Shown: piece after piece, positions 1 to 64,000 of the stretch | Layout of the letters: each line of letters opens with the position of its first letter | Numbering within the stretch: position 1 is the first letter of the stretch | From: Blastocystis sp. Blastoise | Lineage: Eukaryota; Protista; Bigyra: Opalinata | Assembly (NCBI GenBank): GCA_039096225.1 | Contig: JBBPEB010000015.1 | Coordinates: forward strand, 1,364,001 to 1,428,000 | Reading direction: 5' to 3' | Length of the DNA stretch: 64,000 nt | The notes under the pieces: generated by a model | What the model saw: the letters and a program-made list of their open reading frames with translations, nothing else | Databases searched by the model: none | What the model was told of the DNA's origin: nothing | Translations under genes and position numbers: made by a program

Positions 1-3000
1 TTTTAGGATAAGAAAGATCATAAGGAACTTTATATACACATTTATCAACAATAGGTCCCCAAGTAGGAGGATCTGTATCTAAACAATTACGAGCTAAATG
101 ACCCTCATAAATTTCAACGTCTGCACATGTATGATAAGCAAATGAATTCACATTTATACTCTCCCACTCATCTATATAAATAAGTTTGATATATATATAT
201 AGTTAACATATATATATTATGTAATTATATTATATAAATTTATATATTATGAATATATATTATATATATTATTTAAAAAAAAAATATACTATTTTTATAT
301 ATATTTAAAATATTATTAAAATAAATATTTAAATAATAGAATATAATGATTAATAGAATAATATATACCTTCTTGTTTACAAACAGGAATAAATGTTTCA
401 ATATCTAATTTAGTATCAATTTGTCCACTAGGATTTTTAATTGTTAAAATATACTTTGTAAATGGGAATGCGCTTAAAGGTGTACCTTGTATAACTCCTG
501 TAGCTGTATTAAGTTCTAAACCATCAGGAAGTTTAGGTTCAATACTAAATCGAGGATCAACAGCAGTATATAGAGGTACAATAGGAGTAATAACAGTATG
601 TACACGGAATCTAAATCGAGTATCTTCATATTCAAATTTACTTGGAGGATAAGGTACACATAAATCTTCTTCTTCTTCAAAAATACCTTGTCTACAGAAA
701 CGTCGTTTAACACCACTATAACCATTTATACATGGAAGTGTACTATATGTTCCTGATTTAACAGAATCATAATCACCTACTGCATCACATGGATTCTCTA
801 AACGTTCAACAAATAATTCAAAGGAACTAATAGATAGAGAAGAGGCACGACAATTCTTATTAGTAACAGTTGATTTATAACAAGCATCTATGACAATCTT
901 ATAAGCATTGAAACTATTCTCATTGGATATATCATAATATTTAGTAAGTTCACCTTCTTTCCATATAATATCTGTTTGTTTATCGAGAAGTATCCATTGT
1001 TTAGTATTATTATGATTATAGGATTCATCATTCATATCAATACTATTAATAACAGGATCTTTCTTTCGATTAATCTCTTGGTTTGTTGCATATAATCTCC
1101 AACTAGAAGGATTATGATTAATACATTTTGAATTACCTTGTATACTATAATGATTAATATATTCTCTTCTTTGATTATGATAAAGCCATCCAATTTCAGA
1201 GCCAACACATTGTGATGTAGTAACAAGATTATCAGTAATATGATCATCTAAATATGAAATCACTTTATCATCAATAGCTCGATATACAATCTTCTTCGTA
1301 ATAATCTCTTGAGCTGTATCAGGATCAAGTTCTTTCAAATGTTGTTCATATAAATAACGACCCCAAGGTTCAGCATCTTGTAGACGTTCACTATGACCTG
1401 GATAGCCTTGAATATATATATCAAAACATCGTTTTACATCTGTAAGAGACTTTACATGATCATCCCAATATAATTCTACTGCTATTATATTTAATCCTTC
1501 ATGAATAGCTGATATATCTAATCCAGCAGTATAATAATGTGTGATTTCTTCTCCGGAATCATCATCATGCATATGAACATGACGTTCATGATTACCATCT
1601 TCTTTCAAATGATAACGAATTAATTCTTTACCATTAACAAATACTATTAAACCTGAATGTTGAGGAACATCTATAGCAAATTCACAAATACTATAGAAGT
1701 CCATACTTTCTATAGTAAATGTATTACGATAATACATAACTTGAGGTGTTGAATATGCACAAGTAGATTTCGAATAAGATTCCCAACCATCAATATTTTC
1801 AGTATCTGTTGTCCATTCTTCTGAAGGAGCAGTGGATGACTTCCAAAAGCCCCAAGCACTATTACTACGAAGTAAATATCCAAGATTTAAATCAATAATC
1901 TTAGGAGATTCACCCTTTTCAATAGTACCTTGTTCTACTTTAATATCATTCGTTGTAATCTTATAAGTAAATGTATTCCAACCAGCATTATTCTGGTCAC
2001 TAAAACTAAGCATATATAAACCTATATATAAGAAATATTATTATATTTATAATATTTATAACATTTATAATATTTATAATATTTATAATATTTATAATAT
2101 TTATAATATTTATTATATTTATAATATTAATAATAATTATATTATTTATTATTATTTATTATTATTTATTATTATTATTATTTACTATATAAAGTTAATA
2201 ATGTATAACTATATAAAACAATATAATAATATATATAGTTATATATATACCAGTAGGAAGACAATAATAAAGATCTTCATTTAAAACACGGAAGCCAACT
2301 TGTACAAGATCTAATGTCTTTTTCCCATGATACGTAAGGAGTTCTAAACGGGGATTTACTGCTTCAATTGCTTTCTTACTAAATAATTCAATATGAATCT
2401 TATTATTAGGATAAACACATCGTTCAACAGCCATTGTAAGTACAGTACTTTGTCTCTTGTTTGTAAGATCATTAGCAGAAATAGTATAGTTTTTTGTTGT
2501 TATTAAATCAGTTCTACCATAAATATGACCATTAGAAGAATCGAAAAATAATCCAGTAGGAAGAGCAGGAGATATTGAAAATCCACTAAAATGATCATCT
2601 TTATAACTAATTAACGGGAATTTATTATTTTGATAGACAATAATAGAACTTTTAACAAGTGCTAAAGTAGTATTTTGAGGTATAAAAATACCATAAAGTT
2701 CGATTTCAGAGAATGTAAGGAATTGATCATTAGACACAAGTGATGTAACATCCATACGAATTGAATTAATAGATTTATGTACTGAAGATAAATAAAGACA
2801 TCTACGTTCCGAGCGTGTTTCAAAATGAATACCATCTCGTTTATCGATAAGAGTCCATGTAGATGACGCATCTATTTGAGAAAACAAAGAATAACTGAGA
2901 ATATCAGAAGAAGGTCTATTAACACTACTATAAATACAATATTTATTGATATAATGTATTCTATTGTTATTAAAGGAGAAAATAATTGATTTATCTTTAG

Positions 3001-6000
3001 AATATAAGAATAGATCTGGAGATATATATTGACTAGTAATAGAGTCATCTACCATCATAGAAGGAGGATTAATAACTCTTCCAGAAGCAACCTTAGCTGT
3101 AGCCATTATATCATACATATGATTCATTGAGTCATCCATAGTCAAACGAATACTTATATCAAAATAATATTTGTATATATCATCTTGAGGAGCTAGTTGT
3201 TTTTTACCTAATACCTTTCGCTTTTCAATAGCTTCATGACTATTAACTAAGACATTTACTATGGTAATTTGATTCCATCCTTCATGTAAATCTAATATAC
3301 CTCCTGTATATACTTGAGTAGTAATTGATTGATCTTTAGCTCGTGTTCTATAGGACACTTTATTATGATTAATATCTTCAAAGGACATATGACGACAAAA
3401 CATTTCCTGATGATTTATATATACAGCTATACCTCCTTTAGCATAAGTATTTATTGCTATACCATTATATTTATTTAAATTAGAAATAAAGAAAGAGCTT
3501 CGAATAACAAAGAATGTACTTGAAGCCTCAATATAGGGTGAATCTATAGTTGGAGGAGTAGAGAGAGGTTTCCATTGAGTATCTAGAGTCAAATCCATAT
3601 CATTATATCCAATAGGGAAATCTTTAATTTCTTCAAAAGTAGCATAATACCATTCTTTAGTACTAGTACTAGTAACTCCATCAGGACTACTTCGAATAGA
3701 AGGTAAAGTATAATCTAAAGTAGGAACAATATAACGAATATTTAAATGAACTTTATATTTATTTCCTTCTGATAATCGACCTTTATATAATAATTCCTTT
3801 CGATTTTCATTTATATAACTATAAATAAGAATATAACTATTATAAGACCAACCTCCTTTCTTCTTATCACTATGTAGATTTAAGTAATATATATCTTCAA
3901 GAACACATAAATCTACAATATCTACAGAATTAGCAGTAGTTGAATCAACACCTACATATTGATGGAGACGGTTACCTCTCGTATCTTTGAAAACCCATCG
4001 GTCACGTGATGACTCTGGACCATTATAAGTATTGAAGGAGAGATGAACATAAGGATAAGTACAAGCTATATAGAGAAATATAACATAGAATTATAGCATG
4101 GAAACTAAATATATAAAATTATTTTTATTAATAAATATATAAAATTATTTTTTATTAATAAATATATAAAAATATTTTTTATTAATAAATATATAAAATT
4201 ATTTTTTATTAATAAATATATAAAAATATTTTTTATTAATAAATATATAAAATTATTTTTTATTAATAAATATATATTTCTGTATACCAGAAATTGTTAA
4301 ATAGAATTTGAATGTTTCGACTTCTTTTGTTGCAGCATTGGTTGCTTGTACGGTGAACAAAGTAGCAGGAATAGTAGCATGTGCATAACCAGCTAATGTA
4401 CCATTAATAGAAGTAAAGATCAAGCCACCAGGAATACCTATATAGAAGGATATTGTATTAATATTAACAATAGATATATTGTATAAATCTATATATAGAA
4501 TTATATATTCATACTTAAAGTAGGTTCAATAGTAAATTCTTCATATCCTGTTGATTTGGGTGCAATATAGACGAAAGAAGCATCTAGTATATAATATATA
4601 TATATATAATAAAATAAGAATATACCTTTGATAAATTGATAATTAGAATGTTCATATTGCAGGGTGGGTAAAGTAGTGATATAATTACAAGTCATAAATT
4701 GAATTTCACTCAATTTCATCAAACGATCTCCATTATTATTTACTATATATAGAAGACTATAAGACAGCAAAAAAAGAAAATATTTTTATTTACATACAAA
4801 CTCTCATAGTATAATACTTATAATGTTTCGTATTACTATATAAGTATATATTAGAGAATTGATTTCTTCCTCGAAAACTATATTTATCTCTATAATCCAA
4901 TTGAGTTGGCTCAAAGTTATACATACCCCCTAGATCAATTAAATATATTATTATTATTATAAATAATAAATAAATATATTTATATGTATTATTATTATAA
5001 GTTATATATATATTATTATTATAATTAATAAATAAATACATTTATATGTATTATTATCATAAATAAATAATAAATAATATATATATATACCAAAGAGAAG
5101 CCATGTAGAGGGATCTGATTTAGTAAATGAATGAGAGGACATAATTCTATAGGCATTAATATACTCATATCGATACCCATCAAAAGCAAAGACTAAATCA
5201 ACTTGACTACCTTTGTATATATATTCTTCATGACCATTGAAATCACTTAATAAAGCTGGATTCTCTAATTTACTCCTAAAAAAAGCATTTAATGGTTATA
5301 TATATATATAATATGTAGATAATATATATATATACTTAAAGAGAGAATCAGATGGTTTCTTTTTACGTTCAATTTCAGTAAAAGATCCTTGATAACGAAC
5401 AGAACAAGCTATATATATATAATAAATAACATAATATAATATATAATATATAATTAATAACATAATATATATATATATAATAAATAACATAATATATAAT
5501 ATATATCATAATATATATAAAAATATCATACGTCCATAATAAAGAAGCATGAATGAGTTAAAGAATACAGGCTTTTCATTGAAGGTAGGAAGACTGTGGA
5601 TTTCAATAGCAATAGAAGATTCTGGGAACGTAAGAAGAGATGTAGGGAATGTAATACTAGTAATAGGAAAATATTAAAATATAGAAAAAAAAAATGATAA
5701 TATATATATGTATATAAAAAAAGAGAATAATATATTGGGACATACTTGTACCAAGCAAAGTTTTCATCATATTTTTGAGCCCAAGTTAATGGTGCAACAG
5801 AAACTTCACTATATATACATAATATAAAATAGTATAGAGAATCTTATGTAATTAATATTTAGCTAATAGAATTATAAATAGAGATATATCTTTTATAATA
5901 TATATATATATATATATATATTTACTCTTTAATACCAACACGAAAGACTTCAACTCCATTAATAAAGATAACAATAGCTCCACGAGTATATAAACCTAAT

Positions 6001-6734
6001 TCAAAAGAGGCGAAATTAACTAAAGGAATAGAAAACTGAACATTTCGACGAATATAAGTAGTAATTCTATTCTGAGTTCTATTAGTAGCTGAAGATAAGG
6101 GTTTCCATTCAGATTCATCGTAAGAAGATAAAGTCCATAATGTATTCTCCTGGAATTCTTCAGTATATCGCCACTCAGAATTTAAAGATATATGAGGCTT
6201 TGCTATATATAATAATAACTATAATAAAAATCTTAAAAAAATATACGATAAAAAACAAAAGACTCAGTATCATGATTAAATAATGTCGTCTTTAAAATGG
6301 AAAATTGACCCATAACAATAATTTCTATTCTTGATCCTGTTGCCCATCCATTGTTACCTCTAAATTATATATTAGCATAAAAATAAAAAATTTATTCGTT
6401 AAAAAAAAGAATAATAATAATATATACGCATCTGTTAATTCTAATGTATATAGGTTATCTTGGACACAATACGTATCTACAATAACTCTATTCATTTTTC
6501 CAAAACCATTAACTCTAGCAACAACATTATCAGTAGTAAGTCCTTTATAGATGGTATAAGTTTCATCACCTGACATCTTTCCATAAGTTCTAATGACCTC
6601 TATTTCTATATCATTCTTATAACAATCATGAGCCCAACCTAAATATTAAGAAATGATTTATCTTAAATCTACATATATATACTATATATTGCAAAGCTAG
6701 ATAGTAAAAATACAATCCAAATTCGAATAGTCAT
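1..6734 (-). CDS. Large multi-exon secreted/surface protein with putative Ig (He_PIG-like) repeats, galactose-binding/F5-8-like domains and Cys-rich repeats; 3' end runs off the window
   Basis: ATG at 6734 begins a signal-peptide-like MTIRIWIVFLLSSFAIY. GT-AG introns link ORFs 6325-6576, 2195-3598 and 316-2013. Motifs FSISPALPTGLFFDSSNGHIYG and FSIEPKLPDGLELNTATGVIQGTP are He_PIG-like; PSSWRLYAT...WILLD is discoidin-like. Confidence 0.8.
4107..4275. repeat. Intronic minisatellite, ~27-bp unit (AAATATATAAAATTATTTTTTATTAAT), about 6 copies
   Basis: Directly visible tandem repeat inside an intron of the first gene. Confidence 0.75.
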
Positions 6735-8118
6735 AATTATTTAAGATATAAAATATGAAAAAGAAAATGTTTTAAAAAAATTGAACAAAACGAAAATAAC
6801 AACGGAATAATACAAAAAATAACCATAGTTTTTCATTTACTCCATGATTATCTGTATTTTTTACTTTTTTATCTTATATACTTTTAGTTGATACTCTGTT
6901 TAGCAAATCAATATCGGAAACATTCTACTAAATGATTTCCTATATTAATTTTTACTTTTATTATAGTATTATACCAAAACTGATTTCGATTGCGTCTGCT
7001 TTATATTATCAAGTTTAAATTTTTTTTATTTATATACAAAGAAATGCATGTACAATCAATTAGAAATAGTATTTAGTATAGAATATCATTCCTTGAACAC
7101 TAATTTCTCATATTATTACTTTATATTTCAAATCTGGAACTCTAAGAAATACTGGAAACGTATAGAAGATATATTAATGATATTATATAGTTTATGAACA
7201 ATATTATAAAGTCATTCTCGTTATCCTTTTTTCTTTCAACTTCAGTTTTTTATTCTTATATTTGTCACCAAGAAATTGTCTTATATATATATATATCCAT
7301 TTCTAATTTTTATATACAAATGAATACATAGATAATGAAAAAAAATGTAAGAGCATAAAAAGAATTAGTTTTTATTATCATAAAAGAATTATACAGTATA
7401 ATTTTATAAATCCTATAAGATACAATGAACATTCATACAAATGATTTATTTAAAAAATGTTTAAAAACTTCAATTACACGCAATTATCTATCAAGAAAAG
7501 CATAAATGAATATTATTTACTTCAGAAAGCCATATATAAATGGTATCAAACTCATATCATTTGTAAATAAATACATTTGAAATATTATTTGAAAACAGTG
7601 ATATATTCTGATTATTAGCGATCAGATTTAATCGTCATATATATCAGCAACCATCTTATATACAAAAATATCACAAGATATCATCTTAGCCACAAACAAA
7701 AACAAATCATGACAACGATTCCCATCTTTTACAGAATGAAATCCGTGCTTTTATTATAATTATTTTCTTCTGAATCATCTTTCAGTACCAATTTTTTTAA
7801 ATAGATAAAATAAATGAAGAATAAATGAAAAACAAATCAAATCAAATCAAAAGCGATTATTTATCTTTTTATACTTAAAAACTACTTTTTTCTGTGATTA
7901 TTATTGTATTACAAATCAAAACTAATTTGAATAATTTTGTCCAATATTCTTGTGTCATTCTTATCCTGAATATTATAATAGTCAAGTATCATCTATAAGT
8001 AATTAAAATGAATTGTTTGAAACCATATAAACTATTATTTGTTTTTAAATCATTGCATCATCTATCTATTCTCTATTTTTCTTAGTATCTCCTTGTTTTA
8101 TAAGATATAACAAATAGA

Positions 8119-11100
8119 ATGAGTAATATAAGAAGATTTGGATTCACACCTAAACAGTACATTACAAATCCTTCTTTGTTATCAACTTGTATCCTTCTTT
8201 TTTATATATATATTTTACTCTTTAATTTATATATAGCATCTCAAGATGTTGTAAATACTCAAAACAATGTATATTTTTTTAATTCTAAAATATTTTTCTT
8301 TTCTTCACATATTTTTATTTCGTAAATACAAATTTATATCCTTTTTTTTTAATAGTTTAATAATATTTTGATGTGTATTTGAATTATTTAATTATAGACT
8401 CAGCCAAACTATTCTCATAATGTTCTTGCATCTGATGAATCTGCAATTACTGATGTATCTGAAAGTATCAAATCCATTCAATCTTCCTCTTTAAAGCCAA
8501 ATATGAATAAAGACTCTAATGTATGTATATATTGTTTGTTATGTGTTCTCCTACTTTTTATATTACTTTTTTATCATCATTTATTTTTTATATTATGTAT
8601 AAAAACTAGTATCATATTCTATTTAATATACAATATATAGATTTCTGAAGTTTCAGAGTCATTGGTTAACATGAATCCTCAACCTACTCACTCAGATCTA
8701 TCTTCTATGTATTATAGAAATGAAGACTTGGTTCATAGGAATCAGTCATCTTCCACTTCTTCATCTCCTACTGACAATCATCAACAAAGAAATGGATCTT
8801 CCATATCCATCCCTACAGAAGATATTCAGCCTACAGAGGATATATCGCATTCCTTAGAATCTTCAAATCTACATAATGAGATATCGGATAGAAATCATTC
8901 AACCTCTAAACCTGTTATGTCTCCACAAGATACAATTCCATCAATATATATTCCTGAATCATCCATTATAGATCTCAACTCTACATCTACAACACGTCTT
9001 CTTAGTACTTTATCTCCTATCAATAATCCAAATGATTCACGTCAATTATCCAATCATATTCCTCAATTTACGATCCCTCCATTCTCCTCTCCTGAATCTC
9101 CGTCGTATCTGACCTCTACTAACAATTGTTCACAATATATAGAACAGGACACTGGGACTACTTCTCAATATCATCAATCAGAGCATATTACCTCTGAAAA
9201 TAATATAATATCCCCTAAATCAAACATATCTGATTCATCCAAATCAAATCAAATTATTTCTAATGATATTTCTCCATTACAATCCTATATCCCTAATAAT
9301 CAAGAAGATACATCTACTTCTTCATCAGATGGTCTACCTGTTAAACTACCATCTCTTCCTATACTTCCTCCTCACTCAGGACATAAAAATATAGTCTTAC
9401 GATCTCCAGATAATGTAGATAAAAACTTTACTTTTGATATTCCTACAGTTCTCAATGATAGTCAAGATATATCTACATCTCTTCAAGAAAATGAATCTCT
9501 TCAGTCTTATCCTATAAATACAACTAATACTATATATTCAAATTCTTCTCCTTACTCTAATAAAGATTCAAAATTCTCACTTCAAGATCCTAAAGCAACT
9601 TATACATTAGAAATATCTGATGATCCTAGTGAAGATATTACACCTATAATACAACCTGTTCCTTCAAAGAAATATCCAAAACAACTTACTATAGATATTA
9701 ATACAGAACCTATAGATGGATCTAATGATAATCAAGAATTATTTGAAGATAATATGGAACTAGTCTCAACACATCATTTATCAAGTCGATCAAAAGATCA
9801 TTCTCTCTTCTCTTCAGCACCTTTCAAATTCTATGATAATGAATCTTCTACAACAGAATTATCCTCTATATCTCCTACAAAGACTAAGCATAACTCTACT
9901 TCTCATATTCAGTCCTCTAACTATCAAATGATTCAACCTAGTACTTCTCAACCATCAAATCAAAGATCTATGTATAGTAATATATCAACAGATACATTTA
10001 ATGACAACGATTATTCAGACAGTGAAGATTCCTTAATCGCTGACAGTATGAAACTATCCAATTCACTAAATAATGATATGAAAAATACGTCATTGAATCA
10101 ATCCTATTCTATGAATAATTCTTCATATAAAATATCTACAGAGAATCCAATTCCAGAAGTTTCTATTGATACCGTTCCTAATAATAGTACTCTTTTTGAT
10201 AATATTAATATTAATAATTCTTTATTTGATCCAACTCAAGAAGTACATACTCCTAAAACCTTTTCTTCTCCTCTCTCTTCTCCTCATCTTCTTATGCCTT
10301 CTTTCATTAAACAAAAGAATGGAGTATATACTTATGATAATCAATCACTTCAAAGTAATCCTTCTGTGTCTCAAGATAATCAATTAGCTTCAACGAAACA
10401 AGATTCATCAATCATATCGAAGTCAAATATTCTTTTTGATTTTCATGATGATTCCCAAGAAAATGAAACACTACCAAATCAGCAATCTGACTTTAATAAT
10501 TCTTCTAATGAAATTCATATAGTTACTCCATCAATATCTCAACCATTATCTAATCCATATAATGATAAGCATAATCAGAATGATTCAATTCAATCGTCAA
10601 CTCATCCTATATCATCTTCCGATTCAATACATATGTCCTCTATTCCATATTCACACCCTACTGTCTCTATAAATAATCAATCATCATTTATTCCAAATCC
10701 TTCTCAAAATAGCTCATATAATAATAATACTTATAGTAATTCTAATAATAATAGTTCTAATGATAATAATTTTAATAACAATTCTAATAATCCTGTATAT
10801 AATAATGCTTATAATAATCCTGTATATAATAATGATTCTGCTTATAATTCAAATAATAATCCTTCATATAATAATACTAATAATTCAAAAAATTCTTCAT
10901 ATACTAATAATTCAAAAAATTCTTCAAATAAGAATACCACTTCACAGGATAATACAATCAAAAAGACAGCATCTAACTCATCTAAAGGTAATCGACAATC
11001 ACGATTAAAACCTCCTTCTTTAAGTTTCGTAAAGCCATCGTCAATAGTATCTAATCAATCTTATATGTCTGAGTCATCACAATCATCAACACCTAGTATA

Positions 11101-14100
11101 AACACTCATATACAAATAAATAATCAAAGTAGAAGTCGAGTTTCTTCTTTTAATAGTGTATCTACATCAACTACACATCCTTCTATATCTGATTCTCCAA
11201 CTATATCCAAACAAGCATCAGTTACTGGTTATTCATCTAATCATAAATCGAATACAAATACAGCATTGTCCAATGATATTCATGTCACACCTTTAACAAC
11301 AACAATAAAGAATTCTTCATTTAAGTCTAAAATACCTACTCCACGAGGTCTTAAGCCACCTTCTACTTTTGGTAAATATCATAGTGCAATTCCTAAACCT
11401 GCTATATCTACTGAATCACAAAATAATAATAAATCTATGATACCTAGTCAGTCTCAGAATAATAATAAATCTACTATATCTACGGAATCACAGAATAATA
11501 ATAAATATACTATATCTACTAAAACCCAAAATAATAATAAATCTATGATACCTAGTCAATCTCAGAATAATAATAAATCTACAATATCAACTAAAGCCCA
11601 TAATAATAATAAACATATGATATCTAGTCAATCTCAGAATAATAGTAAATCCATAACATCTACTCAATATCATAGCAATACTACATCTAAGACATCTACT
11701 CAATCACGCTATAATAATAATAATAATAATAATAAGTCTTCAACATCTATACCTTCAACTCCCTCAAAGAATTCTATTCAAAAAGTAGTTGCTACTCCAA
11801 AGGCATCGATGACTACATCCAAAATAAATAAATCTAATGAAATTATGAATAATATTCCCGTTTCTTATGTTACTTCTGAAATAGTTTCATCTCCTACACA
11901 GTTAACTCAAGAGAATACATTATCTCAGAATACTATAGAATGTGATAATGATGTTGTTCTTGATAATAGTTGTTCAGATGTCAAAGATACTCAGGATTAT
12001 GTATCTCCATATATGAAGTCGTTGACTTCGAAGATTATTCATCAAGATAATATTATAGATGATGATGATAATGAATATGATACTAGTTATGAAAAAGGAG
12101 AAGATGAGTCAGTATATGAACTTCCTCATCTTCAGTCTACAGTTAAGAAACTTAGTCGATCCTCTTATCCTCTTATTGACAAAGATTATTATTCTATTCA
12201 AAAAAAGAATACATTTGAAGCCATATCTCCTAATGAGAATTCTCTATCAAATAATATCTTATCTTCAACAAATATGAATTCTATTCAAGATACATCACAG
12301 TCTATCTATACTTATAACAATACTAATCATACTCCTGATACTAGTTTTGAATCTATAGAAGAAGATGATTCCTTCTTAGAAGGAGTATCTATTCCAAACA
12401 ATAAGAAAAGTCAACCTATTATTCATCATCCCATGAATGATACATATATATCTCAACAAACACCTATATATGATGATGAGCCTCAACAACCTATGGATTC
12501 TTCTTTTGTTTATAATCAAATTTCTAAGATTAATAGTTTACAATATAATATGCCAGATATAAGTTCATTAACACAGAAAGTTATAAAATCCATAGATGTA
12601 CCTACTAATCCTGTATATGATGCTGTAATTGATGATGAAACCAATAGTGTCTCTTCTAATTCTCATGTCTCTACTTCTTTTATATCTCCTCTTCCTTCTA
12701 TATCAAGTCTCAACGATCATTCTACTCAATCTTTAAAGCCTATTATTCCTCTTGATAAAGAACATCAATTAATTCTTGATGATATTGTGAAACATCCTCG
12801 AGATAGTACTTATTTATTAAGTGAATTTGAAGAAGATTCAAAGAGTTTTCGTTCAACAGTAGATACACTCAAAGGTCAACGATATAGTCAGAGACCAAGT
12901 ATGGGTAGTGATTCAACGAAAGATCGAAAAAGTCTTTATTATGGTCGAGAAAGTACAAAAGATGTGAAGAATCGATTAATAACTAAAGGAAACGATAGTA
13001 AGAAGAAGTCTTATTGGGATAATAATGATGATATAATTCAATATAATCATGATAATACAGATCGAGTCATTTCTGCATTAAATCTCCCTATATCATTAAA
13101 ATATAATGAAGATATTATTGATAATTATTTAAAAGAAAAAGAACAAGATCCATTATTATTAACTGAACAAGATGAGAAGATCATGTTAGCTGAGAATTCA
13201 TCAAGTCAAGTAGAAGAATTATTATATGAACTTTCGATACAAATAGATCAGAATCAACAGAATCATGTAGTAATTAGTCAATTAGAGAATATTGTGAATA
13301 CTCAAGAAGATGGTATAGCTCAACTTGAAGAAATATTAATACGAATTGTAGAAGAAATGGAATCAGTTAAAAAGGAGAATATTATTCTCGAGAATAATTC
13401 AATATTGTTACAGAATAAATATAATGACTATAAGCAAAAGTCAGAAAGAGAAAATTCAATGTTGAGAAATCAATTTGATCAAGATAATCATCGTCTTATA
13501 ACTAAATATGAAGATAAATATGCATTATTAGAAACTCAAAAGAATACAGAGATTGAAAGACTTCAAGAGTATCTATTACAAATAGAAAATCAGAATGGAA
13601 TTACCTATACATTAAGTGACATTGATCGAGCTACATATGAAGATCAAATAATGGAATTACAGAAGACAAGTACTTTCCTAGAAAATGAATTAAATAATGC
13701 ATTTAATGAAATAAATAATTTAATTCAAAGGAATGAATCTCTTATTCATAAAGAAGAAAAGAATACGAAAGAAATCAAATCTTTACAAAACACTAAGATG
13801 GAGAATAATATATCTATTTCAAACTTAAAAACTCAACTATCTACTGTTATTAATTGTATAGTTATATTTTATTATATGTTATCATTATTATTTTTTTTTA
13901 TATTTATTATTATATGTTATTATTATTATATGTTATTATTATATGTTATTATTATATATTATTATTATTATATATTATTATTATTATATATTATTATTGT
14001 TATATATAGCTACTTGGGGTATATATGCATTAAATGAATATCATGATAAGATATTAGAATGTTCCAAGCAAATGACAGCTCTTAATTCTTATGCAGATGA

Positions 14101-14486
14101 TGTCGAAGAAATGAATAGTACTCTAAAAACACAACTTAAAGATAGTCAAGATATTATTCAGGTATATATATATACTTAAAACTAAAATAATATTTATATT
14201 ATTATTATTAATATAAGTATTGGGAACATTAGAACTAATTATTATATGTATATAGTCTCTTCAGGCTTCCCTTAGTCAAATGGATCCTGATGGCATATTA
14301 AAGACAATTGAGTCTCTTATCAAGAAATGTAATACTCAAGATTCATCTTCATCTATTATTTCATATCGAAATAAATACTATCTCATCAACCTTAAACCTT
14401 CTGAAATATCCACTTCTACTGAATCTCTTCAAAGTAATAGAATTAAAAAGCCATCCTCTATTTTTGCTAAAGAGAGTCATATCTAA
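8119..14486 (+). CDS. Very large Ser/Asn-rich disordered protein with a C-terminal coiled coil; contains SxIP-like motifs
   Basis: Short 5' exons from ATG 8119, a ~5.2-kb exon (~8641-13855), then exons at ~14010-14161 and ~14255-14486. Heptad-like E/K/Q/L-rich region from ~13150. Confidence 0.75.
11419..11670 (+). repeat. Coding tandem repeat, 36-bp/12-aa unit (QNNNKS[MT]I[PS][ST][QE]S), about 7 copies
   Basis: Visible in the translation: QNNNKSMIPSQS QNNNKSTISTES QNNNKYTISTKT QNNNKSMIPSQS ... Confidence 0.85.
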
Positions 14487-14886
14487 ATAGTTTCTATTCC
14501 TTATACTCCTATGCTCATTATTTCTTATTATTCTATTCAATTTTTTTCATATGTATTCATCATATTATTATATACAAATAATTCATTTTTTTATATATTT
14601 GAATATTTTTTAATTAATGTCATTTTTTTAATAAGCAATTCTATTAATTATTTATTAGTGAACATATATATATATATTTTCTTTTTTCCAGAGTGTAAAA
14701 ATTAGTTCTTTCTTCTTTATTTTTTAATATATTTCACTTTAATTTTTCAAATGAAAATGTGTTTAGTTATCATATGAATATATATATATATATTCCATAA
14801 TTATATAATTCTATTGTATAAAAAGTATAGTAAAATTATTCATACAAAAAGCAAATGTATTTTTATATAGAGTGAAGAATCTTAAA

Positions 14887-16691
14887 TCAGAGTAAATTAT
14901 CAGTAATATTTGATGTTTTTGTTTGACTTGTTTTAGATTTTTCATTCGAGGTACTTCTTTCCGTAGATTTTCTATCAATAGATTTCTTTTTGTATATAGT
15001 AATAGAAGGTGATTGTTGAGGTAATCGTTGACTACTAACAAACGGTGATTGATAAGAATTACGCAAAACAGACGATGTACCTTGATGGAATAAAATATTT
15101 GATTTTCTTGTTGAAGAGAGTTGAGCTAATAGTTTTTGTACTCCAGGAGTTTGCATAGGAGTCCTGAATATATTATAGAATTACAGTAAAATATAGAAGC
15201 TATTATATTGATTTAATATACATATTAATTATTTATTATATCAAGATAATCATACAATAAATAGTTCCTCTTTAACTGTATAATATATATATATATACTT
15301 TGCTGTTATCTGTGGAGAAGGTAAAGGAGTATTTCCTGATTTTAGTTTACCTAGAGAACTTCCAGGAACACGTTTCATCTTTTCATAGAGTTTTTGAGCT
15401 AGTTCTTCTCGTTTATCTGGTGCTGAGAGACGTACTTCTCGTTCTTTCCACCATTCCTTCTTCTTCTCATCCTGATCTATCTTATTATCTAATATTTGAG
15501 GTGTACTTCCTATTTCTCCCCATTGAACCATAGGTGTATAACCTTCATTTATTACGGATGGAGTTGAGATATATGTATATTCAGTAGAGGTAGTCATAGG
15601 ATCCGTAGAAGATATAGATGTAGAAGGTTGAGAAGTAGAAAGACTATTTTGAATAGCTGTAGTCAATGGTGAATCAATTACACTTTTATCAATAGAAGTT
15701 TTAGTTTGTGTTGCTAGATGTTTAGAAGGATCCATATAAGGTATACAAGAGTCAATATCAACTGTATCTACGGATATAGAAGGGAATCGTGTATTCTGTG
15801 GACAGACTACAGGAGCCTTATAATTCTTTGGTTTCTTTGGTACTTTGGATTGATCTTCTAGGCGAGGTAATTGACAGATTTCACGGGAATCTTCTAGTTT
15901 TGGAGGGAACATAAATGCATTCATTGGATGAGAATTCTCTTGATCTTTAATTAACTAATAAATTATCATAATATAATACCATTTTCATAATAAACATATA
16001 TATAACCTTAGAAAAAAAATAAGAATATACATACTAGTTTTTCTTCATCACTAAGTAATAATGATGAATCATTTTTATTACCATATAACCACCATAATTT
16101 CTTTTTCATTTCTTCATTTTCTTTCTGTTGAAGATCTTGGAATGACTGGTTATCTTCACTAATTACCATATTTTCAAATCCACTCAATGATATATTCTTT
16201 GGTACTTTTACTTCATTGTTATCCACATCATGGAGAATGTAATAATCTGGATTATCATTCTCATTACCTTTTTCTAATGATGCCATTTCATCAGGATCTT
16301 CTTCTATTTTTGATAGAATAGATTTTAGTTCTTCTGCATAATCAAATTCTTTATTCTCTAATGCACGATAATACTATATATATATATATAAATGAAAAAA
16401 TAATTATTAAAGTGAATTACTTACATCAGCTTTCAATCGTAATACTTTCAAATGAGGAAAGTAATCTCTTTCGATCAATTTTCCAAATGTATCTAAATAA
16501 CTATCTTCATCTAATACTGCTTTTCGTTTTTTTGAAGGAGGTGGAGGTGGCATTGATGTAGTTTCATTTTTATCTGTAGTTCTTGATGGCATGATGTGAA
16601 ATAAAGTAGGATCCTCCATCATTTTTAATGTATTAGGAGAAGGCATAGGTAATTTTCTTTTATGATCATTCTTATCACTCTTCTCTTCCAT
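14887..16691 (-). CDS. ESS2: Splicing factor ESS-2/DGCR14 homolog (multi-exon)
   Basis: KKRKAVLDEDSYLDTFGKLIERDYFPHL, SLSGF...SEDNQSFQDL, NAFMFPP, NTRF, TPMVQWGEIGSTPQIL and REELAQKL match the Es2/DGCR14 family pattern in the expected order. Confidence 0.9.
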
Positions 16692-17242
16692 TTTATTTAT
16701 ATCTAAATATTTTTTAAATCTTTATTCAATCAATATAATAACACGAGTTCAAAAATTTTGTATTTCATCGAAATTAAGAAAGAATCAGTCCTGGACTGAA
16801 TATTATCTATAATTATTTTGCTTTTTTTAAATAATTTTTTTATTTTATTTTTTATAAATGGGTGAATTGCATACTTTTTAATACTTATTAAATCTTCGAT
16901 GCTAATAAGATCGCATATATTATGAATATATGAATTAAAATAATGAAATTCTTTGCATTTACTTATGATTATTTATTGAATGGGTGAATTCGATATTTTT
17001 TTGTGATGAATTCTGCTTCAAAATATTTTTTATATTAGAAATATACGAATTAAGCAATCATCTCTTTTTCATTTTGATATAACAATAGAAGTTTTTCTTG
17101 AATCTCTTAAAAACGATAGTTCACTTTTCTATAAAGTCTTGGTTTGTTTACATATTGTTTAGAAGAACATAATAAACTTTAAAGATAATACTTACATAAA
17201 TTAATTGTAAAAACAAAACAAATTATAATGTAGATAAGCAAT

Positions 17243-17602
17243 TTATGTTTTTTTATAGGAATCCAATAAGTTGCAAGGACAGAATGGACATTTAAAATGT
17301 CCTTTTAGCCATCCATTAAGACATTCTATAAATAAAAATTAAAAATAAAGATATAACAAGAGTAATATAATAAAAAGTATATAGAGTATAAAGACTTACC
17401 TTGATGGAATAAATGATGACAGGGAAGAATATTGACAGAGTCCTCATCTTCATAATCATATTGACATATAAGACATAGATCTTTTGTTTCATTAGTCATT
17501 GTATTCTTTATTGATTTATACGTATACAATTCGAGTTTCTATTGAGAAGAAATATATATGAATAAGATATAAATAATAATATATATATATGAATAAGATA
17601 TA

Positions 17603-17647
<45 letters not shown>

Positions 17648-17753
17648 TAAGATATAAATAATAATATATATATATGAATAAAATACAAATAATAAAATAT
17701 ATATATATAAATAAGATACAGATAATTATATATATATATATAAATAAGATACA

Positions 17754-17791
<38 letters not shown>

Positions 17792-20045
17792 CATGAATAA
17801 AATCTTGCTGAATTTCTTTCCATTTATCGAGTTGAACATTTCCTTGAGATTTCTCAAACTCTTGTAATTGCTATAGAAATATACGTGATATATATAAGCT
17901 TTTAGATAGAGAAAGATGGAGTCTATAGAGAATATAAGTATACTTCATAGGTCATATTATCTACATCAATCATTTGATTAGGTATAGAATTGATGGTTGT
18001 TTCTATATTAACGTTTGTTTCATGATTATTGGATAATTCGTCGTTGTCAGAGTCCGAGATAGAGATTGGAGTGGCAGGTGCAGAGACATCCTAAGAAGAT
18101 AGAGGAGAATAAACTAGTCATTAATAAAAACTAATTATATAATCAGAATAATATATTTATAAATATTCATTAACTTACAGAGATCTGTAATGAATCATCC
18201 GACTGAGTATTAAACTCCAATAATATCGATTTTCCTATAGAATTAATATCATTATATTTGTCAAATAAATACATATATACTTTGTGTAGATACGTCACTA
18301 TCATCAAGATTAAGTTTCCTATATATATATTACAATGAAAATTATAATAATAAGAGATAATATGAATACCTTTGGCATTGTGTTTGGAGTGAAAAGTCAG
18401 TAGGTTTATGAGATACAGGAGTTGTGTTAAAAGAGTCAGAGAGTCGTCGAATAAGACTTTCTCCCTCTGAAGGTGATGATTGTAGATTAAGACGTTGAAT
18501 ATGAAGAGTAGAATCATCTTTAGGCGAAGAGAGATCAATAGATCCTGCAGATCTCTTAAATACAGATGTACGTTGAATATGACGCATAGAAGGAACTACA
18601 GTAGGTGTAGATGGAGGAGATGGTGTATGACATAACTCTATAGAATGAGTAACTGATGGAGACTCAGGAGATACTGGAAACAAACTACGAGATATCGACA
18701 TAGTGTCTAATGGATCTATATATATAGATAGAGATATAGATATATGAAATTGTAAAATACACATAATAAATGATATAGTGAATAAAAAATAATTAATTAA
18801 TAATATAGTGAAATAAAAATAAATCATAATTAGTTATAATAAGAATAAATCATAATAAGATATAATGAAAATAAAAAAAAATATATATATATATATAATA
18901 TACTTTCAGAATCATGATTAATAAATTGTTTTGTCATAGATTTATATTTCGAGAGTTGTAATGTTTTATCCTTATGTTGTTGCCTTAAGATAGCTTCATC
19001 TATATCTAATAAATGCTGATGAGTTTCTGGACTACAATGAACGGAATTATCTTCTTCTTCTTCTTCTTTAATTGGACTATATAAAGAATTGAAAACTCGT
19101 TTTCGTTGATTTTCTGCAGATAATGATAATAAAGAAGATGTAGAACGTTTTGAAGAAATATTTTGAGGCGTTTTTGTAAGTATATCTGAAGAACTTGTAG
19201 ACGATTGTATTTCAGGAATTTTGGCTGAAGAAGAAGTTGACAGAATTGAATTATTATGCTTATCATAATTTATATGACAATTCGATAAAATAGAAACCTT
19301 TTTCTCTTTCTCTAGAGTTGAACATTTCTCTTTATATGTACTAATTGATTCAGTTAACTGAGAATTCAGTATCTAAATAAAGAATTATCAAGAAAATATA
19401 GAAATATCAAGTTTTATCAAGAATTATTGAAAATACATAGAATAATTATAAAGAATTATCAAAAAAAAAAGAATAATTATCAAAAATATATAGAATAATT
19501 AATAAAAAGTAACAAAAACAAAGAATAATTATTATTAAAAATAAAAAATATAGAGAATAATAAAAAAAAATATCAAAAATTATCAAAAGAAAATGAAGAA
19601 TACTGTAAGATTATCAATTTCCTCATATAATTGTTTAATCGTAACTTTGAGAGACTCAATAGTTTCTTTTTGTCTGACAATTGTCTGTTCATTATCTATA
19701 ATTTGTTGACTTTTCACTTCATTATCACGTTCTGTAGATATTAGACTTCGATTTAAAGACTCAATCTTTATATTATATCTCGAAATAAATAATGATTGAC
19801 TAAAAAAACATACTTGCTTCTCAAATACAGATATTTTTTCTATATGAGAGAGTTCTTCGAACTTTGAATACTCTTTAGCGTCCGCTGGTATTCGTTTTTT
19901 TATTGGTGCCTTAATGGCCGTCAAAGACTTTTGAATTCCTATATGAAAAATGCAATTAAAATATATTTATCAAGTTTATATCAAGATTATACATACCAAA
20001 AGTACGATTTCGCTCAAAATTAGGAGTTTGATATGACTGATTCAT
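17243..20045 (-). CDS. Coiled-coil, Ser-rich protein with a C-terminal RING-H2 domain (putative E3 ubiquitin ligase)
   Basis: Exons can be joined from ATG 20045 (MNQSYQTPNF) through the 19.9-18.0 kb exons. DVDNMTYE motif at ~17945-17970, then CLICQYDYEDEDSVNILPCHHLFHQ|ECLNGWLKGHFKCPFC; TAA at 17245-17243. Confidence 0.75.
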
Positions 20046-21334
20046 TAATTGATTTCAAATTCTTGCACTTTAGTTTTGGGATTTATCTTTAGTATTGTTT
20101 GTGATTCTTTCGCTATTAATTATATAGTAAAAACAATAATAATCAATGAAAAATATATAATTTCAAAAAATTGACAATACACGTTGTCAAGAAGGCATAA
20201 AAACGACCTTAGGATGGAAAAAGAACGCTCAATCTAAATGCATAGATAATTCTTTGTATTTGATCTTCAGAACTCCTTTATTTTTTGTTTTCAATATAAT
20301 TATTTATATTAAAATATTATTTAAGATGATCATACTCAACAAATATAGATCAATAATAATAGTTGAGAAAAATGATCATCTTTAATCATTTTTTTCTTTA
20401 TTTTCATTTCCAATATATATTCATATTCTTTATTCATCGAATCATAAATAATTCATGACATAAAAAAGCAATATTCTTAGAAATGTCAATAATAAAAAAT
20501 TTCTATAACTTCATTTTATCACTTTAAATAATTCATTAGTTCAAAAATAAATAAGATTTGATAATTATTTGATAAAATTATTCATTAAACAAATAAATCT
20601 CGCCTTTCACCAAATAATTAGTATTAAATGTTGTTTTTTTATTGTATGACATATCCTAAGGTGATTATGAATGAGCTCTATATTGAAAGGAAATCATTTC
20701 GAGACTGTATATGTAGACAAATTGTTTCATTCTTATTAAGATTACTCTAACCTATATGTTGTGTCATTCAACTAATGTTTCGATTAGAACTCATTATTTA
20801 TGTTCTAGAAACAATAAAGAGATACTAATATTTCTTTCAATGACAAAACGAAAATCAGTACGATTCTATAAATCTTATTTTTTCTCATTCATTCTCTTTC
20901 TGTTGTATCAATTTTATACTATTAAATTCATTTTGTGCAATATACTAATAAAAAATTTAAAAAAAACAATAAACAATTAACTCATCGTTTTGTTACCGTG
21001 AATATATCAGTATATATACTCAAATAAATATAATTTTTATAAATAAATAAACAATCACATTTAAAATCTTTTCAAAACATTCGTTTTAGAAAAAAATGAA
21101 AATCAGCCAATGTTTTCTAATATTCCCATGAGAATTCAGATTTCTATTGTGTTTTGCCCAATTTAGGCACTTTCTCGGCTCTTTCCTTTGATACAGAGGA
21201 AATCTATTTATTAAATGATAAATCATTCATACTTCCTTGAGAACGTATATATTTTGTCTATAATTTTTCTCAACATCATAAAAACATCTATTTAGGAATA
21301 TTTATTGAATTTCTCTGATAAGAATTAGAATATC

Positions 21335-25073
<3,739 letters not shown>

Positions 25074-25583
25074 CTCTTTTCTTTTTTATCATTTAGTTTT
25101 TTATTAGTGTATATATATTATATATGTTAACTTCTTTTTTTCTTTTTTTGAAGTGCTATATACTGTCATGCTTCCGTTTGTTTATTTTTTTATATCACTT
25201 TTTCAGTCTGTAATAATATTATATATCCTTTTTTATTGCTTTCTTTGTTTAGAATAATCATATATCATTCATAGTATATAATTTGTTAGCTTATATAAAT
25301 TATCTTTAAAAGCACAATATGCAACAAAACACATAAATTATTAACTGAATGAGCCTATTTATAAACAAAAGTATAAAATAGATATATATATATAGTAATT
25401 AGAACAAAAGATCAATAAAAAAGAAATACATGTTATTGGTTTATTAATGATTGTGATAAAATATAAATATTCATAAAAGATAATCAAAATGTATATAAAA
25501 TAATACAAATATTAAAAAAAAAAATAAAAACTAAATTTAAAAAAATAAAACAAAACAGAGAGAAAGAAGAAGAAAGATGATCA

Positions 25584-28973
<3,390 letters not shown>

Positions 28974-31676
28974 ATAGAATAAATGATAAAATCCTTTTAT
29001 ATACTATTATCCATTTGTCATTATTACCCATGGAATGAAACTGTATACATATTTTTTCTATAAGAAGATTGTTGAAATTGTCTGAAAAAAATAAAACACT
29101 CTTTTTATTGTTGATTTATACCCAGATAAATAATATTGTAGTTAAATACGCCTTAGAACTAGTATATAAGTCATATCACACATTTTTTTGACTTTTCAAA
29201 AGAAATTATTGTCTACAAAAATGGTGAAAATTTGTAAATAGACCAAATAAAGATTGTTCTAGATTTTTTATGAAACAGTTAATATATATGAATTGATAAA
29301 TATTTAAATTATATTAATATACAAAATAAAATGATATAATAACAAATCTGAAAAAAAATCAGACATGTTAAAAACAAGTGTTTTTTCATAAAAAAAACAC
29401 AAAAAAAAAGTTGACTGCAAATCCACAAACAAAGATATGACACCCAATCGTATTATTCGTGATTATTTCTTGAATCTTAAAAGACTTCTTTTAGATAAAC
29501 TTGTCTTTAAACTGCATAAGACTCCTTCAAATGTTTTATCCTTTATAAACGATGAAATCAAGAATGAATTATAAAACATATTATCAAAAAATTCAGTAAG
29601 TTTTATACAATCTATAGAGTACTTCATCATTTCTCGTTTCATTTCGAATATATTATTTGCTTAATCCTATTTTTAATACGTTATTGTATCAAAGGAAATA
29701 TTTTTAAATGAAAATATTAACTAGTTTACCCCGTATTTGATCTTTTTTGAAATTTTATTTCAAAAATCTAGGTTTATATCTTGTTAACACATTCTCTATA
29801 TTATAGTATATATATTGAAAATAAAATAAACTGGTTATAATCAGATATTGATTACTCAAGAAACTTAAATCTAGCGGAATAATCAGTTAGATGTATGTAT
29901 AGTGATCAATAACATTTGTTTATCATTTCTTTTTATAATAATTTCTTTTGAATCTAATTTTATTACATATTATCAAGTTAATTATTGAATTTTTCTTATA
30001 ATAAAGATAATTAAATGTATAGATATTTCTATCATTCATTATTAATTCAAATGATGTTTTAAAGAACGAGTCAAACCAATAGAAGAATAGCAAATTGTCA
30101 ATGACACTAATAGTATTCAAACTATTTATTAAATAACGATTAGTAAAGACCATGAAGATGAATCTTTTATTCATCAATCTATTCTTATCAATTTTTCTGT
30201 ATTCCTAATATATATATACATAAAGTCCAGTATATAATAATAACCTAAACTACAAGTGTTTTAACAACATTATTTGTCTATATCATATATAATGTCATTT
30301 ATTTTGTTTTTTCAAACTAAAGAATTTTTTTTACTTTTCATATTTATATTCAACTGACAACTATATTATTTGTCTATACACAGTTTACTAGAAACCAATT
30401 TATTCTGGTCTCACAACCATTTCAAAAACCAATATTTTTAAAAATCCAGAAATTTTTGCATCTAGCTGTTTTATCTTAAATAAATGTTTCTAAAAAACTA
30501 TTTCATATACGAAATCATATCGTATTTTAACACAATTTACACATTACAATTATTAATATTCATCTTTATGAACAATCACTTTTATACTTTTTTCTTATTA
30601 AATACATGACACAATTTTTCAACCTTTTATTGGACCTTATAACTTTGAATTCATGTCTTTCATCCATAAAATGTTTTCAATAAAAGTCTGAAAAATACTA
30701 TTTATTCGCTCTAAATAACAATATTTTGTGATTAACTTGTTTTATTATCTTAATTGTTAAACAATCTTTAATAGAAACACCGTTATATGTTAAACACATA
30801 TATGTGAAGAAATATGAAAACAATAAGATATTGATGTTATTTGCTTCTAATTGTTAGAAAAAAAATGTTTTAAACTCAGTTATACTCATAATTTTTTTAT
30901 AATCAGTTTCTGCTTAAACAAAAATAGCACTAGTGTCATATTGTTTGAACATTTTTCATAAACCTTTTTGAATATAAATTTTTTTTTTTTATATTTATTA
31001 AATGGTAAAAAATATTTATATTTCGAATTTTCTTATATTACATTTTCTATCACCCACAATTACTAACCCTAAGTTTTTAAAATAACAACATTATCTAATG
31101 TAATTTAGAGTGAATCAGTATTTGGACTAGTACGACATTATTGTTAAAAAACCATGATAAACTACGAAAATTACAAAAATGAATTTCACAATTTTTCCAA
31201 TAGAAAACTATATAAATATTAGGTCAATTGAGAGAATTACAAACAAATTTTAGGAAAATAATACAACGAGAATGATTAATCTAAATCTTCTGAAAATACG
31301 ATCAATCTCAAATAGTATTATCAAACTCAAATAATACAGTCAAATCAATTGATTCATATCAAAATCAAACAATAGATGTTTTTTTTAATAGAACGAGTTT
31401 GATCAAGAAAAAAGTGTAACATTTGATTTTATTTGATTTCAATCAAATTGATTGATTCATATAAAAACGATTATTACAAATAAAAATATCAAACAAAGAA
31501 TTTTGTAAATATGATTGAAATCATTCAAAGTCAAATACATTAAATAATTTGTTTATCATTGTCAAAAACAAAACACATAAATATTTATATATATATTATA
31601 AAGAATAAGAATAAAATATATAAAACATATTAAATAAACAAGTGAAATGATAAAAATTAATTAATTAAATAAAGTA

Positions 31677-32100
31677 CTAATTAACAGGACCAGAAAGAAT
31701 TGAATCTTGACTGTCATTCCAAAAAGTGGATGGAATAACAGGAGAAGAAGATCTACTTCTAGGAATATTCGTAGATAATCCCATATTTCTTAAATATTGA
31801 TGTTGAGCTTCTAAATGATTTTGAGATTGTCTTCCATTTGCTTGCTTCATTTCATTAAGAAATGCTTTATAAATTACACACTCATTTTCTCTTAATGGAC
31901 TACTTTCAATTGTTGAATTTGTTAGAAAAACTAATCCTTTTATGTAATCGTAATATGTATCCTGTTTCATTTCGAATCTTTGAGAAGTTGGCCAGACTAT
32001 TTTGCGCAATTAATTTTCACGCTTCATTGGCGATAAAGTCAGACCAGAAAATGATCATTTTTTTCCACTGATAAATTCGAGAATTTCACGATTATTTCTA
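31677..32100 (-). pseudogene. Degenerate reading frame of unknown origin beside the hAT left end
   Basis: The 110-aa ORF 31677-32009 has coding-like composition and extends upstream in the same frame through two stops (NYRNNREILEFISGKK*SFSGLTLSPMKREN*LRKIVW). Confidence 0.35.
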
Positions 32101-32167
32101 TAGTTTGAACCGAAACAGAATTATTTCTAAAAAAGTTGGTACCAACTAAGAATTTTTCTTAGGATAA

Positions 32168-35123
32168 TAGAGCGGTTCAAAAGTTGTGACAAATCGAGTT
32201 GCGACAAATTTCACAACTTGTCGCAACTTGTCGCAATTTGTCGCAACTTTTTAAACCACGAATAATGGCGAGAGTCCCGCGATTATTTTATTAATTTGGC
32301 AACTAAAAAAGACTTGTTTAAACAAAGAATTCAGTATCGCAATTTGTCACAACTTTGTCACAACTTTTCATTTAAACACATTTAGACCTATTCTGTATAA
32401 ATAGAAAATATGATAATTCATGAAATCCATAGTGGTGAATATAATAAGCATCAATCATTATTTAAATACTTAGTTTAAACAAAGAAAAGCATTAAAAATA
32501 CTTTTTAAAAAATCATGAATATTTTTTTTACAGTCAAAAAAATGAAATATTCACGGGACATTATTAATTTTCAGTCATTTTAAAATGTATAAATAATTGA
32601 AAGAAATCATCTCATTTTCATTAATTTATATTTCTATATAAATCGTTCTTTCAATATAGATTCATTCATCTATTCATAAAGTCTTCTTTAATACTCATTT
32701 CTATCAATAAAATATCATTCTAAGAATCAAAAGAAGTATATATATGTATTCATCATTCTTAGTTATCTTTAGATATAGTTAAAAAAACAATGAAACAATC
32801 TAATAATCATAAATTGAAAAGAAAAGAAAAGAAGAAGTCTTCATCTACTAAGAAAAATGAGAATGTTAGAACGAGAATCTACAAAATGAATCCAATAAGT
32901 CGTTTAACAAAAATAAAATTATCATCCACTATGAATGAAGAAGAAAGAAATGTTTTATATCAAAGAATAATAATCTTCGTTGTATTTATTGTAATTGTAT
33001 TGTAGATCATAAAAGATTATCTTCTATTAATAAACATCTCAATACTGATATGCATATTTCTAATATGAATGCATTCATGAAAGAAAAGTCTGCTACTGTA
33101 TCTTCTGTAAAGAAAACTAATATTAAAAATAGAATTATTGAATCTAATGTGAATTATATAAGATTTGAAAAATTAATAGAATTATTCTTAGAAGAATGTA
33201 TTCCTATTAATAAATTCAAGAAACCTCAATTTAGAATGAAATTGAAAAATATATTTGAAATGAATAATAATAATATGCCATGTTATAATACTATTCAAAA
33301 ACGAATTATACCTAAATTATATGATGAACGTATTCAATATGTAAAAATGAATTTAGATAAATGTTCTCTAGCTGTTCTATGTGATTCTTCTACTTCAGAT
33401 GCTGGTTCTAATTATTTATCAATAATCGTAAGAAGATTGAATTCTTTCAATTTGAATGAACCTTTCTACTTAATAAACTTGAAAAGAATGGAAAATCAAA
33501 AATCAAATAATTTTCTTTCAATCATTCAAGATACATTAGAAGAATGGAATATTAAGAGAAAACAATTTAAATCGTTTCATACAGATAACTGTAATACTAT
33601 GCGAAATGCTGGTAATAATTATGAATCGATTTTTTGTGATGGAATTTATTGTGGATGTTTTATGCATATGATTAATCTAGTAGCTGAAAAACTAAAAGAT
33701 GGTTTTATTAATACAAAATCATTTATTAATCTCATTAATTCATCATTTCGTTTCTTTAGAAAGAAAAATGATTTATGGTTATCCTTTCTAAAGATAAATA
33801 ATCTTCCTTCGTCTTCTTTCTTTTCTTATGTCGAAACACGATGGATATCTTGGTATAAATCATTAAGATATATTTTGAAACATTTTAAATATTTGAAATC
33901 ATTCTATGAATATTTAGAAACATTGGATATGTTAAGTGAAAAAGATAAAGAAATATTGAATATTCTTGAAAATAATCAATTATCTTCTTCTTTACAAATC
34001 GAAATGTCGATTCTCTTGAAGAGTGGGATAATGTTTGAAGAAATATTAAAATTATTATCAAATGATAATTTTCAATGTTGTAATGTTTCTAGTTTGATAG
34101 ATGAAATTGAAGAAGAATTGAAGAATTCAAAAGATAATATAATTATGATAGTGAATGAAATATGTGAAGAAAATAATTTATCAAATGTTCAATCTTCATT
34201 TATTCAAGAATATAAGAAAAGTATATTTATTATTTATTATTTATTTATATTATATAGGTTTTACGAATACATTATTAAAATTGAAAGAAATCAAAACAAT
34301 GAATAAGAAACAAATGATATTTTATAATGAAGTAAAATATTTCAATCCTTTCTTGATGTCTTCTTCATTTCCTTCTTTCACTTCATCTGAATTTTTAGAT
34401 ATAGAAAAGAAAGATTATTTATTATGTGTTTCAAAATTGAAAGATTTTATAGATAATGAGAAGAAATAAAATGAATGTTTTCCTCAAAATATGATAAGTA
34501 AAGAACAAATGATAAAATTCTATTTTCCTCTTCTTAAACAAATTTCTTCTTTTTCTAAAATAATTCCTTTCATTCTTCAATTACCTTCTACTACTGTTAG
34601 TGTAGAAAGATCTTTCTCTTTTATGAATATTTTATTTACAAAGAATAAATTTGGTTATTCTGATGATAATTTGTTTAGAGATTTATTTTTCTATATGAAT
34701 CCACAAATAGATAATGTTTTCAATTCAAAATGATTCAATGATTATTGAAGATGAAATAGATACTACAATTGATGATTCTTCAATGACAATTATAGATGAT
34801 AATGAATCAATAACAAATGAAAGTGAAAATGACGATTTTAATTCTAATTTCAATTCAAATAGTGTTTTATCTGATTCTCTTGATGATATTTTATCAATTT
34901 CTTTTGATAATTTATCTACTTTTAGTAATGTTTCAGAAATCAATCTTGATTAATATTTTTCTTCAATTATTTATAATTTATATTTTATATGTTTTATTTA
35001 TGTTTTCTTTATTAAAAATTTGTTTTGTTTATAAAAATAATGTTTAAAATGTGTCGCAACTTGTCGCAACTTTTTCGTAACTTTTGTCACAACTTGATTT
35101 GTCGCAACTTTTGAACCGCTCTA
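32168..35123 (+). mobile_element. hAT-superfamily DNA transposon (CGGBP1-like transposase) with 41-bp TIRs; a second partial right end reaches 35197
   Basis: Left TIR 32168-32208 (TAGAGCGGTTCAAAAGTTGTGACAAATCGAGTTGCGACAAA) matches the reverse complement of 35083-35123 at 38/41. Many subterminal TTGTCRCAA repeats at both ends. No matching 8-bp TSD found. Confidence 0.9.
32790..34953 (+). pseudogene. Disrupted hAT transposase
   Basis: CGGBP1-type finger LRCIYCNCIVDHKRLSSINKHLNTDMH; catalytic D (VLCDSS), D (FHTDN), CxxH (CFMH), TRW, and dimerization motif LPSTTVSVERSFS. Frameshift near 32960, intron 34221-34257, in-frame TAA 34467-34469, and a probable frameshift before the acidic tail. Confidence 0.85.
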
Positions 35124-35313
35124 GTTTTCTTTATTAAAAATTTGTTTTGTTTATAAAAAAATGTTTTTAAAAATGTCGCAACTTTTGAACCACTCTACTG
35201 TTTATACATTTTTATCTGATGGATTAAAAAGAAATATTTCAGAGGATTACTTTTATTTTTAGATATACAAGAGTGTTTATGGTATTTAATTCATTTACAA
35301 GTACTAGGGTCAC

Positions 35314-35350
35314 GCCGCAGGTCCGGGGCCTAACGGCACCGGACCGCGGC
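35314..35350 (-). terminator. Helitron A 3' subterminal hairpin (rolling-circle termination signal)
   Basis: Minus strand GCCGC-GGTCCGGTGCC-GTTA-GGCCCCGGACC-T-GCGGC, followed by GTGACC-CTAG|T. Confidence 0.9.
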
Positions 35351-35532
35351 TGCAATGAATAATAAGTGTTTGGTTTTTATACAATTTCTTTCCTTATTAT
35401 CTATAATATATTATATATTATATATTATATATTATATATTATATAATATGTATTATTTATTAAATATTATCTATTAGATGTTACTTATTATATATAATAT
35501 ATTATATATATTATACATTATTTTAATAAAAC

Positions 35533-35602
35533 TTCTTATACTCTATATGGAGAGTAACAATCATTTATTGATTGTTATCAGGTTCAATTCCTGATATAAG
35601 AA
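35533..35602 (+). ncRNA. tRNA-like cloverleaf element, copy 1 (Helitron A 3' region)
   Basis: TTCTTATA/TATAAGAA closing stem; CTCT-ATATGG-AGAG arm; TAACAATC-ATTTATT-GATTGTTA arm; TCAGG-TTCAATT-CCTGA T-arm. Confidence 0.7.
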
Positions 35603-37109
35603 TTAAATAGATTATTTAAATAATATCTGAAAAACTAAAAACAAAAAAAAATATATAAATTCTTGTTTGATTCATTATATTTGTTATTTATTTTTTTTTA
35701 AATATATTTTGTATTTATAAATAGTTTAGTTACTTTTTTAATCATTATGGAATTTCTAAAGCTAATAAATCTCGAAATGGGTCACAATGTGAAGTATTGA
35801 AAAATATTTTTATTTTATTAAATTAATTTAAATAGATTAGAATAAAGTAGTTTAAACTATTTTTAACCATTTCATAAAACTAAAACAAATTTAACACAAC
35901 AATATCAACATTTATTTTCACATTAACGACTTAAACACATAGTTTTAGAATTAATATTAATGAAATCAATCTAAATAGAATTTTTATACATAACAGTATC
36001 AACAATATCGCTTTTAGAGAGACTTTACCATTTCGATATCCACTGTATCAAAATCGTTTTAGACATAACTTTCACACAGTATAGATCTCATTGTATTATT
36101 TATTAATTATAGTTTAATGTCTTGAATCTCTGACCTCATGACGCTTTTTAATACATTTTGAAAAATTGACACACTTATAGTTAATTTAAAACTCTAATAT
36201 TTAAACACTATACTCAACATAACTCTATCAATACATTAGTTACCATTTTAACACTCTTTATAAACATTTTACATTTGGTCATACACTTTTTCAAGAGTAT
36301 TTTTGTCACTTCTTTTAATATAATTTAGACTATAGTTCATAGTTTGATAAATAAAATGTTTTATATTGAATCTCGTCCGTTGAGTAACTTATTTCTACAT
36401 TTAAAAAAATAAACCCCTTTAAACTTGTTTTTAAAAGTCAAAATTTTCATAGTATAATAAAAACACAATTTTAAACAAAGAAGCTAACTCTTTAAAATTT
36501 CTAGACAACTCAAACACATTGTTAATTAACTTTTCAAAAATGAAATTCTCTTAATTTTTAATATGTTGTAGAATTTAGCTTAGTGTATATTAAATCATTT
36601 TTTAGAATTTCGAATCTCTTAGTTTAAGAACCCCTTTTTACAATTTTTTAAATTTTACAACCTTAAACTTACTTTTATGACTTTATATTTACACAATAAT
36701 ATATATATGCAAGATGAATTAGTGGAGAAAAACAAAACTTAAATATCTCAATCATTGACAGTATTAAATCAGTTATACTATATAAAGTTAAAAGTGGACA
36801 ATAGATATTTTAAATTAAATTGAATCCAAACATTTAAAAACTTGACACTATTTAATATATTAAGTAATTGAAGAATTATCTTAATAGTCGACACAATTTA
36901 AATAAAAAAAAAAAAAAGAAAAAGAACAAAACAAAAATAGAACAAAAAAAAAAATTTAAATATAAAATAGCTAAAAAGATAAAAAAAACATAAATAAAAA
37001 AATAATATAAAGAAAAAAAAATAATAAAAAACTATAAAAAATAAAAAATAATAATAATAATAAGAAAAAAAAAAAAAAAAAAAACTAAAAAAAAAAAAAA
37101 TCTAAACAT

Positions 37110-38459
37110 AACCATAACACTAAGAGAACCTATATAGATAAAAGATATATATATATATAATAAGAGATAGTATAATAAATATATCTAACATATATATATA
37201 TACCTTCAGTATTAAAAACTATTCACACCATCACTATATAGATATAAGATATAGATATATTAAAAGAAATATTATAAATATTTGTTATATATATATATAT
37301 ATATATATACCTTTAGATACATTTTTATTATTAAAATGAAAGCTAACATTAGGGTGATAAGATCCCCTATTAGAAAAGACACCTATATATAATATAATAA
37401 ATGATAAAATATATATAAACAATAAATATATATATATACCTTCTAAAGAAGGAACAGAGGAAACACCATGATATCTTAACTGACTTGAAGAACCTATATA
37501 TAATGAAAAGATAATTAATAAATCAAAAAAAAAAGAAAGGAAGAAATAAGAATATACCTGTATCATTATTACCATTAATCCAAGACTCCATAAGAAAAGA
37601 ACGACCTATATAAGATAAAAATAATAATAAACTAAATTAAATTTAAAAAGTAGACATACCTTCATCATTAATACGTTCAGCAACTACAACCACAACAGTA
37701 GAATAACCTATAAAGAAACAGTAATAGACAAATAATAAATAAAAAAAAAATAATAATAAATGAATGACAATATATATATACCTTTAATATCATATGAGCA
37801 GTCTACCTGATCACCAACAACATCCATAGCAACATTTACATCAATAAAACAAACCTATATATATAAAAGTAAAAAAAGAAAAATAAATGAATGACAACAT
37901 ACCTTCAACACCACACAGACATCTATTATCAACATCACTGTTAACATGTACAACAACTGAAGAACCTATATATATAGAAATAATAAAAAAATAATAATAA
38001 AATATAAAAAAAAAAAATAAATGATTGGTAACATACCATCTATAAAGCAAGAAGAACCTACATCAACACCGATATCACTATTGGAATCACTTACAATAAC
38101 AGAAGAACCTATATATAAAGAAAAGTTAAAAAAATAAAAACAAATCATTGACAACATACCTTCACAGTTAGCATAACAGGCAACACCACCACCTCTGTAT
38201 GATACAAATAACATAGAACAACCTAAAATAATATAATAAATAATTAATAAAAAAAGAAATGGAAAATATATACCTTTAAGACCATCAGAGCAAGTACCAC
38301 CAAGACTAAGAACATACATAACTGGATTCTATTGAGTAGAAGAACCTAAATATGAATACTAATAACAAATAGATACAATATACCTGATTTTCTTTGAAAT
38401 ATAAATTATTTTTTATTTCCAGACCTCCACCTTGAAGCAATTTTGTTGTTCTTAGACAT
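37110..38459 (-). pseudogene. Decayed micro-exon array (RepHel N-terminal region) in Helitron A
   Basis: Largely exon-by-exon homolog of 46130-47547 (MSKNNKIASRWRSGNKK vs MPKKTRMSSRRRSENRK). In-frame TAA at 38408-38406 and TAG at 38331-38329. No downstream RepHel exons. Confidence 0.8.
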
Positions 38460-38653
38460 CATAATTAATAATTTAATATATAAATGAGTATTAGATTATG
38501 TATTTAACAATCCTATTTCATTTGAATTAATAAATATAATAGGGTCTATTTTTAAAATATGCTTCTTAAAACATAATAGAAATCAAAAATAGCCTTAATT
38601 TTTCATTGATTTTATTACAAAAGTAATAATTGGGTCATTCTGGTTTAAAATCA

Positions 38654-38669
38654 TTTTGGGTACCCAAAA
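38654..38669. promoter_or_regulatory. Perfect 16-bp palindrome TTTTGGGTACCCAAAA in the putative bidirectional promoter of Helitron A
   Basis: Identical to 47740-47755 while the flanks diverge. Lies ~195 bp upstream of the minus-strand ATG, with two further GGGTC motifs nearby. Confidence 0.5.
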
Positions 38670-39234
38670 AACATAGTTCTTTACTCTTTTTTAAATATTT
38701 TATTGTATTGATTGACTTAGTGTGTTTTATTTATTTATTTAAAGTTATTTAACTTAGTATTATATTTATCTATTTATATACTAATTTATTTATTTAAAAT
38801 AATACACTTCTTTATAGGATTCTCTTGTATTTGCCTTGGTTGTCATGGTTAGTGGTTCTTGAAGTGGTCCTGGTTAAATGAAATGGTTTATTTAGTGTCA
38901 GGTATATAAATATATATATTTTTTATAATATTTCATTTTTAATTCATTTGTTTCTTTAATTGTTTCTTTTTTTATTATCTTTTTGGTTTATATTTTCTTT
39001 ATATATAATTAATCAATAGATTATTAGTTATTTTTATTCTATAGGGAAGAAAATGTAACTGATGTGTGTGTTATACTCTTCGTTTTTTCATGTCTTTCTT
39101 TTAAATCTGTGGTTTCAGGTTGATTTATATGTATATATTTATATTTTATTTATTATTTTTGTTATTTATTGTTTCTTTATTTATTTATATTTTATTTATT
39201 AAATTTATTTTATTTATTTATTTATTTATTTATT

Positions 39235-39277
<43 letters not shown>

Positions 39278-39292
39278 TTATACTAGGGTAAC

Positions 39293-39329
39293 GCCGCTGG
39301 CGCACCGCCTAACGGCGACGCGCCGCGGC
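39293..39329 (-). terminator. Helitron B 3' subterminal hairpin
   Basis: Minus strand GCCGC-GGCGCGTCGCC-GTTA-GGCGGTGCGCC-A-GCGGC, followed by GTTACC-CTAG|T. Confidence 0.9.
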
Positions 39330-39529
39330 TGCGTTGTTCAGTTGTGTTTTAAATTTTTTTATTAAACTTTATAGAACAAAACCATTTTTTTATTATAAAC
39401 ATTTTAAAAACAAATAAAAAGTGAAAAAGTAAAAAATTAAAAAGAACAAATATTTAACAAACATAAAACAAATAAAACAAAAGAAACAAAAGAAATAAAA
39501 GAAGAGAGGAGAAAAAAAAAATAAAGCAT

Positions 39530-42500
39530 TTAATTATTTAGAGTAGACCTGAAGACCACGTTCTTAGTAAATATTTCATTACTACTACTAATCATCTTAC
39601 CTTGAGAGACACTATCAACTACCTTAATAAAAAGAGAATTGAAAGATCGAGCACGACTGAAAGCAACATAGAGTTGACCATGAGAGAAGACAGGACGATC
39701 TAAATAAACACCAACTCTTTCAAATGTTTGTCCTTGAGATTTGTTAATAGTCATGGCAAAGGCTAAACGAATAGGAAATTGTCTTCTGGATATAATAATA
39801 GGAAGATCTTCAGGATTTGAATTACAGATGATTCTTGGAATAATAACAGTACGTTCATCAATAGTAAGAGAAGGAGGAGGATTTAAAATAGTAGCAGTAA
39901 TATTATTTGATCCTAATCGAGTTACTATAAGTCTAGTACCATTACATAATCCTTTAGAAGGATTAAGATTTCTTAAAAGCATAATGATACAACCTATTTT
40001 TAAATTTAATATATGAGGAGGCATTCCAGAAGGTGTTTGAGAATTGATAAACTCGATAGGATAATTTGATTCTGGATCATCTGTTTCAGAATCAAGAATA
40101 GAATCAGAAGAGATATAAGGAGTAGTAGTTCCAGAAAGAAGATTATCTACAATGAAATCATTTAAAGTACCAACACAATCATTAGTAGAAGCTAATATAA
40201 CAGAAGAAGCTAATCGTTTAATATCAGAATCAAGAGAAGTATTGATTCGATGTCCAAATACAGTAACACATAAATCATCATTTACAATACATTGAGGAGG
40301 AATAGGAATATAATCTATATCTAAATGATGACTAATAGTATAATTATTAGAAAGAACACCATCTCCTACTTGTAATAACCATTGTCTAAAATCATCTGCT
40401 CCTTCTAAAGCTCTCATATTTCTCGATAAATGAATAACATTATTTTTGATAGAATTCCATAATGAACAAAACTTTATAGAAGAACTAACAATCTGAGCTT
40501 GAGTTCCTTTTCTTATAACTGGTAAACATTGTCTGAAATCTCCTCCTAATACTACTGTTTTACCACCAAAAGGAATATCTAATTCTGTATTCATTATATC
40601 ACATAATAATCTATGTACTACCATAAAGCAATCACCTTTCATCATAGGAGCTTCATCCCATATTATTAAATCAGCTATTCTTATTTCTTCTACTTTTCTT
40701 CTATCTCTAGCTAAATCTATATTTGAAGTAGAATCAGGATCAACATTCAAAGGAATACCAAATTGTTTATGAGCTGTTCTACCACCTGGTAATAAAGTAG
40801 AAGCAATTCCTGTTGAAGCTACAGGTAATACATTCTTATTATGTCCACGTAAATAACTTAATAAACTATTATATAAGAAAGTCTTTCCACTTCCACCTGG
40901 ACCATCAATAAAGAAACATAACTTATCTTCTATTCTACTACTTTCTATTGAATGAATTACTCTATCAAATGCATTTCTTTGTTCTTCATTTAATAATTCT
41001 ATTACTCTATTAGCTTCTTGTAATTCTAAAGTAGGATTATAATTATAATCATTATAATGATGTTGTTCTTCTACTTGAGGTAATCCTAAATCATTATAAT
41101 TCACTCCTATACTTATCATCATCTCTTTTATATCTTGTAAAGTACGTATTTCATAATCTTGAAGAACACTATTAGTATCATCTTCTATAACACTTGATGA
41201 ATCTAAATCTTGAGCTAAAGGAGTATTTATATAATCTATTTCATTATTATGCATTGAATGTTTATAATCTTCACTAAGAAATGATTTAAATCGAATCCAA
41301 AACTCTTTTACATTTGTTAATAATGATTCTGAAATATAAGTAATAAATAATTGTCTCAATTGACATGGAGTAGCAAAAACAATAGCTTCTGAAAATGAAT
41401 CAAATACTTCTCTTTCATTATTCAATAATCCTCTTGCTATAGCTGCTTCACTAAAGGTTCTATAAGGTTCATTACTATTCAATCCTTTTACTATCTTCAA
41501 AGAATCAAAACTATCAGCTCCTTTCGTATTCAATAATAATAATCTTAAAGCATATCGTTCTTTATCTTTTGGATTCACATAATACATTCTTCCTAAAGCT
41601 TTTATATCTCTCTGACGTCTATTCCAAGTATTTGTATTTGATTTCCATACATAATATTTTGGTATTTCATGATAAGCATAAATAGGATATTTCTCATCTA
41701 ATATTTTCAATAATTCTTCTGATATATTATCATCATCTACTTCATAACTATTTATTCTATTTATCTCTTCTAAACGAACTTGAATCAATTCTCTTTCTTC
41801 TTCTACACTATTCATATTACGAATACCATGCTTCTTCTCTATATAATAATAAGTATATATCTTTCTTTGATTCTGAACTTCTTTCTCTAAATCAAAGTAT
41901 TTTGTTAATTTAGTACCTTTCTCTAAACTATTTCTTAATGCTTCTTCTTCATGTCCTTCTCGAAATAATATATATGGATCATCAGGTAAATGAATAGGTA
42001 ATCTATTAATAGAAACAGAATTATAAGTAATTTCAAAACAATTCAAACGATAAGAAGCTTCAGGAGGAGAAACATATCGACAATCTAAATAAGCTTGAGT
42101 TTCATCTACTATTCCATTATCATTCACTCTTCTTAATTGAGCTATCACAGAATCATTTCCTTTTAATGCATATTTATATATATATTTAGTACTTTGAATA
42201 TTACAACAGACTTCTACATTAATATGAGCTTGATATTTCAATAATAAATAAGGATTATAAGGAACTACCCAACGATTATCAATGGTATAAGTATTGTGAC
42301 TACGAATAAGAGTAATAGTTCTATCAGGAATATTTCTTCTTTGATATAAAGGATAAGAATTTAAATGACAATTAGTTTGCTCTATATATTCTTTTGGAAA
42401 TCTCTTACTACATTTACCTGTTGATCTATCAATACAAACACAATTCGTATCATAATCAGGACCACATGGACCATGAATCATATGTTTCTTAACTAATTCA

Positions 42501-44538
42501 TAAAGAAGAGGAGTTGATTCTTTATCAGGAATCTCTGCACTTATTATACTATCTACTTCATCTTCTGTTCTATATTTAGAATTCGTATCTAAAATAATTA
42601 ATATATGAGAATGTGGTAAACCTCTCTTTTGGAATTCTACTGAATATAATAAAGCTTCTACAGTACCAAATATATTCTTATCCTTTATATCAGAAAGCAA
42701 TTGTTTCAACTTTAAATGAAACACTCTTGAAACTAAATCTGGAAATTCATTAACAGTATAACCTTCTGGAATATTATTCTTTATTTCTAGCCAATCTGGA
42801 TTGCAAGTAAATGTAATAAATAAATCAGGTTTACCATATTCTCGAACTACACTCATAGCATCCATATATTTCTGTTGTAAATTTCTTGGACTACCAACAA
42901 AAGAAGAAGGTAATATAATAGCTTTGCCTATTCTATCTATATTTCTATCATTCTCATTTATTTGATCTCCTCTCTCTTCTAACATATTATTTATATTCTG
43001 ATAAGTTGAAGCTCTTAATTTATTTTGATTATTTCGTATATAATTAATTCTATTTTGTTCTACTCGTATATAATTATCAGTAATATATTGTAAAGTTAAT
43101 TTCTTATATTTTAATAAATAATTATCATAAGGTGGATCTTTCATTTGAAGCATATAATTATAATATTCTAACATCGTAATAGTTATTTGATTAGAACGAT
43201 TCAATGATAATAAATCTGGATACCAACCTTGTCTTCCAGTTGGAAACATAACTGGATAAACCATACAATCTATATATGAATTTGTATTCTTCATTACTAT
43301 ATATTGACCTGAAGTATAACGATTCTGTTCATTATTACTATTAGTAGCTACTATTTCCATACCACTTCTAGGAAAACAACAATAACTTCTTTCTGGCATT
43401 ACTCCTCCTTCTCTATATTGATATATTACTGCTACTTCATCTACTTGAGGAGTATTATATCTTCTTATATCAGGTACTTCTCTTCTTTGTTTCTTAAATT
43501 CTATTAATAAATTAATATTACTTCTATTCATTTGACTATTCTCTTCTATTACTTCATCTACTCTTTCTCGAAGTGAATTATATATTTGAGCTAATGGATG
43601 ATATTCTCTTATTGTACTATCTAATATTTGTAAAATATTTGGTTTTAAATCACAAAAATATCGATTCATACTTCTCATATGAGTAGCTTCATCTCCATCT
43701 ATCATATAATATTGATTGAATACAGGATGTCTTGTAGGATCATTCACATCAAAATCTAAAGCACTCTTAAAAGTATGATATATATTACCTCCACATTTAA
43801 ATAGTAATGGTCCAGAAGAATTTCTTAAATCATCATCAGAAGTATTATTTCCAGCTAAAGAAGCTAAAGCAACAGAATTATTATATCGAATTATATTATT
43901 AATAAATTCTCTTGAATCTGGATTATCTCTTTGTAATAAAGAACGAATAGTATTAGGAAGATCAGGAAGTTCAGGAAGAACTACTTTACCACTACCACAG
44001 CAAGTATAAAACTTATCATTCATTCCTTTCTCTAATTCAAAATGTTTAGCATGACAATATTCACAATGAACATTAAAATCACCTAAATAATTAGCTTTAT
44101 AAGTATTCAATGCTTCATTTAATACGAAATCACCATGAGAATCTATATAAAATAATATAAAATAAATATTAAATATATATAAATACTTCTTTGAATAGAA
44201 GCAATACAATTATGTAATCCAGGATATAATAATCTTTGTTGATTATCTATAAAAATAATTTATTATTTAATTATTCATAAAGAATTATAGAATATAAATA
44301 TCATACAAATATCTAAAGCTCTTCTTCTTCCTCTATTAATAATAGGATGAATAGTTATGTCTTCTTCAACTATAAAAAAAGTATTAAATAAATATATTTA
44401 AATAATAAAAAACATACTATTATCTGTTATAGGTCTTCTAATAGTTCTTACAACTGGTATTTCATCATTATTTTGAGTATTACTATTAATATTAGGAAAA
44501 GGATCAATATAATCAGAATCAGAATCATTATCAGAAAA

Positions 44539-44575
<37 letters not shown>

Positions 44576-47547
44576 TCACTTGAACTACTACTACTACTAC
44601 TACTATTAGGTATTGTTGTTATAATTTCTGATTCATTATCATTATTTAAATTAATATGAGGAATATTTGTCAGAATACTTAAAGGAGGAAGAATAGGACT
44701 TAAATCAGGAATAGTTAAATAACTATTCATAATGGAATTAATAGATCTATTATTTCTTTGTATTATTGTTTCATTATTATTAGTATTAATGTTATTTATA
44801 GAATGATTCGTATTATCATTAATGATTGCAGAATTATTATTGTTAGATATACTTACATTAGTTGGAATAGTAGTAACAACAGGTAAAGAGTGTGAAGAAG
44901 CATTAATAGAATCATTATTATTATTAGAAACTGAAATATTATTTTCTGTAGGTTGTATAATAGTAGTTGATATAGGAATAGATTGATTATTATTATTTAT
45001 TGGACTTTGAACAATAGATATGTTATTGATTGATTGATTTATTGGATTCATTTGATTGAATAAGTTTGAACCATTATTTAATATAGAATTATTATTATTT
45101 ATTTGTGAATAATTATTATCTATATCAATATCAATATTGTTATTTGAAATATTGTTTTGAATGTTTTGTAAAGGAATATTATTTTGTATATTAAAAGTCG
45201 AAAACAAAGCTAAAGGTTTTGAGTTAAAACCAAATGATTTAGATAAATCATTATTATTTATTTTATCCTTATTGGAACCTATATATATTAATAGTTAGAT
45301 ATTAATTATAATTTATGGTAAAGTTAATGATATGATAAGTCTTTTATTAAGTGTATTAAGTCTCATTATAGTTAATGAAGTAATTACTAATTAATATAAA
45401 TATATCATAGAGTATCTATGAAATATTTATCAATCCATAAAGTAAACACTTTATTAATTAATAATTATCTTCAATATTAAACATAATGAAAGATAATATT
45501 ATAATTAATGAAAACTAATATTAAATAAGTATAGATATTTAATATTGTATTATTTATTAAACAATCCTTAAGATCCGCTCATAACGGACTTCTATAACTA
45601 TTGTGCTTTGTTACAACATATCTAAAACATATCACTAACTACCCAGTTTATATCTATGTACAATGCGAGTAAGTGGAGAAACTCAACACTTAATAAGAGC
45701 TCAAGCATCGATAGTATATAACATCGGTTAGGCTATATCGAATTAGAGGCGAACAATAGTCAACAATAGTATGAGTCACACAGGCGATCAATAGATGTTT
45801 TAAATATAATTTAATACAAATATTTAAAGACTCCACACTATTCAATATTAAGTAATTCAAGAATTATCTTAATAGTCGACAACCTTACCATTTTTTTTCG
45901 ACACAATATAAATTAAATAAATCAATTTTAACAAAACAAAAAGAAAACAAAAGAAAGTATTCTATTAAATATTAACATACTAAGTAGCACAGCTAAACGA
46001 AGTAGTTAAATAAATAAATAGACACTATAAGAAAGCAGATAATAGAAAGCTATTATCTGTGAAAAGAAAATAATAACAAAATAATAATAAGCAAAAGAAA
46101 AGAAAACTAAAAGATTATTTTTAACATACCCATCACATTATTAGTACCTATAGAGACAAAAGACATAGATATATATATAATAAGAGAAGTATATAATAAA
46201 TATATGTAATATATATATACCTTCAGCAATTAAAGAATTATCAATACTAACATCTATAGAGACAAAAGACATAGATATATATATAATAAGAGATATTATA
46301 ATAAATATATGTAATATATATATACCCTTAGTCATTGAAGAACTATTATCATCAACACCTATAGAGACAAAAGACATAGATATAATATATTAAAAGAAAT
46401 ATATAATAAATATATGTAATATATATATACCTTCAGCAACTGAAGAATCACTCACACTAACACCTATAGAGACAAAAGACATAGATATATATATTTAAAA
46501 TAAGATAAAATAAATATATGTAATATATATATACCTTTAGATATAGTTATATTTGTAACATCAGCACCAACAGGATGATATTCTCTCACATTAGAAGACA
46601 CACCTGTATATTATCAATGAAAGAGATAATAATAATAATATATATTTATATAAATAATAAATACATATATATATACCTTCTAAAGAAGAAGCTGAAGAAA
46701 AGCCAGGTCTTAACTGAGTTAAAGAACCTATATATAAATAAAAGAGTAATAAATTAAAAATAAATTAAAAAAGAAGAAAAGAATAAATATCTATATACCT
46801 TTAGCATCACTACCATTAATAGAAGGACCTATATATATTTATAAAATAAAATAAAGAAAGTCAAATAGGAGACAAATGAAATAGAGCATACATACCTTCA
46901 TTATTAAAAGAATCAGCAACAGCACTCATAGCAACAGAAGAGCCTATAAAGAAATAGTAATAGGTAATAAAAATAAAAAAAATAAAATAAGTGAATGTCA
47001 ACGTACCTTCAAGACCATTAGAAGAGTTAACATCACCATCAATAGCAACAACAACGGCATTCACAACAACAGAAGAACCTATATATATAAACATAAGTAA
47101 AAAAAGAAAACAAATGAATGATAACATACCTTCAAGACCATTAGAAGAGTTAACATCACCATCAACAGCTCCAGAAACAGAGTCCACAACAACAGAAGAA
47201 CCTATAGACAAATAAAAGTTAAAAAGAAAGACAAATGATTAGCAACATACCTTCACATTCATAAGAACAGGCAACAACACCATCACGATGTGATTCAAAG
47301 GACACAAAAGAACCTAAGATAATATAAAATAATAAAACAAAAAGAAATGTATAAATATATACCTTCAAGACCATATTGATAAGCACCATCACCATCAATG
47401 ACATCCATACTTGTATCCTGTTGAGTAGAAGAACCTATATATGAATAATAATAAAGAATGGTATAACATACTTGACCGTCTTTGAGAAATATAGCTTTTC
47501 CTATTTTCAGACCTCCGCCTGGACGACATCCGAGTCTTCTTAGGCAT
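39530..47547 (-). CDS. Helitron RepHel transposase (HUH Rep + Pif1-family SF1 helicase); 17-exon model, 2088 aa
   Basis: Exons 47547-47472, 47434-47363, 47313-47251, 47201-47130, 47078-47007, 46943-46896, 46828-46799, 46727-46677, 46603-46535, 46463-46431, 46358-46326, 46253-46221, 46147-46130, 45278-44418, 44369-44307, 44246-44187, 44142-39530, all GT-AG and in frame. Motifs CEYC..CCGSG, GKPDLFITFTCNPDW, EFQKRGLPHSH, KYIYKY, GPGGSGKT, WDEAPM, GDFRQ, TINKSQGQT, FSHGQLYVAFSR. The RepHel call is near certain; joining of the 5' exons is inferred. Confidence 0.9.
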
Positions 47548-47739
47548 CCTATTTAATAACTAATTATAAAATAAGTATTTTTATGAAGAAAACAAAATCT
47601 TATTTTGATTTCAATTTTTGTAAAATAGGGTCAACATTTAAAATATGTATCTTTAAAAATATAATGAATCATAATTAACCTTGAATTTTTATTAATTTTA
47701 TTGCTAAACTGATAATTGGGTCATTTTTTGTTAAAAACA

Positions 47740-47755
47740 TTTTGGGTACCCAAAA
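47740..47755. promoter_or_regulatory. Perfect 16-bp palindrome TTTTGGGTACCCAAAA in the putative bidirectional promoter of Helitron B
   Basis: Lies between the RepHel ATG (47547, minus) and the plus-strand exon at 47903. Conserved with 38654-38669. Confidence 0.5.
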
Positions 47756-48374
47756 ACTATAGTTTTTTACATTTTTTAATTATTTGATTATATTGATTGT
47801 CTGTATATGTTTTATTAATTAATTTGATATTGTTTAGTTATTATTTTTATATTTATATATATATATATATTTATTTATTTAAAATAATACACTTTTCTAT
47901 AGGATTCTTTTGTATTTGTCTTGGTTGTGGTGATAGAAGCTTCTTGAAGTGGTCCTGGTTGTGCTACATGGCTTATTTATTGTCAGGTATATAAGTATAT
48001 ATATTTTTTATAATATTTTCTTTTTCATTTGTCCATTCATCTGTTTTACTTATTATTTTATTTATGTATTTTATTTATTTTTTCTTTATATATAATTTAT
48101 TCAATATATTGCTAATTATTTTTATTCTATAGGAAGAAAATGTTGTTAATGTGTTGTGGTTTTCGTTTTTTTATGTCTTTCTTTTTTAATCTGTGGTTCC
48201 AGATTAATTTATAGGTATATATTTATATTTTATTTATTATTTTTATTATTTATATGTTTATTTATTTATTTATTTATTTATTATATTTATTTATTATATT
48301 TATTCATTTATTTTATTTTATTTATTAATTTTATATTATTTATTTATTTATTTATATGTTTTTATTGTATATAG

Positions 48375-48797
48375 GTTTAATAGTCTTCTTATTCTTTCTT
48401 TCTTCTTCCTTCTTCATTTTACTTCTTCCTTATTCTTCTTTCTTCTTCCTACTTCTTCCTGCTTCATCATTCATCATTCTTCCTGCTTCCTTCTTTCTTC
48501 TTCCTCCTTCTTCTTTCTTCCTACTTCATTCTTCTTCACCTTGATTCTTCATTCTTCCTCATCCTTCTTTCTTCTTCCTACTTCTTCCTGCTTCATCATT
48601 CATCATTCTTCCTGCTTCCTTCTTTCTTCTTCCTCCTTCTTCTTTCTTCCTTCTTCCTTATCCCTGATTCTTCCTTCTTCCTTATCCTTGATTCTTCCTT
48701 CTTCCTTCTTCTTCATCCTTAATTCTTCCTTCTTCTTCTTCATACTTCCTTATTCCTCATCCTTCCTACTTCTTTCTTCCTCTTCATTTCCTTCTTA
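48375..48797. repeat. Pyrimidine-rich (CTT/CTTC) low-complexity tract of Helitron B; homolog in A at ~50492-50880
   Basis: About 400 bp, strongly C/T-dominated on the plus strand, directly upstream of the tRNA-like element in both elements. Confidence 0.85.
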
Positions 48798-48844
48798 TTA
48801 TATATATATATATATTTAATTATTATTATTACTCTTTAAACTCC

Positions 48845-48911
48845 CTTTATGCTCTAGAAGGAGAGAAGCAATCATTATAGATTGTTTTCAGGTTCAATTC
48901 CTGACATGAAG
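48845..48911 (+). ncRNA. tRNA-like cloverleaf element, copy 2 (Helitron B)
   Basis: CTTTATG/CATGAAG stem; CTCT-AGAAGG-AGAG; AAGCAATC-ATTATA-GATTGTTT; TCAGG-TTCAATT-CCTGA; T-runs just downstream. Confidence 0.7.
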
Positions 48912-50930
48912 TCTTATTTTTCTTTTTTTAAATATTTTATTTATATATTATTATATATATATATTCTCTTTTTTTAATTTATTTTAATCCAGTTTAATTT
49001 ATACTTTTCAATTTTGACCTTATATATATATATCTAACTTTTTATAGTTTTTTTAGACTTACTCTTCTCAACAACAGTCACAATGAGAACAAATCCATTT
49101 TAACTGAAACAACTAAGTAATCTCAAAACTGTTTGAATCAATCAGTATAGACGTGTATGACATAATTTATGTATTTAAACTCAATTTTAATAATTAAAAG
49201 TAAACAAACCAAACATACATGTTGACTTTAAAACTTTAAACTCAGTGTTAAATGGTTAGTTTTAAAGAGTAGACACAAAACATTGATTTATACTAAAAGG
49301 AATGAAAACAATCAACTCTTGATACAACTTTACCATTTGATAAAACACTCATCCACAATATTTTTCAAAGTTCTTTTAGTAAAGTGTTTATATAGACATA
49401 TAATGTATAAAATGAAAGTCAACTTCTTGAATCTCTTATTTTAGGACAGTCTTTAAAACATTTTGACAAATAGAGAACATTTAACTTGTTATTTAAAGCT
49501 AATATTTTAAGAGTAGACTTGACTTGGATGAATATAAACAACAGCCAACACTTTAAACATTTTAAGACATACTTTACATTTTGCCGATACACTTTGACCT
49601 TCATAATTTTGACTCTCCTTTTAATATAGTATAGAGTTATAAGTCTAGTTTATTAAATAAAACTTATTATATTGAATCTCTCACTCTAAGACCACTTAAT
49701 TCACACTTTTCAAAATTGTGACACTCAAACTCGTTATTTTAAGACTTTGTTTTAACTATAGTAGTTTGATGACCTATTGATTACTATGATACAATATTAG
49801 TCGATTATAAGAAGATCGAAGAAAATATGGATCACTCAATAATCGTCCTCAGGAGCTCAAAATTGGTACACCTAGGTTTTTCGACCTCCTGAATCAGAAT
49901 ATCATGTCAAATTAAGAATCTAAATTTGACCGTTAAGGTCTCACGTGTTCAATATGAAAAAGTATTAAAAAATAGATAAATATAAAGAATAAACACGGAT
50001 AACGTATATTGTGGGATTGAGAAAAAATCAAGTTTACCCCATGTTTATTTTTCAATTGTCTGGTCAACAATTTTTATCGGGATGATCCCAAAGAGCCAAT
50101 CAAAAACGACTCAAAAATCATATTTTCTGTTTTTTTATTAATAACTTTTTAATTATAAATAATATCGCTTAACCAAATATATGTTGCAAAACTACACGTT
50201 ATATCGTATTGAACTGTGTTTCAACCAAAAGTTAACTCCCCGTAAGTTTAGAGGAGTTGAGGCTACAAACTATAGTATATAGTAGCCAATCAAATGCATT
50301 TTCCAAAAACTGACCAATGGGAATTTTTTTGCCTATTCTCATATATATAGTAATGATTTATTATATTTATATGTTTATTTATTTATTATTATTTATTTAT
50401 TTTATATGTTTATTTATTTATTTTTAATATTTATTTATGTATTTATTAATTATTTATATTATCTTTTTTATATGTTTTCTATTTTATATAGGTTTAAAAT
50501 CTTCTTATTCTTTTTTTTCTTCTTTCTTCTTCCTTCTTACTTCTTTCTCATTCTTTCTACTTCCTATTTCCTTCTTCATTCCTTCTTCCTTCTTCCTATT
50601 TCCTTCTCCATTCATGCTTCCTTCTTCCTATTTCATTCTTCATTCATGCTTCCTACTTCCTACTTCCTACTTCCTTCTTCCTTCTTCCTCATCTTTGATT
50701 CTTCTTACTTACTTCTTCTTCATTCTGGATTCTTCCTTCTTCCTCATCCTTCCTTATTCTTACTTCTTCTTACTTCCTTCTTTCTCATCCTTCTTCCTCA
50801 TCCTTCCTTATTCTTACTTCTTCTTCCTAATCCTTCCTACTTCCTTCTTCCTCATCCTTCCACTTCATTTCCTTCTTATTATATATATATAAATATATAT
50901 ATTTGATTATTATTATTATTTATAAACTCC

Positions 50931-50996
50931 TTTTATGCTCTAGAAGGAGAGAAACAATCATATAGATTGTTTTCAGGTTCAATTCCTGACATAAAG
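50931..50996 (+). ncRNA. tRNA-like cloverleaf element, copy 3 (Helitron A 5' region)
   Basis: TTTTATG/CATAAAG stem; CTCT-AGAAGG-AGAG; AAACAATC-ATATA-GATTGTTT; TCAGG-TTCAATT-CCTGA; T-runs just downstream. Confidence 0.7.
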
Positions 50997-51029
50997 TGTT
51001 ATTTTTTTATTTTTTAATATTTTATTCAC

Positions 51030-51084
<55 letters not shown>

Positions 51085-51429
51085 TCTTTTTTAAATTTAT
51101 TTTAAACCATTTTAATTTATACTTTTCAATTTTGATCTTAAACATATATATCTAACTTTTTATAGCTTTTTTAGACTTCCTCTTCTTAACAACAGTCACA
51201 ATGAGAACAAATCTATTTATACTCAAACAAATAAATTATCTCTAAACTGTTTGAATCAATCAATATAGACGTGTCTGACATAATTTATCAATTTAAACTC
51301 AATTTTAATAATTAAAAGTAAACAAACCAAACACACATGTCGACTTTAAAACGTTAAACTCAGTATTAATAATTTATTTTTATAGAGTAAACACGAAACA
51401 TTGATTTATACAAAAAGGAATGGAAACAA

Positions 51430-52340
51430 TCAACTCTTGATACAACTTTACCATTTGGCAAAACACTCATCCACAATATTTTCTAAAGTACTTTTCATAA
51501 AGTGTTTATATACACATGCTATCTATAAAATGAAAGTCAACTTCTTGAATCTCTTTGTTTAAGACACTACTTAATACATTTTGACAAATAGACAACCTTT
51601 AACTTATTATATAAAGCTAATATTTTAAAATTAAACTTGATTTAGACCTATGAACACATTAGTCAACACTTTAGACTTTTTAAAGACACTTTACCATTTG
51701 GTCATACACTTTGATCAAAATATTTTTGTCCCTCCTTTTAATATAATATAGGTTATACACTCTAGTTTAATGACTAAAAGCTCTTATTTTGAATCTCGTC
51801 CTCTAAGTCACTCATTTTTACATTTTCTAAAAATTAAGACCCTTAGAGTTGATTTTTTAAGTTAATTTTTCTACAGTGTTCCAAAAACACGATTTTGCTC
51901 AAACTGAAGTAAAAATAAATTTTAAATAATAGTCACAACACCTCACACATCCATTCTTTAAAAATTATTTTAACTGTACTTTTGATATGTTGTAGAGCTA
52001 CTATAGCTGTACACTAATTAATATCTCTAAATTTTTTATTCATAGTTTAAGACTATGTTTTACACATTCTTTTTAAATTTGACAACCTTAAACTATTTAT
52101 TTAAAGCTCTTATTCATAAAATAGACTTGATACATGATTCTAAACACATATATAAACCCTTTTACTTTTTAAGACACATTTTGTCATTTGGTCATACACT
52201 TTGACCTTCATAATTTTGACTCTCCTTTTAATATAGAATAGAGTTATAAGTCTAGTTTACTAAATAAAAGTCATAATATTGAATCTCTCACTCTAAGACC
52301 ACTTAATTCACATTTTTTCAAAATTGTCACTTTTAAACTC
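51430..52340. repeat. Degenerate ~245-bp tandem repeat array; homologous arrays at ~36010-36700 and ~49310-49740
   Basis: TTGAATCTC anchors at 36122/36366/(36610), 49427/49672 and 51545/51789/52279. The ACTTTACCATTTGG..ATACAC anchor shows the same spacing. Confidence 0.7.
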
Positions 52341-53762
52341 GTTATTTTAAAACTCTGTTTTAACTATAGTAGTTTGATGACCTATTGATTACTATGCTAC
52401 AATATTAGTCCATTATAAGAAGATCGAAGAAAATATCGATCACTCAAAAATCGTCCTCAGGAGCTCAAAATCGCTACACCTAGGTTTTTGGACCTCCTGA
52501 ATCAGAATATCATGTCAAATTGAGAATCTAAATTTGACCGTTAAGGCCTCACGTGTTCAATATGAAAAAGTATTAAAAAATAGATAAATATAAAGAATAA
52601 ACACGGATAACGTATATTGTGGGATTGAGAAAAAATCAAGTTTACCCCATGTTTATTTTTCAATTGTCTGGTCAACAATTTTTATCGGGGTCACCCCAAA
52701 GAGCCAATCAAAAACGACTCAAAAATCATGTTTTCTGTTTTTTTATTAATAACTTTTTAATTATAAACAATATCGCTTATCCAAATATACGGTGCAAAAC
52801 TACACGTTATATCGTATTGAACTGTGTTTCAACCAAAAGTTAACTCCCCGTAAGTTTAGAGGAGTTGCGGCGACAAACTATAGTATATAGTAGCCAATCA
52901 AATGGTTTTTCCAAAAACTGACCAATGGGAATTTTTTTGCCTATTTGCTTTATAATAGTAATGATTGTGTCACTCTATAGTATTTTTAAGATTATTAATA
53001 CAATAATTCAAGAGTATATATAAATTCCTGTAAGTTTATTCTTGAAAAGTTTAACGATAATTGATGCAATATTAAATGAATATAAATGATATTTTATGCT
53101 ATATTATATTTATATATGTTCTTATTGTGGAAATTGAATAATTTGATTACAATTACTATTAATAATTATTTAAAGAATATTATATTATGTAAAATTAAAA
53201 AATGAAATATCATACTTGGTAAATATACAAATATTCACGTATAAGCCAAGAAAAAAAAAGAATTAATTAGAGTATTAGGTAGCTTTTATGTAATTCTGAG
53301 AAATAAAGGATTTCATTGATCTCAAATGAACTCATATGCATCAATCTTGTTCAAATAAGTTTTTTAGAACATGAATGTGTTCATAAGATAAATAATTTAT
53401 TCTTCTATTACTGTAATTTTTCATCTATGTATTCTATCTTTTTAATTATATGATGTGGTTTAATTAATTTCTTTATCTAATGCTTACACGTTGTAAAATA
53501 AGATAAGTAAAAAAATAGAAATTATTATGAAATTTGCGGTATATTATTAGGAATAATTCTGAAAGAATATAAATACTTCTGTTCACGTTGGGTTATTTGA
53601 AAAATTGAAATGTCTTGTTTTCCATAGTTATTATATATAACAAAAAAATTGGTTTAAAACGTAATGGATCCGATGTGTTTCCAAAGGGCGATTTAGAAAA
53701 AGAAAAAGTTCTCTTTTTTGCTCTTCTCTGCATTGTTTCTATTACTTTCTTTTCGTAATACA

Positions 53763-55358
53763 ATGGCTGAAGCTGCTAAATTAGTATTTTTTAAAACATA
53801 TACTTTATTTAATTGCCTTATAGCTTGTTAAAGTAGCCAAGTGGGGTGTAGGAATTGGTTGTGCTGGATTTTTATTTGAACAAAGTATTTATGATGTTGA
53901 TGGTGGTCAAAGAGCTGTAATGTTCGATAGATTTAAAGGTGTGTTACCTAAAGTTATTGGTGAAGGTACTCATTTCCGTATTCCTCTTATACAATATCCT
54001 CAAATTTATGATATCAGAATGAGTCCTAGAGAAATTTCTACTGAAACTGGTACTAAAGATTTACAAACTGTAAATATATACATTTAAATATAAATATATA
54101 TATCTATATTTAATGTTTTATAATTATTACATATATAAAATATTTATATTTATATAAATTTATAGACTGGTATTACTCTGAGAGTTTTAACTAGACCTGA
54201 TGTCAATGAAATATATAAGATTCATAAGAATATTGGTCCTGATTATAGAGACCGTATTTTACCTTCAGTTGGTAATGAAATTTTAAAGGCTGTCGTTGCT
54301 CAATATACTGCTGAAGAATTACTTACAGAAAGAGAAAAGGTTTATATATATATATATTATTTAATAAGTAATTATAATTATTATTGATCAGTAGTAATAA
54401 TTATAAGTAAATAAATATTGAATTCAATAGTTTCATTTGATATATATTTATATATGTAGGTTTCTAATCGTATTGAAGAATTACTTATGGAACGTTGTGA
54501 AAAGTATAATATTCACTTAGATGATGTTTCTATTACTCACATTGCCTATGGTGCTGAATTCACAGCTGCTATTGAAGAAAAGCAAGTTGCTTTACAAAGA
54601 GCTGAAAGAGCTAAATTTGAAGTTGCTAAAGCTGAACAAGAAAAGAAGGTATATATTATGAAATTATATTTGATACTTTTTTTCTTCAATTAAAAGATTA
54701 TTAATTATATATTTGATTTCTATATATATATATATAAATAAGAATTAATAATAAATTAACAATATATTTATAGGCTGAAATTATTAGAGCTGAAGGTGAA
54801 GCTGAAGCTGCTGAGATGATTAGTCAAGCTTTAGATAGAGTCGGTCCTGCTGTTATTGAAGTTAAGAGAATTGAAGTATATATTTATATATATAATAGAT
54901 ATTATTTTTATAATAATAAATAATAATGCATATTTTCCGATCACTTGCGTTATCAATATGTTTGTGGTGTTAACTATATGCAAAAGAAGACATGATGCAC
55001 TTTACCCTGTTGATTATATTTTCTATGTTTTCTATTTGTTGTTCTGTAATCACATACTATTTGAATAGTGATGGATTTAGATTTATCATGTTCTATGATA
55101 AGTCTCCATTGCTATTTAAATAGGATTATAGAATAATAAATAGTTTAATATATTCAATATGTGTGTCTTTAGGGTCATTGATTCATGATACATTCTTTTT
55201 ATAATATTATTATATATATTATATATATATTATTAATATTATTATATATATAGGCTGCTCGTGATATTGCTCAATTATTAGCTCGTAATCCTAACGTTAC
55301 TTATTTACCAGGAAATAATGGTGGTAATGGAGTTAACTTATTTTTAGGTGCTCGTTAA
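53763..55358 (+). CDS. PHB1: Prohibitin 1 (6 exons)
   Basis: SIYDVDGGQRAVMFDRFKGV..VIGEGTHFRIP, TGTKDLQT, LRVLTRPD, RILPSVGNEILKAVVAQY, LDDVSITH, FTAAIEEKQVALQRAERAKF, AEGEAEAA, NVTYLP. Confidence 0.95.
54925..55195 (+). ncRNA. Intronic box H/ACA snoRNA candidate (~270 nt, expanded 3' hairpin)
   Basis: Hairpin 1 stems TGCATAT/ATATGCA and ATCAC/GTGGT, H box AAAGAA at 54983-54988. Hairpin 2 stems CATGA/TCATG and ACCCT/AGGGT, ACA at 55190-55192. Both pockets sit 14 nt from their box and are complementary to conserved LSU rRNA sequences as recalled. Confidence 0.8.
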
Positions 55359-55690
55359 ATATAATATTGTAATAATTCTTTTTGCTTATATATACTATAG
55401 CATATTTTCTATTTTATTTTATATATTTTTAACATTTTTTTTTATTTATTAAATTCTTGGGTTTTGATATATTATGGAAAGTATATTTGACTTTATTCAC
55501 ATTGAATTCTATTTGTTTTGTTCTCTTTTATTTTTGAATATATTAAAATTAAAAAAAAACTAATTGAATTATTAAGAAAGTATGTGTAATAATAGCATTA
55601 TAATGACAAGAGAAAATATTCAAGAAAACAGATGAAAAATGTAGAAAAAATAAAAAAAGAGAAGAATTTAAAAGGAGAATGATTTTAGCG

Positions 55691-56327
55691 TTATTCAACT
55701 TGACTAGCAATTCCAATTTTATTAGCTACTGAGGAAGGTAAAAACAGTGGATCAACATCATCTACAGTTTTTTCATATAATATACCATTATTTATATAAC
55801 GAACATATCTATATATTAAGTAAAATTGTAAATAAAATAGATACATTTAAATATATATATAAATTATTATATATATATATACAAAGCTAATTCGACATTT
55901 TTCTCTAATGACGGATTATAAAAACCAATATAATCCTGCTTTGTTCCAGCATATAATTTTAATGTAGAATTAGAAACAAGATATCTACAAGCCATAGTGA
56001 CATCAACACAATTCGTGTTTTCTTTGAATCCTACATATCGTTTATCTCCATATACAGCTTTTACTATGATGAGACCATTACAATCAGTTTCCTCCTTATA
56101 TTTCTTGTCTGCTAACTTCTTAAGCATGTTGACTTGTACTTGAGCATATATACGCTTACTTGCCAATAAATTCTTAGATCGTCTTTCTTCTTCAGCTTGA
56201 TATCTATTATATTATAAATATATTATAATATAATAATAAAATAATTTCAAAAAATATATAATAATAAAATAATTTCAAAAAATATATAATAATAAAATAA
56301 TTTCAAAAAATATAAAAATGTCAAAAA

Positions 56328-56366
<39 letters not shown>

Positions 56367-56392
56367 AAAAAAATAAAAAAAAATGTCAAAAA

Positions 56393-56467
<75 letters not shown>

Positions 56468-58063
56468 AATAAATAAAATGACTTAATAATAAAATAGACA
56501 TATAGATACTCTTTGATTGCTTTTTTATAGTCTTTCGATGTATAGTAATAATATATGCCAAGGAAGGAGAGAGGAATACCATACCCCATAAGGATAGATG
56601 TGTAATTATCATATTGATGGGACAGTTGAATGGGGAGAATAAATCTCATTGAACCACGAAGATATCTGAAATTAAGGAAGACTCCTCGAACACCTATAGC
56701 TAGTCCCATATTGACTTTGGAGATCTCTCCAATATTCTTACTAAGGAGTGTTTCTACACTGATATCTTGCATACTGGCGACAAAACTGATCTTAGCACTA
56801 ACGTCCTTCTTCTTATTAATATAACGAGAGGCAGACGCTTCTAAAGATGTATCTTCACCAACACTTATACCTAACTATAATATATATATATATATAATAG
56901 AAATAATAGTTTAGGAATAGTTATAATGGTAAATATAATACTATTCACAATAATCACATACTCTATTCTTTCCATTTTCATGAACATTATCCAGATTGAA
57001 AGATACACCACTGAGAGAACCAAATCCCCACTGAATTGAACCTACTAACTATATAATAATAATAATATAAAAAAAAAAAAAGAAAATGATGATTACAAAG
57101 AAATAATAAATAAATATATATATACTTCAGGTGTCATTTGTCGAACAGCTCTTAAGGATACTCCTAAGCCACTATTACCTAATTCAATACCCCAAATCCC
57201 CGTTGTAACACGATCAAGGGATTTCACAAGATCAAAATGAACTTTTCGTTCTTGTCCTCCTTGTAGAGTGAGATTTGAGTAACATGTTTCATCAATACTT
57301 CTCTTCCATCCTAATACTGCAGAAAAGACTGATTGCTTTTTAGCACTAAATGTAGATCCAGCTAAAATGAGTGTATCTTGTGGTGTTATTTGTGTTTCGA
57401 TCATTTGATTTAATGATATATGTGAAATAGACATCGATTTCATATCATGAATACGCTCTGTCTTATTCAAAATCGAACTAATATCCAACTCACATGAAAA
57501 AGAACTACTCTGTCCAGCTCGACTCTCAAATTGACGTTGTGTAATAAAACGAATAATTTCTTCAACTCGTTCAGCAGTCTATATATATAAATATTTATAA
57601 TTAAATAATAATTATAATAATATCTTATATAATAATAATATCTTATATAATAATAATAAATAAAATATTTATCATATACATCATCAACAGAAACTAATCC
57701 ATTTGCACCCGATTCTATTATTGATACACCCTATGTTATATAACAATAAATAAAAATGGAATAAAACTAAATAATATTGATAAAATAATATATATGTTAA
57801 CTTCAATAATGTTCAAATACATCTTCTCCAAATGAATCATAAGCTTTTCTTAATTGAGGATTACTTAATACTCGATATGCTGTTTCTACTTCACTAAAAC
57901 AATGATTTGCATAAACTTGAACATCCATAGGTTGCTTATCAGGATGTATAACCCTTGATAATTGTCTAAATGATGTTCGAATCTCCTCTTGTGTAGCTAA
58001 TGGAGAAACTCCTAATATCGCATAGTAATTCTTCTGTTTAACTTGAGACTGCGTATCACTCAT
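55691..58063 (-). CDS. DNAJC11: DnaJ homolog subfamily C member 11 (J domain, beta-rich middle region, DUF3395-type C-terminus)
   Basis: NYYAILGV...HPDK...AYRVLSNPQLRKAYD; RGSMRFILPIQLS; GLIIVKAVYG...VDVT...VSNSTLKL...GFYNPS. TAA at 55693-55691. Confidence 0.9.
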
Positions 58064-58339
58064 TGTTTGTAATTAATTACACAAAAATGTTTTTTCATTA
58101 AAAAACGAAATATTTACGTTTTTTCCCCTGTTCCTTGTTTCTTCTATTAGAAGACTGAAATCTGCTAGAAGTTTTTCAGATTTTTTACTTCGATAATTTC
58201 TCATGTAATTTATGTGAATAGACTATCATGATTCTTTATATGCTTTTTGTAATAATATATTTTATATTGATTTATGCAAACAACAACAAAAAGGAAAATA
58301 CATAGCTACATAAGAGGTAAGATGAAAAATACAATACAA

Positions 58340-58423
58340 GCCAGTTTGTCCGAGTGGTCTAAGGAGGGGGACTCAAGATCCTTTATGTGAAAGCATGCGT
58401 GGGTTCGAACCCCACAGCTGGCA
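58340..58423 (+). tRNA. tRNA-Leu(CAA), intronless
   Basis: Acceptor GCCAGTT/AGCTGGC plus A73; D-arm TGTCCGAGTGGTCTAAGGAG; anticodon loop CT-CAA-GA; long variable arm; GTGGG-TTCGAAC-CCCAC; T-run terminator follows. Confidence 0.95.
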
Positions 58424-58831
58424 AGTTTTTATTTTTTTTGGGTAATAAATGTGATAGACGATTAACAAATAAAAGTCTGTCTAAATGTATGATGACTAGA
58501 GGCTGCTTTCAAAGGAAGTTTTATTATCTTTATTAGACCAATATGTATATCTTACTATTCGGGTTAAATGTACACAAAGAGAATATTCATTGTTGAATGA
58601 TTCAGACATTACTTAAAAAAACTTAAAAAAACTACTAAAAACTTGTCCAATAGATTTTCATTTCTAAAAAAACATGAGTCTGTCATTGACATGTTTAAGC
58701 CAATCGTATTGTTGATGCCATTCAATGGAAAACCACAAAGAAAACAAACACAATTTATTTGACAAGTTTCAAAACTCCAAAATAAAAATGACTAGAATTA
58801 CATTTTTATATATTTATTTAGCTAATAAGAA

Positions 58832-61800
58832 ATGAGACAATTCATTAGTCTTATTAGTATTCTAGGACTGATATCTTTAGGTATATTTGTGATATATTAT
58901 TGATTTTAACTAATAATCAATATAGTTCAATCAGAATGCACTGCTCCTAGCTTGCCTTTTGTTCTTCGAAGAATATTTTATTCTTATGCTTATGAAGAAT
59001 CATGGAAAATCTTTCAAGGTACTGATATAACTGGAACTCTTGTCCATGAAGGAGCTGGTACTACTTCTGATGATTATGTTTCCAAAGATTATGATGTCTG
59101 TCTTCAATTAGATACCATCTATACTCTTGCTATGTACGACAGGTATGTAATTTTTATTATATAAAAATGATTTTTTTTGTAATATTACTAATATAAAAAA
59201 ATCGAGTAATTATAATAATTATATAACAAATTTAGTTATGGTGATGGATGGTATGATGGTGTTTATCTCTCCATTAATTATAACGATATTACATTCTTAA
59301 CGACAACACTCAATAATGGTGAGACTGCTGCTAATGTTCCGAAATTACAACAATTCACGTGTATAGATTATTACTCTTGATATAATTATATATATAATGA
59401 TTTTCTTTCATAGTTAAATAACAAATTTTATAATATTCTATATAGTGAAAATGGCTGTTGCTCCTGGTACTACTTGGAAAACTTCAACTACTGCTCAAAC
59501 TGGTACTTCTTGGACTCAACTATCATTTACTGATACTACTTGGACATCTCATGCTCATGGTTCTTTCCCTTCTATTTCTACTACTACTCGTTATTATAGA
59601 TATACTACTACTCTTGTTGATACTGCTGCTTATGCTCTTCGTCTTAGTGTAAAAACAAATTCTGGTTTTATTGTCTATGTTAATGGTATTGAAGCTTCTC
59701 GTGTTGGTTTACCTGCGTATGTATTTTTTTTTTATTTATATACAACATATATATTATTTCATTCTATTTGTTTCTCTTTATATATAAAAATAATAACAAT
59801 ATATTATTATATATAGTGTATCTAATTCTAATACTGCTTCTTTAACTTCTGAAACTGATGCTACTTGGAAGATGTAAATATTTATTTTATATTTTTATTC
59901 ATTTTTTTATCTATTATATATAATTATATATGTTTATTATACTATATATAGAGTTGCTATTCCTCTTTCTGTATATATTACATCAGGTACTGATTTTACT
60001 ATTGCAATTGAAGTTCACTCTCATTCTTCTCAATTAACTACTGCTGATGTATTTGATGCTTATGCAACTACAGTTTCTTCTATTGGTATATTATTATTAA
60101 CATAGTTATGTTTTTAATCATATTTTTATTATATGGTTAGTCTCATAATATATTATAAAATCATATTATTTAATTAATTGTTTGTTCTAGATGGTGAAGT
60201 TATTCTTTTTGGTGCTACTGCTACTTGTTCTGTTGAAAGTTCCAATACAAATGATATCTGTAGTAATGTTGTTGATTATTCTGATGACACAAAGTACACT
60301 TTCCCAGGTAACACTGGTACTATAACTATTGCTCTTCCTAATGGATCTAAAATCTGGTTTAATGCTTATCAAATCACTTTTGCTCATGATCATTATAAAA
60401 GAGATCCAAAAGAATGGAAACTCTATGGTTCTGAAGATGATGGTGTTACTTGGATATTCTTAGATTATATTCCTGAATTTTTTCGCAGTTCTACAAATAC
60501 TAGATATAATACATTTAATATTCCTTCGAATAGAAAATCTTTTAATCAAATCAAACTTGATATCTTATCTAATTATAATGGTGATAGTTATACTCAATTA
60601 GCTGAAATTCGTACTTTTGTGAATAGTCAACCTCTTGTTGATCCTGGTCTGCAATATGCTTCTAATACTATTAATACCTATACTTATATATATGTATCTG
60701 TTACACCTATATCTACTGGTATACATACTTTTACTGTCACTCCTGATTTACCTACTGGATTAGCTCTTAATCCTGATACTGGAGTTATTTCTGGTTGCTT
60801 AGATTTTGCTGTAACAAGTCAAGAATATGTTATCAGTGCTATTGATGCTGCTACTAATGCTGCTACTAGTTTTACTATGACTATCACGGCCATTGTTTGT
60901 GAACAACCTACTATGGCTCAAGTTATGATTTATAGATCATACTATTCTTCTAAAAACAACGAACGCGCGATTGTTTATTATGAGGATAATACTCAAATCG
61001 GTACTGTTCCTGAATATCATGGACATGAAAGTGATGGATTGAATGGATGCCTAGTTGCTGGTCGTTGGAAATTTGTTCTTTTTTCCGATAATAATAAAGG
61101 CTGGGAAAAAGGTAACTATGTTCGAGTTTATCTAATATATGATTCTTATAAGTGGTTTACAATTGCTGAACTTTATTTACATTCTGGTACTACTGCTACT
61201 TATTATGTAAATACTCGTCTTGATCTTGCTCCGAGATCTGGTTGGAAATATCTTGCTGCTTCTGCCATTGATCCTAATTGGTATTCTACGACCTTCTCTG
61301 ATTCTACTTGGGATACTATTATTACTGATACTGTATCTAATATTGCTACTCGTATTGTTCTTCTTAGAAAATCTTTCACTATTATTTCTAAGACTAATAT
61401 GAAGGGTTGGGAATTTATGTTTATATCGAGGGCTGGTATTGTTATTTATGTAAATGGTAATGAAGTCTATAGATATAATTTAGCTGATGGTCCTATTACT
61501 ACTGATACTACAGCTACTGATGGTGATGACTATGAGTTTTGGACGAGTGTTTCTGGTAAACTTTCCACTCTTTCTAATGGTAATTCTGTTAATATTGCTG
61601 TTGCTCGTATTAATATTGATACTGAAACTTATGATTTAGTTTTCGATGGCCTTTTCCATTTAACAGCTGATTCGTCTTTTCAACAGGAGATGACAGCTCG
61701 TGATTTGTATACTACTAGTAATGATCTTGATGGTTATGCTGAAAATCTTTTTGATGGTGACATAAATACTCGATGGATTACTGAATTACATGATTCTATT

Positions 61801-64000
61801 ACTCCTCATTATTTTACTGTTACTTATTATTTTAATAGAGCTGAACTTTTTGATAAGTATTGTATTGTTTCTAGTTTTGATTCTCCTCAATATGATCCTG
61901 CAGATTGGGTTGTTTCGGGTTCTATGGATGGTACTACGTTTACTGATTTAAGTACTGTGTCTAATGCTTTTTGGAAAGATAGACTAGAAAGAAAATGTTT
62001 CTATATGCCTAATAATAATAAAGCTTATATTACATATAAATGGACTATTACTAAAGCTGCTGTTATTCAAGAAAATAATAGATATGCTGCTAGTGAAATT
62101 AAATTCTATTTAGAAGATATTGAATCAATTGTCATTCCTGATTTCCGTTTTACTACTTCTATTATAGTTGCTTATAAGGGAGTTACTGTTCCTACTCTTT
62201 TAGTTTCTTCTGAATATTATTATGATTTCACTATTTCTCCTGCTCTTCCTACTGGTATTACTATGGATTCTTCTAATGGTAACTTAAGTGGTATTCCTAC
62301 TCAACTTCAATCTACTACTACTTATACTATTAGTGCTAAGAATATTCACGGTATTGCTGTAACTACTACTATTACTTTCTCTGTTTCTATTTGTGCTGTT
62401 GCTAATACTGCTTTTATTCTTAAATTTGATTTTGAAGAAGATGCTGGAGAAGCTTCATGGACTCTTAAGGATGCTTCAGGTACTGTTATTGATACTAGAA
62501 CTACTTCTATTAATCACTCTACTCAATATTTCTCTTTCTGTAAACCTAAAGGTATTTATTCTCTTGTTTTATCGGATAGTATGAATGAGGGTTGGGGTTC
62601 TGGTTCTTATACTATCTTAGATATTGATAATAATGTTTATGTTACTGGAACTGTTGGTGCTGGGGAATCTCCTAAAACTGTTAATGTATATATTGATCAA
62701 GCTACTGGTTCTTCTACTTCTTGGAAATACTTAACTTTTGGTACTGATGTTCCTTCTGGATGGTATACTATTTCCTTCTCTGATACTGCTTGGTCTACTG
62801 GTATTTCTGGATCTTTCCCTGCTCTTACTGGTATTAGTCAATATTATAGAACTACTTTAAGTATTACTTCAATTGATGCTTCTTATGCTGGTTATGAGAT
62901 TGGTGTCAAAGGATATGCTGGTATTGCCGTTTATCTTAATGGTCAAGAAATTATAAGATCTAATCTTCCTTCTGGTACTCTTTCTTCATCTACGTTAGCC
63001 ACTTCTGAACTTTCTAATTGGATCTTCTTCAAGATTTCTATTAGTTTAATAATTAATATTCTTCTTAATGTTGGCAATAATGTATTAGCTGTTGAACTTC
63101 ATAAGAAAGATACTCTTCCTTCTATTAATGATTTCACTTATTTCACTTCTTTTATTCCTTCTGGTGAGTATAGAGTAACTGATGGTGTTGCTTGGTCTGA
63201 TATTGAAAAGACTGGTGATGAAGGTACTGATATGTTATTTGATAATAATGTAGATACTTCAGTTGTGAGTGGTCCACGATGTGTTGGTGCTATTTATCAA
63301 TATACTTTTAATAATGGTCGTAAAGAATTTATTAATCATTATAAGATTACGAATGGCAATACTTGTAATCAAAGAACTCCTTCTAGTTGGAGAATAGAAG
63401 GTTCTAACGATAATGGTATTACTTGGACATTATTAGATTATGAACACCAACAATTTTTTACCTCATATAAACAAACATTCTCTTATGATTTCTATGCTTC
63501 TCAACCTTATAATTCCTATCGATTTATTGCTACTGAATGTGATAATACTCCTCTTGATAGAAACACTTGTGGTGATGGATATTTTCAATTATCTGAATTT
63601 GGTTTATACATTAATAATAAAGCTGTTTCTTGTGTATCTGATGGTATATGGGGACCTGCTGTTGAAAGTGGTTATTCATTCCAAGAATGTCCTACGGGTA
63701 GTACAGGTATTCAAAGAAGATTATGTACTGCTGGTGTATTTGGTGAAATTCAACAACTTTGTAGTGTAGCTGCTCCTACTCGTCCATCTTATATTGGTTC
63801 TCCTTTTACTTATCACAAGAATATAATTGTATCTCTTTCTCCTATCCTATCGGATATTGAATCGACATATACTATTGATCCAGCTCTTCCTAATGGTCTT
63901 ACTATTAATGCTTCTACCGGTGTTATTTCTGGTACTCCTCTTGCTAATTCTGATATTACTACTTATACTATTACTGCTACTAATGCTGGTGGCTCTGTTT
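58832..64000 (+). CDS. Large secreted/surface protein, paralog of the gene at 1-6734 (He_PIG-like and galactose-binding-like domains); truncated by the window end
   Basis: Signal peptide MRQFISLISILGLISL. Small exons to ~60085, then an open exon from 60191 to the end with FTVTPDLPTGLALNPDTGVISG, FTISPALPTGITMDSSNGNLSGIP, YTIDPALPNGLTINASTGVISGTP and PSSWRIEGSNDNGITWTLLD. Confidence 0.85.

Follow-up and report, generated by a model that had tools for sequence, protein, structure and literature searches.

A symmetric mini-exon array upstream of the Rep/helicase core in a canonical Helitron of Blastocystis sp. Rus-B

Described systems closest to the locus

Canonical Helitrons whose RepHel gene contains introns are known from plants and Caenorhabditis elegans, as the work of Kapitonov and Jurka (2001) is cited in PMC8788227. 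The element described here resembles them in its 5'-TC and 3'-CTAG ends, its subterminal hairpin, its insertion between A and T, and its combination of a Rep (HUH) domain with a Pif1 helicase, and likewise in having non-autonomous derivatives with common ends as well as nested or chimeric copies. It differs from them in that the gene contains 16 introns, all of which are in phase 1, and a 5' array of 10 to 12 duplicated symmetric mini-exons, the number of which varies. A literature search recovered no description of this architecture and, barring one review of schistosome TEs, no link between Helitrons and micro-exons, and Helitrons were not mentioned in the genome paper of the strain. The architecture of this Helitron transposase gene is real, unusual, and undescribed.

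[quoted passage not shown] The locus has in common with MEGs the runs of small symmetric exons, dN/dS values around or above 1, predicted disorder of the product, and expansion driven by duplication. In contrast to MEGs, however, the array accounts for only 594 of the 6,267 coding nucleotides (about 9.5%), 7 of its 12 exons measure 48 to 72 nt and only 5 do not exceed 36 nt, the product is a transposase, and the N-terminus, when read directly, is basic with a nuclear-targeting look and no signal peptide. A profile search of 1.84 billion proteins with the array as the query returned proteins from the same genome and two low-complexity matches, with nothing related to MEGs, and metagenome scans gave no matches to a conserved pattern from exon 2 or to the motif at the 5' end. 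The preliminary description had likened the locus to a MEG and called its units micro-exons; the array itself stands, but the resemblance is superficial and the term mini-exons is more accurate.

In protein regions that are repetitive or disordered, tandem duplication of exons involves symmetric 1-1 exons and follows the classical rules of exon shuffling. The array agrees with this pattern in that one exon corresponds to one peptide repeat, the introns have been duplicated together with the exons, the flanking phases are the same, and the copy number is changed by unequal recombination. It differs in being located within a mobile element, so that a single genome contains several array "alleles", between which recombination via nested insertions is possible. 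There is also a likeness to chimeric Helitrons and to gene capture by Helitrons, namely the mosaic nature of the element and a breakpoint in an intron where insertions of one Helitron into another are concentrated. However, all array homologues whose surroundings were examined (the P0139 locus being left out) were located in the 5' part of elements belonging to this Helitron family, and no relative of the array in a host gene outside the element was identified among the annotated proteins and fetched loci. Capture of the array from the host is thus not supported.

Boundaries of the element and its nested insertion

The window, by which we refer to the whole stretch of 64,000 nucleotides that was analysed, is derived from Blastocystis sp. 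Rus-B ("Blastoise"), a strain from the gut of a tortoise. The array is located within an autonomous Helitron of the canonical type, here called Helitron A, which covers 11,074 bp on the minus strand (39283..50356) and was delimited by termini shared with other copies and by an empty site. The 5' end at position 50356 reads TCATTACTAT and thus starts with TC, while the 3' end at position 39283 reads ..CCCTAG and conforms to 3'-CTRR. The 3' end (39283..39329, minus strand) contains a G+C-rich hairpin (39329-39293) with a 16-bp stem and a folding energy of -20.1 kcal/mol, which is followed by 10 nt that close with CTAG at 39286-39283. The target was located in an (AAAT)n tract, with a host A on one side and a host T on the other. 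The termini were common to at least 10 other copies with differing flanks, and an A on the 5' side and a T on the 3' side were found in all copies included in the terminus comparison.

The empty site was identified in the paralogous locus L005 at position 18939, which matched the window with 99.2% identity over positions 35287-39282 and 99.6% over positions 50356-52969. At the point where the window contains the 11,074-bp insert, L005 runs continuously from ATAATAAA into TATAATAAAT, as is the case for an A/T insertion without target-site duplication. The placement of the array inside a mobile element in the preliminary description was thereby confirmed, and the element can be named as a fully delimited canonical Helitron. 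The family has so far been seen only in the tortoise strain Rus-B, where it has apparently been active recently.

Helitron A was inserted into a second, non-autonomous element on the same strand, here called Helitron B (35304..52964), which is 6,587 bp long when Helitron A is excluded and contains no RepHel gene. Its termini are of the same kind, with a 5' TC at 52964 and a hairpin followed by CTAG at 35304. Helitron B contains a decayed paralogous mini-exon array (37130..38462, minus strand) with 67% to 72% identity to the array of Helitron A, in which exons 1 and 2 contain stop codons and one exon of 73 nt is frameshifted; the intact counterpart of this B-type array elsewhere in the genome is P0139. 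The position of a second array right after the CTAG end of Helitron A could also be read as two Helitrons arranged head to tail, but the empty site, together with a comparison by megablast, ruled this out and showed that A is nested in B. It was also noted that a stretch near position 48900 looked like a tRNA, although ARAGORN identified nothing there.

Exon anatomy and paralogous copies

The RepHel gene on the minus strand consists of 17 exons. Exon 1 (47547-47472, 76 nt, MPKKTRMSSRRRSENRKSYISQRRS) ends in phase 1 and encodes a basic, NLS-like peptide in which 10 of the 25 residues are K or R, including a KKTR motif, and in which no hydrophobic core was seen when the sequence was read directly. 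The basic character of exon 1 is kept in the paralogues. The 12 mini-exons that follow, from 72 nt for the first to 18 nt for the last, had been listed in the preliminary description as GT-AG flanked and stop-free, and every coordinate and length held. Each mini-exon is bordered by ..AG and GTA.., is divisible by 3 in length, and is free of in-frame stop codons, and nearly all begin with a split glycine codon (10 of 12, with serine in exon 2 and aspartate in exon 12). The introns in the array are 37 to 73 nt long, with uniform and strong GTAT..TAG sites, and their G+C content is 13%, as compared to 39% for the exons.

Of all units in the array, mini-exon 2 (47363..47434, 72 nt) shows the strongest conservation. 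Mini-exon 3 (47251..47313, 63 nt) is nearer to the B-type array, with which it shares 46 of 63 positions, than to the L001-type array, with which it shares 36 of 63. Mini-exon 5 (47007..47078, 72 nt) is a tandem duplicate of mini-exon 4 (47130..47201, 72 nt), the units being 78% alike with a period of 123 nt, and is followed by mini-exon 6 (46896..46943, 48 nt). Mini-exon 7 (46799..46828) is 30 nt long versus 72 nt in other copies, which corresponds to an in-frame indel of 42 nt, and on the other side of mini-exon 8 (46677..46727, 51 nt), mini-exon 9 (46535..46603) is 69 nt long versus 72 nt in other copies. Mini-exons 10, 11, and 12, which together with their introns cover positions 46221..46463, are 33 nt each (46463-46431, 46358-46326, and 46253-46221), and the similarity of 85% to 91% between the units identifies them as the product of a recent tandem triplication, in which the repeated unit of exon plus intron is 105 nt long. 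The array is closed by mini-exon 13 (46130..46147, 18 nt).

Tandem repeats were also recovered by TRF, with 3.7 copies of a 105-nt unit at 86% and 2.3 copies of a 123-nt unit at 82%. Since the genome is abundant in low-complexity DNA, such repeats might represent an unspliced minisatellite that looks exon-like by chance, but this is extremely improbable. Besides the sharp contrast in G+C content, the GT-AG borders are kept at each unit in all copies, the annotation of the copies was guided by RNA-seq, and the only exonic indels are of 42 and 3 nt, whereas those in the introns are of 3, 1, 1, 7, 2, 1, and 19 nt. Furthermore, the frame is open at the observed inter-copy divergence of 22%, and in simulations of neutral substitution at this divergence an open frame was retained in only 1% to 3%. 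The G+C contrast, the recurrence in several copies, the open frame, and the exonic indels show that the array is structured beyond chance. Adjacent units of exon plus intron are alike, also in their introns, and all are 1-1 in phase, and the mini-exons originated by tandem duplication of such units. Because each unit is symmetric, with phase 1 on both sides, units can be gained, lost, or swapped between elements with the frame left intact.

The array is separated from the rest of the gene by a long phase-1 intron (45279..46129), which is 851 nt in the window and about 1,430 nt in the paralogues. An alternative terminal exon after the last mini-exon, with an acceptor near 46054 and a short C-terminus, was considered and rejected; P0135, the sole public stand-alone model for comparison, has a different donor and a different acceptor. 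Downstream of the long intron, an exon of 861 nt (44418..45278) encodes an Asn/Ser-rich low-complexity region and is followed by two symmetric phase-1 exons of 63 nt (44307..44369) and 60 nt (44187..44246) and by the last exon of 4,613 nt (39530..44142). The latter encodes the RepHel core, with Pfam matches to Helitron_like_N (2e-56), PIF1 (2e-64), and Pif1_2B (3e-19), and the motifs ..LPHSHILI.. and ..KYIYKYALKG.., read directly from the translation, agree with a Rep (HUH) protein joined to a Pif1-family helicase. These four exons are open, flanked by GT-AG, and entered in phase 1, and all 16 introns are therefore in phase 1, as the preliminary description had claimed.

The arrangement of array and RepHel was identified in at least 5 further genomic copies. 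The GenBank models P0001, P0122, P0123, P0125, and P0131 contain an array of 10 mini-exons joined to RepHel over the long intron, and all five take in every exon. In the four full-length paralogue models that were mapped, 14 of 14 introns were in phase 1. The pipeline by which these models were annotated gave preference to introns supported by RNA-seq (PMC10690189). To judge from these paralogues, the array of the window copy would likewise be spliced onto RepHel. We consider it probable that the array is the true 5' coding part of the RepHel gene in a canonical Helitron family, where it serves as a duplicated, in-frame, disordered spacer that is constitutively spliced.

A different reading, which we regard as rather unlikely, is that the array belongs to the Helitron as a passenger gene of its own, encoding a protein of about 200 to 230 residues, with RepHel expressed from a start in the long intron or downstream of it, and that the joined models are predictor-made fusions. 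The long intron is unlike the others in the gene, the identity between copies drops sharply inside it, near position 45400, and the earliest in-frame ATG in the following exon, at 45054, could serve for a separate translation of RepHel. There are also stand-alone array models (P0135 with 226 amino acids, P0136, P0137, P0138, and P0139), as well as array-less RepHel models (P0124, P0127, P0129, and P0132-P0134). However, nested Helitron insertions recur in the long intron of other copies. Among the stand-alone cases examined, they have broken the downstream part of L007 and L008, while L009 and L010 have a premature stop codon in exon 1 and no RepHel homology after the array, and the mapped copies without such an interruption are represented by joined models. 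Moreover, the array frame is held despite the unconstrained sequence and is lost in Helitron B, which would be expected if the array is read through into RepHel.

The preliminary description had further suggested that many different subsets of the symmetric mini-exons are skipped, so that the transposase would carry an N-terminal module that is combinatorially variable and MEG-like. It was correct in that skipping of any subset would be neutral to the frame, all exons being multiples of 3 in phase 1 with no stop codon at any of the possible junction codons, and the dN/dS of the array is high, as in MEGs. We nevertheless find such skipping improbable. No skipped isoform is present among the public models, and exon 1, being basic and devoid of a hydrophobic core, does not suggest a secreted protein of the MEG kind. 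Introns of 37 to 73 nt are normally spliced by intron definition, for which exon skipping is rare, and the short introns of the array with their uniform sites favour this mode. A comparison of exon numbers among the copies, which had been proposed as a check, confirmed that the numbers differ, but the differences were found in the genomic DNA and do not reflect skipping. The shorter array proteins P0137 and P0138, in which exon 1 contains a stop codon, are encoded by copies whose DNA does not contain the missing exons, and they are therefore not skipped transcripts. The exon number thus varies among copies by genomic duplication and deletion of exon-intron units and by recombination between element subtypes. 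We infer that the array acts as a spacer and that its splicing is constitutive rather than combinatorial.

Sequence diversification and the array product

The 5' modules are 73% to 87% identical between copies, as compared to 97% to 100% for the RepHel modules, with the breakpoint within the long intron. Near-identical RepHel cores were associated with several array "alleles", and the array of the window copy combines segments of the L001 type with segments of the B type in mosaic fashion. In L006/P0127, a RepHel core of about 97% to 100% identity is preceded by a different N-terminal region without an array. From these patterns of identity, it seems that 5' modules have been exchanged between Helitron subtypes.

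The proposed comparison of dN/dS across copies was carried out for six copy pairs. The values for the array ranged from 0.8 to 2.2, with 4 of the 6 pairs at 1.2 to 2.2, versus 0.03 to 0.08 for RepHel in the same pairs. Among close copies, the exons of the array have diverged more than the introns (Fisher p 0.002-0.02). The combination of rapidly changing exons and dN/dS above 1 in 4 of 6 pairs could indicate diversifying selection rather than neutrality. The array might on this account be a functional hypervariable domain, shaped by diversifying selection and gene conversion between subtypes, for example in escape from a host inhibitor or in a change of tethering, for which the mixture of L001-type and B-type segments and the several "alleles" on near-identical cores would also speak. 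Yet the dN/dS values were not significantly higher than 1 (p 0.07-0.84), introns and exons were equally divergent in comparisons of the window copy with the others, and the contrast of 39% versus 13% G+C in an AT-biased genome can alternatively account for the faster change of the exons. Since, in addition, a RepHel subtype without an array exists and no fold was predicted, we hold this explanation to be quite unlikely.

A still broader proposal combines exon skipping, unit turnover, and gene conversion between nested elements into a cassette-like N-terminal domain that is actively diversified to give many transposase variants per genome. We consider this very unlikely; if true, the domain would be the first example of programmed variability built into a eukaryotic transposase and could serve, for example, in escape from host inhibitors or in varied target or chromatin tethering. 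Exon skipping, if shown, would be a new route by which a transposon diversifies its transposase.

The translation of the array comprises 198 residues, of which 21% are S, 15% V, 11% G, and 9% D, in agreement with the S/V/G/D-rich module of about 200 amino acids initially described, and contains 29 acidic and 6 basic residues. No Pfam family was identified for the array, either in the N-termini of the paralogues or in the exons of the window taken one by one. The AlphaFold model that had been suggested for this module gave a mean pLDDT of 28; from an alignment of only 7 sequences, such a low value speaks only weakly for disorder. The stretch is most likely intrinsically disordered. As a constitutively spliced part of the RepHel gene, the acidic array of about 198 residues would act as a spacer that precedes both the Rep/helicase core and the Asn-rich region. 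The amino acid sequence of this spacer would be free of constraint, its frame staying open only because the downstream transposase would be lost with any stop codon or frameshift within it; in the RepHel-less Helitron B, stop codons have accumulated in the array. Conservation was also noted for mini-exon 2 and for a repeat motif of 24 residues (GSS..V..D.V..A.DGD.NS..GLE), so that part of the array may hold a specific role.

The locus provides a natural example of how a disordered region grows by duplication of exon units next to a catalytic core under strong purifying selection, and the nested insertions illustrate how modules may be shuffled between elements. The clear ends and the empty site of this Helitron family are an aid to annotation, and several GenBank "hypothetical proteins" are fragments of this Helitron.

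Exon structure of the gene

The gene lies on the minus strand, where a 76-nt first exon (47547-47472), encoding a basic peptide with 10 lysine or arginine residues in 25, is followed by an array of 12 mini-exons (47434 to 46130). Minus-strand reading and mechanical parsing gave mini-exon lengths of 72, 63, 72, 72, 48, 30, 51, 69, 33, 33, 33, and 18 nt, and every exon listed in the preliminary description was borne out. All 12 were preceded by AG and followed by GTA, with an open frame and phase 1 on entry and exit, and the intron-split codon encoded glycine in 10 of them, in line with the earlier statement that nearly all begin with a split glycine. Four downstream exons (45278-44418, 44369-44307, 44246-44187, and 44142-39530), placed by alignment to an annotated paralogue, had GT-AG boundaries, no stop codons, and phase 1. 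The parsed array and the aligned exons together give a gene of 17 exons and 16 introns, all in phase 1 as first described. The array product was likewise the predicted module of about 200 residues rich in these amino acids, with 198 residues (21% serine, 15% valine, 11% glycine, and 9% aspartate), of which 29 were acidic and 6 basic.

For the database searches, the window exons were translated and searched singly, intron-spanning codons being read solely to name the split residue, and the long N-terminal queries were portions of stored public proteins. No Pfam family was found for the array, either with the paralogue N-termini or with the window exons singly. A 5.8-billion word search returned no array homologue outside the Blastoise genome, and a 1.84-billion profile search returned homologues solely in that genome, apart from two low-complexity matches. 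The AlphaFold model of the array had a mean pLDDT of 28. Capture of the array from a host gene was also considered, and is not supported since no related host gene was found among the annotated proteins and the fetched loci.

A block at 47737-47755, some 190 nt 5' of the start codon, contained the palindrome GGGTACCC (TTTTTGGGTACCCAAAATG) and was kept between elements A and B (see below) despite diverged surroundings; it may be a promoter element.

The array lies within a Helitron nested in another Helitron

The window has a G+C content of about 25%, and there was no indication of human DNA. A long minus-strand ORF (39530-44209) contained Helitron_like_N, PIF1, and Pif1_2B domains, and its closest database protein among the matches listed was P0001, a hypothetical protein of 2,079 residues from Blastocystis sp. 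'Blastoise', which is strain Rus-B from a Russian tortoise (PMC10690189). A G+C-rich hairpin was located 3' of this RepHel ORF, followed by CTAG with the end at 39283. In a megablast comparison of the window with fetched paralogous loci, window 35287-39282 (99.2% identity) adjoined window 50356-52969 (99.6% identity) in locus L005, and window 39283-50356 is therefore an 11,074-bp insertion. Its 5' end was TCATTACTAT, the empty site was A|T, and its termini recurred on many copies with unrelated flanks. This element, here called A, is a canonical Helitron, with every feature by which such elements are recognized. Because A is delimited by shared termini and an empty site, the array can be placed 2.8 kb inside it; it is a family feature of the 5' region of this Helitron, and the mobile-element setting proposed at the outset is confirmed.

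Element A was itself located inside a second Helitron, B (52964 to 35304), which had termini of the same kind, no RepHel, and an array paralogue decayed by stop codons and a frameshift. The A/B junctions (39282/39283 and 50356/50357) placed A within an (AAAT)n tract in the 5' region of B, and in a second copy the equivalent place (L002, 9089) held the end of another Helitron (CTAG|TAAATAAATAAA). Since the same place is occupied in both, the microsatellite looks like a recurrent Helitron target that yields apparent head-to-tail tandems. Within the Helitron 5' region, roughly 430 nt (48384-48810) consisted of a purine-rich (GAA/GGA-type) microsatellite, to which the strong G/C skew of that part of the window was due. 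In locus L003, a DDE_1 (pogo-like) transposase gene (7631-9013) was nested in the 5' region of another copy of this Helitron, as about 2 kb of inserted sequence that the window copy lacks.

Probable joining of the array to the RepHel exons

In five GenBank models of other copies (P0001, P0122, P0123, P0125, and P0131), the array N-terminus was joined to the next exon. Four full-length models mapped to loci had 15 exons each (76, 72, 63, 72, 72, 48, 72, 51, 72, 60, 18, about 846, 63, 60, and 4613 nt; 58 nt for the first exon of P0001, whose initiating ATG lies further downstream), introns all in phase 1, and a single long intron (about 1,430 nt). The genome annotation drew on Braker3, StringTie, and Mikado, and its scoring had been adjusted in favour of introns supported by RNA-seq (PMC10690189), which makes the junctions probable; according to these public models, the array is thus probably spliced to RepHel in the paralogues. 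Models that split the array from RepHel came from copies with another Helitron in the long intron (L007, L008) and from decayed copies (L009, L010).

Nested non-autonomous Helitrons had inserted into the long intron on separate occasions in L007 (12305-18663) and L008 (7296-10052), in the latter 9 nt upstream of the acceptor. Models P0132-P0134 begin in the 3' hairpin of the inserted element (MQPRSGAVR..).

Between copies, dN/dS was 0.03 to 0.08 for the RepHel exon and 0.8 to 2.2 for the array, the latter not distinguishable from neutral. The window-copy array was free of stop codons at 22% divergence (P = 0.01-0.03 in a neutral simulation); its exonic indels were of 42 and 3 nt only, and the intron indels were mostly not multiples of 3. 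The frame was lost in copy B, where the array is not followed by a RepHel. If the array must be read through to reach the transposase, its frame would be kept and its residues left unconstrained; an open frame without residue constraint matches the expectation for a stretch translated through to the transposase. Such frame evidence would be expected of an array joined to RepHel, and to that extent argues for the junction.

The preliminary description was thus right on gene structure and mobile-element context; combinatorial splicing of the array exons is unsupported. The likeness drawn to schistosome micro-exon genes was limited to small symmetric exons and fast evolution. Of the defining features of those genes (PMC4350168), a coding sequence mostly of very small exons and a signal peptide are not traits of the window gene, and exon skipping, demonstrated for them, is hypothetical here. 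Intron-containing RepHel genes are known in plants and in C. elegans (PMC8788227), and we found no literature on a symmetric mini-exon array in a Helitron transposase.

Variation of the 5' module and relatives of RepHel

Tandem Repeats Finder and unit-by-unit alignment identified the exon-intron units of the array as duplicates, with units 10-12 being 85% to 91% alike and units 4-5 78% alike. The window copy had 12 units versus 10 in the L001 type and fewer in L009 and L010; unit sizes also varied, a single 60-nt exon in the L001 type corresponding to three 33-nt units in the window copy. These differences were all at the DNA level.

The window array was a patchwork, parts being nearer the L001 type and others (e.g. 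exon 3) nearer the B type. In the segment located roughly 1.5-5 kb inside the element (about 48850-45350), the identity to other copies was 73% to 87%, and in the RepHel part (39283-45400) it was 97% to 100%; dS of the window copy was about 0.05 for RepHel versus about 0.16 for the array. Sequence comparison suggests an exchange of modules between elements or subtypes, which fits the position of the identity switch in the long intron, also a hot spot of nested insertion. L006 (6200-16951) contained a further Helitron copy in which the termini were unchanged and RepHel was nearly identical, with an unrelated 5' region of 4.8 kb. Its protein, P0127, had a different N-terminal region with a basic first exon and no mini-exon array, and the array is therefore not indispensable.

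With window 39530-44209 as the query, the best RepHel matches outside the Blastoise genome were animal Helitron proteins (pseudoscorpion, lizard, and insects) with 35% to 43% identity, and no stramenopile protein was present among the 120 matches listed. This pattern could reflect sampling or horizontal transfer.

Ordinary host features beside the elements (316-3598, 15250-15924, 26664-27467, and 58340-58423) comprised two ORFs with He_PIG Ig-like domains, an Es2-like ORF, a GH31 glycosidase fragment, and a tRNA-Leu(CAA). An uninterrupted plus-strand ORF of 1,791 residues (8662-14037), with no Pfam match, lay in a region with a strong negative GC skew (-0.4).

Follow-up and report, generated by a model that had tools for sequence, protein, structure and literature searches.

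A non-decoding tRNA-like module with a covarying fold in Helitrons of Blastocystis

Helitrons of the locus and the modules they carry

The DNA considered here is a stretch of 64,000 nucleotides (the window) from Blastocystis sp. "Blastoise" (GCA_039096225.1), which belongs to the low-GC isolates from tortoise gut reported in PMC10690189, a paper that makes no mention of Helitrons or tRNAs. The window is eukaryotic DNA with a GC content of ~25%, from a genome of 23% GC. It was examined together with 15 further loci of the same assembly (~410 kb), each fetched around a RepHel gene, for ~470 kb in all. The sample represents one strain and RepHel-centered loci, and copy counts outside Helitrons apply to those loci only.

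An autonomous Helitron of 11,074 bp, H1, occupies positions 39283–50356 on the minus strand of the window, as established by its termini and an exact empty site. Its RepHel ORF (39530–44209, minus strand) is the longest minus-strand ORF of the window. It encodes Helitron_like_N (PF14214, 2.2e-56), PIF1 helicase (PF05970, 2.1e-64) and Pif1 2B (PF21530) domains and is 100% identical over residues 300–1559 to WA158_002607 of Blastocystis sp. Blastoise (NCBI). At the 3' terminus (39283–39341, minus strand), a GC-rich hairpin and CCCTAG are followed by a host T, and this terminus is identical in 11 other copies with unrelated flanks. Upstream of the ORF, sequence comparison delimits region B' (45903–48365, minus strand), which contains 123-bp tandem repeats and is in part annotated as N-terminal exons in related copies, and a conserved 5'-terminal segment (49473–50356, minus strand) with 91–94% identity between copies. 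An AT-rich (TTTA)n tract (48220–48380) and a CT-rich microsatellite (48395–48810) lie between B' and the module described below, together spanning 48220–48810.

H1 is itself inserted in the (TTTA)n tract of a non-autonomous Helitron, H0, which measures 6,587 bp in all. The insertion splits H0 into a 3' part (35304–39282), with its own GC hairpin and CTAG at 35304–35358, and a 5' part (50357–52964) that starts with 5'-TCATTACTAT at 52964, both on the minus strand. A second H0 insertion with different flanks is found at L007:14963–21547, and the empty site of H1 is L007:18939–18940 (AT), where the flanks are 99.2–99.6% identical and the junction falls exactly between A and T. At least 12 copies of this family (family 1), whose flanks are not related, share the same ends: a host A precedes 5'-TCATTACTAT on one side, and a GC-rich hairpin with CCCTAG abuts a host T on the other. 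The A before the 5' end and the T after CTAG are present without exception, and there is no target-site duplication (TSD).

The original prediction placed three copies of a tRNA-like cloverleaf in the window. All three are present on the plus strand: w1 (35533–35602) in the 3' part of H0, w2 (48845–48911), the copy first flagged, in H1, and w3 (50931–50996) in the 5' part of H0. They score 97.4, 88.4 and 85.1 bits, respectively, with the covariance model introduced below. A common four-arm fold is formed in 3/3 copies, with an acceptor stem, a 4-bp D-like arm, an 8–9-bp central arm and a T arm. In w2, these parts are a 7-bp acceptor-like stem, a CTCT/AGAG arm with the loop AGAAGG, an 8-bp central arm, and the T arm TCAGG-TTCAATT-CCTGA. 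Folding z-scores of the three copies on the plus strand range from -3.4 to -4.8, with 0/200 shuffles as good. The T-arm 17-mer is identical in w1–w3 and occurs exactly three times in the window versus 0.16 expected, and a flanked alignment of the copies reveals ~70 nt as a conserved island. The finer points of the predicted structure also proved accurate. The stems abut directly, with no U8-N9 spacer or variable loop, the "anticodon" loop drifts (a central loop of 5–7 nt with unconserved sequence), and compensatory changes are real both at the innermost acceptor pair (A-T versus G-C) and at the outermost central pair (T-A versus A-T). The stack of acceptor and T arm amounts to 12–13 bp.

Further copies were sought with a motif and a covariance model built from 11 distinct copies, and were counted at ≥49 bits; E-values of the model come from a brief calibration. 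The tally for the window and the 15 loci is 31 module copies, 19 of them distinct and many of the 31 nearly identical. That Helitrons carry the module is shown by the termini and the exact empty site, and 26/31 copies lie in family-1 units. All 26 Helitron-borne modules are antisense to their element; since the copies inherit their orientation, this uniformity counts as one observation.

The position of the module within its element varies. In H1, w2 lies 1,445 bp inside the 5' end and 9.6 kb from the 3' end, antisense to RepHel and ~0.9 kb upstream, on the opposite strand, of the RepHel start as annotated in related copies. Across the autonomous elements, the module is found 1.4–2.4 kb from the 5' end, and ~0.9–1.5 kb upstream of the annotated start of RepHel in divergent orientation. 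In H0, w1 is 229 bp inside the 3' end and w3 is 1,968 bp from the 5' end, both antisense to the element. The shorter non-autonomous units (2.7–5.4 kb) have one module each, ~175–230 bp from the 3' end, apart from one L133 copy at 664 bp. The three settings share only low-complexity DNA upstream of the module.

Several other identities for the module at this locus were considered and rejected. It is not the terminal hairpin of the Helitron, whose true 3' end is a separate GC-rich hairpin with CTAG. The reading of the module-bearing repeat (35484–36698, 48794–49743, 50875–52123) as an independent tandem repeat or outward promoter unit was dropped because the repeat ends on the right at what is, on the opposite strand, the Helitron 5' TC. 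Membership in a neighboring hAT-like gene (33050–34953) was set aside, as homology to other loci begins at the Helitron 3' end, 35304. A tyrosine-recombinase attachment site was also discarded, the Phage_integrase gene near one L005 copy not being recurrent.

Some additional features of the Helitrons deserve mention. H1 sits in the (TTTA)n/(AAAT)n tract of H0, and at L002:9080–9100 the same AAAT repeat again comes after a family-1 3' end and leads into the region upstream of the following element, which suggests that the family's own microsatellite is a preferred Helitron landing site. The 5'-terminal ~890 bp (49473–50356, 52072–52964) is the most conserved non-coding part of the Helitron. The ~90 bp next to the 5' TC include a TATA-like run as well as two CCAAT/Y-box-like motifs. 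Public annotation starts a neighboring gene model inside this segment at L005:10001 and L003:18298. At L135:18000–20205, a 2.2-kb 3' region shows 98–100% identity with L003, L002, L004, L005 and L134. RepHel genes sharing it fall in different 90% protein clusters, and the Helitron families concerned have no GC-rich terminal hairpin like that of family 1.

Other parts of the window are also of note. Just outside the 3' end of H0 is a string of ORFs (33050–34953, plus strand; 418 aa, 80 aa and others) that may be a decayed hAT-like transposase, the 80-aa ORF having a weak match to the hAT dimerisation domain (E = 0.12). A 1,791-aa ORF at 8662–14037 (plus strand) has 36-bp tandem repeats (11322–11753) and no Pfam match, and in parts it shares ~61–64% identity with the sequence upstream of the RepHel ORF. 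Two adjacent ORFs of 565 and 467 aa at 316–3598 (minus strand) contain He_PIG putative Ig domains, and 62211–63396 resembles them in inverted orientation.

Selection on the fold and departure from tRNA

The original prediction rested on covariation among three copies, and with a covariance model over more copies the signal strengthens as sequences are added. For 11 distinct sequences, 96.7% of cells are paired and 12/25 pairs have changed on both sides; for all 19, the values are 93.4% and 16/25; and for the 14 distinct Helitron-borne sequences only, 96.6% and 10/25, with values this high in 0/500 shuffles in each case, in a comparison that ignores kinship among the copies. The covariation score of the 11- and 19-sequence sets is 0.35–0.37, versus 0.07–0.11 in controls with the 3' partners slid by 1–3 columns, or ~4–5 times lower. 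When given the alignment alone as input, RNAalifold returned the same cloverleaf de novo with 15 compensated pairs. In the Helitron-borne copy L132:7668–7739, the 9-bp central stem is wholly rewritten and its pairing is still perfect.

Central-stem base pairs 26-48 and 27-47, which are absent from canonical tRNAs, also covary; selection therefore concerns the aberrant architecture and not an ancestral tRNA. A coding constraint is excluded by the loop indels of 1–2 nt between copies. The arms differ in how they are conserved: in Helitron-borne copies, the D and T arm sequences never vary, while the acceptor and central stems covary. The D-loop GG and GGTTCAA..CC are invariant in 19/19 distinct sequences. 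The T arm had been described as invariant, which is true of the Helitron-borne copies, where it is identical, but not of those outside Helitrons, whose T loops include TTCAACT and TTCAAAC and in which the closing pair can be A-T. Flanking sequences of different subfamilies have 58–65% identity or are unalignable. What can be aligned between subfamilies is the module region (about -100 to +20 around the module), a ~350-bp block ~540 bp downstream (74–79%), and the 5'-terminal segment. With its stems maintained by compensatory mutations, the module is almost certainly a selected RNA, neither tRNA nor debris.

A genuine or organellar tRNA insert is ruled out by Rfam and ARAGORN. The sole bona fide tRNA of the window is a GC-rich, canonical tRNA-Leu(CAA) at 58340–58423 (ARAGORN, Rfam), and the whole-window Rfam tRNA search matched no module copy. 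On w1, RF00005 yields 20.1 bits, versus a gathering threshold of 29 bits. For w2 and the copy L003:8686–8757, an orphan that is the most tRNA-like relative, no RF00005 match was obtained at E≤10, even in ~130-nt searches. None of w1–w3 is called by ARAGORN, which calls only one orphan copy, as Ile-AAT, in a register where 4/7 acceptor pairs form (by inspection). As a rule, there is no 7-nt anticodon loop with U33, the central loop being 5–7 nt long with no conserved anticodon. Moreover, the 8–9-bp central stem takes up the positions of 26 and 44–48, compared with 5 bp in a canonical anticodon stem. The module does possess a tRNA elbow, i.e., the D-loop GG and a T-loop TTCAA on a 5-bp T stem. 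The central claim of a transposon-borne, non-decoding tRNA-like structure is thus upheld: the fold is under selection as judged by covariation, it lies inside Helitrons, and it fails the tRNA tests.

Five of the 31 copies are located outside recognizable family-1 units (L003:4397–4468, L003:8686–8757, L005:2821–2892, L010:16682–16753 and L135:21637–21704). These are the most divergent of the set, with pairing mostly retained, and two of them reside in weakly homologous 2.7-kb contexts resembling host DNA. According to the original prediction, copies dispersed outside Helitrons with TSDs and A-tails would point to an ordinary tRNA-derived SINE. Dispersed copies do occur, at 5/31, but none of them has an A-tail, a TSD or a shared SINE body, which argues for a host-resident relative or source gene and not a SINE. 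Homology around the module extends for ~100 nt upstream and for only 20–77 nt downstream, with no shared body or tail. The five copies are best taken as host-resident relatives, and they may be the source of a capture.

At L010:16624–16753, a family-1 3' CTAG lies 57 nt upstream of the orphan copy in the same orientation. The idea that Helitrons target the module was rejected, since this is a single case and the second orphan of the L010 type, in L135, is 1.4 kb from the closest Helitron end.

In the same genome, the RepHel families of L004, L134, L135, L003 and L005 have no module of their own, and module matches near these RepHels are family-1 non-autonomous units or orphans. A search with the RepHel N-terminus for other Blastocystis strains returned only the query's own cluster, and pattern scans of metagenomes yielded nothing related to the Blastocystis module. 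The 120 metagenome loci obtained with a looser pattern were rejected as relatives, being tRNA arrays of the usual kind or an unrelated repeat; the covariance model tops out at 46 bits on 100 of the 120. Two of the metagenomic tRNA arrays hold, between ARAGORN-called genes, a tRNA-like sequence that is itself uncalled (L064:328–399 and L110:280–351, with 46 and 32 bits by the module's covariance model). Dozens of the termite-gut and other JGI metagenome contigs (L013–L131) share a repeat terminus with TCAGGTTCAAGTCCTGATATGGACCGGCGATT and unrelated sequence upstream (e.g., L031:31–393, with tandem copies in L031). This repeat resembles the terminus of some abundant mobile element or a satellite and is not related to the Blastocystis module.

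Strand, Pol III-like signals and competing explanations

Two kinds of evidence indicate the strand on which the fold is selected. The tRNA-sense strand has 17 G·U cells versus 4 C·A, the latter stemming in equal parts (two each) from a single decaying copy and an orphan that aligns poorly. The sense-strand fold is also more stable in 11/13 copies. For example, w2 folds at -19.4 kcal/mol in the sense orientation versus -11.3 kcal/mol on the RepHel-sense (transposed) strand, where z = -1.4 and the acceptor stem is lost. The reverse complement also gives a cloverleaf in w1 and w3. Taken together, the G·U excess and the folding energies argue that the selected fold is on the tRNA-sense strand, in an RNA antisense to RepHel, rather than in the ssDNA intermediate of transposition.

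The original prediction had offered a Pol III unit as one of two possible functions. The B box GGTTCAATTCC is invariant in all Helitron-borne copies and an exact fit to GGTTCRANNCC, and the A-box-like D arm is a partial match, with ~6–7 of 9 specified positions fitting (counted by eye). A T4+ run occurs within 12 nt in 7/13 distinct copies versus a background of 14.8%, figures that come from non-independent copies in a genome of 23% GC, where T-runs are frequent anyway; the active subgroup of w1, L10b and L5a has no T4 run for 66–89 nt. The pattern of constraint fits A and B boxes plus an elbow, and T4+ runs are near in most lineages, but one subgroup lacks them.

The explanation that accounts best for these observations, and that stands about an even chance of being correct, is that the module is a small RNA gene, a non-decoding tRNA mimic carried as cargo by one Helitron family. 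It would have been captured once, the source being a tRNA-like gene of the host that still has relatives outside Helitrons. The module would act as a self-contained Pol III type-2 unit, with the A-box-like D arm, the B box in the T arm, and, in most lineages, a T-run terminator a few nt downstream. Its ~70-nt transcript would take on a tRNA-like L shape through the elbow of D-loop GG and T-loop TTCAA, and would be trimmed by RNase P and RNase Z, with CCA possibly added. Given a four-way junction without linkers, a true tRNA L shape may not be reached. The module would be retained because it helps the Helitron, either by the RNA itself or by a TFIIIC/Pol III complex that serves as a chromatin barrier and keeps the region beside the RepHel promoter open, although any such benefit is purely conjectural.

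The other function originally offered was a signal by which the antisense transcript is processed. This would be a longer Pol II transcript, cut by RNase P/Z as at the mascRNA of MALAT1; the cut would define the end of an RNA that is antisense to RepHel or runs towards the Helitron 5' end. The 12–13-bp stack, conserved elbow and sense-strand G·U pairs are all consistent with such a signal, as is the high conservation of the Helitron 5'-terminal segment, which lies downstream on the module strand. Still, this reading is improbable. The upstream context differs between settings, with no ENE-like or other conserved upstream structure seen, and in non-autonomous units there is usually only ~175–230 nt of microsatellite and terminal hairpin upstream, so that a long transcript would have to be initiated beyond the element. 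A better fit is a self-contained Pol III unit, because the module has been retained in three different positional contexts, and a signal that relied on transcription from upstream would not stand such changes. In addition, promoter boxes better explain the invariance of exactly the D and T arms (the A- and B-box sites) while the acceptor and central stems change yet stay paired, the B box matches its consensus exactly, and over half of the distinct copies (7/13) have a T4+ run close downstream.

The same invariance of GGTTCAATTCC and the D arm in Helitron-borne copies would be expected if the module worked as DNA only, its boxes bringing TFIIIC/Pol III to the vicinity of the RepHel promoter, where the complex would serve as a chromatin barrier or positioning element, and the RNA playing no part. 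The divergent placement upstream of the annotated RepHel start in autonomous elements agrees with this, but the compensatory changes in the acceptor and central stems and the asymmetry of G·U versus C·A are left unexplained, and the module is also kept in non-autonomous units with no RepHel promoter; we consider the DNA-only reading quite unlikely. No more credit is due to a single-stranded DNA structure that would aid rolling-circle transposition, as a pause or termination aid or a site resembling a single-strand origin. Helitrons do move through ssDNA, cloverleaves form on the reverse complements of w1 and w3, and in non-autonomous units the module is near the 3' end. A speculative ssDNA-structure role has likewise been suggested for tRNA-Cys in Helitron-annotated repeats of Arabidopsis (PMC10701932). 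However, the transposed strand is RepHel-sense, where G·U pairs turn into C·A mismatches and the recently active autonomous copy w2 folds poorly, a canonical GC hairpin with CTAG already terminates every unit, and in autonomous elements the module is as far as 9.6 kb from the 3' end.

Least probable of all is a neutral passenger, i.e., a captured tRNA pseudogene or tRNA-derived SINE whose apparent conservation merely reflects the youth of its copies. Helitrons do capture host DNA, many copies are nearly identical, and five lie outside family-1 units. Nevertheless, the module remains 93–97% paired through double substitutions where the flanks have diverged to 58–65% or beyond alignment, the copies lack an A-tail, TSD or shared SINE body, and homology extends upstream instead of downstream, the opposite of what a retroposed Pol III transcript would leave.

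A more speculative proposal, to which we give only a very slim chance, is that the tRNA-mimic RNA assists Helitron transposition in trans, as a cofactor. As a product of antisense transcription, the RNA would be complementary to the transposed RepHel-sense single strand, and so could hybridize, after excision, to the ssDNA circle of any element of the family. There it could prime or mark complementary-strand synthesis as an RNA-primed equivalent of a single-strand origin or, alternatively, recruit a host tRNA-binding factor to the intermediate. If this were true, non-autonomous elements would keep the module as a cis annealing site.

Known tRNA-like elements and the significance of the module

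Both tRNA mimics of selfish elements and tRNA-derived modules in SINEs are already well known. The vtRNAs of murid gammaherpesvirus 68 (MHV68) and the tRNA-like structures (TLSs) of plant viruses engage host tRNA machinery without decoding, the MHV68 units driving miRNA hairpins and the plant TLSs being aminoacylated 3' genome ends. The Blastocystis module resembles them as a tRNA mimic encoded by a selfish element, but differs from the MHV68 vtRNAs in that no hairpin cargo follows it and the carrier is a Helitron, not a virus. It has in common with tRNA-derived SINE heads that it is tRNA-derived, non-decoding, equipped with a B box and an A-box-like sequence, and multiplied by a mobile element. 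In contrast to a SINE head, the module is internal to a rolling-circle DNA transposon, antisense and not terminal; it is not itself the RNA being copied; it has no tail, body or TSD; and its full cloverleaf, including the acceptor stem, is kept by covariation. To our knowledge, SINE heads generally have no full cloverleaf kept in this way.

Non-decoding cloverleaves with a tRNA elbow are also known from the host side. The mascRNA and menRNA of MALAT1 and NEAT1 are read by RNase P, RNase Z and the CCA-adding enzyme (PMC8457004, PMC11693755). The module shares their non-decoding cloverleaf and elbow, and its 12–13-bp stack has a substrate-like geometry, but mascRNA and menRNA are 3'-end signals of host lncRNAs that follow a triple-helix element, whereas the module is transposon cargo with no conserved upstream RNA element. 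As structured DNA in a rolling-circle element, the module also invites comparison with the canonical Helitron 3' hairpin and with rolling-circle single-strand origins; unlike the 3' hairpin, it is separate from the GC-rich hairpin and CTAG, and folds better on the non-transposed strand.

Helitron and tRNA-type sequence have also been associated in a tRNA-Cys cluster of Arabidopsis that overlaps Helitron annotations (PMC10701932). A Helitron-captured tRNA would, according to that study, be the first captured non-coding RNA, but the Helitron there is unconfirmed: the genes are genuine tRNA-Cys genes, and Helitron prediction tools confirmed no element. In Blastocystis, by comparison, Helitron ends and an empty site are demonstrated, and the cargo is not a tRNA and is conserved in both autonomous and non-autonomous lineages. 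Full-text literature searches found no description of a tRNA-like module in Helitrons, in agreement with the original prediction, and no description of Helitrons in Blastocystis.

Helitrons are known for capturing fragments of protein-coding genes that later decay. A structured ncRNA gene that selection has kept while autonomous and non-autonomous Helitrons diversified would add a new type of cargo to those known for Helitrons, and would rank among the rare tRNA mimics encoded by DNA transposons. It would also provide a testable handle on whether eukaryotic rolling-circle transposons use the Pol III or tRNA-processing machinery of their hosts, and on the role of non-decoding tRNA-like RNAs. 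The setting is a clean and recently active Helitron system, with an exact empty site and copies 99% identical, in a culturable protist for which RNA-seq already exists.
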